A stretch of 63,972 nucleotides of DNA, the filler included, from Chiloscyllium plagiosum (Eukaryota): NCBI RefSeq assembly GCF_004010195.1. It is 9 parts of 9 records of this genome, joined end to end, with 100 filler letters (N's around TTAATTAATTAA, not from the genome) between each part and the next. Parts side by side here need not be neighbours in the genome. Positions count along the whole stretch, not along the records: positions 8,902 to 38,245 come from NC_057746.1; 8 more parts are not named here. One strand, 5' to 3'. Both the position numbers and the translations under genes were made by a program. The notes beneath the pieces were generated by a model that had not been told where the DNA came from, ran no database searches, and saw only the letters and a list, made by a program, of their open reading frames with translations. The number at the start of each line of letters is the position of its first letter. Within the stretch, counting starts at the first letter, position 1. Below are positions 1 to 63,972 of this stretch, in pieces.

Positions 1-1021
1 ACTCTTCTGTTGCAGTGATAGAATTTCTGTTTCTGAGACAAAAGGCCTGAGTTCAAATCCCCACTGTCCCAGAGATAACATTTCTGAATATGTTTATTAG
101 AAAATGTCTACTTGTTTCTGTATGTGAAACAAAATGATATCAGGTATTCGAATACCAGAATTGATCCATTGTGCTCCAGAAAACTGAGACAAAACTATGG
201 AATTCAAACTGGGACGATGCAAACACCAGTTTTGGATTATGGGAATCAATGTTAATCATTTGTTAACAGAGCCAAGCGTGTCTAACATGCTTCAAAGTTA
301 TTGTTTTGCATGGAAATGTAAAGTCTTTGGACAGTAAGCAAGAAGCTGAATGTTCCTGTTCGCAACTGGGTTACATTACAGAGGACATCCACCATGTAAA
401 CTCGGCACAGGGAGCAAGAGGAAAGACCATTCATCGTTCCCCTCCCCTCTGCTCCGCAACAACTTATCTGTTGATTCTCTTTGGTGTGAAAGTGAAGATA
501 CATTCTGTCAACTCATGCGCTGGCGCAAGATCCCAGAAACAAAGGTTACATTCAAACTGTTCTGCACTATTTACGATTGGTATGTTCCAATCAAATTTAA
601 TTTTAAAGTGTCTTAAATTTACATTTCCAATTAGTGCAATGTGGCAGTTTAAAACTGACATGAATTTTGTAAGAATGTCCAATCGGGGGAATCAAAAACA
701 CCAAGTTCAAAACTCGTGCCCTACCCTTGACATAAAATGGACATTGTCAGATTTTGTCACAGGGAGATTTAGGATGGATAAGGCACTTGGTGGAATCCTG
801 CAATGAGTGAGCTTTACTCTGTCTCTGACCCAGGGTGTATCTGAGCAGAGGACGTTAACTGCACAAGACACTCGTCCTAGACCTGTTAATAATCCACTTT
901 AACTACACAGATGGAATGTAAGTCAGAGTGGAAAAAAACTAATTCAGTATTTAATTCAACAACTGGAGGAAAAAAAACACTTCATTACTTCTGTTGAATT
1001 ATTAAATGCAACTTTAAGATT

Positions 1022-1027
1022 TTTATT
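1022..1027 (-). promoter_or_regulatory. AATAAA polyadenylation signal overlapping the secretory IgM stop codon
   Basis: Minus strand reads TGT CAA TAA AA; the same arrangement recurs at 62539-62544. Confidence 0.6.
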
Positions 1028-1414
1028 GACATGAATTAACAGTGTCCATCAGTGCAAGTGAAATGTTTACAAAACTCGGTTTACCCCTGGATTTATCGAC
1101 TGTTCTGTTGATGATCTTCAATGGAATCGCTTCATGTCCCACCACACAGGAGTAAGAAGCACCGCTGGCCCACTCCTCCGCTGTAATGGATAACAGGCTG
1201 TAGATGAAGAAGGAGGTGTTGTCGCTCTCCACCATCACCTCGGTGTTCTTGTAGTTACTGGGATTCACCGGCTTGTCATTGTTTGTCCACTTGACGAAGA
1301 TCTCTCGGGGGGAGAAACCTCTCACTAAACAGGTGAGGGAGAGAAACCTCTGAGCGGAGATTTCTTCTGTTGGTGGCAGGAGGACCGACACTGATGGCTC
1401 CAGCGGATTAATCA
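1023..1414 (-). CDS. IGHM: IgM heavy chain CH4 exon with secretory tailpiece (copy 1)
   Basis: Acceptor ctgcAG|TG ATT AAT at 1414 (phase 1). Reads [78 protein letters not shown], matching the shark Cmu4 + tailpiece (NIS sequon, penultimate Cys). Internal G|GTAAA donor for the membrane form ends the exon at 1085. Confidence 0.95.
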
Positions 1415-1869
1415 CTGCAGAATATTTGAGACAAATATAAATCAATCAAAAAAATCCTGAACCAATATCACAATTTCACTAAATATTAAAATACGCCAAG
1501 TTTAATTTGGGATTTATTCACTTTCGTTTTCTAAAGGAGCAGTATGGTCCACATACTGTTCAGTAAAAAAAGGAAAGTTTAATGTGAAAGTTGCCTCCAT
1601 GTTTCCAGCCCACAACGAGGACATTCTGGCCATTTGTCATTGCTGATGTTGACGTCACAACCCAGGCTTCTTCCCACCTTATCTGACTTAATCAGAATAC
1701 AATATCCTTTGGTCCATCTTTTTCTGAATCAGCTACTGAGCTATCCTGCCTTCAGATGCATCATTAATGCTCCCAACGGTGTTGGTTCATTTCCAATCAA
1801 AGCCTGTCATTGATATCACTGGATCTGGATTACACATGGGATCCTTTGTGCTTTACTCTCACCGCTCAC

Positions 1870-2159
1870 CTTTCTCCGTTGAGTCGGTAGATTCTGATGG
1901 TACACCACACATTCAAAAGTAACGCCACTCAGCCAGGCTTCAGTAGAAATGTCTAATTTGCTGATCACGCTGTCGGGATTCTGTCCAGGCTGCTCAGCAA
2001 TCTCTGATTTCAGAGGCTTCTTTTCTTGTTTCCAGGTGACGTTGACTCCAGAAGGAAGATTGGACACAACGCAGGTTAACGTCACCGTCGCCTCCAGTAA
2101 GACTTGTTCTACTGGCGGTGGGAGGATTTTAACGGTGTTAGGGTGGCACTCGGTATCTT
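1870..2159 (-). CDS. IGHM: IgM CH3 exon (3' end appears deleted; main donor out of phase)
   Basis: Acceptor tttcatAG|AA GAT ACC; [47 protein letters not shown]. Donor AAG|GTGAGC at 1870 is phase 0; a second donor G|GTGAGA at 1863 is phase 1. Confidence 0.9.
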
Positions 2160-3346
2160 CTATGAAACAAAAATCAAAGTAAATGAAAAATGCCCCTTTC
2201 TGATACAAACAGCCAATCTTCAGATTACTCATTCACAGGGTGAAGACACCACCTTCAAAATGGAAACTCCAACTATTCTGAAACGATGCTTACTATTGTT
2301 GATGTATTTTGATCTGTGAAACATTTGTGATTACCTATAACATACCCTGTGTAATTATTCCGAAAGAACACTGGCTTTGTAACAAGCGAAACCTGTGAAA
2401 AAAGTAAAATCACCGAAGATACCATCATGTAACCCATGGAATGACCTTTCTTTCAGAGTTTGTCTCTCACTTAAGACCATCCATTGATACTTGTGACAAG
2501 AGTAATCTGAATATAATGAGTTCATTTCCATGTTCATAACCCTTAGGTACAAGTGCTGCTGGTCACACTGACTGCCAAATCACATCCCAAATTTTGGACA
2601 AATTATAAGAAATAATAATTATTCTCTTTGCAGAGTTCTAAAGTGTTACAGAAGCAGTGAACAGCCATGGAAATTCTGTTCATTATGTTTCCAGGTCACG
2701 TTGACTCCAGAAGGAAGATTGGACACAACGCAGGTTACCGTCACCGTCGCCTCCAGTAAGACTTGTTCTACTGGCGGTGGGAGGATTTTAACGGTGTTAG
2801 GGTGGCACTCGGTATCTTCTATGAAACAAAAATCAAAGTCAATGAAAAATGCCCCTGTCTGATACAAACAGCCAATCTTCAGATTACTCCTTCACAGGGT
2901 GAAGACACCACCTTCAAAATGGCAACTCCAACTATTGCTGAAACGATGCTTACTATTGTTGATGTATTTTGATCTGTTAAAGCATTTGTGATTACCTATA
3001 ACATACCCTGTGTAATTATTCCGAAAGAACACTGGCTTTGTAACAAGTGAAACCTGTGAAAAAAGTAAAATCATCAAAGATACCATCATGTAACCCATGG
3101 AATGACCTTTCTTTCAGAGTTTGTCTCTCACTTAAGACCATCTATTGATACTTGTGACAAGAGTAATCTGAATATAATGAGTTCATTTCCATGTTCATAA
3201 CCTTTACGTGCAAGTGCTGCTGGTCACACTGACTGCCAAATCACATCCCAAATTTTGGACAAATTATAATAAATAATAATTATTCTCTTTGCAGTGTTCT
3301 AAAGTGTTACAGTAGCGGGGAACAGCCATGGAAATTCTGTTCATTA
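2027..3346. repeat. ~660-bp tandem duplication (2027-2685, 2686-3346) containing the 5' half of CH3 and upstream intron
   Basis: Two near-identical blocks offset by 659-661 bp, both starting tgtttccaggt. Confidence 0.92.
2686..2818 (-). pseudogene. IGHM: Truncated duplicate of IgM CH3 (5' half, intact acceptor)
   Basis: [44 protein letters not shown], then runs into intron sequence and stops at 2646. Confidence 0.88.
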
Positions 3347-3627
3347 TATTTAACGTGATCAAAAATACTTTGCGTTATTGGTGTGATGTCATTCTCTAAT
3401 TGATGTCATTGTTCCTCGTGGGCTGTGTTTGGAGTAGATCTGAAAACAAGACATTGAGTACAGCATTGGATATCGAGAAGGACACCCATCTCCTTAAGTC
3501 TTTCCCTCCATTCAGTTAGTTCATAACTTGTCTGTACTTTCACTATATTTACCAAGCTGCATTTTTTAATTTCTTCATAGAGCAGGGGAGAAAAAAAAAA
3601 CAAACAAAAGTGTCTTAAATTAATCTA

Positions 3628-3711
3628 CAAACTCGATGGAAATGTGCACTAATTTTATAGACATCCACTCAAACTCGATGGAAATGTGCACTAATTTTAT
3701 AGACATCCACT
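3628..3711. repeat. 42-bp perfect tandem duplication
   Basis: caaactcgatggaaatgtgcactaattttatagacatccact x2. Confidence 0.9.
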
Positions 3712-4810
3712 ACTCACTGTGTAAACATCGCCAACCCAAACCAGGCTAAATCAGCCTGTCTCGAGTTCCTCGTTCACTCATCCCTATTGTAGCATTCCCA
3801 CCAGAATTTATTCTCCTTCCTCATCCACTAATTACAGAGAGCATCTTAAGGAAGCTCAGTGAGATCACATTTATCCCAGTTCATCAAATGTGATAGCCAC
3901 TTGGTCTGTGGTCTGATCCCATAAATGAAGTTAAAGAGCTCAGTACCAGATAAAAATCGATGTCGTACAATGTCCAACCAACAGGTCATTCCTGAGCAGG
4001 GAATGAAGCATTGAACGCATTTTGATTTATTTTCAAGTAAGGGTCATTGCATATTTTAACCACGTCAATTTGATAGAGGATCAGAATAATGCTATTCAGC
4101 CAATCCAGAGTTTAGATCAGAATGATGCTGGAAAAGCACAGCAGGTCAGGCAGCATCCGACGAGCAGGAAAATCGACGTTTCGGGCTAAAGCCATTCTCC
4201 TGCCTTCTCCCCGTACTAAACAAGAGCCGATCTATCTGTGGCTTGAATACACACAATGGCCTGGCCTCCACAGCCCTCTGCAGCAACATGTTCCACAGAC
4301 TCATCACCCTCTGGCTGAAGAAATTCCTCCCCATCTCAGTTCTAAACGGTGCCCCTTTGACCCTGAGACTGTGCCTTTGGGTCCTAGTCTCGCCTCCCAG
4401 TCAAAACACCTATTCCACATTCACTCGACCTCAGTCTCTCAGTATTTTCTATGTTTCAATCAGATATCTCTCCAATATCCCCCCTGCACCCCAAACGTAT
4501 CATTGAAGCGACTACCAGGCAAGGATTTAGCACTCTGAATGTCTCTCCCAGCATGGCCAGGCAACAAACTATTTAACAAAGCTCACTGTCTATATATCTA
4601 TCTTCAATAGAGAGGAAACATGCTTTTCTGACTTGCCAAAATGTTGAATTATGAGCAATGCTAATGTCACACTCAAACTAAAATGAGATACGTGGCATGT
4701 TGGGAAACGAGAAGCTGCACCGTGCTGGTTACTACGCCTGATAAATTAGTGTGTTTGATTCACATCAGTGTTCAGAGTGATTTGTAGCTCTCTCAGTCTG
4801 TGTCTCTTAC

Positions 4811-5122
4811 CCTGGAGTGCGGTGATGTTTTTTCTTTGAGTATTCTCTCCATGAGTGACCTGGCAGGTATAGACCGCACTGTTGAACCATTCACCATAAG
4901 GGACCATCAGCCGACTCGTCACCGAAAAGTTCCCATTCGCCTCACACACGGGAGACGTGAAGAAGCCGGAATCCAAGGGTCGGCCATTTTTCAACCAACT
5001 CACGGAGATTGACTTCGGATGGAACTCGATGATTGAACAGACGACGGTTGCAAACTTGCTGCTTGCGATTTCTTCACTGGAGCTCACAGTTAGGAGAAGA
5101 GTTGGTTGGAGAATATCTGGAC
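4811..5122 (-). CDS. IGHM: IgM CH2 exon (intact)
   Basis: Acceptor cctaaAG|GT CCA, donor CAG G|GTAAGA, 312 nt, phase 1-1. [48 protein letters not shown] matches shark Cmu2. Confidence 0.93.
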
Positions 5123-5289
5123 CTTTAGGAAACACATCGCCTCCAACGAATTTCATAACAAATACAATCAGTTCTCATATATCAAGGTTTCTTGTGGTTA
5201 ATGGATACAAGAATCATAACTGTGCAGAGTGCTGGAGAAGCTGGGATCCACACAGAAAGATCAGCAGGACAATGTGAAAGGCTAAACTT

Positions 5290-8115
5290 AGAGGACACAG
5301 CAAGGGAGTCAAGGACGCATAGAAACTATAGGCCGGTAACATCAGAAGGGAGATAGCAACGTTGGATGGTATTCGTTTTAATAACAGCGTCTGATGAACA
5401 AGGCAGACGAATTACTGGCACAAATGAAGAAATGATGCCGTTGCTATCACAGAGACATATTGAGAGCCGGGCAGGAGTGGCTATTCAATCTTCCAGGATT
5501 TAGTGCCTTCAGGCGAGACAGAGAAAGATGGAAAAGGACGGGGGCGGGGGTGTGCGGTACAGAATGTTGCTTCTGTCGCAATTCTGACAAGAGTATTTTA
5601 GGCTGTAAAGAGAAATGAAATCATGGATGCCGCCTTGAACAAAGGCAAATGGACAGTACTTCAAAACCAAAACACAGCAAACATAACTACTGGGAGAGCA
5701 CGATCGACCTTACTCTCGGTCCAAAACACCAAGTGCAAATTTCAGAGACATGTAAATTAAATAGGGGAATGTGAAAATAGGTTTTTAACTTCCTCAGCAT
5801 AGGCTTGGATATTCATTTTGTCAAAAATTTAGAGGGAGCACAATTCTGAAAATGCCCCCAGGAGAATATTTGAACAAAGTATGTGTTTAATACAGAGAAT
5901 TTTAATCCAGACATTGCAAGAGAGGGGTGAACCTGAGCTTAACTTTATGGAATGAAGTCGACCCAGTGGGTAAAACATCAATGGTGGAGCACTTTGCAGA
6001 CAGTAATCGTAAAGCAGTTGGATTTCAGATTGTACTGCAAAGGAATAGAAATTGGCCCAAAGTTCTGAATAGGGGAAGGACAATTTTAGTAAGATCAAGT
6101 AATGACTTGACACGAGTGGACTGGAAGCTGACACTTATTGGTAAATCTGAGTCAGAGCAGTGTGACACATTTAAGAAAGAGATAGGAAAATCACAGGGAA
6201 GACATTTCCCAGGAAGCCACTGCGTGGGACCAAGAATGCAGCGGGCTCTGGACACCAAAGGGCATGGAGGGTGAGATAAAGAGAAACAAGGGAGGCCTCC
6301 TGTCTCTACTGAAATCTCAAAACAATAGAAACTAATATGGAGTACAAAACGTGCAAGGGGGAGTTTGAAAGACAAAGGAATTAGAAGAGCAAAAGGGACC
6401 ATGATAAAATAATAGCAGTCAAAGTAAAGGAAAATATTTTTAAAAGTTACAGGCTCATTCATACTAAAAGAATTATTCGGGAAACAGTAATGCCCATTAA
6501 GTGTTATTATTGGAGTGGAGCCGGAAGATTAGGTTGTGGTCAAAACGAATGTGTTGTGTCAGTGTTCACTAGTAAGAGGGACAGTGTGGGGACAGAAATC
6601 ATGGAGGGGTGTTGTGATGTACCTTCAGAAATTCGGACACATGACGTGATGTTCTGTGTTGTCTTGCTGAATGAAAAGTGGTTATATTTCCAGGGCAGAT
6701 GAAAAGTATACCAAGCGGTTGAGCGATGCAAAGGATGAAATAGTTGGGTCACTGACAATAATTTAGAATTTCTGTCTGGCCACAGCAGTTGTGCCAAGTG
6801 AGTGTAGATCAGCCAACGTTGCACTGCTATGCAGGACGAAGGAAGGGATTAAAAATGAAAACACAGATCTGTCAAGCTAGTCTCAGTGGTAAGGAAACTA
6901 TTGAGAAGTGAAATTAGTCTTCATTTGGAAGATAAATCTACAATTTTCAGCAAGTTTTATTTAGAGGAAGTCACGTGTAACAACTTGATAGTAGTTTTCA
7001 TAGAGATAACTCGATGTCCAGATGATTGCAATAATCAGAGCCAATGGGATCCGAGTTAATTTGACAGATTGGATCTAGAACTGGCTGAGTGGTGGGAGCA
7101 GGATAATAGTCATCGGGTGTCTGCGTGACTGGAAATCTATGTCTCCTGGTGTTCTGTAGGGATTGCTGTTGATTTCCTTGCTATTTCTCTTACATGCCAA
7201 TGATTGAGACTCATATTTAGGAGGATTAACCAGTGAATTCACAGATGAAATGAAAACTGTAATGTTAGTAAGTCATGAGCATAATGGCTTTAGATTGCAG
7301 GAGGATATAAAAGGGTTGGTTATATGTGAAGAGAAAAGTTGCAAATGGAAATTATTCTGAATAAATGTAAGGTGATGTAATTCAGCAGAAGTATCTGTGA
7401 GGTATGACGTTTTGAATGGTGGAACCCTGGAAAGGCCTGAGGATCTTTGGTGCATGTACCCACCGATCCCCTATAGTACTGTGTGGTCTGGATAAAGAGG
7501 CTAAGAAAGTGGGAGGATATTTGCTTTTATTAGCCTAGACAATGACAATGAAGAGTGGTGAGATGATACTGGAACTTAATAAAACACTGGTTAGGCCATA
7601 CTGAAGCGTTGTGTGCATGTTATCGAAGGAATGTGATTACACTGAAGGCAGTATTGATGAGATTTGCCAGGGTCTTGCCTGGGTTGGAGGGTTTTAGTTA
7701 TGAAACTAGTTTAGATAGACAGGGGTTTTCCTTGGAGCAGAGGATAATTAGGGAGAAGATTATCATGATATCTAGAATTATTTTAGGCATATACAGGGTA
7801 AACTGGATGAAACCTTTCCCATTGATGGAGAGAACAATGCCTCAGGGGCACAGGGTGAAGGTAAGGCCAGGAGGTTCCAAGTGGATCTCAGGGGAAAACA
7901 AAATCAAACAGAGGGTGGTGTTAGCCTGAAGCTCAGCACCTATAAGTCATATAGAGACTGAGCCCCTCATAATAAGTATGAAGTATCCTTGCAAGGGCAA
8001 GTCACACAAGGCAATGGATCATGTGCTGGCACATGAGACTGGAATAGTTAGGTGGCTGTTATTGATAGGCGTGAATTGGGTGGAGCAAAGGGCCTTTTTC
8101 CTGTGCTGTATAAGG
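5290..8115 (+). mobile_element. Degraded CR1-type LINE filling the CH1-CH2 intron
   Basis: Endonuclease-like remnants (NKADELL, AVAITET, FRRDR) near 5395-5525, RT-like remnants and a CR1-type 3' region; many stops. Confidence 0.75.
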
Positions 8116-8199
8116 TGAGTCTGAGAAAACGGTTATAAATAATGCCTTATTCATGTTAATCACAGATGATCTGTTTATCTCAGTTCGCACAACACTTAC

Positions 8200-8509
8200 C
8201 TGGACATGGCATTACTTTGCTCTTGTGTGACCCGCTGTGTTGAACCTCACAGGAGATTTTGCTGGGGCAATCTACCACTGACCCGGGCAGGGTTAACTGG
8301 CTGCTCAGGGTGTAGGTTCCCTTCTTGTTTCTCACTGATGGGTAAGTCTTCAGTCCAGTCGTAATTAGCTCCCCTCCTTTCTTATAGGTTACCTTGGTGA
8401 CGTCAGGGGAATAGTCCATCGCCAAACAACCAAAGATCACAGAACCGGTGTTGTGCTCCTGACAGGAGGAGACCAGGCCATAAAGCGTGGGGGGGGGGAG
8501 ACGGTGTCT
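8200..8509 (-). pseudogene. IGHM: IgM CH1 exon copy 1 (frameshift in C10 run; conserved Trp changed to Tyr)
   Basis: Acceptor ttgtAG|AG ACA CCG, donor CCA G|GTAAGT; [33 protein letters not shown]. 310 nt versus 306 in the paralog: G10 at 8489-8498 versus G6. VTYKK replaces VTWKK. Confidence 0.88.
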
Positions 8510-8801
8510 CTACAATAGAATGACCAATTGAGAATGTTAGTTTCTGTTAATTTGACCTTATCAGTTACTCAAATGGATCCTCAGCTGTAAACGTTTGCCA
8601 GAATACTCCCGCTGAATTCTACAGCATAACTGGGGTTTATTTTTGTTTCCTACCAGTTGCTGATCATGATCATTGGTTCCCTCTTTAGAAACATGCCCTC
8701 GACCTTGACCATTGCCAGATAATTTAGGACGAAGAACATCCTGATCCCACCCCAGTAAGTGTTTGAAGATCTCACCAACTGACACTTTCACTGGATTGCT
8801 G

Positions 8802-8901
8802 NNNNNNNNNNNNNNNNNNNNNNNNNNNNNNNNNNNNNNNNNNNNTTAATTAATTAANNNNNNNNNNNNNNNNNNNNNNNNNNNNNNNNNNNNNNNNNNN
8901 N
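8802..8901. other. Artificial 100-bp assembly linker N44-TTAATTAATTAA-N44 (first of eight)
   Basis: Identical linkers at 8802-8901, 38246-38345, 39951-40050, 41422-41521, 52421-52520, 59929-60028, 61656-61755 and 62860-62959; the 12-mer has stops in all six frames. Confidence 0.97.
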
Positions 8902-9128
8902 GTGGAAGTAAGGCCATTCGGCCCATCGAGTCCACTCCGCCATTTAATCATGGCTGATGGGCATTTCAACTCCACTTACCCGCATTCTCCCCGTAGCCCT
9001 TAATTCCTTGTGACATCAAGAATTTATCAAACTCTGGCTTGAAGACATTTAGCATTCCGGCCTCCACTGCACTCCGCGGCAATGAATTCCACAGACCCAC
9101 CACTCTCTGGCTGAAGAAATGTCTCCGC
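8902..9128 (-). mobile_element. CR1 LINE 3' fragment
   Basis: RHFFSQRVVGLWNSLPRSAVEA..VFK..DKFL C-terminal ORF2 motif. Confidence 0.85.
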
Positions 9129-9702
9129 ACTGGCTCTACTTTGGTGTAAATTGGCAACTGCTTCTTCTGGAGTCCTCTGCCCAAGAGCTGGTCCACTTCC
9201 CGATGCTGCCATCTCCAACACAGACAGGACAAAGAAGCAGATAATGAAATGATCCATGGCAGAATAAGGTCAGACCCCTTGTGTTGGGTTCAATCTGATT
9301 CCTACCTGAATCCCACATTGAGGCGAATTGTGCTCTGCTGCAATTGACTTGCATTTTTAAAGGGAAATCTTCCCAAAATTCAGCGTTTGGGTTGATGAAG
9401 GTAAAGCTTCATCTTCCCAATTATGACGTGTGTCTAATCTCAGCTTAAATTCAGGAGCAGTGTTGGGGAGGAAAGCAGTAATCCTAAAATATGGAAAGCT
9501 GAACAGGTTTGTGTGTGTTATAAATTACTTTGTATTAATTCAAGGATATCATTTTGGAAACTTTGTTCTGTTCAATAAATTGATTTGTATTCAAATGATA
9601 CTCCAACAAAGGCTCATGCAAATTGCATTTATGAGCCTCACTTCGTTCATTCATTTAGTCTGTTAATATTCCAGTGCTCAGGGACTTGGAAGCAATTTTT
9701 GT

Positions 9703-9743
9703 TGCAAACGTTTCGTCCCCTGGCTAGGCGACATCATCAGTGC
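9703..9743 (-). ncRNA. Minimal hammerhead ribozyme motif in a Penelope-type repeat
   Basis: Minus strand GCA-CUGAUGA-U-GUCGCC-UAGCCA-GGGGAC-GAAAC-GUU-UGC: both conserved core boxes, stem II, and GCA/UGC stem I. Confidence 0.7.
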
Positions 9744-10105
9744 TTGGGAGCCTCCTGCGAAGCGCTTCTTTGATGTTTCCTCCGGTGTTTATAGTGGTCT
9801 GTCCCTGCCGCTTCCGGTTGTCAGTTTCAGCTNNNNNNNNNNNNNNNNNNNNNNNNNNNNNNNNNNNNNNNNNNNNNNNNNNNNNNNNNNNNNNNNNNNN
9901 NNNNNNNNNNNNNNNNNNNNNNNNNNNNNNNNNNNNNNNNNNNNNNNNNNNNNNNNNNNNNNNNNNNNNNNNNNNNNNNNNNNNNNNNNNNNNNNNNNNN
10001 NNNNNNNNNNNNNNNNNNNNNNNNNNNNNNNNNNNNNNNNNNNNNNNNNNNNNNNNNNNNNNNAGCAATATAAACCATTTATCCCCTTGAGCTTGCACTG
10101 ACGGA

Positions 10106-12770
10106 ATAGAACATAGAACATTACAGCACAATACAGGCCCTTCTGCTCTTGATGTGGTGCCAACCTGTGGTACCAATCTGAAGCCCATCTATTCGACGCT
10201 ATTCCATTTTCATCCATATGTTTATCTAATTACCATTCAAACGGCTTAAAGTTGGTGAAACTACTGTTGCAGGCAGTGCATTCTAAGCCCCTACTACCCT
10301 TTGAGTAAAGAAACTATCTCTGACATCTGTCCCATATCTATCACCCTTCAATGTAAAGCTATGTCTCCTCGTGCTAGCCATCACCATCTGAGGAAAAAGA
10401 CTCTCACTGTAACCCTCTGATTATCTTGTATGTCTCAATCATTTCATCTCTCAACCTTCTTCTCTCAAAAACAACCTCAAGTCCCTCAGCCTTTCCTCAT
10501 CAGACCTTTCCTCCATACCAGGCAACATCCTAGTAAATCCCTCTGAACCCTTTCCAAAGATTCCACATCCTTCCTATAATGCAGTGACCAGAACTGTACA
10601 CAATATTCTAAGAGTGGCTGCACCAGAGTTTTGTACAGCTGCAGCAGGACCTTATGCCTCCGAAACTCAATCCCTCTCCCAATAAAAGCTAACACACCAT
10701 ATGCCTTCTTAACAACCCTATAACCTGGGTGGCAACGTTTAGGACATGGACACTGAGATCTCTGTATTCCTGTTGCTCACACTTTTATGCATTAAACTCA
10801 ATTTGCCACCTCTCAGCCCAGCTCTGCAGCTTATCGATGTCCCTCTGTCATCTGCAACATCTTTCAGTACTATCCACAACTCCACCAACTTTAGTGTCAT
10901 CTGCAAATTTACTAAAGCAAAAGTGAGGACTGCAGATGCTGGAAACCAGAGTTTAGATCAGAGTGGTGCTGGAAAAACACAGCAGGTCAGGCAGCATCCG
11001 AGGAGCAGGAAAATTGGCGTTTTGGACAAAAGCCCTTCATGAGGAATACTAACCCATCCTTTTACACCCTCATTTAGGTCATTTATAAACATGGCAAACA
11101 AAAGTGGCCCCAAAACAGATCCCTATGGTACACTACAAGTAACTCTACTCCAGGATGAACATTTCCCATCAATCACCACACTCTATCTTCTTTCATCTAG
11201 CAAACTTCTGATCCAAACTGCTAAATCACCCTCAATCCCGTGCCTCTGTATTTTGTGCACTAGCCTACCATGGGGAAGCTTATCAAATGCCTTATTGAAA
11301 TCCATATGCACCACATTAACTGCTTTACCCTCATCCACCTGTTTGGTCACCATCTCAAAGAACTCAATAAAGCTTGTGAGGCATACCCTATCCTTCACAA
11401 AACCGTGTTGACTATCCCTAATCAACTTATTCCTTTCGAGATGATTATAAATCCTATCTCTTACACCTTTCTCCAACACTTTACCCACAACTGAAGTAAG
11501 GCTCACTAGTCTATAATTACCAAGGTTGTCTTTTCTCCCCTTCTTGAACAAGGGGACAACATTTGCTATCCACCAGTTTCTATCCCTATTCCTGTAGACA
11601 ATGACGACATAAAAATCAAAGCCAAAGGATTTGCAGTTCTCTCACTGACTTTCCAATAATCCTGGGATGAATCCCATGTGGCCCAGGGAACTTATCTATT
11701 TTCACACTTTCCAGAATTGTTAACGTCTCCTCCTTGTGAACATCAATCCTGTCTACTCTGGTAGCTTTTATCTGAGTATTTTCCTCGACAACATTTTTTT
11801 TTCAGTGTGAATACTGACAAAAAATATTCACTTAGCATGTCCCCTATCTCCTTGGATTCCGCACACAACCTCCCATTATTATCCTTGTTTGGCCCTAACC
11901 TTCCGCTAGTCATTCTTTTGTTCCTTACATATCTATAGAAAGCTTTAGTGTTTTCCTTGACCCTATCTGCCAACAACTTCTCATGTCCCCTCCTGGCTCT
12001 TCTTAGCTCTCTCTCTAGGTCTTACCTGGTTAACTTGTAACTCTCAAGCACACTAGCTGAGCCTTCACATCTCATCCTAACATAGGCCTTCTTCGGCTTG
12101 ACAAGAGATTCAACTTCTTTAGTAAACCATGGCTCCCTCACTCGACGACTTCCTCTCTGCCTGCCAGGTGCATACTTATCAAGGACAAGCTGTAGCTGTT
12201 CCTTGAATAAGCTCCACGTTTCAATTGTGCCTATCCCTGAAGTTTCCTTCCCCATCCTATGCATCCTAAATCCTAATCACATCATAATTGCCTTTCCTCC
12301 AGCAATAACCTCTTGCCTTGCATTATATACCTATCCCTTTCCTTTGTTAAAGTAAACATAACCAAATTATGATCACTATCACCAAAGTGCTCACCAACCT
12401 TCAAATCTAACACCTGACCGGGTTCATTACCTAGTACCAAATGCAACATGACCTCGCCCCTTGTTGGCTTGTGTCAGGAAACCATCCTGTACACATGGGA
12501 TAAACACTGCCCCATCTAAAGTACTCAAACTACAGTATTTCCATCAATATTTGGAAAGATAAAGTCCCCATAACAACTACCGTGTTACTCTCACTTCTAT
12601 CCATAACTATCTTTGATATTCTTTCCTCTACATCTCTGGAAATATTCGGAAGCCTGTAGAAAACTCCTAACAGGTGACCTCTCCTTTCCTGTTTCTAACC
12701 TCAGCCCATATTACCTCAGTCCTCAAATGTCCTTTCTGCTACCATAATATTAACCTTGACTAATAATGCC
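10106..12770 (-). mobile_element. CR1-type LINE (ORF2 EN-RT remnant), interrupted by a Penelope-derived insert
   Basis: NYRLVSLTSVVGKVLE, QHGF, DFNKAFDKLPHGRL, LYKTLVQPLLEYCVQFW; (agaacat)n tail at 10108. Confidence 0.92.
10916..11046. mobile_element. Short non-autonomous Penelope-derived element with TACTAA target-site duplication
   Basis: TACTAA at 10910-10915 and 11047-11052. Same family at ~4108, 31800, 35780, 36281, 38385 and 47110; degenerate hammerhead core at one end. Confidence 0.75.
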
Positions 12771-14694
12771 ATTTTGGATGTTATGGGGAGGTCATGGTTG
12801 ATCATCCATTTAATTGCCATAACTCCTCACTATCCCCTACCATTAGAAAATCGAAATTTATCAACCTCTGTCTTGAACTAACTTAATTACTGAGGTTTCA
12901 GAACCCTCTGAAGTAGAGAACTCCATAGATTCGCTATCCTCTGAGTGAGAAAGCTCTTCTGCACACAGTTCTATATGGCTTCACTTTTGTCTTGAGATGG
13001 TGTCCCTCAGCTCTAGACCCCCATGATAAATGTCCTTTCCCCATTTATTCTGTATATCTGTTGAATAACTTCAGATGTTTTAATGAAGTTGCCTCTCAAT
13101 TTTCTAAACTGCATAGAATACAGGCACAGTCGCCTCATCAGTCGCCACAGAATCTTCCCACCATCCCAGAAGTCAGTTTGCTAAACCTTTCCTGCTTTCC
13201 CCTCCAGGGAAGTTATGTCTATCCACAAGGTTGGGGACAATATCCACACACAATACTCCAGGGGCAGTCTCATCAGTGTTCTTTATAACTGAACTTAGGT
13301 CTGTGCTCAATCTCTTCTCGTGATAAAGGGTAACATTTTTTGCCTTCTGAGTCTCTTGCTGCTGCATCTGCATGCTAACTTTCAGTGACTTATGAACAGG
13401 ATTAGCTTTTTTATTAGTGCTACATTCCAACGGTTTTTTAAAAAATTGTTACCCACAGCTACAATCTATTTATTTGTAATAAATAATGATTATTATTCAG
13501 TTCAGAAATCTGGTTAGTGTTTTCTATCAATATCGGTCCGAAGGTCAGTGACACTGGGGAACGTTATGACCTTTTAAAAATATTTAACTTTTGTGCCGAT
13601 TCTGAAAATAGCAGGGATAGATTTGCAAGGTGGAACACCAGTTAAAGGCAACAACTCTTTTAGATTTCGCTTTCATAAATCCATGAAGACTCTATCCAAT
13701 CCGATCATTATTTTCTACCCATGAGGTAGTCTTTTTTATAATACATTCCGACATATTTCCATTGACGTCAAGTTAACAGGGCTCGAGTTAAGTCTTTGTC
13801 TCTCGGCCTCCATTCTGATACAGTGCGAGGAAACATGTAGAAGGTTCACCATTGCAAATTTAATCAAACATTGAAAGATATCAATATATCCACTTGTCTA
13901 TCTATCGAACTACTCATTAATTGATCTACCCTTCCACTTACCCATCTATCCACCCAATCCATCTTCTATTCATCCAACATCCATCTGTCCATCTCCTGAC
14001 CCAGGCACCCACCCACTTGTATACTTCTGAAATAAATTTATTTCACTTTAACAAAATGTTTTTTCAACAGAAATCAGACAAAGTCTCAGTGTCGTTTTCG
14101 GTTGATTATGCTGTTGGTGAGGTGTTAAACAAATTGTCAGCCAAGTAGAAAATTGTAATGGTAACCATTGAATCTGGTCCCTGAATGAGAATGCCAATAC
14201 CTGAAGAATTAAAAATTTATTTCCCAGCAACCTCCACAAATTCCACAGAACCCGTAATCTAAGTAGTTTTCTTAAACCTTTTTCGTGTTGTTACATAATA
14301 ACTGGAAATAATGTTCAGTTTTTGTGACATTGGCCACAGAATACTTCTGGATAACAACATATATTATTTGAAAGTTGCATAGACTTTGTAGGAAATAAAG
14401 GCTCATAGCAAGACTCGGGGCAGGAGACCATGAGGCAACCCAAGAAGACCTAGTCGAAGATCTAACCTTAACTGTGAGGCCCACCTTCATGGAAGAGAGC
14501 GTGCCCTTTATCAGACAGGATGGAAATTCCAACGGCCCAGCTCAAACTCGTGGATTGTTGTAGGAATATCCTTTTTCAGACAGCTATAACTTGAGAGAGA
14601 GTAAATATTGTGGTGATATGGGGAATGCTCACATGCTGTTAATAAGAAATATTTTGTTATTAAAGTTGAGTTGAACTGCAAACCAAGTTATGTG

Positions 14695-14821
14695 TCTCTT
14701 TGCCCACCTCACCGACAAGAGTGCGTGGGTAAAGTGTTTTTAATCTCTTTGTCCACCTCACCGGCAAGAGTGCATGGGTAAAATGTTTGTAATCTCTTTG
14801 TCCACCTTACTGACAAGAGTG
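14695..14821. repeat. 49-bp tandem repeat (~2.6 copies) in an LTR-like segment
   Basis: tctctttgYccacctcaccgRcaagagtg.. units at 14695, 14744 and 14793. Confidence 0.85.
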
Positions 14822-15989
14822 TTTTAATACATAAAGTGGTCTACGTGCCCAAAGTACAGACATCACGTACGCATTCTTGACTAGATATAATGGGCCACTT
14901 TATTCATAGAGTTGACCAACAGTATTTAATAAATAACACCAGCACGACATTAACTGATAAAGGAACTCGAGATTGAATGATTGCCAGAAGAAGTTTTATC
15001 GCTGCACACTTGACTTTCTGAATAGAATGTGGTTGAACCTATAGTAGGCCACCAGCCCCAAGAGGAAAGGCATCAAATCAAAGTGGAATTATTCAACCAT
15101 TACGCAAGCGCTGTTTGATAACACTGATGACTAAGATTAAAGTGATGGAGAGATACTTGGTTGGGTTAGTTATGTCCTGGGTTTTAAAAACAGGGAATGT
15201 CATAACATATTGTTGAGGACGTGTCAATATTCTTATTGTAATGGAACAGCTCAGCTAGGAGTGTGGCAAATCCTGTAGCACATACCTTCAGTACCATTGT
15301 TGAAATGTCAGAGCCCATATCCTTTGCAGTATCTAGTGCTTTCATCTCTTTCTTGATATCACGTTGAGTGAATCAAAGGCTGAAGACAGTCAGTTGTGAT
15401 GCTAGTAACCTCTGGAGAAGCCATGATGAATCATCCCCTTTGCATTTCTGTTTGACGATTATATCAAATATTTCAGTTTTAACTTTTATATTGATGTGTT
15501 GGGCTCGCCCATCATTGAGGATGGGAATATTTATGCAGCCTGTGAGTTAATTGTGTGCCAATGTACATGATTGGATGTAGCAGGACTACAGAACTTCGGT
15601 CTGATCCCTTGGTTGTTCAATCATTCAGCTCTGTCTATCACTTCACTCAAGTTTATAGCTTCAATAGATTGACACCTCATTTTTAGCTATACCTGGTTCT
15701 GACCCAGACATCTACGCCTGAATTCTTCCTTGAATCAGGACGTATCCCTGGCTTTCTGGTAATGGGAGAGAAATTGAAATTCCAGGCCTTGAGGTGGCAC
15801 ATTGTGTTCCAGTACAATTCTGCTGCGGCAGATGGTGTACAGCATCTCAGAGAAACTGAGCCCTGAGTTGCTTCATCTGGTCGAACTCTACTCCATTTAG
15901 CATGGTAGTAGTACCAAACAACATGATGCATGCGCTCAGTGTGAAGTTGAGACTTTGTCTCAGGCAAGGGCCAATAGATGGTCACACAA

Positions 15990-16300
15990 GGGTGGCACAG
16001 TAGCTCAGTGGTTAGCACTGCTGCCTCACAGCACCAGGGTCCCAGGTTCCGTTCCAGCCTCGAGCGACTGTCTGTGAGGGGTTTGCACATTCTCTCCGTG
16101 TCTCTGCGGGTTTCCTCCGGGTGCTCCGGTTTCCTCCCACAGTCCAAAGATGTGCAGGTCATGTGAATTGGCCAGGCTAAATTGCCCACAGTGATAGTCA
16201 GAGGGAAATGGGTGTGGATGGGTTACTCTTCGGGGGGTTTGTGTGGTCTGGTTGGGCCGAAGGGTCTGTTTCCACACTGTAGGGAATCTAATCTAATCTT
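15990..16300 (+). mobile_element. tRNA-derived V-SINE (HE1-like)
   Basis: A/B-box head gggtggcacagtagctcagtggttagcac, V-domain gggtttcctccgggtgctccggtttcctcccacagtccaaagatgtgcagg, (aatct)n tail. Confidence 0.85.
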
Positions 16301-18196
16301 CTACTCCTCCTGTTATGAATGGATGTGCAGCTGCAGCAGGCAGATTGGTGAAGATGAAGTCATTCCCTTTCCTTCGTTCCCTCACCACCTGCTGCAGACT
16401 TGGTTAGCAGCTATGCCTTCTAGGACTCGACCAGCTTGGTCAATAACGTTGCTATCGAGGAAATCCTGGTGATGCACTTTAAAGTTGGCCACCACAGAGT
16501 AGATTCTGTGCAACTGACATATGGGCGAGTATTGATTCGTCAGCCAAAAGGGTGAGAAATGAGGTTGTCAGCAGATTTCATTCTGCATGTTTCCAAACAG
16601 AACCACCCTTTTCCTTGATGGTTTGAGAATTAATGGGGTCCATGGGAACACCCATGGTAAGGCCAGCCTGATGTTCTCCCACTTCATAACCACATCTGCT
16701 GGGCCTTTCTGACGTTAGACAGAACCTCATTGAGAAAGAATATGGTCGAAGCATTCAAACCCGCCAGATGATATTTTTTTGGCGGGATCAGCTGCTCCTG
16801 ATTCAGGAAGCTCACCTGAAACGTTAAATAGGCAGCCTTCTTCATTGACACTAATCTAACCTGTCTAATGTTCTCAGCCTTGTTTCAGAATTTCTTCACT
16901 GACGGTTCACAGAAACAGACACTGCAACGTACAAATGGGGAGCAACTGTAAGCCATTTGGCCCCTCGAGCCCTATACCGCCACTCAACATGTTCATGGTT
17001 TTGATTACTCCAACACTCCCACCTCTCTCTCTGATGACCTTTCACCCACTTGCTAACCGTGATGTTCCCTGCCTCCACATTCAAAGACATACCAACTCTC
17101 TGTCTCTACCACCTTTTAGAGTCATAGAGACATACAGCACAGAAACAGACCCTTCGGTCCAACTCGTCCATGCCAACCAGATTTCCCAACCCAATCTAGT
17201 CCCACCTGCCAGCACCCGGCCCATATCCTTCTAAACCCTTCCTATTCATATACCCATCCAGATGCCTTTTAAATGTTGCAATCATACCAGCCTCCACCAC
17301 TTCCTCTGGCAGCTCATTCCATACGCGTACCACCCTCTGCATGAAAAATGCCCCTCATGTCTCTTTTATATCTCTCCCCTCTCACCCTAAACCCTCTCGT
17401 TCTGGAGGAAGGTTTTTTTCCGAGCTAAAAATAATATTTTCTACAGCACAGTGGTGACATCATTCTTGGATAACTGTAATTGCTGTATTCATTTAAAGAA
17501 AAATGTCTATGTATGGAAGTCATTCAGAAAATGCCCACGAGCCTGGAACCGGCAGGTTGTCTCAGGAGGAAAGGGGGAGTAAGCTTGGGTTAGATCAGCT
17601 GGAGATTAGAAGCGTAAACCCGCTAGACTTTCCTGAAATCTATATGTACCGCTGTCAAAATGTAAAATCAAAATGTCTAAACCCTGCAAGAGAAAAACCA
17701 AAAATCCTCATCTGCATCTTAAATGGAGAGCCCTTCTGTAAAAACAAAAGGGACAGCGATACATTTTGCCAGATTCTACAATAAGCAGTGACGTTGTCTC
17801 TGACTCCACTCTGTACATATGGATTTCAGGTAACTCACCTCTTACGCTTCTAAACTCCAATGGCTTGCCCAAACTTTCCACCTTATACAATCTGCCAGTT
17901 CGAGACTAATGCGCATTTTCTGAGTGACTTCGATACATTTACATTTTTTCTTTAAATAAGGACAGCCATCACACGCACAGTTATCCAAGAATGATTTCAC
18001 CACTGTCCTGTAGAAATTAGTAATTTTGTATTCGATTCCTCTGACAATAAACAACGATACTAAATTAGCATTCTGTTCAGTTGCTGTGCCTGCACACTTG
18101 TTCGTTCACGCACTAGCATACCCAGACCACTCGGGAACCGTGCGTAATCGAAAAGACCACATTCCAGTCATGAGGAAAGAGTAAAACCATGCATAC

Positions 18197-18559
18197 CAAA
18201 ATAGAGAACGAGAAGGTGTTAAGCAACTCTTTCCATTGCATCACAGCTGTATTCGCACAGAAGACGAGCGGTCATTTTCTTGGCACACGTTCATGGGCAA
18301 GTCGGACGCACGGGTCTGTAGACAAAAATGGCTCTGATCATAAGCAGCTGGGCAGCGATTGTGCTTTCTGATAACAAAGTTTTCAATGCATTTTATGTAA
18401 CTGATAATGTCCATGCAGATTGCCCATTGTTCGCAGCTGGCAGACTCCGTGCAAAAATAAGCATAAGGAATTTCGTTCCTTTTGTAAAGTTGCATTTAAA
18501 ATTACAGATGGCCTTTGCTGTCCAGACAAGCTAATGTGTTTCTCTGACTCCCATCGCGA
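18197..18559 (-). pseudogene. Decayed V-type Ig-domain exon of an unidentified receptor
   Basis: 363 nt between acceptor aaatgcAG| and donor G|GTATGC. Across frameshifts reads ISLSGQQRPSVIL(K)CNFTKG / YAYFCTESASC..CMDII / MTARLLCEYSCDAME. An upstream G|GTAAGC donor lies at 18730. Confidence 0.4.
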
Positions 18560-20599
18560 CTGCATTTAAAATCGAATTTTGGCGTCGTCACAGCAAACTC
18601 TTGTGTCCCTTTTCTGTCAGCAATAAGAGAAAGGCTGATCGCTCAAGGAGTCAAGAGCAATTTTGTCCAGGTTACTGTAGGCTTACATTTTCTAACTGTT
18701 CTTCAAAAGTATTGCGGAGGACTTGCTTACCATAATCACACCGAGTGAAAAAAACTCTTATTTTGTATAATTTCAGACGCTAGTGGTATGATGCAAATTT
18801 TCTGTCCAGTCCAAGCATCACAAGCATGTGAGGAGTATATGGTCCAGTATCTGTAATTGCTCATTATTATGCAACAGTAACGCGACACTTTAGTCAGTTA
18901 AGTTGATATATTTCTTAATTTGTTTCCAACTTCTTGCTAATATTCATGACGCTAATTATCATTTCCAGTTAGATACAGTTGAATGAGCATTATAACTAAC
19001 TCGTTATAAAAATTGTCATTGTGCAATGATCGCGTCTAAAGGTAACTGGATTATAGTGCTAACAGTTAACCTATACTCACGCTGTTAACTACATGAAATG
19101 TGGAATTCATGTTGTTATGCTCACTTGTCTTGTTCATTTATACATTGACGCAGATGTTCTATGCTGTCAGAAACACGCAACGACGATTATCCTCCAATTC
19201 ATTTAATGCACCAGTTAACCCAATAGCGATTAGAGGCAAAGATATTGCAATGGTAGGACATGATGTGAAGCAAGCCAATTAACTATGCACTTTAGGAAAT
19301 GCAGAAAACCAATTTGGAATACAAATGGAATGTTTTTTTAAGAATGTATTTAATACAAGAAAGCAAGAATGAACTCTTGGTCAGAAGGAAGGAAAACAAA
19401 TGATTGGGGCAAGTCAGGACCCAAGACCAAGAGGACGCAATTAAAATATTTTCTTCATATCAATTTGTTATGGACCAGACCAAGCGCCCTCAAAATATAC
19501 AGAAGGTACTCTAGACCCTAATTGTTTTCTTATTTTAGAAGTAAGTGCCAGGTGTTGCATCCTGGATTAGTCAAACTACCAGATTTAAAGCAAAACACAC
19601 TTTAATCATAGTTAAAACACAAGAAAAGAAGGAAGAAAATTGAATAATTTGACACTACTGGAAAATTTAACAGAATGAGAGATGATCCAACTACTAAACA
19701 GTAATTGTTCCAATGCAGTAACACCCTTTGCAAAAGGCAATTTCTGTATCACAGTTTATCTCAAATGCAATTCTAACAGCAGTAGAAAAAATATCAAGAG
19801 AAACCCCTGAGATAGAGTGAGCAGCAGGGAGAGATGTGTTGAGGCTCTCACCCAGCTTCGAGACCCCAGCAGTTATAAATGAAAAACAAATTAAAACTGA
19901 AAACGCTGGTTTTGTGGGAGTTTGTCCCATTCCTTCGGGCTGCTTCTATACTCATTACTTTTAAAAGAAACTCCACGCCTCACCGGCGGGTAACTTTATG
20001 GAACCCAATAGACAGCTTAGTGCCATTGTCTTAAAACCGTTCTTCAAAAAAACATAACAGGAACAAAATATACTTCTTAAGCCATAATAAAGTCACAAAT
20101 TAAAGTGACTAATACATGACAAACCAAAAACAAATGCCACAATTAATTGCAGGTTACTCAAATTAATAAGGCAAGTATGATTCCTCAGGAGTAGATAGCC
20201 AGTTTTCATTTATCTTCTTGTGGCTTGTCGTCAACGCTGCCTGGTCCAGAATTCTTTGCTCATCTTTAATTATATTTAAGAAGGTGGCCATGACCAACTT
20301 TCTGGAGAAGCTGCGGAATATAGCTGCAATAATAGCAATCTTTGGAAGGACGTTCAGTACTATCAGACTGCGACAGTGAAAGAACAGTGGTATGATTTGA
20401 TGACAGGATGCTGTGTGCTCAAAATGGAACGTGCAACTGGTGCTGTTAATGTGTGTGTGCTGGTAGCGATCATTTGGAAGGTGCTGTCAAAGGAGGTATC
20501 CTTACTGGATGCACTGCATTTTGCAAATGGAGCACACTGTATGGTGGAGACAGCCAATGCTCAATTGTGCAGTTAAAGTGCCAATCATGACTTTAGACG

Positions 20600-20798
20600 T
20601 TAGATTAGATTACAGTGTGCAAACAGGCCCTTCGGCCCAACAAGTCCACACTGACCCGCCGAAGCGAAACCCACCCATTCCCCTACATTTACCCCTTACC
20701 TAACACTACGGGCAATTTAGCATGGCCAATTCACCTGACCCCCGGGTCTCTGGCGCTGTGAGGCAGCAGTGCTAACCACTGTGCCACCGTGCCACCCA
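20600..20798 (-). mobile_element. V-SINE (HE1-like), internally deleted
   Basis: Reverse-complement SINE head (..ccactgtgccaccgtgccaccc) joined directly to the tail. Confidence 0.8.
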
Positions 20799-23358
20799 TC
20801 ATGTGGACAGCTTGCTAACTGTTATTGGGTTGCACACATCCAGACACGTGGATATTAGTTCATTTCACTCGTGACTTCGCCTGTGATGGTGGGCAGCCTT
20901 TGGAAATCAGGAGGAGTGTTTTGTTTTTATACTTGGGAGTCACTGGCCAGCCCACAAGTGGCAGAATCCCCAATCTTTGATGTGCTCCAGTAGTTGCAGT
21001 ATTTACATGATCTACTAGTTCACTTTCTGACCAGGGTAATCCCCAGAATATTAATAGTGAAGGATCAATTGCCATTGCCTTGCATTAGGTGGCACAAATG
21101 TAACCTGTTCCTGTCAGCCCAGCCCTGGATATTTCCTAGGTCTTGTTGCATTTGGAAAGAAGCTGATTTTGAAGCTGAGGATATGTGAGTGGCAATGATC
21201 AGTGAACACCCGCATTTCTCACTGTGTGATGGTGGGAATGTCAGTGATTAATTAATTGAGAATAGTTCTATTCATCGAAGATAACAATACTGCAGTACAC
21301 TGATTGACCACTACGTCTTAGCAACATGAAAATTCCCCCCTCTCTCTGTCTCTCTCTCTCTCTTATATATATATATAATTTATATATATATAATTTATAT
21401 CCACACATATACACAAGCTCTCTGGTCTCAATACAACTTCTGTGTCAAGGTCTGATATTGTCATGTCATTATTAGCTGAGGTAAAGTGATTAAGAGCTGG
21501 GAGGCCATGCTGAAACTGTATAAAATGTCCTTTAGGCTACAGCTAAATTATTGTGTGTAGTTCTGGAATTGGAATTCACATTATAGTACAGATGTGATCG
21601 CCCTGGGGAGGGTACAGATGAGATTGACCAAGATGTTGTCATTGTTGGGGCAAATAGATTGTTTGGAATTGAGATTATTTCCTTCAGAGTAGATGAGATT
21701 GAGAGGGCATGATGCAGGTGCATAAAACTATGAGGAAAATAGAGAGGGTGGGTGGGAATTAACTTCTGCCCTTGGTGGAGGGGGCCAGTGACCAGGGTTG
21801 AGAGGAGATGCAAGGATAAACGTTTTCACACAGTCGGAAGCTGACACTCACTGCTTGAAAGGTTAATAGAGGCAGTAATCCTCGTGGCATTTAACATGTA
21901 TTTAGATGCGCACTTCTGACGGCAAGCATGCAAATTTACAGGGCAAGTGATGGAAAATGGGATTAGAATTGTTCAGAGGTTGTTTTGGTCAGGGCAGAGT
22001 CAGTGGCCAAAAAGCCTTTTTCTGCGCTGACAGCTGTAAGAATCTATGGTTCAAGGACATGGGGTAAACATATTAAAGTTTGAAATGTCTCTTTCCAACA
22101 TCAATTATACCAGTAAACCAGTAACTGGGTTTCATTTCGCTTTTTATTTTAGAAAACAAAATGACTTAGGGAAAAACATTTACTACCATTTATTTTAAAC
22201 AAAAGAATTGGATTTATGTGCATTGTTCAACTTAATCGGGTTAAGACATTTCCTATTTATGTAATAACATAACCGTGTTCAAATATTTCACTTGCCCCAG
22301 GGATAGTAACGCTTTAACATTCCATGGTGGCTCATTCAATACTTCACTGAACTATTTCATGAATAGGAAGTATTTAGAGGGATATGGACCAAATGCTGGG
22401 AAACGGGACTACACTAATTGAGGATATCTGGTCGACATGGACGAGCTGGATCAAAAGGTCTGGTTCCATGCAGTACAACTCTATGAGTCTATGACAGGGT
22501 CTTTATTTCAAGGCAGCTATGAATGCCGTTTCAGGATGGTTCAGAGATTATCTGAAACCAGAGGTCGACATTTTCTGATAGCAATCAAAGTTAAAATGGT
22601 TTGTTCCACTAGTTGTTTCCAGACGTTTCTGTTTCCATGAAGCAATTGAGTTTGTAAAACAAAGGGTGTGCATGTATAGAATGAGCTGTCAGAGGAAGTG
22701 ATGGAGGCTGGTATAATTACAAATTTAAAAGGCATCTGGATGGGTACAGGAATAGAAAGGGTTTAAAGGGATATGGGCCAAATGCTGGCAAATGGGACTA
22801 GATTGATAAACATATCTGGGTGGCGTGGACAAGTTGGACCAGACGGTCTGTTACCATGTTGTACAGCTCCATGACTCTATGACACTTTATCACGTGTGCC
22901 ACTTGTTTACATGACTCGGGTATGGCAGCTATGCATTAGGAAGCATGAAGAACTGTGACCGCACGGTTCTGTAGCAGACATATCCCTGACGGTTGTCTGT
23001 CCAGTCCATCAATATAAAATGTTGGGAGTGCAGATTCCAAAGGCATCAGCAGCGTGGTGGGATCCATCTTCAATCGTGAGAAGGGTTTCGGAAGATTCCA
23101 TCCAAAATATTTACCTAAGATAAACAGAATTCAACTGTATTAATAATGTAGAGTTAATTATATCCAATGTATACTACCTATGATGCTTGCATGGACAGCA
23201 ATAATAGTTCCATATAATACCAGAGTATCAGGAAGCGGTTCCCAATCTAGCCAAGGCGAAGTTTTGGTCAACAGTTGCTCGTATTTCTCTCTTTGTTTAT
23301 GATTTCTTTCGTCATTAACAGATTTTTAAAGTCCAAGCTATTTCCTGTTTCATAATAG

Positions 23359-23698
23359 GACAAACGCTTGGAAACATCACGGTGATCCAGAGCCCACCCC
23401 CTGATTACTGCATCCGAAGGTGAAACTCTATTTCTGCACTGTATATGTAACGGGCAAATACGGATAGGTGCATACAAGTGGCACCTCTATGTTCGAGGGG
23501 GCACTGCAGTGTCCAACAAAACTGTGCACTACAGAGGGCGTGTGTTCTTTCCAGACAGGGAGGCCTGCTTGGTAACAAAAGATGCATCGCTAAAAATCAC
23601 TGACACCAAAATGAGTGATTCTGGAATCTATTATTGTGAAATGGAGTACACGATTTACGGAGCAAGATATGGGACAGGAACAAACCTTAAAGTGACAA
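23359..23698 (+). pseudogene. NCR3: NKp30/NCR3-like single-exon VJ-type Ig domain (+1 frameshift in C5 run)
   Basis: Acceptor cataatAG|GA, donor ACA A|GTTAGT, phase 1-1. GQTLGNITVIQSPP/LITASEGETLFLHCICNGQIRIGAYKWHLYVRGGTAVSNKTVHYRGRVFFPDREACLVTKDASLKITDTKMSDSGIYYCEMEYTIYGARYGTGTNLKVT shares NKp30 motifs IG..W, G..V.N.T..(F/Y)RGR, A.L.I.D, IY.C..E and G.GT.L.V. Confidence 0.8.
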
Positions 23699-24099
23699 GT
23701 TAGTATTTGATTACTGGTCTGGCCACTAATTCCCAGGCGAATTGTGGCAAAGTGTAACTTGGAACAAGGTCTTTCTTTCTGCATGACTGGAACTTCAGAG
23801 TTTTAAAGACTCAAGGGCTGATTCTTACGCTGAGATCTTCAGTGCAGGATGACCCGAACCTCAAAGAAATCAATTAACTCCAAACACTAACTAGAACTGG
23901 CATTCAGTTCAAAACCGCCAGATTTCATAGGTCACTTTCAATGGACAAAATCCACAGCTGATCGGTAGAACGACTTGTAGAATGAGGGAATAAATGCGCC
24001 AGGAGCAGGCACGTGGGACTAGTTTGATTTGGGATTATGTTCGGCATGGACTGTTTGGACCGAAAGATCTGTTCCCTTACTGTATGACTGTGTATGCCT

Positions 24100-24760
24100 T
24101 CATATTCACCTCGCCCACCTGTCCTGATGCCTTAAGTGATTGTTGTGCATGCACACCAAGGTCCCTCTGATTCTCGCTGCTTAGCAGAGAGCTACTATTC
24201 ATCAGCTATTTCCTTGTCTAGAGTGTGCTGCCAAGTGCATTCCAGATTGAGTGCCAGTTGCCACTGCCCAATCAACTCCCTCTTCCGTATCCTCTGTATC
24301 TAACTTTGTCCACCTCAGTATTTACCAGCCCCGCCCATTTTGAATCATCTGCAAACTTACTGATCAATCCTCCCACCTTCAAGTCAAAGCCATTTATCTC
24401 AACCGCAAACAGCACGGATCTCAACAATGACGGCCGAGGAACCCTACTGGACACAGACCTACTGCTGGAAAAACACCTCGCAGGAACTACCCTCTGCTTT
24501 CTTCCTCTCAGCCAACTGTGGGATCGAATGTGCCAAATTTCCTTGGGATTCCATGTTCTATTGGTCTCTCATGTCAAGATTTGCTTAAGTCCAAGTAGAC
24601 TACAGCAAAAGCATTGCTCTCCTCGACGAACAATTCAGTGAAGTTGGCCAGACATGACATATCCTTAACAAAACCATACTGACTTGATTAATCAGTGCAT
24701 CGCCAAAAGCAGGTTAATTCTATCCCTTGAAATGGTTGCAATATCTCCCATCAGCAAGGT
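24100..24760 (-). mobile_element. Degraded CR1 RT fragment
   Basis: GGLISKFADDSK motif. Confidence 0.8.
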
Positions 24761-25236
24761 TAGTCTGGACACACAAACAAAACATTTCCGAGCAAAGACT
24801 GTGAACTAAAAGAAAAAGAGTCTTGTTGACTTGGTGAAAGAAATAAACGACCTATCCTGAAAAGATTCACAATGCTTCTCGTCCCCTGAGTAGTTGCTGT
24901 CAAGTAGAAAAACCACACAATCTCTGCATAACGAGTGCCTCGCACAACCTGAAGTGCAAATACCGAACGATCAAGTCATTTCTTTTTAATTCTTCTTTTA
25001 GAAAAGTGCTACAACTTGTCGGTGAATCGCCTGAAGTAATGGCTTCAGTTTAATGGCCTAACATAAAGATGACACATGCGCAGATATGTGTTGCTCTGCT
25101 TACGTATGACAGAAAAACCCCACATAGAAAAATGTTTCAGTGGTGATGTATCCCGACAGTGATAGTGTTGCGATACATGTGAAATAACAAACAACACCCA
25201 TTTTCAAGTTTTAAACTAATGTTTGTTTTTGTACAG

Positions 25237-25293
25237 ATATACGCTAATCACAGAATGAATGGAGAACGATAACTATCAAAAGTACAATAACAA
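25237..25293 (+). pseudogene. Putative Thr-rich stalk exon of the NKp30-like gene (in-frame stop)
   Basis: tttgtacAG|..|GTATGT, 57 nt, phase 1-1: NIR*SQNEWRTITIKSTIT. Confidence 0.5.
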
Positions 25294-25344
25294 GTATGTT
25301 ATTTATTTTTTTTTTGTTTTGATCCTCCACCCACATGCCATCAG

Positions 25345-25520
25345 ATCCAGCTAATGCCACAAGGATCCTTTGGACCACCAGAGCAGTGGTAAAGGTTGGA
25401 TTGGTCCTCACAGCGATTTACTTCAATCGACGCTCCTGTCCCATTAAAGATACTAACGCTGAAACTAAAGAACCAGAATTTTTTTTTATTCACATTTGCA
25501 CAGGGAAGGACATGGATTAG
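25345..25520 (+). pseudogene. Putative TM/cytoplasmic exon of the NKp30-like gene
   Basis: catcAG|AT CCA (phase 1): PANATRILWTTRAVVKVGLVLTAIYFNRR.. Arg near the TM start as in NKp30; four residues shorter than the paralogous TM at 38139. Confidence 0.6.
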
Positions 25521-27229
25521 AGTCATACAACATGGAAACAGCCGGTTTGGCCCAGCTAGCCCATGCTGACCATGTTTCCAAACTAAACTAGTCCTACCTG
25601 CGAGGGCATGGACCTTTCCTGTTCGTGAACTTATTCAGAAGTCTTTTAAACGTTGCAACTGCACCTGTATGCACAGCTTTCTCTGGAAGTTCATTCTACA
25701 CACCAGCCGCTCTGGATAAAAAAAAATTAAATCTTTCTCCTCTCGCCCTTAAAATATTTCCTCTAGTTTTGAACTTCTCCGTCCTGGGGAAAAGAGCCTT
25801 GTCATTCACCTTATCTATGCTCCTCATGATTTTATAAACTTCAGTAAAGCCACCCCTCAACCTCCTACGCTCCAGTTAAAGGAAGTCCCCGTCTTTTCAA
25901 CTTATTTTTATGGCTCAGACTCCCCATTGCCGGCAACATTCTAACAACAGGACCGTTATCTTTAGATGTTAATCCAGGTAATATGGAATTTGAATTCTAC
26001 AAAAGTGCAGAATTAAGACTGTACTGGTGACCACAGTCCCTTTTTGCAGCCCTTACCTGAGCTTGCTTCCATGTGACCCCAGGTCCCCAGCAAAGTTGCC
26101 AATAAACGTTGGCCGAGCCAGCGACATCAACATCCCATGAATGAATTTAAATAAAACCAAGGCAATCATAAAATCACACTCAGAATGCCCACTTCACTCA
26201 ATGGAAATCGACTTTCAACATACTTTTCCTTTCATAATGAAATTCAAGTTATATTTGTACTTTCATTTCATGGTTCTCCTCCACCCCCGCCCCCACCCAC
26301 TTTAGTTCAACTGTCGCTTCAGTGGAGAGTTCACCGCCAGAACTGGGGCTGGCTAATAACTTACCTGATTTTACGAGATTCCTGTGAGTTTAATTTTCAT
26401 TTCATTTTTTTCTTTTTAATTTTGATGCAGAGCTAAACTGCAAACAACCTTGTTTGCACTGCTGGGTGAACGGTCCTTAAGATCGAGTTTGCTTCATTTT
26501 AGCATTTAGTATTAAAGTTGCTTGGCTGCACTGAGACCTTTCCTTCATTCAGCTTGCCGCGTTACTGTGCTTTCTCCGTCAGTAAAGGCTAAAAAGAGAA
26601 ACGCTGCCTCGTCATGGTTTGAGCTCAGACAGATTTTGGTATAGAAGGATTCATTGAATTTCCTTGCCTCGGTTTCCATTTTGTACCGCTTTGGGATTTT
26701 GGGGTGAGTCTTATTTTGTCCTTGTCTTAACCATATGTAGAAGAATATAAACAGGATTAGCCTGTTCAGTTTTTTTTTCCAAATATCAATGTTAGCCATA
26801 CCCTAACTCCGCCTGACTACCTCAGTACTGTAACCCTTAAGGACTTCACAAATGGAAATGCATCTCAGTTTTGTATGTTCCAACTCTGTTTCCTGAATCA
26901 ACAACGTTTTAAAGGAAGGTAATGTTTTATATTTCCACGGCATGAAAAAGTGAGTTTTGGCAATTTCACTGAACGCCGTAACTATAATTTTCAGATTACT
27001 GTTTTAGATGACGTTCCGAAAGTCGCCCAGTAAAAGTTTTATTTCACCATATATGATATGAGATTCTTAGATCACGTCGATAACTCAGTTAGATGCGTAG
27101 TTACTCAAAGGAAACAGTGATTTCAGTAGAAAAACCAGTTATCATAATTTAATCTATCCTGCCTAGTATCAGTCTGGGACAGCTGTCTTGCGCCATCTCC
27201 GTGGTCACCATGTACTCGCTGGCTGTACT

Positions 27230-28903
27230 GTACAGAACGGGTTGAACCAAAACATAGAATGCAGGGAAATATTTGGTGGCATCTTGAAAAATGTCCATAT
27301 TACAGAGGAGGGAGTGATGGATGTCTTGAAATGTGTAAAGATGGATAAATCCCCAGGATCTGATCATGTGTACCTTACAACTCTGTGGGAAGCTAGAGAA
27401 GTGATTGCTGGGCCGCTTGTTGAGATATTAGTATCATCGATAGTCACAGGTGAGGTGAGGGAAGACTGGAGGTTGGCTAGGGTAGTGCCACTGGTTAAGA
27501 ACGGTGGTAAGGACAAGCCAAGGAACGATAGACCAGCAAGTTTGATGTCAGTGGTGGACAAGTTGTTGAAGGGAATCCTGAGGGACAGGATTTACACGTA
27601 TTTGGAAAGGCAAGGACGGATTAGGGATATTTAACATGGATTTGTGCGTCAGAAATGATGTCTCACGAATTTGATTGAGTTTTTTGAAGAAGTGACAAAG
27701 AGAATTGGTGAGGGCAGAACAGTGAACGTGATCTCTCTGGACTTCAGTAAGGCGTTCGACAAGGTTCCCCATGAACACTGATCAGCAAGGTTAGATCTCA
27801 TAGAATACAGGGAGAACTGGCCATTTGGATGCAGAACTGGCTCGAAGGTAGAAGACAGAGGGTAGTGGTGGAGGGTTGCTTTTCAGACTGGAGGCCTGTG
27901 ACCAGTGGAGTGCCACAAGGATTAGTGCTGGGTCCACTACTTTTTGTCATTTACATAAATGATTTGGATACGAACATAGGAGGTATAGTCAGTAAGTTTG
28001 CAGATGACACCAAAATCGGAGGTATAGTGGACAGCGAAGAAGATTACATCAGATGGCAACTGGATCTTGATCAGACGAGCCAATGGGCTGAGGAGTGGCA
28101 GATAAAGTTTAATTTAGATAAATGAGAAGTGTTGCATTCTGGGAAAACAAATTTTAGCAGGACTTATACACATAATGTTAAGATCCTCCTAGCGAGTGTT
28201 CCTGAACAAAGAGACCTTGGAGTGCAGGTTCATAGCTCTTTGAAAGTGGAGTCGCAGGTAGATAGGATAGTGGAGAAGGTGTTTGATATGCTTTCCTTTA
28301 TTGGTCAGAGTATTGAGTACAGGTATTGTGATGTCATTTTGAGACTGTACAGGACATTGGTTAGACCACATTTGGAATATTGTGCACAATCCTGGTCTCC
28401 TTTCTATCGGAAGGATTTGAAATTTGAAAGGGTTCAGAAAAGATTTACAAGGATGTTGCCAGGGTTGGAGGGTTTATAGGGAGAGGTTGAATAGACTAGG
28501 GCTGATTTCCCTGGAGCGTTGGAGGCTGAGGGGTGACCTTACAGAGGTTTATAAAATCATGAGGGGCATGGATAGGGTATATAGACAAGGTTATTTCCCT
28601 AGGGTGGGGGAATCCAGAACTAGATAGCATAGATTTAGGGTGAGAGGGGAAAGATTTAAAAGTCACCAAAGGGGCAACGTTTTCACACAGAGGGTGTTCG
28701 TGTATGAAATGAGCTGCCAGAGGACGTGGTGGAAGCTGGTAAAAGGCATCTAGATGGGTATGTGATTCGGGAGGGTTTAGAGGGATATGGGCCGGGTGCT
28801 GGCAAGTGGGACTAGACTGGGTTGGGATATATGCTCAGGATGGACGAGTTGGACCAAAGGGTCTGTTTCCGTACTGTACATCTCTATGACTCTATGATTC
28901 TAT
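27230..28903 (+). mobile_element. 5'-truncated CR1-type LINE (HER1-like), RT domain with stops
   Basis: DKSPG.D, DWRLA.VVPL.K, SGVPQGLVLGPLLFVIYINDL, KFADDTKIGG, LYRTLVRPHLEYC; (ctctatga)n tail at 28882. Confidence 0.95.
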
Positions 28904-31900
28904 AACAACTCTGTCAGGTGTCGGGTTTATGTTCGAGCTACTGGAATGGGAAGTGGAACAACCACCTCCTGACTCAGTGACAAAATATCTCGAACTTGGC
29001 CACTGTGAATAAGTTAAGAAAGAACGAGACCTTTAGAAATGCTTAATAATCATCATGCTTAAAGTTATTTTTTCTTGTCTGGAAGTTGAGCTAAATGTTG
29101 TTTGATCAGTCAAATTGAGTCTTAATGAAGCATTCCGATAATGAATGGTCTAATGTGCATATCTTACTGCAATTCTGGACAGGACAATGGGTGATACTAC
29201 TGAAATGCAGAGCTTCGGAAGTCAATATCAAGAATAGCTCCAGTCAAACATTTTCTCCCAGTATCAGTGAAGTCGTCTCTGAGAAACTTGGAATTCAATA
29301 ATGATATGAAGCTTCTGGCTGTAGAAGACCAAGCTGTGAAGGACTGATGGAAACAGCCGTTCTTTGGAACTACACAGTCAAGATTGTTGCTTCTGTGTTT
29401 GCTCGGGATTTTTCATTAAACTAGTCTTTGGATGAGAGGGCCGTGGTACAAATCAGTAGCCTACTGATTGATTACTTCCCCGCCATCCCAACAGATTGGT
29501 ATTGCAGCAGTCTACACACGCAGGGATATTATTAGTTCTGATAAAAGTTCACTGGACTCGAAACGTTCATAGCAGCTGCTCACTCCGACCTTGCAGTAGG
29601 ACCTGCAGATTCAGTGGGTGAGCTGCTCTTTTTCAAATGATATCACATGCAAAGTCATTGCGTGTTTGAAGAAAATAAGTATTGGGAGTTAGAGAAGAGC
29701 ATTGGTGGACAGACCCAGGACCTGGGGGGCGGGGGTGGGGGGTGGCGATCCAGGTCAAAGGAGATAAGAATGGGACCACCCAGGGCAGGGGAATGACCGA
29801 GACAGAGCAAGAGGGAACCCAAGACACCGAGGTGGCAGATAGAGGGTTCAATCCAGGTGGAATGATGGGCTGAGAGTATGGGAGCAGTGAGGACAGGTGA
29901 TGTTGTGAGCGAGGATGGGGGAGAGAGGATGGAGAGGCCATCAAAGAGAATCAGGGAGTGAGGATGGGAGGTTGTGAGGAAAGAGGAGACAATGAGGCCG
30001 GGAAGGCTGTGATGGAGGATCGGGGAAGTCAGAAAGGGGGAGGAATGAGGAATGAGGATGCTGGGTGGGTGTTGGTTGTCATGAGGATGGGAAGGATGCG
30101 TGGATGTGTGTGGTTGTCGGACTGAGGTGGAGTGAGAACTGGTGATAGCATGTGAAGACAAGAGTAGAAGGGTGCACTGGAGAGGATAGGGTGTGGAACC
30201 ACCAGGATATCTGTGTTGAAGTCCCAGAGATAACATTTCTGGGCACGTTCATTGGAAAATATTAGCTTGGTTAACTTTCGCTGTCTGTCCCACAGTCACA
30301 GTCCAGTCCCACAGATGGGAAAATCAAAGTGTCTGATAGACTGCACCACTAGTCTGGCCAATTGTTTGACCAAGTTGCAGTGTAGCAAAGGAGTAATTTC
30401 TGGCATCACCCAATCCCAGCTGAAGAACATAAACATGTGGAAGAATTATTTGAATTAGTCCCAGAGTGGGAAATGGCTGTCTCATTAAATGAGAGAGTGA
30501 GACTCAATGAGATTCTTGTAGAGAGGGGAGGAGCTCTCCTCTCTCCTCCTCCCTCTGCAAGGATCTCAGTGTGTGTGTGTGTCTCTCTCTCACTGTCATA
30601 TCCTCGGCCCTGAAACTCTTCAGCCACCTCCTGAAGCAGATTCGCTACCACAGCCACATCCAATTCCTCAGTTTCTTCTCCTCCTGTGTCATTAAATACC
30701 TAGTACTAACGGGCAAAGGGAACATTTCTCACACTGTTTTCAATCTATCCAGGGGGGAAAGGAACAGCGTCAGATCCATTCTCCCATCCCTTCCCAGAAG
30801 AGAAAAAATAACATTTTTAGGATCATAGCATCGTCACCGTCAGATGCGGAGAAACGTTCTTCTGCACTTTGCAGGAATCGGAGCAGACAGGAAAGTGACC
30901 ATCCAACAGAGCAAAGGTTAAGCAAGTTGCGACCTTACACTGGGGTTCAGAAAAATGAAAGGTAATCTCCTTGGAACATATAGGATTCTTAAAGTGGCTC
31001 AGCAGGGTAAATTCTGGAGAAACTCAGCAGGTCTGACACCATCTGTGGAGGCAACTAGAGTTAACGTTTCGAGACCAGTCATCTAGTCTATTCAGATTTC
31101 TAACGTTTGCAGTTTTTTTTTTGTTTTATTTAAATGCTGAGAGGATGTTTCTCCTTGGGAAGGTCTAGAGCCAAGAGAGCAGAGTCTCCGAATACAGAAG
31201 CGTCGATTTGAGACGATGAAAATAAATTTCTTCTCTCAAGGGTGGTGAGTCTCTGCAATTCCTTGCCACCGAGAGCTGTGGGGGCAAAAGCCTTGTGTAC
31301 ACTTCAGGCTGAGTTCGATCGGTCCTTGATCAGTCGAGGAATCATGGGTTATGGGAGAAGGCAAGAAAGTGGGTGTGATGAGAATCAGATCTACAGTAAT
31401 CCTATGTAATGGTGAAGCAGGTTTGATGCTGTGAACAGGCTACTCCTGGTCCTGTTGCTCATGGTCTATCATCCAGCTACATGTACTAAGTTTGTAGATA
31501 TAGAATCGTTTCGAATTCGTCACTTAAGACTAGGTTAGTAACTGAATATGCAAGCATAGATCCCAACCCCAGCTTTTCAACATGGCAACCATAGATAGAG
31601 ACAAAAGCGCCCAGAAAATGACGTCTGGTAGGAGATAGTCATTGAAGAGTGTTGGATTTATTCTGACACTTCAACCAAACTTTAGCAAAGACTATACAGT
31701 ATTGATCACGAGGGCCTGGAAACACATAGCATTTATCTTAAAGAAATGAGCTATTATTGCATTATGCAATAATAGTTAACAAGTATTCATGAAGTCGGAG
31801 AGAGTGAGGACTGCAGATGCTCGAGATCAGAGTCCAAAAGTCAGGCATCCGAGGAGCAGGAGAGTCGATGTTTGGAGCACAAGCTCTTAATCGCGAATAT

Positions 31901-32086
31901 ATCTTTATCAGAAAGTATTTATGAAGTAACTGTCATAAGAAGGACGGTCCTGGAAATAATTGACATCTAACGGAACCTATCAGGGTCTAGTAGGCGTTGT
32001 CATTAGTGAATGTCCATCACCCTCAAGAGCCAGTCACAGATTGATCACACACCCTTTGATCCAATTAGACATTAGCTTCGCTTCAG

Positions 32087-32348
32087 GTAGCCCAATCAGA
32101 ATGTAGTAAAAGCATTGCGCGTGCAGTCGGTTGTGACTTTAAAGTAGCTAATAAACAGCTACTTTCAGTGACTAAAACACAATCTGCAAACGTGAAACTG
32201 AAGTCTGCAGAACCTGCAGCCCAATGAAAAATGGAAGACCACAGAATTGTCGTGGCGAGACGTGAGACCGAATGATTACCTCATGCAGTCGAAGCTGAAC
32301 CGGAAAGCAAGGACTGGAGGACAGCCAGACAGTCGCTTCTCGACTTCG
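32087..32348 (+). pseudogene. Possible decayed short Ig-domain exon
   Basis: One frame reads NVVKALRVQSVVTLK*LINSYFQ*LKH..TTELSWRDVRPNDYL, with stops at the expected B-strand Cys and C-strand Trp; ends at G|GTAAAT. Confidence 0.3.
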
Positions 32349-32842
32349 GTAAATACTACCTGAAAACTGAAGCTTCCCGAGTTACCTTACCAGAGTCTCA
32401 TGTTACTTAAATAGTAAAAAATTCAAACATACAAATAGGTATTGGGATTGAGCTTTCAGTTAAAAGCATATGTTCTTGCATATGTTCCTTTGTGAGATTT
32501 GTTTGCATGTTTGTTGCACGGCCACTTATTTTTTTCTCGTCCAACTGAAATTGAACAGTTCATGAAACGCAAAAATCAAATCAATCCGAGAGTTGAACTG
32601 TTCACTGAAAGGAAGTGTTCTGGTGAGAAACCTGCAACACCGAAAGGAATTGGAGCGGCTCAGCCGAATCTTTGACTTGGCGCTGCCGTGCAATACCGTC
32701 AGCGCTGAACACTTGTTACACTCTACTCTCCCACAAACCCTCCATATCCTTTGATTCTCTGAGAAATTAAAAAATAACCAATCTTAAATGAACATGGATG
32801 ATGACGAACTCATAAACACCTCAGATTGAGAATTTTAAGTAT

Positions 32843-33365
32843 TAGAACATAGAACATACAGCGCAGTACAGGCCCTTCGGCCCTCGATGTTTCACTGCCC
32901 TGTGAAACCAATCTGAAGCCCATATAACCTACACTGTTCCATTCTCGTCCATATGTCTATCCAATGACTATTTAAATGCCCTTAAAGCTGGCGAGTCTGC
33001 TACCGTTGCAGGCAGGGCATTCCACGCCCCTACTACTCTCTGAGTAAAGAAACTACCTCTGACATCTGTCCTGTATCTATCATTCCTCAATTTAAAACTA
33101 TGCCCCCTCATGCTAGCCATCATCATCCAAGGAAAAAGGCTCTCCCTCTCCAACGTATTTAACCCTCTAATTATCTTGTATGTCTCAATTAAATCACCTC
33201 TCAATCTTATTCTCTCTCACGAAAGCAGCCTCAAGTCCCTCAGCCTTTCCTTGTAAGACCTTCCCTCCATACCAGGTATCATCGCAGTAAATCTCCTCTA
33301 AACCCTTTCCATGGCTTCCACATCCTCCCTATAATGCAGTGACCAGAACTGCACGCAACACTCCA
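32843..33365 (-). mobile_element. CR1 LINE 3' fragment
   Basis: RGDLIETYKII..FFTQRVVGAWNALP; (agaacat)n tail. Confidence 0.88.
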
Positions 33366-33639
33366 AATATTCTGTCGTCTCTGAACAAATAATTTCTCCA
33401 TCTCTCAATCCTAAGTGACCCAGGCATTACCCAGGCGTGTACTCACATGTTATGCCAGCCAGGGGTAATTACCACACAGTCTTTATCATAACAAGCCCTT
33501 TCAGTCTCTTCTTTATTATTGGGATCACCTCTAATGCCTCGAAAGTCCAGAAAGTTTCAAGAGAATGTCTGTTATAATATCAAACACTCAGCACAAAAAA
33601 AATCAATGCAATGAAACGTCACTTTTGAAAACATAAACA

Positions 33640-34400
33640 GAAATTGCTGGACCCAGTGAGCTTTCTTCAGAATTGATTACAGATCAGAAATAGTAGGGAT
33701 ATGTGCCAAACATGGACTGAGGGTGGGGGTAGAGGGAGGAGTAAACGATAGGTGAAGAAATGGGTAAAGGTCAGCCTGTGAGAATCAATGGCTGCTCATG
33801 GGGATCAATGGTAGCTGATAATGACTTGGTTTTGTAGTTGCCCATGCGATGACAAGGCCTGGTGTGTGGGTGTTGGGATGACCATATGGGAGAAGATACG
33901 CAAGCTCTAAAGTTGATGAACTCGATATTGAGTCCTGAAGGCCATAGGGTCCCAAGTGGGACATGAGAAGCTGTTCTTCCAGCTTGCGTTGAGCTTTCAG
34001 CAAGCTGGAGACAGAGATGCTGGCCAGGGAGTATGGTGGGTGGTTTGAAGCGTCAGGCAACAGGAAGCTCAGGGTCATTGCTGTGGACTAAAAACGATTC
34101 CCAAGCCTTTGTTTTATCTGGCCAATGTAGAGGCCACCTTGTGAGCAGCGAATACAGTAGACTGGATTGAATGAAGTGCAGGTAAACCCCTGTTTCACCT
34201 GGAACGTGTGTCTGCTGCCTTGGATATTGAAGAAGGATGAAGTACATGGGCAAGTGTTACACCTTCTGCCCTTGCATGGGAAGGTGCTTGGGGGCTTGGA
34301 GTGGTTGTGGTGAGGACATGTTGCGAGTGGAGGAGCAGTGGAGGAGAATGTCCTGCAGGGAAGGTCCCTACCAAAGGCTGACAAAGGTGGAGTTGGGAAT
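33640..34400 (-). mobile_element. Penelope-like element fragment (Zn-finger + GIY-YIG endonuclease)
   Basis: TFPCKGRRCNTCP..FTCTSFNPVYCIRCSQGGLYIGQIKQRLGNRF and RKLEEQLL; partial CUGAAGA hammerhead box near 33664-33670. Confidence 0.85.
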
Positions 34401-34826
34401 ATATAATGGTGTGTTCAGTGAAGGTGGTAGGAATGGTAGCTTATGAGCCTTATTGCTACAGATCTTTATCCTGAAATGGTCAATGCTGTGTTTTATATAT
34501 GCTAAAGAACAAATTCCTAATTGGAGTTATTATTATTGGCTTAAATCATAATTGAGTTCAGGAATAAACATCTATGTCTAACTGGAAGGAATAATATACT
34601 AGAATATTTCACTCCGGAGCACTTTATTTCTCTCTGTGGGGATTATGACAAGGAAGGGGATCATTTATCTCCTTGATTTCTATGAGATAAATGTGATTGG
34701 TTTTGCATAGAACCAAGCGTTATGCAATGAAAGGTGCTTCATATCATTTTGGCACGAAATTGGAATGTAGCTATGTAAGCCAGATAGTACAATTCAGTCA
34801 TCGTTAATTTTTTTTGTTATTTTCAG

Positions 34827-35043
34827 CGTCTAAGAAGGGAATTTCCTCAGTAACAAATTCCCAGCTTCTCCAATCCCTAAGCCACCTGCCATCTTTCCTT
34901 CCCCGTTTCTTTGTCAGGATCCAGAAACTCCCGACACAGAATCCTTTTACGAGTTGCTGCACCATACTGACTGCAGTACCCATCAACGTCTCAAGGGTAA
35001 CGTAGGGGTCAGCAAGAAATACCCACTTCTGAAGAATGAGTAA
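34827..35043 (+). pseudogene. Two putative cytoplasmic exons (34827-34849, 34918-35043) encoding an ITAM-like tail
   Basis: Pyrimidine-rich acceptors (ttattttcAG, tttctttgtcAG) and matching phases: xSKKGISS|DPETPDTESFYELLHHTDCSTHQRLKGNVGVSKKYPLLKNE*. Confidence 0.45.
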
Positions 35044-36099
35044 GATACATGCAGCCAATGGGGGAAGCCAATGAGTGAATTCAATCCAACGATGGTTCGG
35101 CGGTATTTTCGTCAGGCAACAGAAAACCACAACCATCATAGGAAGGGAGAATTTTGCAATAGGTATATTTGGTGAAGAGAAGCATTTTTTCAAGGTTTGA
35201 AAGTTCCTCATAGAAATAAAGCATTAACTGAAATAAAGTGCAAAAGGCTAATTATTACCTAGCTTGCAAGCATAACAAATAAAGACCAAGTGTAAGATAT
35301 GATGCCGCTATGTAACATGATTGAGATTTCAGTGCCGAGTTGACAATGGTTGAGACCCTCAGAAACACCCTTATTACTAAGGTTACAGTCCCGAAGTTGA
35401 GCTCACTGTCAGAAGCAATTACTTTTTTCATGTTTTCAATATTATAATACTAACTAGTAAGATTTACACCGAATCACTGCACAAGCTCAAAGCGAATGTT
35501 AGAAACCGAAATAATGGAGCACACGCTAATCTCAGGGAATAAAGAAGTAGGGAGGGAGGAGTGGAAGGTTTGGAAAGGTAAATGGGAAAATATAAAAACG
35601 CATCAATACATCATTTTATGTTCTGTCCTGAGGCTTTTCTGAGGATGGTCACGAGAACTACAGTTCGACTTTCGGGCCTACATTTCACTGACTTTCCCTT
35701 AACTTTCCCTAACTCCAGTGATACACTCAAATGGAGTTACATTGTCTGGCACATTTGCGTTGACGTATGGGGCAACTTCGATCAGAGTGATGCTGGAAAA
35801 GCACAGCAGGTCAGGCAGCATCCAAGGAGCAGGGAAATCGACGCTTCAGGCAGAAGTCCTTCATCAGGAATAGAGAGAGGAAGCCTCCAGGGTGGGGAGA
35901 CATGGGGTAATTTGCTTAGTCAGGACATGATTTGGAAGAATTCGGCAATATCTTCAATGATCAACACCACTCTGCTCGAGCTAAAGCCGTAGTGCACAAG
36001 GGTAAACCTGAAATGCGCAATTTTATTCTATTCAAAGTGAGGGGAGGCAATCGGCATACTTTAGACATAAAAATGAAGAGGAAGAACTAACGCACACAA

Positions 36100-36603
36100 C
36101 TGGGTCCCAGGTTCGATTCCAGCCTCGGGCGACTGTCTGTGTGGAGCTTGCACATTCTCCCGGTGTCTGCGTGGGTTTCCTCCGGGTGGAGAAAGTGAGG
36201 TCTGCAGATGCTGGAGATCAGAGCTGGTCTGTGTGGAGCTTGCACATTCTCCCGGTGTCTGCGTGGGTTTCCTCCGGGTGGAGAAAGTGAGGTCTGCAGA
36301 TGCTGGAGATCAGAGCTGGAAATGTGTTGCTGGAAAAGCGCAGCAGGTCAGGCAGCATCCAGGGAACAGGAGAATCGACGTTTCGGGCATAAGCCCTTCT
36401 TCAGGAATGCTCCGGGTGCTCCGGTTTCCTCCCACAGTCCAAAGATGTGTAGGTTAGGTGAATTGGCCGTGCTAAACTGCCCATAGTGTTAGGTGCATTA
36501 GTCAGAGTGAAATGGGTCCAGGTGGATTACTCTTCGGAGGGACGGTGTGGACTGGTTGGGCCGAAGGGCCTGTTTCCACACAGGAGGGAATCTAATCTAA
36601 TCT
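36100..36603 (+). mobile_element. V-SINE with nested Penelope-derived insert and 92-bp tandem duplication
   Basis: Insert 36281-36409 flanked by CTCCGGGTG (36272-36280, 36410-36418); 36135-36226 is repeated at 36227-36318. Confidence 0.88.
36373..36408 (-). ncRNA. Minimal hammerhead ribozyme motif (best-preserved copy of this repeat family)
   Basis: Minus strand AUUC-CUGAAGA-A-GGGC-UUAU-GCCC-GAAAC-GUC-GAUU. Confidence 0.75.
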
Positions 36604-37377
36604 TTTCAAAGTACCATCACGGTTGATATGTTTTCGCTGATTGGTGAGTCACGGATAATCAATTGCATATGTGTTTCCAAAACAGTCTCAAGTAAGTCAC
36701 AATGCGAGAGTCCTTCTGAGAAGTGACAGCATATAAACACAGATCTTTATGAAATAAAGTTCAGTCTTGAATTGCCAAGTTGACATCATGTAAGTTTCAA
36801 TAAGTCCATTATTCCTTTCTACGAACCTCTCCTTTTTGCAGCTCCTCCATCAAGACCTTCGATCCTGTCTTTCTACAACACACTATATGAGAAGAAGGTT
36901 CATGTATGTCACGGGAAATCCAAAAGAAAGTACAAGGCAGAAGTCCAATATCGCTTCATAGGTCCACGTGCATCTGCTATTGTGGCGCAATTCACCAACC
37001 AAGTCCATTTCCGCTGCGTCACAATTCAAATAGATACATCTGAGCGGAGCCGGCACGAGGTGGGTAATTGTTGGCAAGAGTATATTTCAATACAGTTTCG
37101 AAATCTCGAAAATACCGGAATCTCAATCCCCAATGACATTTCAGTTCATCTTGCAAAACCTGCTCAATGTGAACATTGCTGTTCACAAAGCTGGAGCGTC
37201 GAATTTACCCTAGTTCTTTAAGAAGGGCCAGATCGATCATTGGAAATTGGACCGCGCTGTTCAAAACAAGCTCAATTTGCAACAGAAATTAGTTCCTAAT
37301 GGATATTCTCCTGGCAACGAATCTCGCTGCTCTTGTCAACACACGGGAAGAGTTATAGACCGTGGAGGAAAGTGTCT

Positions 37378-37630
37378 GGGCGGCACGGTGACTGAGTGGG
37401 TTAGCACTGCTGTTTCACAGCACCAGAGACATGGGTTCAATCCCAGCCTCGGGCGACTGCCTGTGGAGGTTGGACATTTTCCCCGTGTCTGTGTGGGTTT
37501 CTTCCCAGACTCCAAAAATGTGCAGGTTAGGGTAAATTGCCCATAGTGTTCAGGGATGTGTAACTTAGGTACATTGGATAGGGATAAGTGTAGGGGAATG
37601 GGTCAGGGTGGACTTATTAGCCTGTTTCCA
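37378..37630 (+). mobile_element. V-SINE (HE1-like)
   Basis: gggcggcacggtgactgagtgggttagcactgctg head and V-domain remnant. Confidence 0.8.
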
Positions 37631-38138
37631 TAGTGTCGGGAATATAATCTAAGAAACACATTGGTGTCCAGAAAAATGATCATACCGTTGGGGGTAGATT
37701 TCAGGAGGAAGAGAAACACTATGCGCTTTGGAGAAATGTGAGCCGTTTTCCCCCTTCCTTTGATATCCTCAACCCTGAAACTAAGGGCGCCTCAAATATG
37801 AGCTGTTGTCTTCTTTTGGCGTTTGGAAACATTTGAAGTTGGGTGAAAGGCGGAGGGTGGGTGCGTGGCTGAAGGGGAAATGGAATTGGGGGCTGACTTC
37901 TTGCTCAGCAGCTGTTCGAGAAGCTCAAGGCTGGACGATCCAAACCCCCATACTATCCCTCCCCTCAGCTGGAAAACCCGTGCAGCAAGGCCCTGCTGAA
38001 AAGAGTCTGTAATAGATTGACCAGAACCTCAAAGACCACTCCACTTTGAGCTGGTGACAAAGCACCAGCTCGCTATAAAAGCTGACTACACGCACCACAA
38101 GTAGTAAACAAAGCTGCTGAAGCATTTGCTGTCCTTAC

Positions 38139-38245
38139 CTCTTCCGACGGAAGCAGACTGCTCCGAAGATCCCACCGATACCCAGTAAAGTTACCACCGC
38201 GGCACGAACACACCACAATATCTGTACGTCGCTCATGACGACCGT
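38139..38245 (-). CDS. Transmembrane exon with intramembrane Arg (5' end cut by linker), paralogous to the NKp30-like TM
   Basis: TVVMSDVQILWCVRAAVVTLLGIGGIFGAVCFRRKR followed by a strong donor AG|GTAAGG; open reading, basic stop-transfer sequence. Confidence 0.65.
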
Positions 38246-38528
38246 NNNNNNNNNNNNNNNNNNNNNNNNNNNNNNNNNNNNNNNNNNNNTTAATTAATTA
38301 ANNNNNNNNNNNNNNNNNNNNNNNNNNNNNNNNNNNNNNNNNNNNACAGACACACACACAGACAGACACACACACACACAGACTCTGGATTAGTGGTGCT
38401 GGAAGAGCACAGCAGTTCAGGCAGTATCCGAGGAACAGTAAAATCAATGTTTCGGGCAAAAGCTCTTCATCAGGGATAAAGACAGAGAGCCTGAGGGGTG
38501 GAGACACACAGACTCTCCAGTCCCTTAC

Positions 38529-38807
38529 CCCACTAATAGAGCTGGGCCTCTGCCAGGCTGCTGTGTTCAATGTGACGGGAGTATTGATCCTCATCCCCAG
38601 CATTGATCTCAATCTCTTTCTGGATCTGATGGGTCCCATCGTGGTTCGGTTGAACCCCCGAGGAATGTGTCTCAGACATGACCTCTCCATTCCTTAGCCA
38701 GGTCACCTCGATGTCTACAGGATAAAACCCAGTGACCAGGCAGGAGAGAGTGAGCGGCTTGTCCTGACAACTGGGCTCCCTCCTGGAGATGAACACTTCA
38801 GGCTGAA
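38529..38807 (-). pseudogene. MHC class I alpha3 exon (Cys>Arg, premature stop)
   Basis: VQPEV..LSCLVTGFYPVDIEVTWLRNG..PNHDGTHQ..QYSRHIEHSSL..LY*W; acceptor catcacAG, donor G|GTAAGG. Confidence 0.92.
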
Positions 38808-38923
38808 CTGTGATGGGAAAGGGTGAAAACACAAACAATAGACAGACACTGAATGGAATGGGAGAGCGGTTTCATAGATCAGTGAGGTTAGATCAAAACG
38901 TGGAGCAAAACTGAAATACATAC

Positions 38924-39174
38924 CTTTCCTTGTGAAATAATCCTTTCCAACTTCCAGATATCTGTTTAAATGTTCAACAGATGTTTTTTGCAGATATGAT
39001 TCCCAATAGTAGTTCCAGGATTGATCTGAATTCCATTTCTCTTTATTGATCACTGCAAAGTGATTTGCGGCAACCCATCTCATTCTGTCTGGCTCTAAAC
39101 TAATGTGGTCCTTTCCATCAAATCCAAATCTCATTGATCTCTTAATGCTGCCATCATCACTGACCTCAACAGGT
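38924..39174 (-). pseudogene. MHC class I alpha2 exon (5' deletion/frameshift, helix Cys>Ser)
   Basis: EVSDDGSIKRSMRFGFDGKDHISL..WVAAN..A...KEKW..YLQKTSVEHLNRYLEVGK; donor G|GTATGT; first beta strand missing after the acceptor. Confidence 0.9.
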
Positions 39175-39255
39175 CTGATCAGAGGGGAAAGGGTTCCAAT
39201 CTCAAGTTAAAGTTGCAGAATTAGTTGACAGTCCTCATTTCACTTTACATTCCAA

Positions 39256-39490
39256 GGTCAGTGCTGGGGGATGGACTGAGTGGACAGACCCAGGGGTCAG
39301 TGCTGAGAGATGGACTGAGTGGACAGACCCAGGGGTCAGTGCTGGGGGAAGGACTGAGTGGAGTGACCCAGGGGTCAGTGCTGGGGGAAGGACTGAGTGG
39401 ACAGACCCAGGGGTCAGTGCTGAGAGATGGACTGAGTGGACAGACCCAGGGGTCAATGCTGGGAGATGGACCGAGTGGAGTGACCTGGGG
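39256..39490. repeat. 39-bp minisatellite (~6 copies) in the alpha1-alpha2 intron
   Basis: ggtcagtgctgRgRgaWggactgagtggacagacccagg units. Confidence 0.93.
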
Positions 39491-39522
39491 GATAATGTGG
39501 ACAATTGACGGTGAGATTTTTC

Positions 39523-39776
39523 CTGAAGTCTGGTTTGTCCTTTTCATGATCGATTTCAGATTCCCCTTTGCCAGCCTGGTGTGTGTGATCGCCTGATCTG
39601 TAGCATCGTCCCAGAATTTCACACTGAGTGAATCAGCCAGGAACTGCTGCCTGGGGACACAGCGACGGGTATCACTGTCAAAGTAACCTGTTTGTATTCC
39701 GTTGACCATCGCAACAACAGTGACTTCAGGGAAATCTTGTTCTGCTGAGACAATTGTATAGTTCGTGAGTTAGTCT
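39523..39776 (-). pseudogene. MHC class I alpha1 exon (frameshift, donor GT>GA)
   Basis: ETNS/NYTIVSAEQDFPEVTVVAMVNGIQTGYFDSDTRRCVPRQQFL..FWD..RTNQTSG; TCA G|GAAAAA where a GT donor is expected. Confidence 0.88.
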
Positions 39777-40493
39777 CTGTAATATAAACAGTTCGAGGAA
39801 CTGGTTATCAAACTGCAGAACAAGCACTGGAAGGGAAACTGGGAGGGTGAGGAACTAGCAAACAAGACAGAATGTGGCTGGTGAGGGGGAGGAAGAGAGA
39901 CTTGGGGGATAAAGAGAGCCAGACTGGGGAGGGACAGAGATTGGGGAGGGNNNNNNNNNNNNNNNNNNNNNNNNNNNNNNNNNNNNNNNNNNNNTTAATT
40001 AATTAANNNNNNNNNNNNNNNNNNNNNNNNNNNNNNNNNNNNNNNNNNNNATGATGTCTGGAATTATTTTAGGCATAGACAGGGTAAACTGGGTGGGTGA
40101 AACCTTTCCCCTTGATGGAGAGATCAATGCCTCAGGGGCACAGGGTGAAGGTAAGGCCAGGAGGTTTCAAGTGGATCTCAGGGGAAAACAAAATCAAACA
40201 GAGGGTGGTGTTAGCCTAGAGCTCAGCACCTATAAGTCATGTAGAGACTGAGCCCCTCATAATAAATATCCTTGCAAGTATCCTTGCAAGGGCAAGTCAC
40301 ACAAGGCAATGGATCATGTGCTGGCACATGAGACTGAAATAGTTAGGTGGCTGTTATTGATAGGCGTGAATTGGGTGGACCAAAGGGCCTTTTTCCTGTG
40401 CTGTATGAGGTGATTCTGTGAAAATGGTTATAAATAATGCCTTATTCATGTTAATCACAGAGATCTGTTTATCACAGTTCCCACAACACTTAC

Positions 40494-40799
40494 CTGGACA
40501 TGGCATTACTTTGCTCTTGTGTGACCCGCTGTGTTGAACCTCACAGGAGATTTTGCTGGGGCAATCTACCGCTGACTCGGGCAGGGTTAACTAGCTGCTC
40601 AGGGTGTAGGTTCCCTTCTTGTTTCTCACTGATGGGTAAGTCTTCAATCCAGTCGTGAATAGCTCCCCACCTTTCTTCCAGGTTACCTTGGTGACGTCAG
40701 GAGAATAGTCCATCGCCAAACAACCAAAGATCACAGAACCGGTGTTGTGCTCCTGACAGGAGGAGACCAGGCCATAAAGTGTGGGGGGCGATGGTGTCT
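40494..40799 (-). pseudogene. IGHM: IgM CH1 exon copy 2 (nonsense Gln>stop)
   Basis: 306 nt with canonical splice sites; AGC AGC TAG TTA at 40591-40593 versus CAG in the other copies. Confidence 0.9.
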
Positions 40800-41139
40800 C
40801 TACAACAGAATGACCAATTGAGCATGTTAGTTTCTGTTAATTTGACCTTATCAGTTACTCAAATGTATCCTCAGCTGTAAACGTTTGCCAGTATGCACCC
40901 GCTGAAGTCTACAGCATAACTGGGGTTTATCTTTGTTTCCTACCAGTTGCTGATCATGATCATTGGTTCCCTCTTTAGAAACATGCCTTCGAACTTGACC
41001 ATTGCCATATAATTTAGGAAGAAGAACATCCTGATCCCACCCCAGAAACTGTTTGAAGATCTCACCAACTGACACTTTCACTGAATTGCTGTGAAGAGCA
41101 GAGACGTTTCACAAAATACAAACCAAGGAATTGCAGATT

Positions 41140-41421
41140 CATCGAAATTCTACAGTATGTGCAAACAGGCCATTTGGGTTAACAAGTCCACACCCACCCT
41201 CTGAAAAGTAACGCATCCCCTACCCTATTATGCTACAGTTAACCCTGACTAATGCACCTAAACTCCCAATCACTGAATACAACATTTGCAATTCCCCCAG
41301 CTTGCACATCTTTGGACTGTGGGAGGAAAAGCACACAGACATGGGGAGAAAGTGCCAACTCCACACAGACAGTCACCCGAGGCTGGAGTGGAACCCGAGT
41401 CCCTAGCACTGTGAGGCAGCA
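41140..41421 (-). mobile_element. V-SINE upstream of CH1 (same site occupied at ~63530-63825)
   Basis: ttgcacatctttggactgtgggagg motif at an equivalent position in the two paralogous pieces. Confidence 0.8.
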
Positions 41422-41521
41422 NNNNNNNNNNNNNNNNNNNNNNNNNNNNNNNNNNNNNNNNNNNNTTAATTAATTAANNNNNNNNNNNNNNNNNNNNNNN
41501 NNNNNNNNNNNNNNNNNNNNN

Positions 41522-44500
41522 CCTTTACTCAACTGAAATACTGTTCCATCTGATTGCAGCTTCTCCCTCTCAAACTACAGGGGGAATTCTATCATATTAT
41601 GGTCACTTATCCACAGGGATACTTTCACCTTCAGCTCATTAATCAAGTTTGCCTCATTACACATCACTCAATCCAGAACTGCCTGTGCCATAGTGGCTCA
41701 ATCACAAGCTGTTTCAAAAACCATCTCGTAGACATCCATGAAATCCTTTTCTTGAGACGGGCTACCCAGTCCACCTATCCATTGAGGCCTACCCTGACAT
41801 TTTGTATGCGGCTTTTCTGTCTCCTGATTGATTTCCTTCCCCACACCCTAATTACTGCTTGGGGACCTGGACATAACGTGCATCAGATTCTTTATTTCTT
41901 GCGGTTCCTCAACTCTACTCACACACATTCTACACCTTCTGACTCTATATCACTTCTTGCTTTGATTTAATTTCATTTCATACTAACAAGGCAACTCTTG
42001 TCCCCTGCCCATCTACCTGTCCTTTTGATGGGACATGTATCCTTGGATATTTAGTTCCCAGCCCAGATCCCATTATAGAGGCTATGCCTGCCTCTTCGTA
42101 GGATATGTGGAACAATCCATCTTCCGCAACTATCTCTGTGATACCCACAACATCGTACCTGCCAGTTTCAATCTGCACTACAAACCCATTGTGTATACTG
42201 TGTGTATTTCAGTACAACTCCCTCAGTCCTGCATTGACTGCCCTCCTTCCCATCATTGTCCCCTTATCTGCTGTGCTTGATGTTCGACTCTTGTTCCTTT
42301 CCACACTCTCTGTCCTAGTACGTCTTCTAGAAACTTGAATAACCTCTCCTGAGCCCTCCTCCACTTTAACTCGTTTAAATTCCTTGGACACTCAATTTAC
42401 CTCGATTTATGGCATCACTTTGTCTACCTTACTCGGAATGCTTCATGCATTTAGATACAAACCTTTTAAGTTTGTTCTATTATTGATTTTCCCTGCACTT
42501 TTATGGTTCCGTTAATATTCAAAAATTCTTTCCCTTCCTTTTATCTTCTGGNNNNNNNNNNNNNNNNNNNNNNNNNNNNNNNNNNNNNNNNNNNNNNNNN
42601 NNNNNNNNNNNNNNNNNNCATCCAACTGAACCAAATTATTTTCTCTTTGGGTTGAGTTCAGGACAATATTTATTCTTGAACCAAAATCATGAAGAATGCT
42701 CTTTGATCTCATTGATTCTAGTGGGATCTTGCTGTGTAGAAATTGGCTGCCCCATTCCTGAAATTGCAAAATTGACTGGTTTTCAAACAAAATGTAAATG
42801 TCTTTGGGACAGCCTGAGATGTTAGGGGCTCGATTGAAATACAATTACAGTTATGGAGATGTACAGCACAGAAACAGACCCTCCAGTCCAAGTCATCCAT
42901 CCTGACCAGATACCCTAAATTAATCTAGTCCCATTTGCCAGCATCAGGCCCATGTCGCTCTCAACCCTTCCTATTCATATACCCATCCAGATGGCATTTT
43001 AAATATTGTAATCATACCAGCCTCCACCACTTCCTCTGGCAGCTCATTCCAAAAATGTACCACCCTCTGCATGAAAACGTCACACCTTAGGTCCCTTTTA
43101 AATCTTTCTTCTGTCACGTTNNNNNNNNNNNNNNNNNNNNNNNNNNNNNNNNNNNNNNNNNNNNNNNNNNNNNNNNNNNNNNNNNNNNNNNNNNNNNNNN
43201 NNNNNNNNNNNNNNNNNNNNNNNNNNNNNNNNNNNNNNNNNNNNNNNNNNNNNNNNNNNNNNNNNNNNNNNNNNNNNNNNNNNNNNNNNNNNNNNNNNNN
43301 NNNNNNNNNNNNNNNNNNNNNNNNNNNNNNNNNNNNNNNNNNNNNNNNNNNNNNNNNNNNNNNNNNNNNNNNNNNNNNNNNNNNNNNNNNNNNNNNNNNN
43401 NNNNNNNNNNNNNNNNNNNNNNNNNNNNNNNNNNNNNNNNNNNNNNNNNNNNNNNNNNNNNNNNNNNNNNNNNNNNNNNNNNNNNNNNNNNNNNNNNNNN
43501 NNNNNNNNNNNNNNNNNNNNNNNNNNNNNNNNNNNNNNNNNNNNNNNNNNNNNNNNNNNNNNNNNNNNNNNNNNNNNNNNNNNNNNNNNNNNNNNNNNNN
43601 NNNNNNNNNNNNNNNNNNNNNNNNNNNNNNNNNNNNACTGAGACTCTTTGCAGCCTCACCCTGGATCTCAGCCCAGTGGTGTGCAGCAAGGTTTGAAATG
43701 TAATCTGGAACATTCTAAACAGACACCCCAATGTGACTCCTTCCTGAAATATTTGGATCCAGGTCTGCTCCAATGTTCTCGGATAAAGTTCTCCTCATCT
43801 GTGGATAATCGGAGGTTTGTTAAAGAGGGATCGAGCTCCATCCAACTTTCCAGCTCTTGCTCCATAGCTCTGGAGGTTTCGCTGTTCCAAGTGAATATCC
43901 AAGTGTTTTTTCAATGTGATGAGGGTTTCTGCCTCTCCCACTATTTCAGACAATGAGTCCCAGATCCCATCAGCCTCTGGGTGAAAACAATTACTCCTCA
44001 ATTCCCCTCGAACCCTGTTCCCAATTCATTTCAATCTCTCTCCATTGTTATTGCCCTCTCTGCTGATGGAAATCAGTCCTTCCTACCAATTCTATCTCGG
44101 CCCTCATCATTTTACACGATTAAATCTCCCCTCAGCCAAAGAATACAGTCCCAGCCAAACCAAGCATTCCTCAAAACAAAAACTCCCCATTCCTGACAAA
44201 ATCCTCCACTGTCCCCATCACTAGGAGGATCATATCCTTCCTGTAATGTGGTGACCAGAACTGTACACTGTTCTCTCACTGTGCTCTAACTGGGGTTTCA
44301 TATAGTTCCAGAATATACAAACTCCTTGATTTCAGTCTCAAACAAAAATGAGATCTGGAGGTGATGGCCTAATGGTATTATTGCTGAACTGTTAATTCAG
44401 AGATCCAGATTAATGTTCTAGGGACCAGGGTTAGAATCCTGCCACAGCAGATGGTGAAATTTGAATTCAATTTAAAAAAATGGAATTAAGAGCCTAATGA

Positions 44501-45706
44501 TGACCATGAAACCATCGTTGATTGTCAGGAAAAAGCCATGTGATTCCCTAATGTCATTTTGGGAAGGAAACTGCCATCCTTCCCATGTGACACCAGACCC
44601 ACAACAATCGTTGACTCTAAAATGCCCTCTGGGGATTAGGGATGGGCAATAAATGTTGCTGATCCAGCAATGCCCTCGTTCCGTCAAGGGAAAAAGAAAA
44701 ACAGTTTATCCCATGTGTCTTCTTAACCACCTTACTGACCTGCATTCATTAATCACCATGGCCACATCTTCCACCTCCACACACGTGACTTCCAACCCCA
44801 AGCTGATGAGAGACATTCCTTCAATATCTGCGAAATGGACAGAAACATCAAACACAGGAGCAGCAGTAGGCCATTCGGCCCCTCAAGCCTACTCCACCAT
44901 TCAATATGATCATGGCCGATCATTCAACATTGTCCCCTGTTCCTGCTTTCTCCCCTTGTTCTTTGATCCCTTGAATCTTAAGAACTGTATCTAATTCCTT
45001 CTTGAACACATACCGCATCTAATTCCCTCATGCTGGTAAATTGATGAGAATTATTGAGTTGTTTTTTGATACAATGATCCGTTGGGCCTTCTGGGTCTCT
45101 CTGACTCTGACTCTATTATTATATATTATGAAGAACTGGGTTCCAAGGACTGATCCCTGTGGTACCCCAACTGGTAAATATCTGCCATTCAGAAAAAAAG
45201 ACTCGTTCTTCCTGTCCTGTCTGCCAACCAGTTCTCAATCCATGTCAGTACATGACACTCAATCCTCTTGTTTGTTGGGATTTCTTTGATTCAGTTGGAC
45301 ATATTTAATCCTGTTCAATGTTACCCCTGCATTTTCGATTCTCCTCTGGGTTTTCTGCAGGTTTGAACTCCAGATAACCAACATCACCTTCCTGTTTGGT
45401 CTTCCCTACACTGGCTGCCTTTTGACATCCCAGGCTGAGAGTCTAGATTTGGGAGTCCCCCTTACTCCTTGTGTGAACAGATTCTGAACAATCGCTGTCT
45501 TTTCTTTTGAGGGATTCCACTGCCCTGACACTGATTTCCCATCATATCGTTGGTTCCAGTCCACTTTTACTAAATCATCACACAGTTTAGTAAAATAGTT
45601 CATTCCCAAGTGAAAACTTTAACACTTGCTGCATGGTTCTCCATTTCCATCCCTACTCTCAATCTCACTGAGTTCTGATCACTGTCATTAAACTACTCCC
45701 CCATTG
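41522..45706 (-). mobile_element. Patchwork of CR1 fragments with a tRNA-type SINE (~44355-44690) and assembly gaps
   Basis: QIETGRYDVVGITE (endonuclease), CR1 3' ends at ~42850 and ~43850, GVPQGSVLG-type remnant at ~45140-45170. Confidence 0.7.
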
Positions 45707-46027
45707 AACTCTCAGCCCAAGCTGACCCTGCTGCCCCCCTCCCCAGAGCAGGTAGATGCCAAGGGCACTGCCACCCTGGTGTGCCTTGCTAATTACTTCT
45801 ATCCCGATGAGCTGGAGGTGCAGTGGAAGAAGGATGGTGCAGTCATTTCGGACGGGGTTCAGACCAGCAACTACCTGCGAGCTTCGGACAGCACCTACAG
45901 TGTCAGCAGCCTGCTGACCCTCTCTGGGTCTGACTGGGAGTCCAACGCTCGCTTCTCCTGTGCCCTCACCCACGTGACCCTCCCCTCTCCCCTCAGCAAG
46001 AGCATCAGGAGATCAGAATGTGTGTAG
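45707..46027 (+). pseudogene. IGKC: Ig light chain C exon, kappa (type III/NS4-like), copy A: open frame but native acceptor lost
   Basis: NSQPKLTLLPPSPEQVDAKGTATLVCLANYFYPDELEVQWKKDG..SDSTYSVSSLLTLSGSDWESNARFSCALTH..RSECV*; abuts CR1 sequence directly; ATTAAA at 46552. Confidence 0.85.
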
Positions 46028-47109
46028 AAAGTTCAAGACAGTCCACAGAGGAGACACAACTTTAAATAGAACAGGGCTGAGCTGGCAGGACAAAGGTCAT
46101 TGTCAGCACTGAATTTCAACACTCCTCCTTCTCAGGACTGGCTATGGGGACACTTCTGAGGTTCAGGAGTTAAGGCAGTTCATTGGGACAGCGTAGAGAG
46201 AGCTTTATCCTATGTAAAACCTCACACTGTCCTTGTCCTGGGAGTGTTTTACAGGTCAGGGTTGACTTGTGACGTTAAGTAAAATCTCTTGAAGATGCTG
46301 AAAACTGTCAGCTGTACAAAACAATGTGAACCTCAGAAGTCTCTGCTTCAGTAAACCAGATCTTCTTCCTGCTCAGCTGTCAGTTCCAATTTAAGATTTT
46401 TATCACTGTTTAAAGGGACAGGATTCGCATGTTACTGAGAAACCTTCCACAAGTGTTTTCCTCAAGCATCACTGTGGCTGTGAATTTGAGCAGCTTCCGC
46501 TGTCTGAGCTGTTAATTTTAGTGTTTATTCTCCCAAAGTCAATCAAAACAGATTAAAGTTGAAGAAGATTCAGTCTCTGTTTCTGTGTGCTTTGGAAATG
46601 GACCACTCCCTTCAGCTGATTGGATGCATTTCAGAATAGCATTGTCACAATTAGCTGTTTGGTCTGTCAATCAGTAAGACTTTCGTTGTAGTATGGACTG
46701 ACGGCCAATTATCAATCATTTTCAAATGATCCCTTTGATCTGGAAACTGTGGAGGTTACAAGTTTCCAAACAGGACAGAAACTGAAAGCTGTTGGGACTC
46801 TGTAATTACAATCTGAGGCATTCGCCTTAACTCTTTTGATCCAGGCAGAGTTGCTGGGATAGTACTGTGCGCTCTCTGCTGCATGCTGGATAGTAGCTGT
46901 AATGTTCTTAGGCTAGTCACTGAGAATGGAGGCTGTGTGTCTCTCTGAGTGTGAGTGTGAGTGTGTATGTATTACATAATGCTGCCTGAGGTGTCACTGT
47001 GAGTGTGGGTGTGTTATTCAGAGACACTGACATGCAGCACTGAGTAACATGTTCACACTCAGAGAGACACCTCCAGGCAGCATGGACTGTGAGCATGTTA
47101 CTCAGTGCT

Positions 47110-47314
47110 CAGAGGGTGTGGTGGTGGAAAAGCATAGCAGGTCAGGCAACATCCGAGGAGCAGGAGAATCAATGCCTTCATCAGTAAAATTCCTTTATCA
47201 GGATGTCCAAAGCGTTGATTTTGCTGCCGCTCAGATGCTGCCTGACCTGCTGTGCTTTTCCAGTACCACACTCTCGACTCTAAGCTCCAGCATCTGCAGT
47301 CCTCACTTTTGCCT
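47110..47314. mobile_element. Inverted pair of Penelope-derived repeats with 14-bp flanking direct repeat
   Basis: TGTTACTCAGTGCT at 47096-47109 and 47315-47328; gcaggtcaggca..atc / gatgctgcctgacctgc arms. Confidence 0.8.
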
Positions 47315-48127
47315 TGTTACTCAGTGCTGCCTGGCACTCTGGGTGTGTGCCTGTAGATATCTCTCTGAGTGTCTGTGTTATTCTGTACTCCCTGTCAGTA
47401 TCTCAATGAGTGTGAATGTGTTACTCTGTGCTGCCTGTAGGTGTCTCTGAGGTATTTGTCTCTGAGTGATGGATAGAGAATGGGCTTTGTGATGGGAATT
47501 GAAGATTTGGCTTTAATCTTATCAAATCATGAATGAAATACACTTCAGTCTGAAATGGCACCTCAGTGAGATGGCCAAAGTTAAAAATCGCACAACACCT
47601 GGTTATAGTCCAACAGGTTTCTTTGGAAGTATCCACTTTCAGAGCACTGCTCCTTCATCAGGCAGCTCGTCGGGCAGGATCATAGTTCACAGAATTTACA
47701 GTGAAATTGAGATGGCAACTGAGAAAGGTGAATATTGAGAGTGTGTTCGCAGTAAGGGAGGGATTTCAGAGGCAGTGGGCACTGTGCTCCCTAATGTGTT
47801 GCCTGATTACAAGGGGATTTTCTGTATCCAGGGTAATTGCAGTTGTAGCTGCCTGCCCAGCCAGTGCTGACTACCCATAGTCATATTTCAATGGTCAATT
47901 AGCTCTAAACTAGGTGCAGTAATATTACCTTACAGAGAGGGGAGCTGTCTGAACGAGGGTGGTTGAATTCTTGCAACCCCAAGGGGGGTTGCAGTGGATT
48001 AATGAAGGGCACTACCAACATGAAGGTGCCACCTTCTCTCCCCCGCCTCAGCTGTAGTGACGCTTGGATTAAACTCACCACCATTTGGCTCTGTCACTAA
48101 TGAGCGAGTGAGACAATGCTCCTCTGG

Positions 48128-49296
48128 GATTAGATTAGATTAGATTAGATTAGATTAGATTACCTACATCAGGACTTTCGGCTCAACCAATCCACACCAA
48201 CCCACCAAAGAGAAATCCACCCGACCCATTTCCCTCTGACTAATGCACTAATACACTATGGGCAATTTATAGATTACCTGCATCAGGACTTTCGGCTCAA
48301 CCAATCCACACCGACCCACCAAAGAGAAACCCACCCGACCCATTTCCCTCTGACTAATGCACTAATACACTATGGGCAATTTAGCATGACCAATTCACCT
48401 GATTTGCACATCTTTGGTCTGTGGGAGGAAACCAGAGCCCCCAGAGGAAACCCAGGCAGACACAGGGAGAATGTGCAAACTCCACACAGACATTCACCCG
48501 AGGCTGGAATCGAACCTGGGAACCTGGTGCTGTGAGGCAGCAGTGCTAGCAGGGATGATGACCATGTTCCTGGGTGATAGAGGGAAGGTCAACCTCTCCC
48601 AAAGGCAGCACAAGCTGGATTGAAGGGGCATCAAGAGTAAGCATGGAGAGATTGAGGGTGACAGAAGGAGGGGGTTGGTTGGCAGGTTGTTATTCAGAGT
48701 CAGGTACCAGAGTATCAGTACTTCTGACACTCCCCTTTTTTTCTGTCAGCCAGGGATCCCTGATTGGGCAAGGTTAAACCCCATCAGGGAACTCATATTT
48801 TATCAGAAAAAAATAAACACTTATCGAACAAGGAGCGCAAGAGCTAAAGGACACTGAACAATATGAATGGTTTGAAAGGTTTCTTTATAAACAACGCAAA
48901 TGAGATTTGGGAAAGAACTTCTTTCACTCAGAGGGGGTGGGAATCTGGAATGGGCTGTCATAGAATCCCTACAGTGTGGAAACAAGCCATTTGGTGCAAC
49001 AAGTCCCGACCAATCCTCCGAAGAGAAATTCACCAAGATCCATTCCCCTTGGCTATTTCCCCTGACTAATGCACCTAACTAACACATCCCTGAACACTAT
49101 GGGCAATTTTAACATGGCCAATTCACCTAACCTGCACATCTTTGGATTATGGGAGGAAACTGGAGCACACAGAGGAAAAACACACAGACACGGGGAGAAT
49201 GTGCAAACTCCACACGGATACCCGAGGCTGAAATCGACCCGGGTCTCTAGTGCTGTGAGGCAGCAGTACTAACCACTGAGCCACCATGCCACCCAT
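48128..49296 (-). mobile_element. Two V-SINEs (48128-48550 with (ATTAG)n tail and 118-bp internal duplication; 48960-49296)
   Basis: Reverse-complement SINE head and V-domain motifs. Confidence 0.8.
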
Positions 49297-50959
49297 AAAA
49301 AAGCCCAAAGAGTTGAGCTTTCATTAAGCTCCATGAGTCGGATGTGACACAAACTATAAACTCGCAACCCTCTGTCAGGGAAGGTAGTGGAGGGTAGCGA
49401 CCTTACAACTCTTGAATATCATAACATTCACAGATTTGGGACAACGGCAGGAAATTGGGATGAAAGTGCCTTCAGTTGTAATTATGTTGGTGCAGATTCA
49501 ATGTGCCAAAGGGTCTTTTCTATGTTGTATCTATGCTGAGAGGGCTGTGCAGGTTAATGGTGACTAGTATAGGTTGTCGAAGGTGACAAATACATGATCA
49601 AAGGTCAGAGGAAATGGTTCAAGCTTCAGTGAAGGCCCAAGTAGGTGCTTGGAAGGAGGGTCAAGGCTCATGGAGGCAAGGCCAATGGAGACTGAGCGAG
49701 GGCACAGAGTACTGGCTGGCATCTCCAGGGGTTGTAGTGAGGCATATAGGGACAAGAAGGGAGTGTGTAGGGAGCGAGTACAGTTTCAGATGAAATGCGA
49801 CCTTTGCCAGCAGCAGCATGGCCTTCAGCACCAAGAGGTGTCCCTGACTGTGTCAGGCTCACTGACTGCTCTCTGTGTGATTCCACACAGCCACTCGTCT
49901 GGTCACCACGCAAAGTTTTGCTCATGTTTATACTATTGGCTACAGCACAGTCTGCACCCAGCATCTGTACCTTCTGTCTATGCCACTGTCTATACACACC
50001 GTCTGCACCCTCCGTTTACACCCCGTGTCCACACCCACTGTCTACACCGCTGTCTGCACCCTTCATCCACACCTCCCATCTTTCTGCTGTTGTAAGATTG
50101 TATCCAATGATTCCATTGAGCTTACTGCAACAGAAGCCTGAATTTTAGAACTGGCAATGATTGTCCTCTAACCCTGACCTTCAATGTCTGTCTTCCATAA
50201 TGAGGTGATTAATTTGATTTCTGTGATGGCAGGACTGATGTATAAAGAGAGGTTGAGTTGGTGAGGATTGTTTTCATTGGAGTTTAGAAGAATGAAGGAA
50301 GGGAATCTTGTAGAAAGGTATAAAATTGGAAAAGGACGAGACACGTTAGATGGAGGTGGGGAAGTCCTGAACCAGGGCTCATAGTTTAAGGTTAAGGGGT
50401 AGACTCTATAGGACAGAGATGAGGGAAAATGTTTTCACCCAGAGAGTGGTAAGCCTGTGGAATTCTCTGTCGCAGAAAGTTGTTGAGGCCAAAACATTAT
50501 GTTTTCAAGAAGGGGGTAGACATAGCTCTTGTGGCTAAAGAATCAAGGGATATGGCGTCGGGAGGGATTACAATGTAGTGTTCGATGATCATAGATAGAT
50601 TCTTGATGACTGAAGGGATGAAACATTATCAGAGAATGTAGAATTGAGGTTAAAATCAGATCAACCATAATCTTATTGAATGGGGAGCAGGTTCAAAGGG
50701 CCGAGTGGCCCAATTTTGTTCCTTGCCCATATGTTGCCTCATAAACTTTCACACAATCGAAGACTGTCATTTGTATTTTCTACCTGCAGATTAAGCTGCT
50801 TGTGCAATGGGCCTCATCTGCACAGTGTTTTCTCCAGCCTTTCACCATGATATGTTTAAGATAATGGCCCCATAATCAATCCATTAACTTTGTAAGTTAG
50901 TTTATTTAAATCAATAAAACACATTACAGGTCATGAAGCAGACTTTACAGCAAGCAAGA

Positions 50960-51893
50960 ATGGGCTGCACTGAGACTCAGTGGTCAGCACTGCTGTCCCA
51001 CAGCGCCAGGGACCCAGGTTCGATTCCACTCTCGGGCAACTGTCTGTTTGGAGTTTGCACATTCTCCCCGAGTGTCTGTGGGTTTTCCCCGCATGCTCCG
51101 GTTTCTTCCCACAGTTCAAAGTTGTGCAGGTTCGGTGAATTGGACAAACTAAATTGTCCATGGTGTTCAGGGATGTTTGGGTTAGGTGCAGTAATCAGGG
51201 AATATGTAGAGTAATGGGATGGGGGAGTGGGATGCTCTTTGGAGAGTCAGTGTGGAGGCCTATTTCCACACTGTAGGGATTCTGTGAATTGATCTTGGTC
51301 TGTGCAGTAAACAGGCTCACAGATGACTGGTGGGTAGAGGTCAACACTGTACATACACAGGGATGGATTTTCTTAAAGGTAATGTGTGCACACAGCACAC
51401 AGCTACTGAACATCAAGGCAAGATAGTTACATTCTCTCTTGTTGGAGACAGTCATTGCATGGCAGCTGTGTGGCACAAATGTAATCTTATTCATGTTCCA
51501 AACCCACATCTCTATCAGTTAAATGCTTTGGAACATCCTCAGGTGACAAAATGTGCTATACATTTGGGGTGGCACGATGGCTCAGTGATTGATACAGTTG
51601 CCTCACAGCGTCAGGGACCCGCCTCGGGCAGGTCTGTGTGGAGTTTGCACGTTCTCCCTGTGTCTGCGTGGGCTTCGCTCGGGTGCTCTGGTTTCCTCCC
51701 ACAGTCCTAAAGATCTGCAGGCTGGTAAATTGGTCATGCTAAATTGCCGATAGTGTCCAGGAATGAGCAGGCTAGGTGGATTAACCATTGGAAAATACAG
51801 GGATAGCATAGGGGTCTGGACGGAATGCTCTTCAGAGGGGTGGTATGGACTCGATAGGCTGACTGGCCTACTTCCACACTATAGGGATTCTGT
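50960..51893 (+). mobile_element. Two V-SINEs (50960-51285, 51566-51893)
   Basis: tRNA-like heads and V-domain motifs. Confidence 0.8.
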
Positions 51894-54470
51894 GATACAA
51901 ATGTAAGTTCCTTCTTTCCATTCTAGCCCTGAAGCATGCATGTGGTTCTGTCTCATATCCATTCAAGAGATGACAACCCTTTGAAGACAGGAGCAGCCTC
52001 TATTCTTTTGGAAAGTACTTCTTCCACTCTGTGTCCTTCGCAGCCTTGTAGACAGCAACAATGAGATCGGGAAATAACCCAAAGCTATAATCTTCTGGAC
52101 TCTTCATTAAACTGTGGAACCTGAAAAGTACAACTAACGTCCAAGTCAATGAAGATATTTCTCAGCAAAACGTCCAAGTCAATGAAGATATTTCTCAGCA
52201 ATCCCTAAATGCTGAGTTTTAGTACTCAGCAGGCCCCAGGAGCCAAAATAACTGAGTAGATCATTGCTCTGAATTGCTCATAAATGTCACCTTCACATTT
52301 CTGGAGGCTTTGATCAAAAAGGTTGCTTACTCCTCTCCAAAATACAGCTTAAAATCAGCTCCAACTCCAAACCATCCAGCTGAGAGCAGAGTCCTGTACA
52401 AACTGGAACCTGGTCAGTGGNNNNNNNNNNNNNNNNNNNNNNNNNNNNNNNNNNNNNNNNNNNNTTAATTAATTAANNNNNNNNNNNNNNNNNNNNNNNN
52501 NNNNNNNNNNNNNNNNNNNNTGGAACTACCCACAGACTGAAGTCAAAAGAAGCAAAGTAAGAAAGGCACATGGATCAAACACAAGAGAGCAAATTGCAAA
52601 GGAGAGAGGGACAACATTGAATTGCTTCTGGTGTCATCCTCTGTGCCCAAACATTTCACAGAGCCAGCTCCACATCCTTCCATTGGCTTTGACATTGAGA
52701 GTCAACAGTTCCCTTCCCACAGCCCATTTTATAATGTCCTGTTCCAGGGAATCTCTGAGACAGAGACTATTTCACCTTTTCTGGGAAAGGTGGAGAAATG
52801 AAGGATGTCAAGGAATTGTTTCTCAGATTTCAGGGTCTGACAGAAGAATGTGTATAGTCTGTGGATTCAGGAGACAGATCACTGAGATATTCCTCACTCC
52901 CATCAACATCAGTCTTTATTCTGACATCAGTTTCTATTCTTCATTATAAAGTACCCACCAGTTTCAGACTGGACATTTCACACCCAGCCCCCATTTCCCC
53001 ACATTGGAATCAAGAACCAAACTTGCCCCATCTCAGGATTGCCCTCTGAATGTGGTGTCAGTGTGCTAATGCTTTTTTTGAATGAAAGAGCCACGGTGAG
53101 ATCTGGGACTGAATCCAAGGGGTTTCTGAGCCACCAGCAGCCTCCCTGCGGTGTGAGGGTCTGTTTGGATAAGATTTCAGCCCCATGGGTTCCCACTGAT
53201 ACTATAGCCAGGGAGTGAGATTGCTGGAGCTACGTGTGGACTGAGGAACACAACAGTCTGGACAATGAGCTGCTCTGGAATCCACCCTGAGCCCTGGATG
53301 ATTCTCACTGAGATGGCCCAGGGACTACAGAATATGACAGCAGAAAGTGGAACCAGTTTATCATTGACTGCCCTCCCCAGCCATGACTCACAGACCTCCC
53401 CTGGACTGAACATTCTCAATCTGACTCCAGGGACACACGGGGCAATTCCATCTCATTTGAAGAGTAAAGAAAACCCAGGTCTAATTTATGGAATATTTAT
53501 TTCCCAAACCCTGTGGAATTGTTATTCTGAGTAACAAGACCCTGCTGGTCATATTCATCAATACATGATTCCCGGTGACACTGGCTCCCAAACAGTCGAG
53601 TAACTTTTCTTGACCTGGGATCTTCCTGTGCCTAAAAGATGGGTGAGTGAATTCCCATCAGATTATTGTGTTCCCCAGTGTCCCCTTCTGCCTTCCTTCT
53701 TTTCCCCATTTATTAGGGATGGTTTTCTCAGGGCCCTGCATTCCTGCTGAAACTGCCCCTTCTGGCCCTAACTGTAGTATTGCCCTCCTGCTCCCGGGAC
53801 CCCAATGCCCTCTCTATTCTCCCCGTCGTGTTCCCTGCCTTGAGGGTGGAGGGTTTCACTTCATACACCCTTTCCCTAACGCGTCAGCTCGGGCCATTCC
53901 CAAAGCACTCACGAGACAGAGACTGAATCTTCTTCATCTTTATTCCCTTTTCCAGATTGACATTGACAGAAAACAGACTGCAATTAACAGCCCAGACACA
54001 GGAAGCTACACAAATTCACAGCCACAATGGAGCTTGAGGAAAACACTTGTGGAGATTTTCTCAATAACATGAGAATCCTGTCCCTTTAAACAGTGACAAA
54101 ACCTTAAACTGGAACTGGCGGCTGAGCAGGAAGGAGATCTGTTTTACTGAAACAGAGAATTCTGAGGTACACATTGTTTTTGTACAGCTGGCACTTTTCA
54201 GCATCTTTGAGTGGTTTTATTTGGCATTACCAGTCATCACTGCCCCAATCAAACACTCCCAGAATGGGTCAGCATGCAGTTTGATACAGAGTAAAGCTTG
54301 TTTTTAGTGATCCCAATGACCTGACTTAACCCTTGAACCTCAGAAGTGTCACCAAGCCAATCCCAAGAAGGATGAGAGTTGAAATTCAGTGCTGACAATG
54401 ACCTTAGTCCTGCCAGCTCAGCCCTGTTCTATTTAAAGTTGTGTCTCCTCCATGGACTGTCTCAAACACT

Positions 54471-54798
54471 CTACACACATTCTGATCTCCTGATGCTCTT
54501 GCTGAGGGGAGAGGGGAGGGTCACGTGGGTGAGGGCACAGGAGAAGCGAGCGTTGGACTCCCAGTCAGACCCAGAGAGGGTCAGCAGGCTGCTGACACTG
54601 TAGGTGCTGTCTGAAGCTCGCAGGTAGTTGCTGGTCTGAACCCCGTCCGAAATGACTGCACCGTCCTTCTTCCACTGCACCTCCAGCTCATCGGGATAGA
54701 AGTGATTGGCAAGGCACACCGGGGTGGCAGTGCCCTTGGCATTGACCTGCTCCGGGGAGGGGGGCAGCAGGTCAGCTTGGGCTGAGAGTTTTCACCAC
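54471..54798 (-). pseudogene. IGKC: Ig light chain kappa C exon copy B: acceptor intact, 1-nt deletion and Leu>Pro
   Basis: cttgcgtttcAG|GT GGT GAA AAC TCT CAG CCC AAG CTG AC CTG (copy A has ACC CTG); TPVC versus TLVC; AATAAA at 53939-53944. Confidence 0.88.
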
Positions 54799-55109
54799 CT
54801 GAAACGCAAGAGAAACAATTTTAATCCCTGCCCATTCAAAGGGATTTCAACTCTGAACATTAACTGGTAACGCAACCATTTGAATATTTGTGGCCAACAC
54901 CAAACAAACCTCATAAAAGGACAGGGATTTTTACACATTCTCCCCGTGTCTACTTGGGTTTCCTCCCATTGTCACAAGGATGTGTAGGCTAGGAGGATTA
55001 TCCATGGGAATTATAGGGTGGGTGGGATACTATTTGGAGGGTCAGTCTGGTCTGAATGGCCTGCTTCCACACTGTCGGGATTCTATGATTTCTAAAGGAG
55101 ATAACTATG

Positions 55110-58100
55110 AGAAGGAGACAGTCAGTGCACGACTGAGGGTGTTATACTTCGATGCATCGAGTATATGAAACAAGGTAAATGAGCCTGTAGTGCAGGGACG
55201 TGGCTGCAAGGGGATCAGGCTGGGAACTAAATATCCAGGGATGCACATCCTATTGAAAGGAAATGCAAGGGGTTAAAGGGTCAAGTGTGAAGGAGGTAAT
55301 GAAGGTAATCCTTGTTAGTCAGGAAATGGACTTGGGGAGACTGATGGTATCAAAACTTGGTAAGTCCCCAGGGCCTGATGCTCTACATCCCAGAGTCCTT
55401 AAGAAAGTGGATGTAGAAATGGTGGACACATTGGTGATCATTTTCCAGCTTTCTGTAGACTCTGACAGAGTTCCAGTGGACAGGACAGTATCCAGTGTAA
55501 TCGCACTTTTTAATAAAAGGAAGGCGAGTGAAAATGAGGAATTATACAGGAGGAAAACGCTGGAGTCAGTTATTAAAGATACAGTAACTGAGCATTTGGA
55601 AAGCAGTGACAGGATCGGTCCAAGTCAGCATGGATTTACTAAAGGGAAATCAGGCCTGACACATCTTCTGGTTCAAAAGATTTTTGACAAGGTCCCATGC
55701 GAGAGATTACCCTGTCACTTGGAAATAAAATTAAATGTACAGCAAGAGGAACTTTTGAGTTGGACTGCATAGAATCTGTGTGAGTCAACTTAAGAAACTA
55801 AAAAGGAAGAAAGAGCCTGATGGGAGTTATGTACAAGCCTCCTCACAGTAGTCGGGATGTGGGTCAGAAAATAAATCAGGAGATAGAAAAGGCATATAAG
55901 AAAGGGATTATTACAATAGTCATGGGGACTGCAATATGCAGGTGGACTGGGAAAGTCAGGTTGGGAATGGATCTCAAGGAAAGGAATTAATGGAATGTCT
56001 GCGAGAGGCTTTTTTTAGATCAGATTGCGGTAGACCCACTAGGAAACAGGTAATTCCGGATTCGGTGATGTGTAATGAGGCAGCTCTGATTGGGGAGCTG
56101 AAGGTGAATGAACCCTGAGGGGGCAGTGACTATAATGTGATAGAATTCACCCTGCAGTTCTAGAGGGAGAAGCTGGAATTTGATGTAATAAGAGGAGCTA
56201 ATGAGCAAGTTAGAAAAAGGAGAGCCAATGGACATGATCTATTTGGATTTCCAGAAGGCCTTTGACAGGTTGTCACACTCGAGGCTGCTAAATAATATAA
56301 GGTATTGGTATGGATAGAGAGTGGAAATGAATGGATCTTTTGCAGGAAGGCAGCTGGTGCCTAGTGGAGTTCAGCAGGGGGCAGTGTTGGGACTTCAGCC
56401 ATTCATGTAACAATTAATTATATATTAACGATCTGGGAAAAGGAACTGAGGGCATTGTTGGTTCGGGGGACACAAGGAAGACTGGAAGAGCTATAGCCAG
56501 AGGAGATTCGAGAGTGAGGGCAATCGACAGGTGTTTCTGCAGCTGCAGATGGGAATCCAGGATGGTGTGTTTTCTCCCTGGTGCCAGGGTCAAGGATGTC
56601 ACTGAGCGGCTGCAAAGCACCCTGAGGGGAGAGAGGGAACAGTCAGCACTCATGATCTACATTGGTCCCAGTGACAGAATTTAGGGAGCTCAGGAGGGAA
56701 TTAGCAACAGGAGCTCAAAAATAGGAATCTTCAGATTACTCCCAATGACCAATGCAAGTAAGGATAGGAACAGGAGGATAAGGCAGGGTGTATGAGAGGC
56801 TGGAAAGATGGTCGAGGAGGGAGGGCTTTAGATAGTTGTGACATTGGGAATGACTCTGTGGGAGATGTGAACTCTATAAACCGAATGGATTGCTCCTGAT
56901 CAGAGCAGGAACTGAGCTCCTTGTGGGATGATTTACGGGTGCTGTTGGAGTGGATTGAAGCTAACATGGAAGGGCTGTGGGAACCAGGGTGTAATATCAA
57001 GGAGGAACACCAAGGAACACAGAATCCTGAAAAAGATAGATAGCACCAAAATAAGGAATAGTAATTTATTAGGCAGGGTCAGAGAGACAGAGAGAGCAAT
57101 AAATTCGAAGTCTGTCTTTCTGTGCATGTATGGGACTGTACGGAATGTGGAGAATAAGATTGGGGAGCTACAAATGCACATTACCAAGTGGAAAACTGAT
57201 GTTATCACTCTAACAGATAAGGCTCAAATGAGGACAGGACTGGTTGTTAAATATTCCTGGAAACAAGGTGTTCAGGAAAGATAGGAAAAGGGAAAAAGAG
57301 CGAGAGGTGTGGGATTGGTTAAGGAGATCGATGCAGAGCTGGAGAAAGAGGATGTCCCAGAGGGGTCAAGGCCAAAATGGATTTGGTTCGGGATAAGGAA
57401 CAAAAAAGGTGCAATCAGATTGTTCAGTGCAGTCTGTCGGTCACCAACTAGTGGGAAGGATGTAGAGGAACAAATCTGCAAGGAATTCACAGCACACATT
57501 AGGGGGACTTTAATTATTGGAATATAGACTGGGACAGTAGCAGTGTGAAGGGCAGAGAGGGGCCAGAGTTGAGAGAGTAGGCTCAGGTGAATTTTCTCCA
57601 GCCATGTGTCTCCATTCAAATGAGAAAGGAGGCTCTGCCAGACCTGGATCTTGGGAGTGAGGAGGCCCAAGTAGATCAAGTGTCAGTGAGAGGACATTTG
57701 GGGAAGAGTCATCATTGTATCACAAGGTTTAGGGTGAAAGTCGAAAAGGACAAAGGAGAATCCAGAATAAAGTCATGACCATGGATCAGATCCCATGGAT
57801 AACCTCCAAATGTCTCACACTTCGAAATTTTCACTTTTTTTTCAAACAGAATATGGAAGAGTTACAAAACTAATATTTTGCCGCAGTATTTATTTTTGAG
57901 TTATATATGGAATTTTGGGAAATAAATATTGCTGTCTTGAGAAGAGTCCATATTACAGAAGAAGAAGAGGTGCAGTAATCTGTTCTTATAACTTATAAGG
58001 GTAGCTAGATCCCCAGGACCTGATCTGGTCCATCCCAGTAAGTTGTGGGAAGCTTGGGAAGAGACAGTGATGCCCCTTGCGAAGATGCTTTATCACCAAC

Positions 58101-59928
58101 AGCCAGTGTTGGAAGATCGGAGCGTGGCTGACATTGTGCTGATATTTCAGAAGGTCTGCAAGGAATACCCAGGGAAGTATAGACCGGTGAGTCTGATATC
58201 AGTGGGGAAAGTTATTGGAGGGGATTTTGAGGTACAGGATCTATACGCATTTGGAAAGACAAGGATTGATTATGGGTAGTCCACATGGCTTTGTAAGTGG
58301 AAAATTGTGTCTCAAAAATTTGATTGAGTATTTTGAAGATGTGACCAAGAAGAAAGCTAAAAGCAGAATCATAGACATTGTCTAAGTGGACTTTAGCAAG
58401 GCCTTTGACAAGGTACTGCATGGACAACTGGTTAGTAAGGTTAGATCAAATGGAATCCAGGGAGGGCAAGCCAACTGGTACAAAATTGGCTTGATGGTTG
58501 GAGACAGAGAGTGGTGGTAGTAGATGGTTGTTCAGACTGGAAGCCTGTGACCAGCGATGTGGCAAAAGGATTGGTTCTGGGTTCATCATTGTTCATCATT
58601 TATAGAAACAAATTGAATGAGAGTATAGGAGGCATGGTTTGTGAGTTTGCAGATGACATTAAAATAGGTGGCAAAATGGACAGTGACGAAGGCTATGTGA
58701 GAGTACATTTACATTTGGTATTGAGATAATAGCGAAGTGTTGCATTTTGGTACAAAAACTACACCAGGGTTTACACAGTTAGTTGTGGGGCCATGGGAAG
58801 TTGTCAAAGAGGGAGACTAAGGAATGGAGGCATATAGTGCCTTGAAACTAGTGCCAGATGTAGACAGGGTGGTGAAGAAAGCATTTGGTACACTTGGGTA
58901 TGGGAATTGAGATGACATGTTATGGCTCTCCAAGATATTGGTCAGGCCACATTTCCAATCACCTGCTATTGGAAGGATGGCATTAACCTGGAAAGGATGT
59001 AAAAAGAATGACAAGGCTGTCTCTGAGACTGGAGGGCATGAGTTATAAGGAGAGGTTGGCTAGGCCTGGGCTATTTTCTTTGGAAGGTCAGAAGTCGTGG
59101 GGTGACAGTTTAGAGATTTATAAAATCATAATGGACAGAGATAAGGTTACTAGCTAAGGTCTTTTCCCCAGGTTAGGGTTGTCCAAAACTAGAGGGCAGA
59201 GGTTTAAAGCAAGAGGGGAAAGATTCAAAAGGGACCTGAGGTACACCTCTTTCACATAGAGGGTGGTGCATGTATTGAATGAACTGCCAGAGGACGTCAC
59301 AGAGTGAGTCTGATTATAACATTAAAAAGACATTTGAACAGGTACATGGAGAGGAAAGATATTGGGGAAAATGAGCCAAATGCAGGCAAATGGGACTACG
59401 GGGAATAGAGAAGGTGAATAATTCATGAAGAATGTGAAAATGTTGCAGATGGAGTAAAACAAATTGCCATGGAAAGTTCAGGGATGAAGGAATTCAGTTA
59501 AGAAAATATTTTGGAGAAGTTGAGACTGTCTTCATTGGAGAAGAGAAGGCTGAGAGAAACTTTGTCTGAAGAATTCAACATCAGGAGGGGTCTGGACAGA
59601 ATAATTAGGGAGAAAACGTTTTCACTCATGAAAGGATTGAGAGGGAGAGGGAGATTTAAAGTAATTAGTAAACGAATCAAAAGTAAGATGAGGCAAAACG
59701 TTTTCAGCCAATGGGTGTTTAAGATGTGGAATGCACTGCCTGAGAGTGTGGTGGAGGCAGCTTCAATTGAAACATTCTGAAGGGAATGAGACTGTTATTT
59801 GAAAAGGAACAATGTGCAGGGTGACAGGGAGAAGGCAGGAGAATGGCACACAGTGAATTGCTCATTCAGAGAGGAAGTACAGACAGGATGGGCATAATGG
59901 CCTCCTTGTGCACTGTAACAATTCTGTG
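55110..59928 (+). mobile_element. Nested CR1 fragments including ORF1 esterase, endonuclease and RT remnants
   Basis: KSPGPDALHPRVLK, SQHGFTKGKS, esterase-like CFLPGARVKDV at ~56570, YRPVSLIS, FADDIKIGG, FSQWVFKMWNALP. Confidence 0.85.
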
Positions 59929-60698
59929 NNNNNNNNNNNNNNNNNNNNNNNNNNNNNNNNNNNNNNNNNNNNTTAATTAATTAANNNNNNNNNNNNNNNN
60001 NNNNNNNNNNNNNNNNNNNNNNNNNNNNGACTGCATGCTATTCACTTGCCTGGATGAGTGTAGATTTAATCACTTTCAAGCAGTTTAATACCTTCCAGGA
60101 TAAGCAGACTTGCTGGATTGACATCCGTTTTCTTTTATTTCGGATTGGAATTAGATTGAAACAGATTCACGCTGTGTCTCAAAACTCAGAAATGCTTAAA
60201 GCCACTGTAGACTTCTATACAATCAAATTTCATGGTTGGTTATATTGTAATTGGGTAACGACAGATTGCAGAATTACTATTGAACTTTAGTCACGATGTA
60301 TGTTTTTGGAGATGTTGTGAATCTGAGGTAGTATGATTTGGAAACATGTAATTTCAATTAAGCACTTTGAGAAGAAAACTGATATAAAGGACGAGACAAT
60401 TTTTTTTGTGCAATGTTTTGTAAACTTTTGGAACAGTTAATGATGATGGTATCGGAGTGTTCTTATTTCTTCATGAAGTAATATGATAATAGTCAAGATG
60501 GAAGGGCGTGTTTCTGATGAAGGTACCACCACATCATAGTCAACAAAACAACCACAACAAAAATAGTCTAAAATTCTGCTGGAGCTTTTAACTGGAACAC
60601 GTTGGAACAGTCTCAGAGCTGTGAACACAGTTTCGTGACTGACACTGTTCTATATACAGAGTCTAACTTGTTAAATCTCCCATTTTTCTTTTACCGAG

Positions 60699-60998
60699 CG
60701 ATGCCATCTGCCCCCACACTTTATGGCCTGGTCTCATCCTGTCAACAAGGCGACACGGATCGCTCCATTACTTATGGTTGTTTGGCGATGGATTACATTC
60801 CAGACGTCACCAGAGTGACCTGGAAGAAAGACGGAGAGAAGCTCACAGCTGGATTGAAGACTTACCCATCAGTGAGGGACAAGAAGGGAACTTACACCCT
60901 GAGCAGCCAGTTAACCCTGACCGAGTCAGAGATGAATTGCAGCAAAATCTACTGTGAGGTCCAGCACAGCAAGTCCAACAAGAGCATTGCAATGCCAT
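60699..60998 (+). CDS. IGHM: IgM CH1 exon, divergent subfamily (copy 4)
   Basis: [67 protein letters not shown]; 300 nt, phase 1-1, donor T|GTAAGT; acceptor is an atypical GAG. Confidence 0.88.
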
Positions 60999-62163
60999 GT
61001 AAGTGTTGGAGGGACTGAGATTAACAGAATAGCTGAGATTAATATGATGCATTATTTATATCACTTCCCACAGAGTCAGAGAGGTCTACCACAGGGAACA
61101 TAAACCATTCGGCTTTTTGAATCGATGCCTATGAAAACCAAATTATTCTGTGCAATCTCCGAGCATTTTATCCATTGCCTTGCATAACTTCACACTGTGG
61201 TTCAATACTAATTCAATATTATGAGGGTGTCATCTCTCCCAGCCTTACAGACAGTGATCCAGATTCCCACCACGACCTGAGTTATATTTTTCCGCTGGCA
61301 TCCTCTCTAATCATCCTTAAACCCCTTCGACGTTGCCTCTACCAACAAGTGGAAATGTTTCTTCCTCTCTCCCCGTCCATGCCCTCATTATTCCACACAT
61401 CTCCATCATGTCCCCGCTTCTTCTCCTCTGCTCCAAGGAAAACAAAGACAGTCCAGCCAATCTCATTTCATCCTTTCAAAACTACAACTTTGCATCCCGG
61501 GTAACATCCTGGTCATCCTTCTCTCGGTCCTCTGCATTGTATTCACATCCCTCCTCTAACGTGGGCTCCACAACTGTACACAATGCATTTGCTGTGGTCT
61601 AACCAAAGTTTTAGTACATTCCAGCTTCACCTCCCTACTCCTAAACTCTGTGCCTNNNNNNNNNNNNNNNNNNNNNNNNNNNNNNNNNNNNNNNNNNNNT
61701 TAATTAATTAANNNNNNNNNNNNNNNNNNNNNNNNNNNNNNNNNNNNNNNNNNNNCTGTCAACTCATGAGTTGGTGCAAGATCCCTTGTATTTCTTCAGA
61801 AACAAATGTTAAATTCAAATTGATCTCCACACTTTACTATTGGTATGTCCAATCAAAATTAATTTTAAAAGTCTCTTAGTTTGCGTTTCTAATTGGTGAA
61901 TTGTGACAGTTTAAAACTGACGTGAATTTTGTAAGAATGGCCAATCGGGAAATCAGGAACACCAAGATCAAAACTTGTGTTGTCCCCTTGATGTAGAATG
62001 GACATTGTCAGATTCCGTCACAGTGGGATTTAGGATGGATGAGGTACTTGGCGGAATCCTGCAATGAATGTGCTTTACTCTGTCTCTCACCCAGGGTGTA
62101 TCGGAGCAGGGAACATTAACTGCACAAACACGCTTCCCAGACCTGTTAATGATACAATTTAAC

Positions 62164-62410
62164 ATTGTGGAGTTTGCGCATTCTCCGCGCATCTGCGTGG
62201 ATTTCCTTCAGGTGCTTCAGTTTCCTCCCACAGTATTAAGATGTGCAGGTTAGGTGAATTGGCCATGCTAAATTACCCGTAGTGTTGGTTTCATTAGTCA
62301 GGGGTAAATAAAGGGGAATGGGTCTGGGTGGGTTGTTCTTCGGAAGGTCGGTGTGAACTTGTTGGGCCGAAGGGCCTGTTTCCACATTGAAGGGAATCTA
62401 ATCTCATCTG
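62164..62410 (+). mobile_element. 5'-truncated V-SINE inserted in the IgM 3' flank
   Basis: Absent from the homologous flank of copy 1 (empty site tttaac-tacacagatggaat at ~898-917). Confidence 0.88.
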
Positions 62411-62552
62411 AACTGCACAGATGGAATAGAAGTAAGAATGAGAATCAATTAATTCAGCAGTTGTGTATTTAGCTCATAACTGGAGGAACAAAAAATACTT
62501 TATTACTTTTGTTGAATTATTAAATCAACTTTGAGATTTTTATTGACATAAA

Positions 62553-62859
62553 TTAACAGTGTCCATCATTGCAAGTGAAATGTATACAAAAATGTTTACC
62601 ACTGGATTTATCGACAGTTCTGTTGATGATCTTCAACGGAATCGCTTCATGCCCCACCACACAGGAGTAAGAAGCACTGCTGGCCCACTCCTCCGCTGTA
62701 ATGGATAACAGGCTGTAGATGAAGAAGGTGTTGTTGCTCTCCACCATCACCTCGGTGTTCTTGTAGTTACTGGGATTCACCGGCTTGTCATTGTTTGTCC
62801 ACTTGACGAAGATCTCTCGGGGGAAAAAACCTCTCACTAAACAGGTGAGGGAGAGAAAC
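62553..62859 (-). CDS. IGHM: IgM CH4 exon copy 2 (5' cut by linker) with frameshifted secretory tail
   Basis: [42 protein letters not shown]; 2-nt deletion just after the G|GTAAAC membrane-form donor (62600). Confidence 0.9.
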
Positions 62860-62959
62860 NNNNNNNNNNNNNNNNNNNNNNNNNNNNNNNNNNNNNNNNN
62901 NNNTTAATTAATTAANNNNNNNNNNNNNNNNNNNNNNNNNNNNNNNNNNNNNNNNNNNN

Positions 62960-63189
62960 CGCTGACTCGGGCAGGGTTAACTGGCTGCTCAGCTTGTAGG
63001 TTCCCTTCTTGTTTTTCACTGATGGGTAAGTCTTCAATCCAGTCGTGATTAGCTCCCCACCTTTCTTCCAGGTTACCTTCGTGACGTCAGGGGAATAGTC
63101 CATCGCCAAACAACCAAAGATTGCAGAAACGGTGTTGTGCTCCTGACAGGAGGAGACCAGGCCATAAAGCGTGGGGGGAGATGGTGTCT
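62960..63189 (-). CDS. IGHM: IgM CH1 exon copy 3 (3' end cut by linker; visible part intact)
   Basis: [57 protein letters not shown]; acceptor ttgtAG. Confidence 0.9.
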
Positions 63190-63972
63190 CTACAATAGAA
63201 TGACCAATTGAGCATGTTAGTTTCTGTTCATTTGACATTATCAGTTACTCAAATGTATCCTCAGCTAAAAACGTTTGCCAGTATGCTCCCGCTGTGTCTA
63301 CAGCATAACTGGAGTTTGTTTTTGGTTCCTACCAGTTCCTGATCATGATCATTGGTTCCCTCTTTAGAAACATGCCCTCGATCTTGACCATTGCCATATA
63401 ATTTAGGAAGAAGAACATCCTGATCCCACCCCAGGAACTGTTTGAAGATCTCACCAACTGACACTTTCATTGGATTGCTGTGAAGAGCAGAGAAGTTTCA
63501 CAAAATACAAACCAAAGAAATGCAGGTTCATCGAAATTCTACAGTGTGTGCTAACAGGCCATTTGGCCCAACAAGTCCACACCCACCCTCTGAAAATTAA
63601 CGCATCCAGACCCATTCCCCTACCCTATTATGCTACAGTTAACCCTGACTAATGCACCTAAACCCCCAATCACTGAATACAATATTTGCAATTCCCCAAG
63701 CTTGCACATCTTTGGACTGTGGGAGGAAACGCTCACAGACAGTCACCCGAGGCTGGAATGGAACCCGAGTCCCTTGCACTGTGAGACAGCAGCACTAAGC
63801 ACAGAACCAGCGTGCTGCCCCACTAGGTACTGTGCTGCTGGAAATACCCAACAGCTGGTAGTACCCCCGGAGAGAAATCAGAGTGAATCATAGAACATAG
63901 AACTGTACAACGCAGTACCGGCCCTTCGGCCCTCGATGTTGTGCTGCCCTGTCATACTAATCTGAAGCCCAT

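What the first reader, a model, noticed from the sequence alone, without database searches (positions are those of the whole stretch)
17420..38245. Candidate cluster of non-rearranging activating-type IgSF receptor genes, mostly decayed and hidden among TEs
Within one linker-free piece, the non-TE sequence repeatedly resolves into splice-bounded, phase-1 receptor exons. These are an NKp30-like V-stalk-TM(Arg) gene (+, 23359-25520), a paralogous ILWxxRA TM exon (-, 38139-38245), an eroded V exon (-, 18197-18559), a possible eroded Ig exon (32087-32348) and an ITAM-like tail (34918-35043). Charged TM residues and ITAMs are the established signature of activating immune receptors. My inference is a birth-and-death family of shark NK-type receptors, with this copy of the cluster largely pseudogenised. 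The ORF track shows only fragments of it.
Basis: partly seen in the sequence, partly recalled or inferred. Interest (0 to 1): 0.8.

Follow-up and report, generated by a model that had tools for sequence, protein, structure and literature searches.

The report
Dead shark NKp30-family gene, over-read neighbours
This shark DNA holds one broken copy of a known family of NKp30-like immune receptor genes, which likely once switched immune cells on, plus the tail end of a possible second copy, while the other proposed receptor pieces score no better than chance.

Summary
One gene is real: a germline-joined VJ exon (23359-23698, +) with stalk and Arg-bearing membrane exons. Its best PDB matches by sequence and by fold are human NKp30, and its relatives are shark NCR3-family proteins. 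It is a pseudogene: an extra C shifts the frame, the stalk exon has a stop, and no leader was found. Of 6 public contigs over the exon (3 organism labels), 5 carry a frameshift or nonsense change and 1 is undetermined. Against organism B the exon has diverged as fast as its intron, 10 amino-acid to 3 silent changes. The membrane exon at 38139-38245 is modestly supported as a paralogue (2 of 60 shuffles reach its score). The 'eroded V' and 'Ig' segments score as background; the 'ITAM' has 20-residue spacing. Multigene shark NCR3 clusters are already annotated, and this scan noted similar decayed copies on other DNA. Residual interest: this V is at most 45% identical to any relative found, so it may be an unsampled subtype.

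The parts
23359..23698 (+). VJ-type IgV exon of an NCR3/NKp30-family pseudogene (340 nt, phase 1-1, one base too long)
   Evidence: Pfam V-set 6e-12; best PDB sequence and fold matches human NKp30; family profile 117-124 bits versus about 12 for shuffles
23397..23401 (+). C run with one extra base; shifts the frame after the first strand of the V domain
   Evidence: Window sequence. Same length in X5, X6 and X14; one base shorter (in frame) in X1 and X18
23659..23661 (+). GGA codon that reads TGA in contigs X1 and X5
25237..25293 (+). Likely stalk exon, 57 nt, phase 1-1, Ser/Thr-rich, in-frame TAA at 25245-25247
   Evidence: acceptor rank 16 of 1967, donor rank 61 of 1626; no significant protein match, so inferred from position and splice signals
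25345..25520 (+). Membrane and terminal exon with Arg (25380-25382) in an ILWxxRA motif; short tail without Tyr; weakly hydrophobic (best 19-aa Kyte-Doolittle 1.46); preceded by a 51-nt intron with a weak acceptor
   Evidence: resembles the newt NCR3 membrane segment P0142 (2 of 1000 shuffles for that pair; 11 of 200 when all 85 tails are searched)
38139..38245 (-). Open membrane exon with ILWxxRA motif, cut by the end of the piece; possible paralogue, rest of gene missing
   Evidence: Best match to the 25345 exon in the piece, 2 of 60 shuffled pieces reach the score; not significant against the family membrane profile, 11 of 30 shuffles reach it
18197..18559 (-). Claimed eroded V exon: not supported
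32087..32348 (+). Claimed eroded Ig exon: not distinguishable from background
   Evidence: 17-19 bits (0-1 of 40 local shuffles) but within whole-piece shuffled maxima of 16-21 bits and lacking the YxC strand in the traceback
34918..35039 (+). Claimed ITAM exon: strong acceptor and open frame with one acidic YxxL, not an ITAM; identity unknown

Best explanation
The region holds one broken gene of the shark NCR3 (NKp30) family, a germline-joined V exon followed by a likely stalk exon and an arginine-bearing membrane exon, which likely encoded an activating receptor and is now likely drifting without selection. Shown: the V exon, its family, the frameshift, the stalk stop and further null changes in other individuals and species. 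Inferred: the ancestral protein would have paired through the membrane Arg with an ITAM adaptor (CD3-zeta or FcR-gamma type), as human NKp30 does, and bound a B7-family ligand; it arose by duplication in the NCR3 family and died. The membrane exon at the piece's end is probably the remnant or end of a second, oppositely oriented family member. The other three claimed segments are most likely unrelated intergenic sequence with chance splice-like signals.
For: Family: the 4 best PDB sequence hits are human NCR3; ranks 1-3 by fold are NKp30 (model pLDDT 92); top single-domain relatives are shark proteins, among them two nurse-shark NCR3 entries. Death: +1 base in the window, X5, X6, X14; TGA in X1, X5; +1 A at 23638 in X18. 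Versus organism B, 15 of 340 exon sites and 15 of 359 upstream intron sites differ; 10 amino-acid to 3 silent changes, where 77% amino-acid changes are expected without selection. Stalk TAA, 51-nt intron, no leader above chance in 14.4 kb upstream (best score 30, shuffled maxima 25-36). Others.
Against: Contigs drop minority alleles, so an intact allele cannot be excluded; X1 and X18 lack the 5' frameshift and the window lacks the nonsense change. The X18 insertion is 19 bases from the contig end at depth 5.4. X10 is undetermined. The difference table was cut (35 rows hidden), so the 10:3 count is of listed changes only and is small. Neutral-looking ratios also occur in positively selected immune receptors. 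The V domain keeps both cysteines, the tryptophan and the J motif. The tree gives the V no starred parent group and had no outgroup. The profile test loses power beyond about 25% extra decay (17 of 20 detected at 20%, 2 of 20 at 30%), so very old relics are not excluded. MHC linkage could not be tested.
Confidence: 0.82

Rival explanations
1. One reading: the 21 kb are the ruin of a dense cluster of three to five activating receptor genes, and 18197-18559, 32087-32348 and 34918-35039 are very old exons beyond detection.
For: Shark NCR3 genes do occur in tandem (Heterodontus entries XP_067865365-396 on one contig). 32087 beat 39-40 of 40 local shuffles with two V profiles. Strong splice-like pairs exist at 18731/18613 and 17839/17683 (-) and at 34918 and 30875 (+). 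A third membrane-like stretch lies at 35464-35574 (-).
Against: None exceeds whole-piece background; no Pfam or PDB match; organism B contigs are no better conserved over 18102-18641 (23 changes, 27 gap letters) than elsewhere; phases do not fit; only 1 of 85 family tails has ITAM spacing.
Confidence: 0.1
2. The gene is a segregating pseudogene: functional alleles still exist in organism A or its relatives, with nulls at high frequency.
For: The two V-exon lesions lie on different alleles (X1 in frame with a stop; window and X6 shifted without it); X1 and X14 keep a consensus GTGAGT donor. V and membrane exons are phase-compatible, so the stalk stop could be skipped.
Against: 0 of 5 informative contigs is open; exon diverges like intron; no leader found; membrane segment short and weakly hydrophobic.
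Confidence: 0.06
3. The V exon belongs to another non-rearranging V family (UrIg/PRARP, CD28-like, SIRP-like) or is a germline-joined Ig/TCR pseudogene.
For: Identity to any relative is at most 45%; some relatives carry automatic names such as SIRP-beta-like or pIgR-like.
Against: NKp30 ranks above all Ig, TCR, PD-L1 and SIRP chains by sequence and fold; no C1 exon found between V and membrane exon; no proline motif after the second cysteine as described for CD28-family V domains.
Confidence: 0.02

Closest known systems
Shark NCR3 family (nurse shark MT914154-914161 listed in PMC12227049; Kinlein et al. 2021, title seen in reference lists only; QTT61904 and QTT61898 found as P0050 and P0034)
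   Same: Single-exon VJ domain with the family's invariant columns; charged-membrane, short-tail design as in P0050, P0145, P0004
   Different: Only 37-45% identical to its nearest sampled relatives, long branch, no starred subtype; broken
Human NKp30 / NCR3 (PDB 3PV6, 3NOI, 6YJP)
   Same: IgV fold with a helix before the E strand (TM-score 0.80-0.83); membrane Arg and no tail motif; positions matching B7-H6 contacts Ile50, Gly51 and Glu111 are kept (alignment, contacts; numbering inferred)
   Different: About 34% identity; other contact positions differ; multigene rather than single copy; ligand and adaptor untested
Mouse Ncr3 pseudogene (PMC6514059 passage)
   Same: An NCR3 gene lost by point lesions while close relatives differ in state
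   Different: Here one of many paralogues is lost, so the receptor type survives
UrIg / UrIg2 and PRARP non-rearranging VJ-C1 genes (PMC12227049, PMC10751288)
   Same: Germline-joined VJ exon
   Different: No C1 exon found here; V is closest to NCR3

Membership tests
NCR3/NKp30 family | V and J parts in one exon, ending in a G-x-G-T strand and a phase-1 donor | tested here: met
NCR3/NKp30 family | Nearest relatives by sequence and fold are NCR3 proteins | tested here: met
NCR3/NKp30 family | Nested among NCR3 V domains in a rooted tree | tested here: inconclusive
   Tree of 51 domains from 35 chosen proteins plus the window V, no outgroup; placed with shark members at 81/94, unstarred
NCR3/NKp30 family | No constant (C1) domain between V and membrane | tested here: met
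   No Ig match other than the V in 207 stretches; repeat-masked parts not scanned
NCR3/NKp30 family (activating type) | Basic residue in the membrane segment, short tail without tyrosine motifs | tested here: met
   Arg at 25380, no Tyr after the membrane segment; the exon's link to the V is inferred from position and phase
NCR3/NKp30 family | Linkage to the MHC | not testable with these tools
   No genome held; neighbouring pieces of the window are separated by linkers
NCR3/NKp30 family | Binding to B7-H6 and pairing with an ITAM adaptor | not tested
   No complex prediction run; the gene is broken
Functional gene | Leader exon and open frame through V, stalk and membrane exons | tested here: not met
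ITAM (34918-35039) | Two YxxL/I motifs 6-8 residues apart (consensus recalled) | tested here: not met
   Spacing 20; 4 chance pairs with 6-8 spacing and 41 acidic YxxL/I motifs occur in six frames of the piece
Ig V or C domain (18197-18559, 32087-32348) | Profile match above background with Cys, Trp and YxC in register | tested here: not met
   power ends near 25-30% extra decay
CD28 family | Proline motif in the loop after the second cysteine (PMC11599192 passages) | tested here: not met
   No proline in that loop

The most novel reading that the evidence does not exclude
This is a deep-branching, so far unsampled activating NCR3 subtype that is being lost across a group of related sharks through several independent null alleles (a slippage-prone C run, a nonsense change, a second frameshift), with a sister copy just beyond the contig end and intact orthologues still working in other sharks.
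Probability: 0.25. Interest if true: 0.4.

Novelty: new member of a known kind. Interest (0 to 1): 0.2.

Why it matters
NCR3 is one of the few germline-joined VJ genes discussed as relatives of the antigen-receptor ancestor, so each divergent shark subtype adds to that record. This copy documents turnover in the family with allele-level evidence. It does not reveal a new receptor class or mechanism.

Tried and rejected
No own genome is held, so synteny and copy number were not tested. Word-indexed protein searches with the V alone found nothing (0 of 87 longer and 0 of 1 near-length candidates): weak evidence that no close orthologue is catalogued. No shark locus in metagenome contigs (0 of 124 pattern matches). 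The ESM Atlas could not read the sequence. No RNA holder was listed. About 2% of single-cell poly(A) run X21 was laid and gave no reads on the V exon; uninformative at that depth and library type. Only 17400-27260 and 23000-23985 were laid, so 32087, 34918 and 38139 have no cross-species data. tblastn of 150, then 196 proteins against the piece gave no hit besides the V exon and SINE-like matches. A 21-22 bit V-profile hit ending at 22631 (-) overlaps a repeat and was taken as chance. The idea that 34918 is a family tail exon failed (171 of 200 shuffles as good). The idea that 18148-18612 (-) is a cysteine-rich ectodomain got no Pfam or PDB support. In one search the 35600 stretch was entered in a frame other than the membrane-like one, so that row says nothing; one search is its test. 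Kinlein 2021, Flajnik 2012 and Ohta 2015 were not held; their figures and supplements may already include this subtype. Five literature searches showed no listing that names this locus; subscription papers are not covered.

Full report
Setting. The window is a chain of separate shark sequence pieces joined by N-linkers, several with Ig heavy, Ig light and MHC class I-like exons (names from my recall of the motifs). The finding lies in piece 8902-38245, with no gap inside 17420-38245. Neighbouring pieces are not evidence of linkage. No whole genome is held. LINE- and SINE-like repeats cover many stretches (depth).

The V exon. 23359-23698 (+) has an acceptor and a phase-1 donor. The frame from 23386 matches Pfam V-set at 6e-12 and ends in a J-like G-x-G-T strand, so V and J are joined in the germline. 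The 4 best of 168 PDB sequence matches are human NCR3. An AlphaFold model from a 56-row alignment (pLDDT 92) has NKp30 at ranks 1-3. The HMMER search of cluster representatives gave 264 hits, 150 listed. I looked up names for 20 of them: shark, ray, bichir and amphibian proteins, including two nurse-shark NCR3 entries and a run of near-consecutive Heterodontus accessions on one contig. A profile search added 47 proteins, mostly named NCR3-like. In a tree of 51 domains the window V sits on a long branch among shark members, at most 45% identical to any row, with no starred parent group and no outgroup.

The gene is broken. The exon is 340 nt; an extra C at 23397-23401 shifts the frame after the first strand. 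Six contigs from public runs cover the site. X6 and X5 (organism A, one study) have no gap against the window, so the shift is not an assembly error. X1 (organism A, another study) lacks the extra C but reads TGA at 23659, as does X5. X14 (organism B) has the shifted length with two other letters. X18 (organism C) lacks the extra C but has an extra A at 23638, near its end and at depth 5.4. X10 (organism B) starts at 23384 and its gaps were not listed. So 5 of 6 carry a lesion and 1 is undetermined. Against X14, 15 of 340 exon sites and 15 of 359 upstream intron sites differ (Fisher p = 1); 10 of 13 codon changes alter the amino acid, against 77% expected without selection. The table was cut, so these are listed changes only. 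The likely stalk exon has TAA in frame, the next intron is 51 nt, and no leader scores above shuffles in 14.4 kb upstream. The membrane exon has Arg, a best hydropathy of 1.46 and a tail without tyrosine.

How it likely worked. Human NKp30 has one IgV domain and a membrane Arg that pairs with CD3-zeta or FcR-gamma (PMC6514059, passages; PMC12272517, passages) and binds B7-H6 (PMC3135353, passages). The window gene has this design, and 19 fetched relatives have a comparable basic residue in the membrane segment. That the ancestor activated cells through an adaptor is an inference; nothing was tested for binding.

The second membrane exon. 38139-38245 (-) is open for 35 codons and hydrophobic (2.06). 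It is the best match in the piece to the 25345 exon: score 40, reached by 2 of 5000 peptide shuffles and 2 of 60 shuffled pieces. Against the family membrane profile it is not significant (11 of 30), nor against 85 family tails (22 of 200). Its strong donor (rank 7 of 1601) is phase 2; alternatively the frame ends at the stop just behind it. I rate it a probable but unproven paralogue whose V lies beyond the piece.

The other three. Of 207 stop-free stretches, only the V passed a Pfam cut-off. Twelve read-through frames over 18150-18620 and 32040-32400 gave no Ig family, and three PDB searches gave nothing below E = 1. With frameshift-tolerant profiles 18180-18575 scored 12-14 bits (6 to 28 of 40 shuffles as good). 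The test detects the real V after 20% further mutation in 17 of 20 trials but after 30% in 2 of 20. 34918-35039 has a strong acceptor and weak donor; its YxxL motifs are 20 residues apart, it matches no family tail, and such single motifs occur 41 times in the piece.

Prior knowledge. PMC12227049 (passages) calls NCR3 a non-rearranging, MHC-linked VJ gene and lists eight nurse-shark entries. PMC10751288 (passages) says the same of NKp30. Kinlein et al. 2021 was seen only as a title in reference lists; its content is recalled. PMC11599192 (passages) supplied the CD28-family motifs. PMC11372145 has no mention of NKp30. Earlier notes of this scan describe NCR3 clusters with pseudogenes in other shark genomes and on another piece of this genome; none matched this DNA by sequence. 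They are unchecked and were not used as support.

Verdict. One ordinary pseudogene of a known family, perhaps of an unsampled subtype, with a possible neighbour. The multi-gene activating cluster with an ITAM is not supported. Interest 0.2.

Noticed in passing
window 17427-17649 (+) and 17813-18027 (-): Inverted pair of about 220 bp, 74% identical, low copy in DNA runs; each arm has a TTTCTACAG acceptor-like site. Old MITE or inverted duplicate of a decayed exon.
   Followed up: partly
window 18731-17683 (-): Two strong donor/acceptor pairs bounding 117-nt and 155-nt gaps (ranks 12/10 and 4/2) around a cysteine-rich 84-aa frame; could be a compact decayed gene of unknown kind; no homologue found.
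   Followed up: partly
window 35464-35574 (-): Third membrane-like stretch with Arg and an early stop; best score in the piece on the family membrane profile (14.5, above 30 of 30 shuffled maxima), but pyrimidine-rich and without a clear acceptor.
   Followed up: partly
window 30875-30916 (+): Strong acceptor (rank 3) followed in phase 1 by 14 codons that resemble the start of family V exons, then a stop and repeat-like sequence; profile score not significant.
   Followed up: partly
window 36784-37218 (+): 145-codon open frame with an acceptor at 36842 (rank 11); no Pfam or PDB match.
   Followed up: partly
window 23699-23704: The V donor is GTTAGT in the window and X6 but GTGAGT in X1 and X14, a further sign of decay on the window's allele.
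   Followed up: yes
window 17400-27260: Organism A contigs X1 and X5 differ from the window by about 1% throughout the unique parts, X6 by 0.3-1.2%: divergent haplotypes or populations.
   Followed up: no
window 38346-39950 (-): Separate piece with three MHC class I-like exons; the third has a stop and lacks the second cysteine (label from recall).
   Followed up: no
window 1-8801, 40051-42551, 44000-55000, 60029-63972: Other pieces carry IgNAR-like and Ig light-chain-like constant exons (labels from recall).
   Followed up: no

What the first reader, a model, noticed from the sequence alone, without database searches (positions are those of the whole stretch)
23359..25520. NKp30/NCR3-like gene with a germline-joined V+J-like domain
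A single exon encodes a complete V domain ending in a J-like YGTGTNLKVT, with no RSS or intron between V and J. This is the VJ-type architecture of NKp30 and other proposed relatives of the pre-RAG antigen-receptor ancestor. Each exon has a lesion: +1 in CCCCC (23397-23401), TAA in the stalk exon, and a TM four residues shorter than its paralog, with only a 51-nt intron before it. Several independent lesions favour a true pseudogene over sequencing error.
Basis: partly seen in the sequence, partly recalled or inferred. Interest (0 to 1): 0.7.

Follow-up and report, generated by a model that had tools for sequence, protein, structure and literature searches.

The report
Decaying shark NKp30 receptor pseudogene
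This is a broken copy of a known shark family of NKp30-type killer-cell receptor genes: one stop codon is shared by three related species and two further breaks differ between individuals, so it is likely an ordinary pseudogene still decaying, and its unsplit antibody-like domain is the family's long-known design.

Summary
Confirmed: one exon (23359-23698) encodes a V-set domain with its own G strand and no nearby RSS. Its best sequence and fold matches are human NKp30 and shark NCR3 proteins. Trees reject IgL and TCR placement but not SIRP (51, 73). The host is likely a bamboo/epaulette shark (42). The unsplit VJ exon is the published design of NCR3 (PMC12227049, PMC10751288), and the scan met this family elsewhere in this genome (e1-8651330, unreviewed).

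The lesions are real. The stalk TAA stands in all 4 runs laid on it, from three species. The C5 frameshift segregates: C4 in 2 of 3 samples, C5 in 1. A new V-exon nonsense change (23659) is in 2 of those 3, including one C4 sample. Only 1-2 of 15 exon substitutions are synonymous. A likely leader exon (18328-18370) has AT at its donor (70, not checked in runs).

Not confirmed: no paralog lies in the window, and the short TM has the same length in the relatives, so it is not shown to be a lesion.

Verdict: pseudogene of a known family, low interest.

The parts
18328..18370 (+). Likely leader exon: ATG + 13 codons + 1 nt, Trp at position 8. The donor position 18371-72 reads AT, not GT.
   Evidence: Rank 6 of 1242 ATG-started windows on a 15-leader shark profile. 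It is the best-scoring window with G|NT[AG] at the expected donor, and G|NTAA occurs in 6 of 1242. Spacing to NITV equals nurse shark NCR3 P0036. The donor pattern was chosen after seeing the site; not checked in runs.
23359..23698 (+). Single exon encoding a complete V-set domain with G strand (YGTGT), NCR3/NKp30 family
   Evidence: Pfam V-set 6.2e-12; top 4 PDB hits human NKp30; AF2 with alignment pLDDT 93 and Foldseek ranks 1, 2, 4, 5 NKp30; tree
23397..23401 (+). C5 run, a +1 frameshift; polymorphic
   Evidence: One C left out in X1 (S1) and X4 (S2), not in X5 (S3)
23659..23661 (+). Gly codon in the window; a TGA nonsense codon in two other samples, upstream of the G strand
   Evidence: 23659 G>T in X4 (S2) and X5 (S3), not in X1
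25237..25293 (+). Putative 19-codon Ser/Thr-rich stalk exon with in-frame TAA at 25245-25247
   Evidence: Acceptor and donor read from the sequence; TAA unchanged in X2, X6, X10, X18; splicing not shown
25294..25344 (+). 51-nt GT..AG intron (54 nt in organism C); contains an in-frame TGA if retained
   Evidence: translation
25345..25449 (+). Transmembrane exon with the family's Arg (25380-82). The second basic residue, Lys 25392-94, is Ile in organisms B and C.
25450..25503 (+). Likely 54-nt intron: donor AT in organisms A and C, GT in organism B; read through in frame in the window
   Evidence: 25450 A>G in X10 only; acceptor CACAG; inferred, no RNA
25504..25520 (+). Short last coding piece ending in TAG; no signalling motif in the tail
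   Evidence: Translation

Best explanation
This is a member of the shark NCR3/NKp30 gene family carrying a stop codon shared by three species and two more breaks that differ between individuals, and it is most likely a pseudogene decaying by drift. Inferred ancestral function: leader, one unsplit V domain, short stalk, a membrane helix with one Arg and a tail without motifs. That would be an activating receptor that binds a B7-H6-type ligand and signals through an ITAM adaptor (CD3 zeta or FcR gamma), as human NKp30 does; this step rests on homology and was not tested. Inferred order of decay: the stalk TAA arose before organisms A, B and C split and likely removed the membrane form. Later changes then accumulated without constraint: the TM Ile-to-Lys change in A, the C5 slip, the V-exon TGA and probably the leader donor.
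For: Family: top PDB hits are NKp30. The best single-V hits among 1.84 billion representatives are shark proteins, several named NCR3 or NCR3-like, including two nurse shark NCR3. Profile scores are 115 bits for the NCR3-like set against 20 IgL, 35 TCR and 40 SIRP. The AU test rejects grouping with IgL (p 0.004) and TCR (p 0.027). Pseudogene: TAA in 4 of 4 runs laid on it, covering A, B and C. Of 3 other samples laid on the V exon, 2 carry a null there (S2 TGA; S3 C5 and TGA), as does the window. Of 15 exon substitutions 1-2 are synonymous, against about 26% expected under neutrality: P 0.07-0.21 at omega 1, 0.004-0.02 at omega 0.5. A Lys entered the TM in A only. The domain has two extra cysteines and two changes at near-invariant columns. 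No annotated close orthologue was found in two word searches (weak evidence).
Against: The V domain is still gap-free and keeps 19 of 21 strongly conserved columns; 10 of the 37 other family members deviate as much or more. The model folds at pLDDT 93, though that mostly reflects the alignment. Sample S1 shows C4 and no TGA, but 7 of its 10 differences over 22900-24043 were not listed. V could splice in frame straight to the TM exon and skip the TAA. Without the stalk positions the selection test weakens (11 changes; omega 0.5 gives P 0.025-0.10), it mixes polymorphism with divergence, and immune receptors can have omega near 1 by positive selection (recalled). The NCR3-like set was chosen by similarity to the query, so the profile contrast is partly circular. 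SIRP placement is not rejected (p 0.22), and the NCR3 clade has only 80/92 support.
Confidence: 0.84

Rival explanations
1. A live activating receptor with common null alleles: the 'stalk exon' is skipped or is not an exon, V splices in frame to the TM exon, and C4/no-TGA haplotypes make membrane NKp30.
For: V donor and TM acceptor are both phase 1. S1 shows C4 and G at 23659. The TM exon has no indel or stop in the parts covered in A, B and C. The family has members with and without an extra stalk segment (P0036 against P0046).
Against: The stalk exon has a strong acceptor and donor, both kept in A, B and C. At most 1 of the 7 TM-exon base changes is synonymous, and a Lys entered the helix in A. 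The window and 2 of 3 other samples are null in V. The likely leader donor is AT in the window.
Confidence: 0.08
2. A secreted V-only decoy: the conserved TAA ends the protein three residues after the V domain, and the message would escape nonsense-mediated decay.
For: TAA is kept in three species. It lies 46 nt before the 25293 junction, inside the recalled 50-55 nt rule, and the later donor is AT in A and C.
Against: Three unchanged bases at a few percent divergence are expected by chance. Two V-exon nulls segregate in A. Organism B has a GT donor at 25450, which would add a downstream junction. No intact leader donor is seen in the window.
Confidence: 0.05
3. A germline-joined Ig light-chain or TCR V-J, or another VJ family such as SIRP, rather than NCR3.
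For: Sharks have germline-joined IgL lambda genes (PMC12227049, passage). In the PDB sequence search antibody chains trail NKp30 narrowly (33.6 against 35.1 bits). The AU test does not reject SIRP.
Against: AU rejects IgL and TCR. Profile scores favour NCR3. Foldseek ranks NKp30 first. No C-domain exon was found in this record, and the next exons are stalk and Arg-bearing TM.
Confidence: 0.02
4. An intact gene with assembly errors.
For: The window is a gapped draft of concatenated records. C runs are error-prone. Several window letters differ from every run laid (for example 25231 and 25378).
Against: C5 is also in S3, which differs from the window at other sites. TAA is in 4 of 4 runs.
Confidence: 0.01

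Closest known systems
Shark NCR3 family (nurse shark NCR3 QTT61898.1 = P0036, QTT61904.1 = P0050; Kinlein et al. 2021, title seen only in reference lists, text not held)
   Same: Single V-set domain with own G strand; 14-residue leader with Trp8 and the same spacing to NITVIQSP; basic residue in the TM as in P0050; 38-45% identity to the nearest shark domains
   Different: Broken; joins none of the sampled shark subclades in the tree, though joining any of three tested subclades is not rejected (p 0.10-0.17); TM at the short end of the family
Human NKp30/NCR3 (PDB 3pv6, 3noi, 6yjp, 9fww)
   Same: Best sequence and fold match (34% identity, TM-score 0.83); one IgV, TM Arg, short tail (PMC6514059, passages)
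   Different: Functional single gene in MHC class III; MHC linkage and ligand binding of this copy are untested
Mouse Ncr3 pseudogene
   Same: An NKp30 gene lost as a pseudogene; intact in Mus caroli (PMC6514059, passage)
   Different: In the mouse the gene itself is lost in most strains; here it is one paralog of a multigene family, and the stop is shared by all three species seen
UrIg/UrIg2 and germline-joined shark IgL lambda
   Same: Unsplit VJ exon in an elasmobranch (PMC12227049, passages)
   Different: These carry C1 domains; this gene goes V to stalk to TM. UrIg was not in my tree

Membership tests
NCR3/NKp30 | One exon encodes a whole V-set domain including a G strand with GxGT | tested here: met
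NCR3/NKp30 | Non-rearranging: no RSS in or beside the exon | tested here: met
   6 RSS-like sites in the window, nearest 2.6 kb upstream
NCR3/NKp30 | Best sequence and structure matches are NCR3 | tested here: met
NCR3/NKp30 | Tree placement in the NCR3 clade | tested here: inconclusive
   Inside the NCR3-like clade at 80/92, split from TCR/IgL at 97/93; IgL and TCR rejected; SIRP not rejected; a first tree with 71 rows was unresolved. CD28/CTLA4, CD79, UrIg, IgH and IgNAR were not in the tree.
NCR3/NKp30 | No C domain; V followed by stalk and TM | tested here: met
   C-domain hits fall only in other records of the window
NCR3/NKp30 (activating type) | Basic residue in the TM helix and a tail without motifs | tested here: met
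   Arg at 25380-82, no change listed in any of the runs laid; aligns with the family's Arg/Lys
NCR3/NKp30 | Location in the NCR3 cluster or MHC region | not testable with these tools
   No genome held; no neighbouring gene identified in the 29-kb record
NCR3/NKp30 | Binding to B7-H6 and to an ITAM adaptor | not tested
   No complex job sent; the gene is broken
Functional NCR3 gene | Open reading frame across V, stalk and TM | tested here: not met
   C5 frameshift and TAA in the window; TAA in 4 of 4 runs; met only if the stalk exon is skipped on a C4/no-TGA haplotype
Germline-joined IgL or TCR V-J | V domain groups with IgL or TCR V and is followed by a C exon | tested here: not met
   AU p 0.004 and 0.027; profile bits 20 and 35; no C exon. 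Of 11 IgL rows 9 were shark, mostly named kappa-like.

The most novel reading that the evidence does not exclude
The locus is an old NCR3 paralog with no annotated close orthologue, in which a stop conserved across three shark species converts a membrane NKp30 into a secreted V-only decoy (or an exon-skipped receptor) that is live on some haplotypes and null on others, a presence/absence polymorphism of a shark NK receptor.
Probability: 0.1. Interest if true: 0.5.

Novelty: new member of a known kind. Interest (0 to 1): 0.16.

Why it matters
It adds one dated example of birth-and-death evolution in the shark NCR3 family: an old shared stop followed by young, segregating nulls. It gives no new evidence on the pre-RAG receptor ancestor, because the unsplit VJ exon of NCR3 is already part of that argument in print. 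It would matter more if a haplotype proved to make a secreted or exon-skipped product, which would give sharks a polymorphic NK-receptor system open to direct genotyping.

Tried and rejected
Paralog in the window: none above shuffled controls for V, stalk or TM. A J-like stretch at 50746-50711 (minus) and a TM-like stretch at 34917 scored within the null range.

Expression: no RNA holder listed. Single-cell run X21, about 2% read, gave 181 reads, all only partly fitting and none on the V or TM exon; this is not evidence either way.

Close orthologue: two word searches found none; the first scored only 100 candidates, so this is weak. The metagenome scan was blank. The ESM Atlas gave no result.

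Single-sequence fold: pLDDT 44.5, unused.

Leader: strict scans that required a GT donor found no convincing exon. A candidate at 23171 ranked 7th of 7034 and lacks both ATG and donor, so I rejected it in favour of 18328.

Subfamily: three placements tested, none rejected, none supported.

Papers not held: Kinlein 2021, Flajnik 2012, Ohta and Flajnik 2015, Ohta 2019. I therefore cannot say whether this copy or shark NCR3 pseudogenes are described there or in their supplements. Seven paper searches were answered; their listings showed no paper on this locus.

Full report
Context. The window is a concatenation of records separated by N44-TTAATTAATTAA-N44 spacers. The finding lies in the record 8902-38245, so the Ig constant and MHC class I-like exons elsewhere in the window (recognised by eye, except IgL) are not shown to be neighbours. 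The IgL constant exon of another record is 97-98% identical to Hemiscyllium and Chiloscyllium proteins, so the host is likely a bamboo or epaulette shark. No genome is held.

Observation. The V frame matches Pfam V-set at 46.1 bits; it was the only one of 13 ORFs scanned to pass a curated cut-off. The nearest RSS-like site is 2.6 kb away. No paralog exists in the window, so the 'four residues shorter' comparison cannot be reproduced. Against 13 family tails the TM is short (14 residues after the Arg; range 14-21) and the least hydrophobic, but organisms B and C show no indel in the parts covered.

Family. Of 165 PDB sequences matched, the first four are human NKp30 (E 1.2e-7 to 1.8e-7), with antibody chains close behind. 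Among 1.84 billion representatives, 254 hits reached E 0.001 and 150 were listed; the best full-length single-V hits are 39-46% identical. I looked up names for 30 of the 150. The top ones are shark proteins, among them two nurse shark NCR3 and Heterodontus NCR3-like proteins, then lungfish, newt and possum NCR3. With a 38-row alignment the domain folds at pLDDT 93.1, and Foldseek ranks NKp30 chains 1, 2, 4 and 5.

Tree. In a 59-row tree the domain, read through with X at the break, sits in the NCR3-like clade (80/92), separated from TCR and IgL by a 97/93 branch. AU tests reject grouping with IgL (p 0.0039) and TCR (p 0.027) but not SIRP (p 0.22) or three shark subclades (p 0.10-0.17). An earlier 71-row tree left the deep forks open and lacked the shark IgL rows. 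The 59 rows were picked by me from 234 extracted domains plus shark IgL. The NCR3-like rows came from a search with this query, so the profile contrast (115 bits against 20-40) is partly circular. TCR and SIRP labels are my reading of the sequences.

Are the lesions real? Twenty of 24 listed runs hold part of the stretch; the best are four samples of organism A, then organisms B and C. Laid on 22900-25900, S1 and S2 lack one C at 23397 while S3 has C5 like the window. The frameshift is therefore a real, segregating indel. S2 and S3 also have 23659 G>T, which turns a Gly codon into TGA before the G strand. So the window, S2 and S3 are each null in the V exon; S1 may be open, but 7 of its 10 differences were among the rows not shown, and its contig depth is 4.6. 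Contigs are collapsed diploid sequences, so these are not phased haplotypes. Laid on 25185-25522, A/S1, A/S4, B and C all cover 25245-47 and none differs, so the TAA predates the split of the three species. The TM Lys is Ile in B and C. The donor after the TM exon is GT in B and AT in A and C.

Selection. Of 15 substitutions in V (4, within A), stalk (4) and TM (7), one is synonymous and one more may be, depending on the path through the double change at 25393-94. This fits neutrality (P 0.07-0.21) and disfavours omega 0.5 or lower (P 0.004-0.02). Leaving out the stalk gives 11 changes and P 0.025-0.10 at omega 0.5, 0.003-0.018 at omega 0.3. The V exon of B and C was not examined. Against decay, the V domain keeps 19 of 21 conserved columns.

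Leader. A 43-nt stretch at 18328-18370 has the family's leader pattern and, joined to the V exon, gives the same spacing to NITV as nurse shark NCR3. Its donor reads ATAACA. It ranks 6 of 1242 on protein score alone, so the case rests on the combination with the donor-like context, which I noticed after the fact. It is not in a long repeat within the window. If real, it is a further lesion or a window error.

Mechanism. Shown: anatomy, family, the TAA in three species, two segregating V nulls. Inferred: that the ancestor was an activating receptor pairing through its TM Arg with an ITAM adaptor, as described for human NKp30 (PMC6514059, passages); that the stalk exon is spliced in; that the TAA came first and released constraint. 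On the window's allele the frameshift ends the frame a few codons after the C run, so no V domain could be made. The live alternatives (exon skipping, secreted V) need RNA evidence that I could not obtain.

Literature. PMC12227049 (passages) names NCR3 as the other non-rearranging, MHC-linked VJ single-exon gene and lists nurse shark NCR3 accessions MT914154-914161. PMC10751288 (passages) says the same of NKp30. PMC10450919 and PMC12272517 were read for the Kinlein reference and one passage on isoforms. The primary shark NCR3 paper was not held. An unreviewed note of this scan reports an NKp30 cluster on another piece of this genome.

Verdict. A new, broken member of a known family.

Noticed in passing
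window 8802-8901, 38246-38345 and six more spacers: The window is built from separate records joined by N44-TTAATTAATTAA-N44, so apparent linkage of Ig, MHC class I-like and NCR3-like sequences here is artificial.
   Followed up: yes
window 45692-46027 (+) and 54471-54791 (-): Two near-identical IgL constant exons on different records; the first is 97-98% identical to Hemiscyllium/Chiloscyllium kappa-like chains.
   Followed up: partly
window 1023-8509, 40528-40809, 60572-61018, 62553-63244: Shark IgH constant exons (IgM-like by eye) on several records; the copy at 40528-40809 has an in-frame stop.
   Followed up: no
window 2027-2690 and 2686-3351: A 97% identical tandem duplication that includes part of an IgH constant exon; real duplication or assembly artefact.
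   Followed up: no
window 38533-39769 (-): MHC class I-like alpha 1, 2 and 3 exons on a short record (recognised by eye).
   Followed up: no
window 34829-35040 (+): Exon-like stretch with acceptor and donor; one frame reads SFYELL (ITIM-like, motif recalled). No similarity to family tails or to the TM exon above chance.
   Followed up: partly
window about 7043-6994 (-): A 50-nt stretch in the IgH record aligns to the leader candidate better than 60 of 60 shuffles but does not extend; unexplained, possibly chance.
   Followed up: partly
window 23701: Sample S2 has T>G in the V donor (GTTAGT to GTGAGT), a closer match to the splice consensus, on a contig that also carries the V-exon stop.
   Followed up: no
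proteins P0001-P0160: Many shark NCR3-like proteins are annotated as SIRP-beta, pIgR-like, turtle-like or uncharacterized; several have 2-5 tandem V domains or Tyr-motif tails.
   Followed up: no
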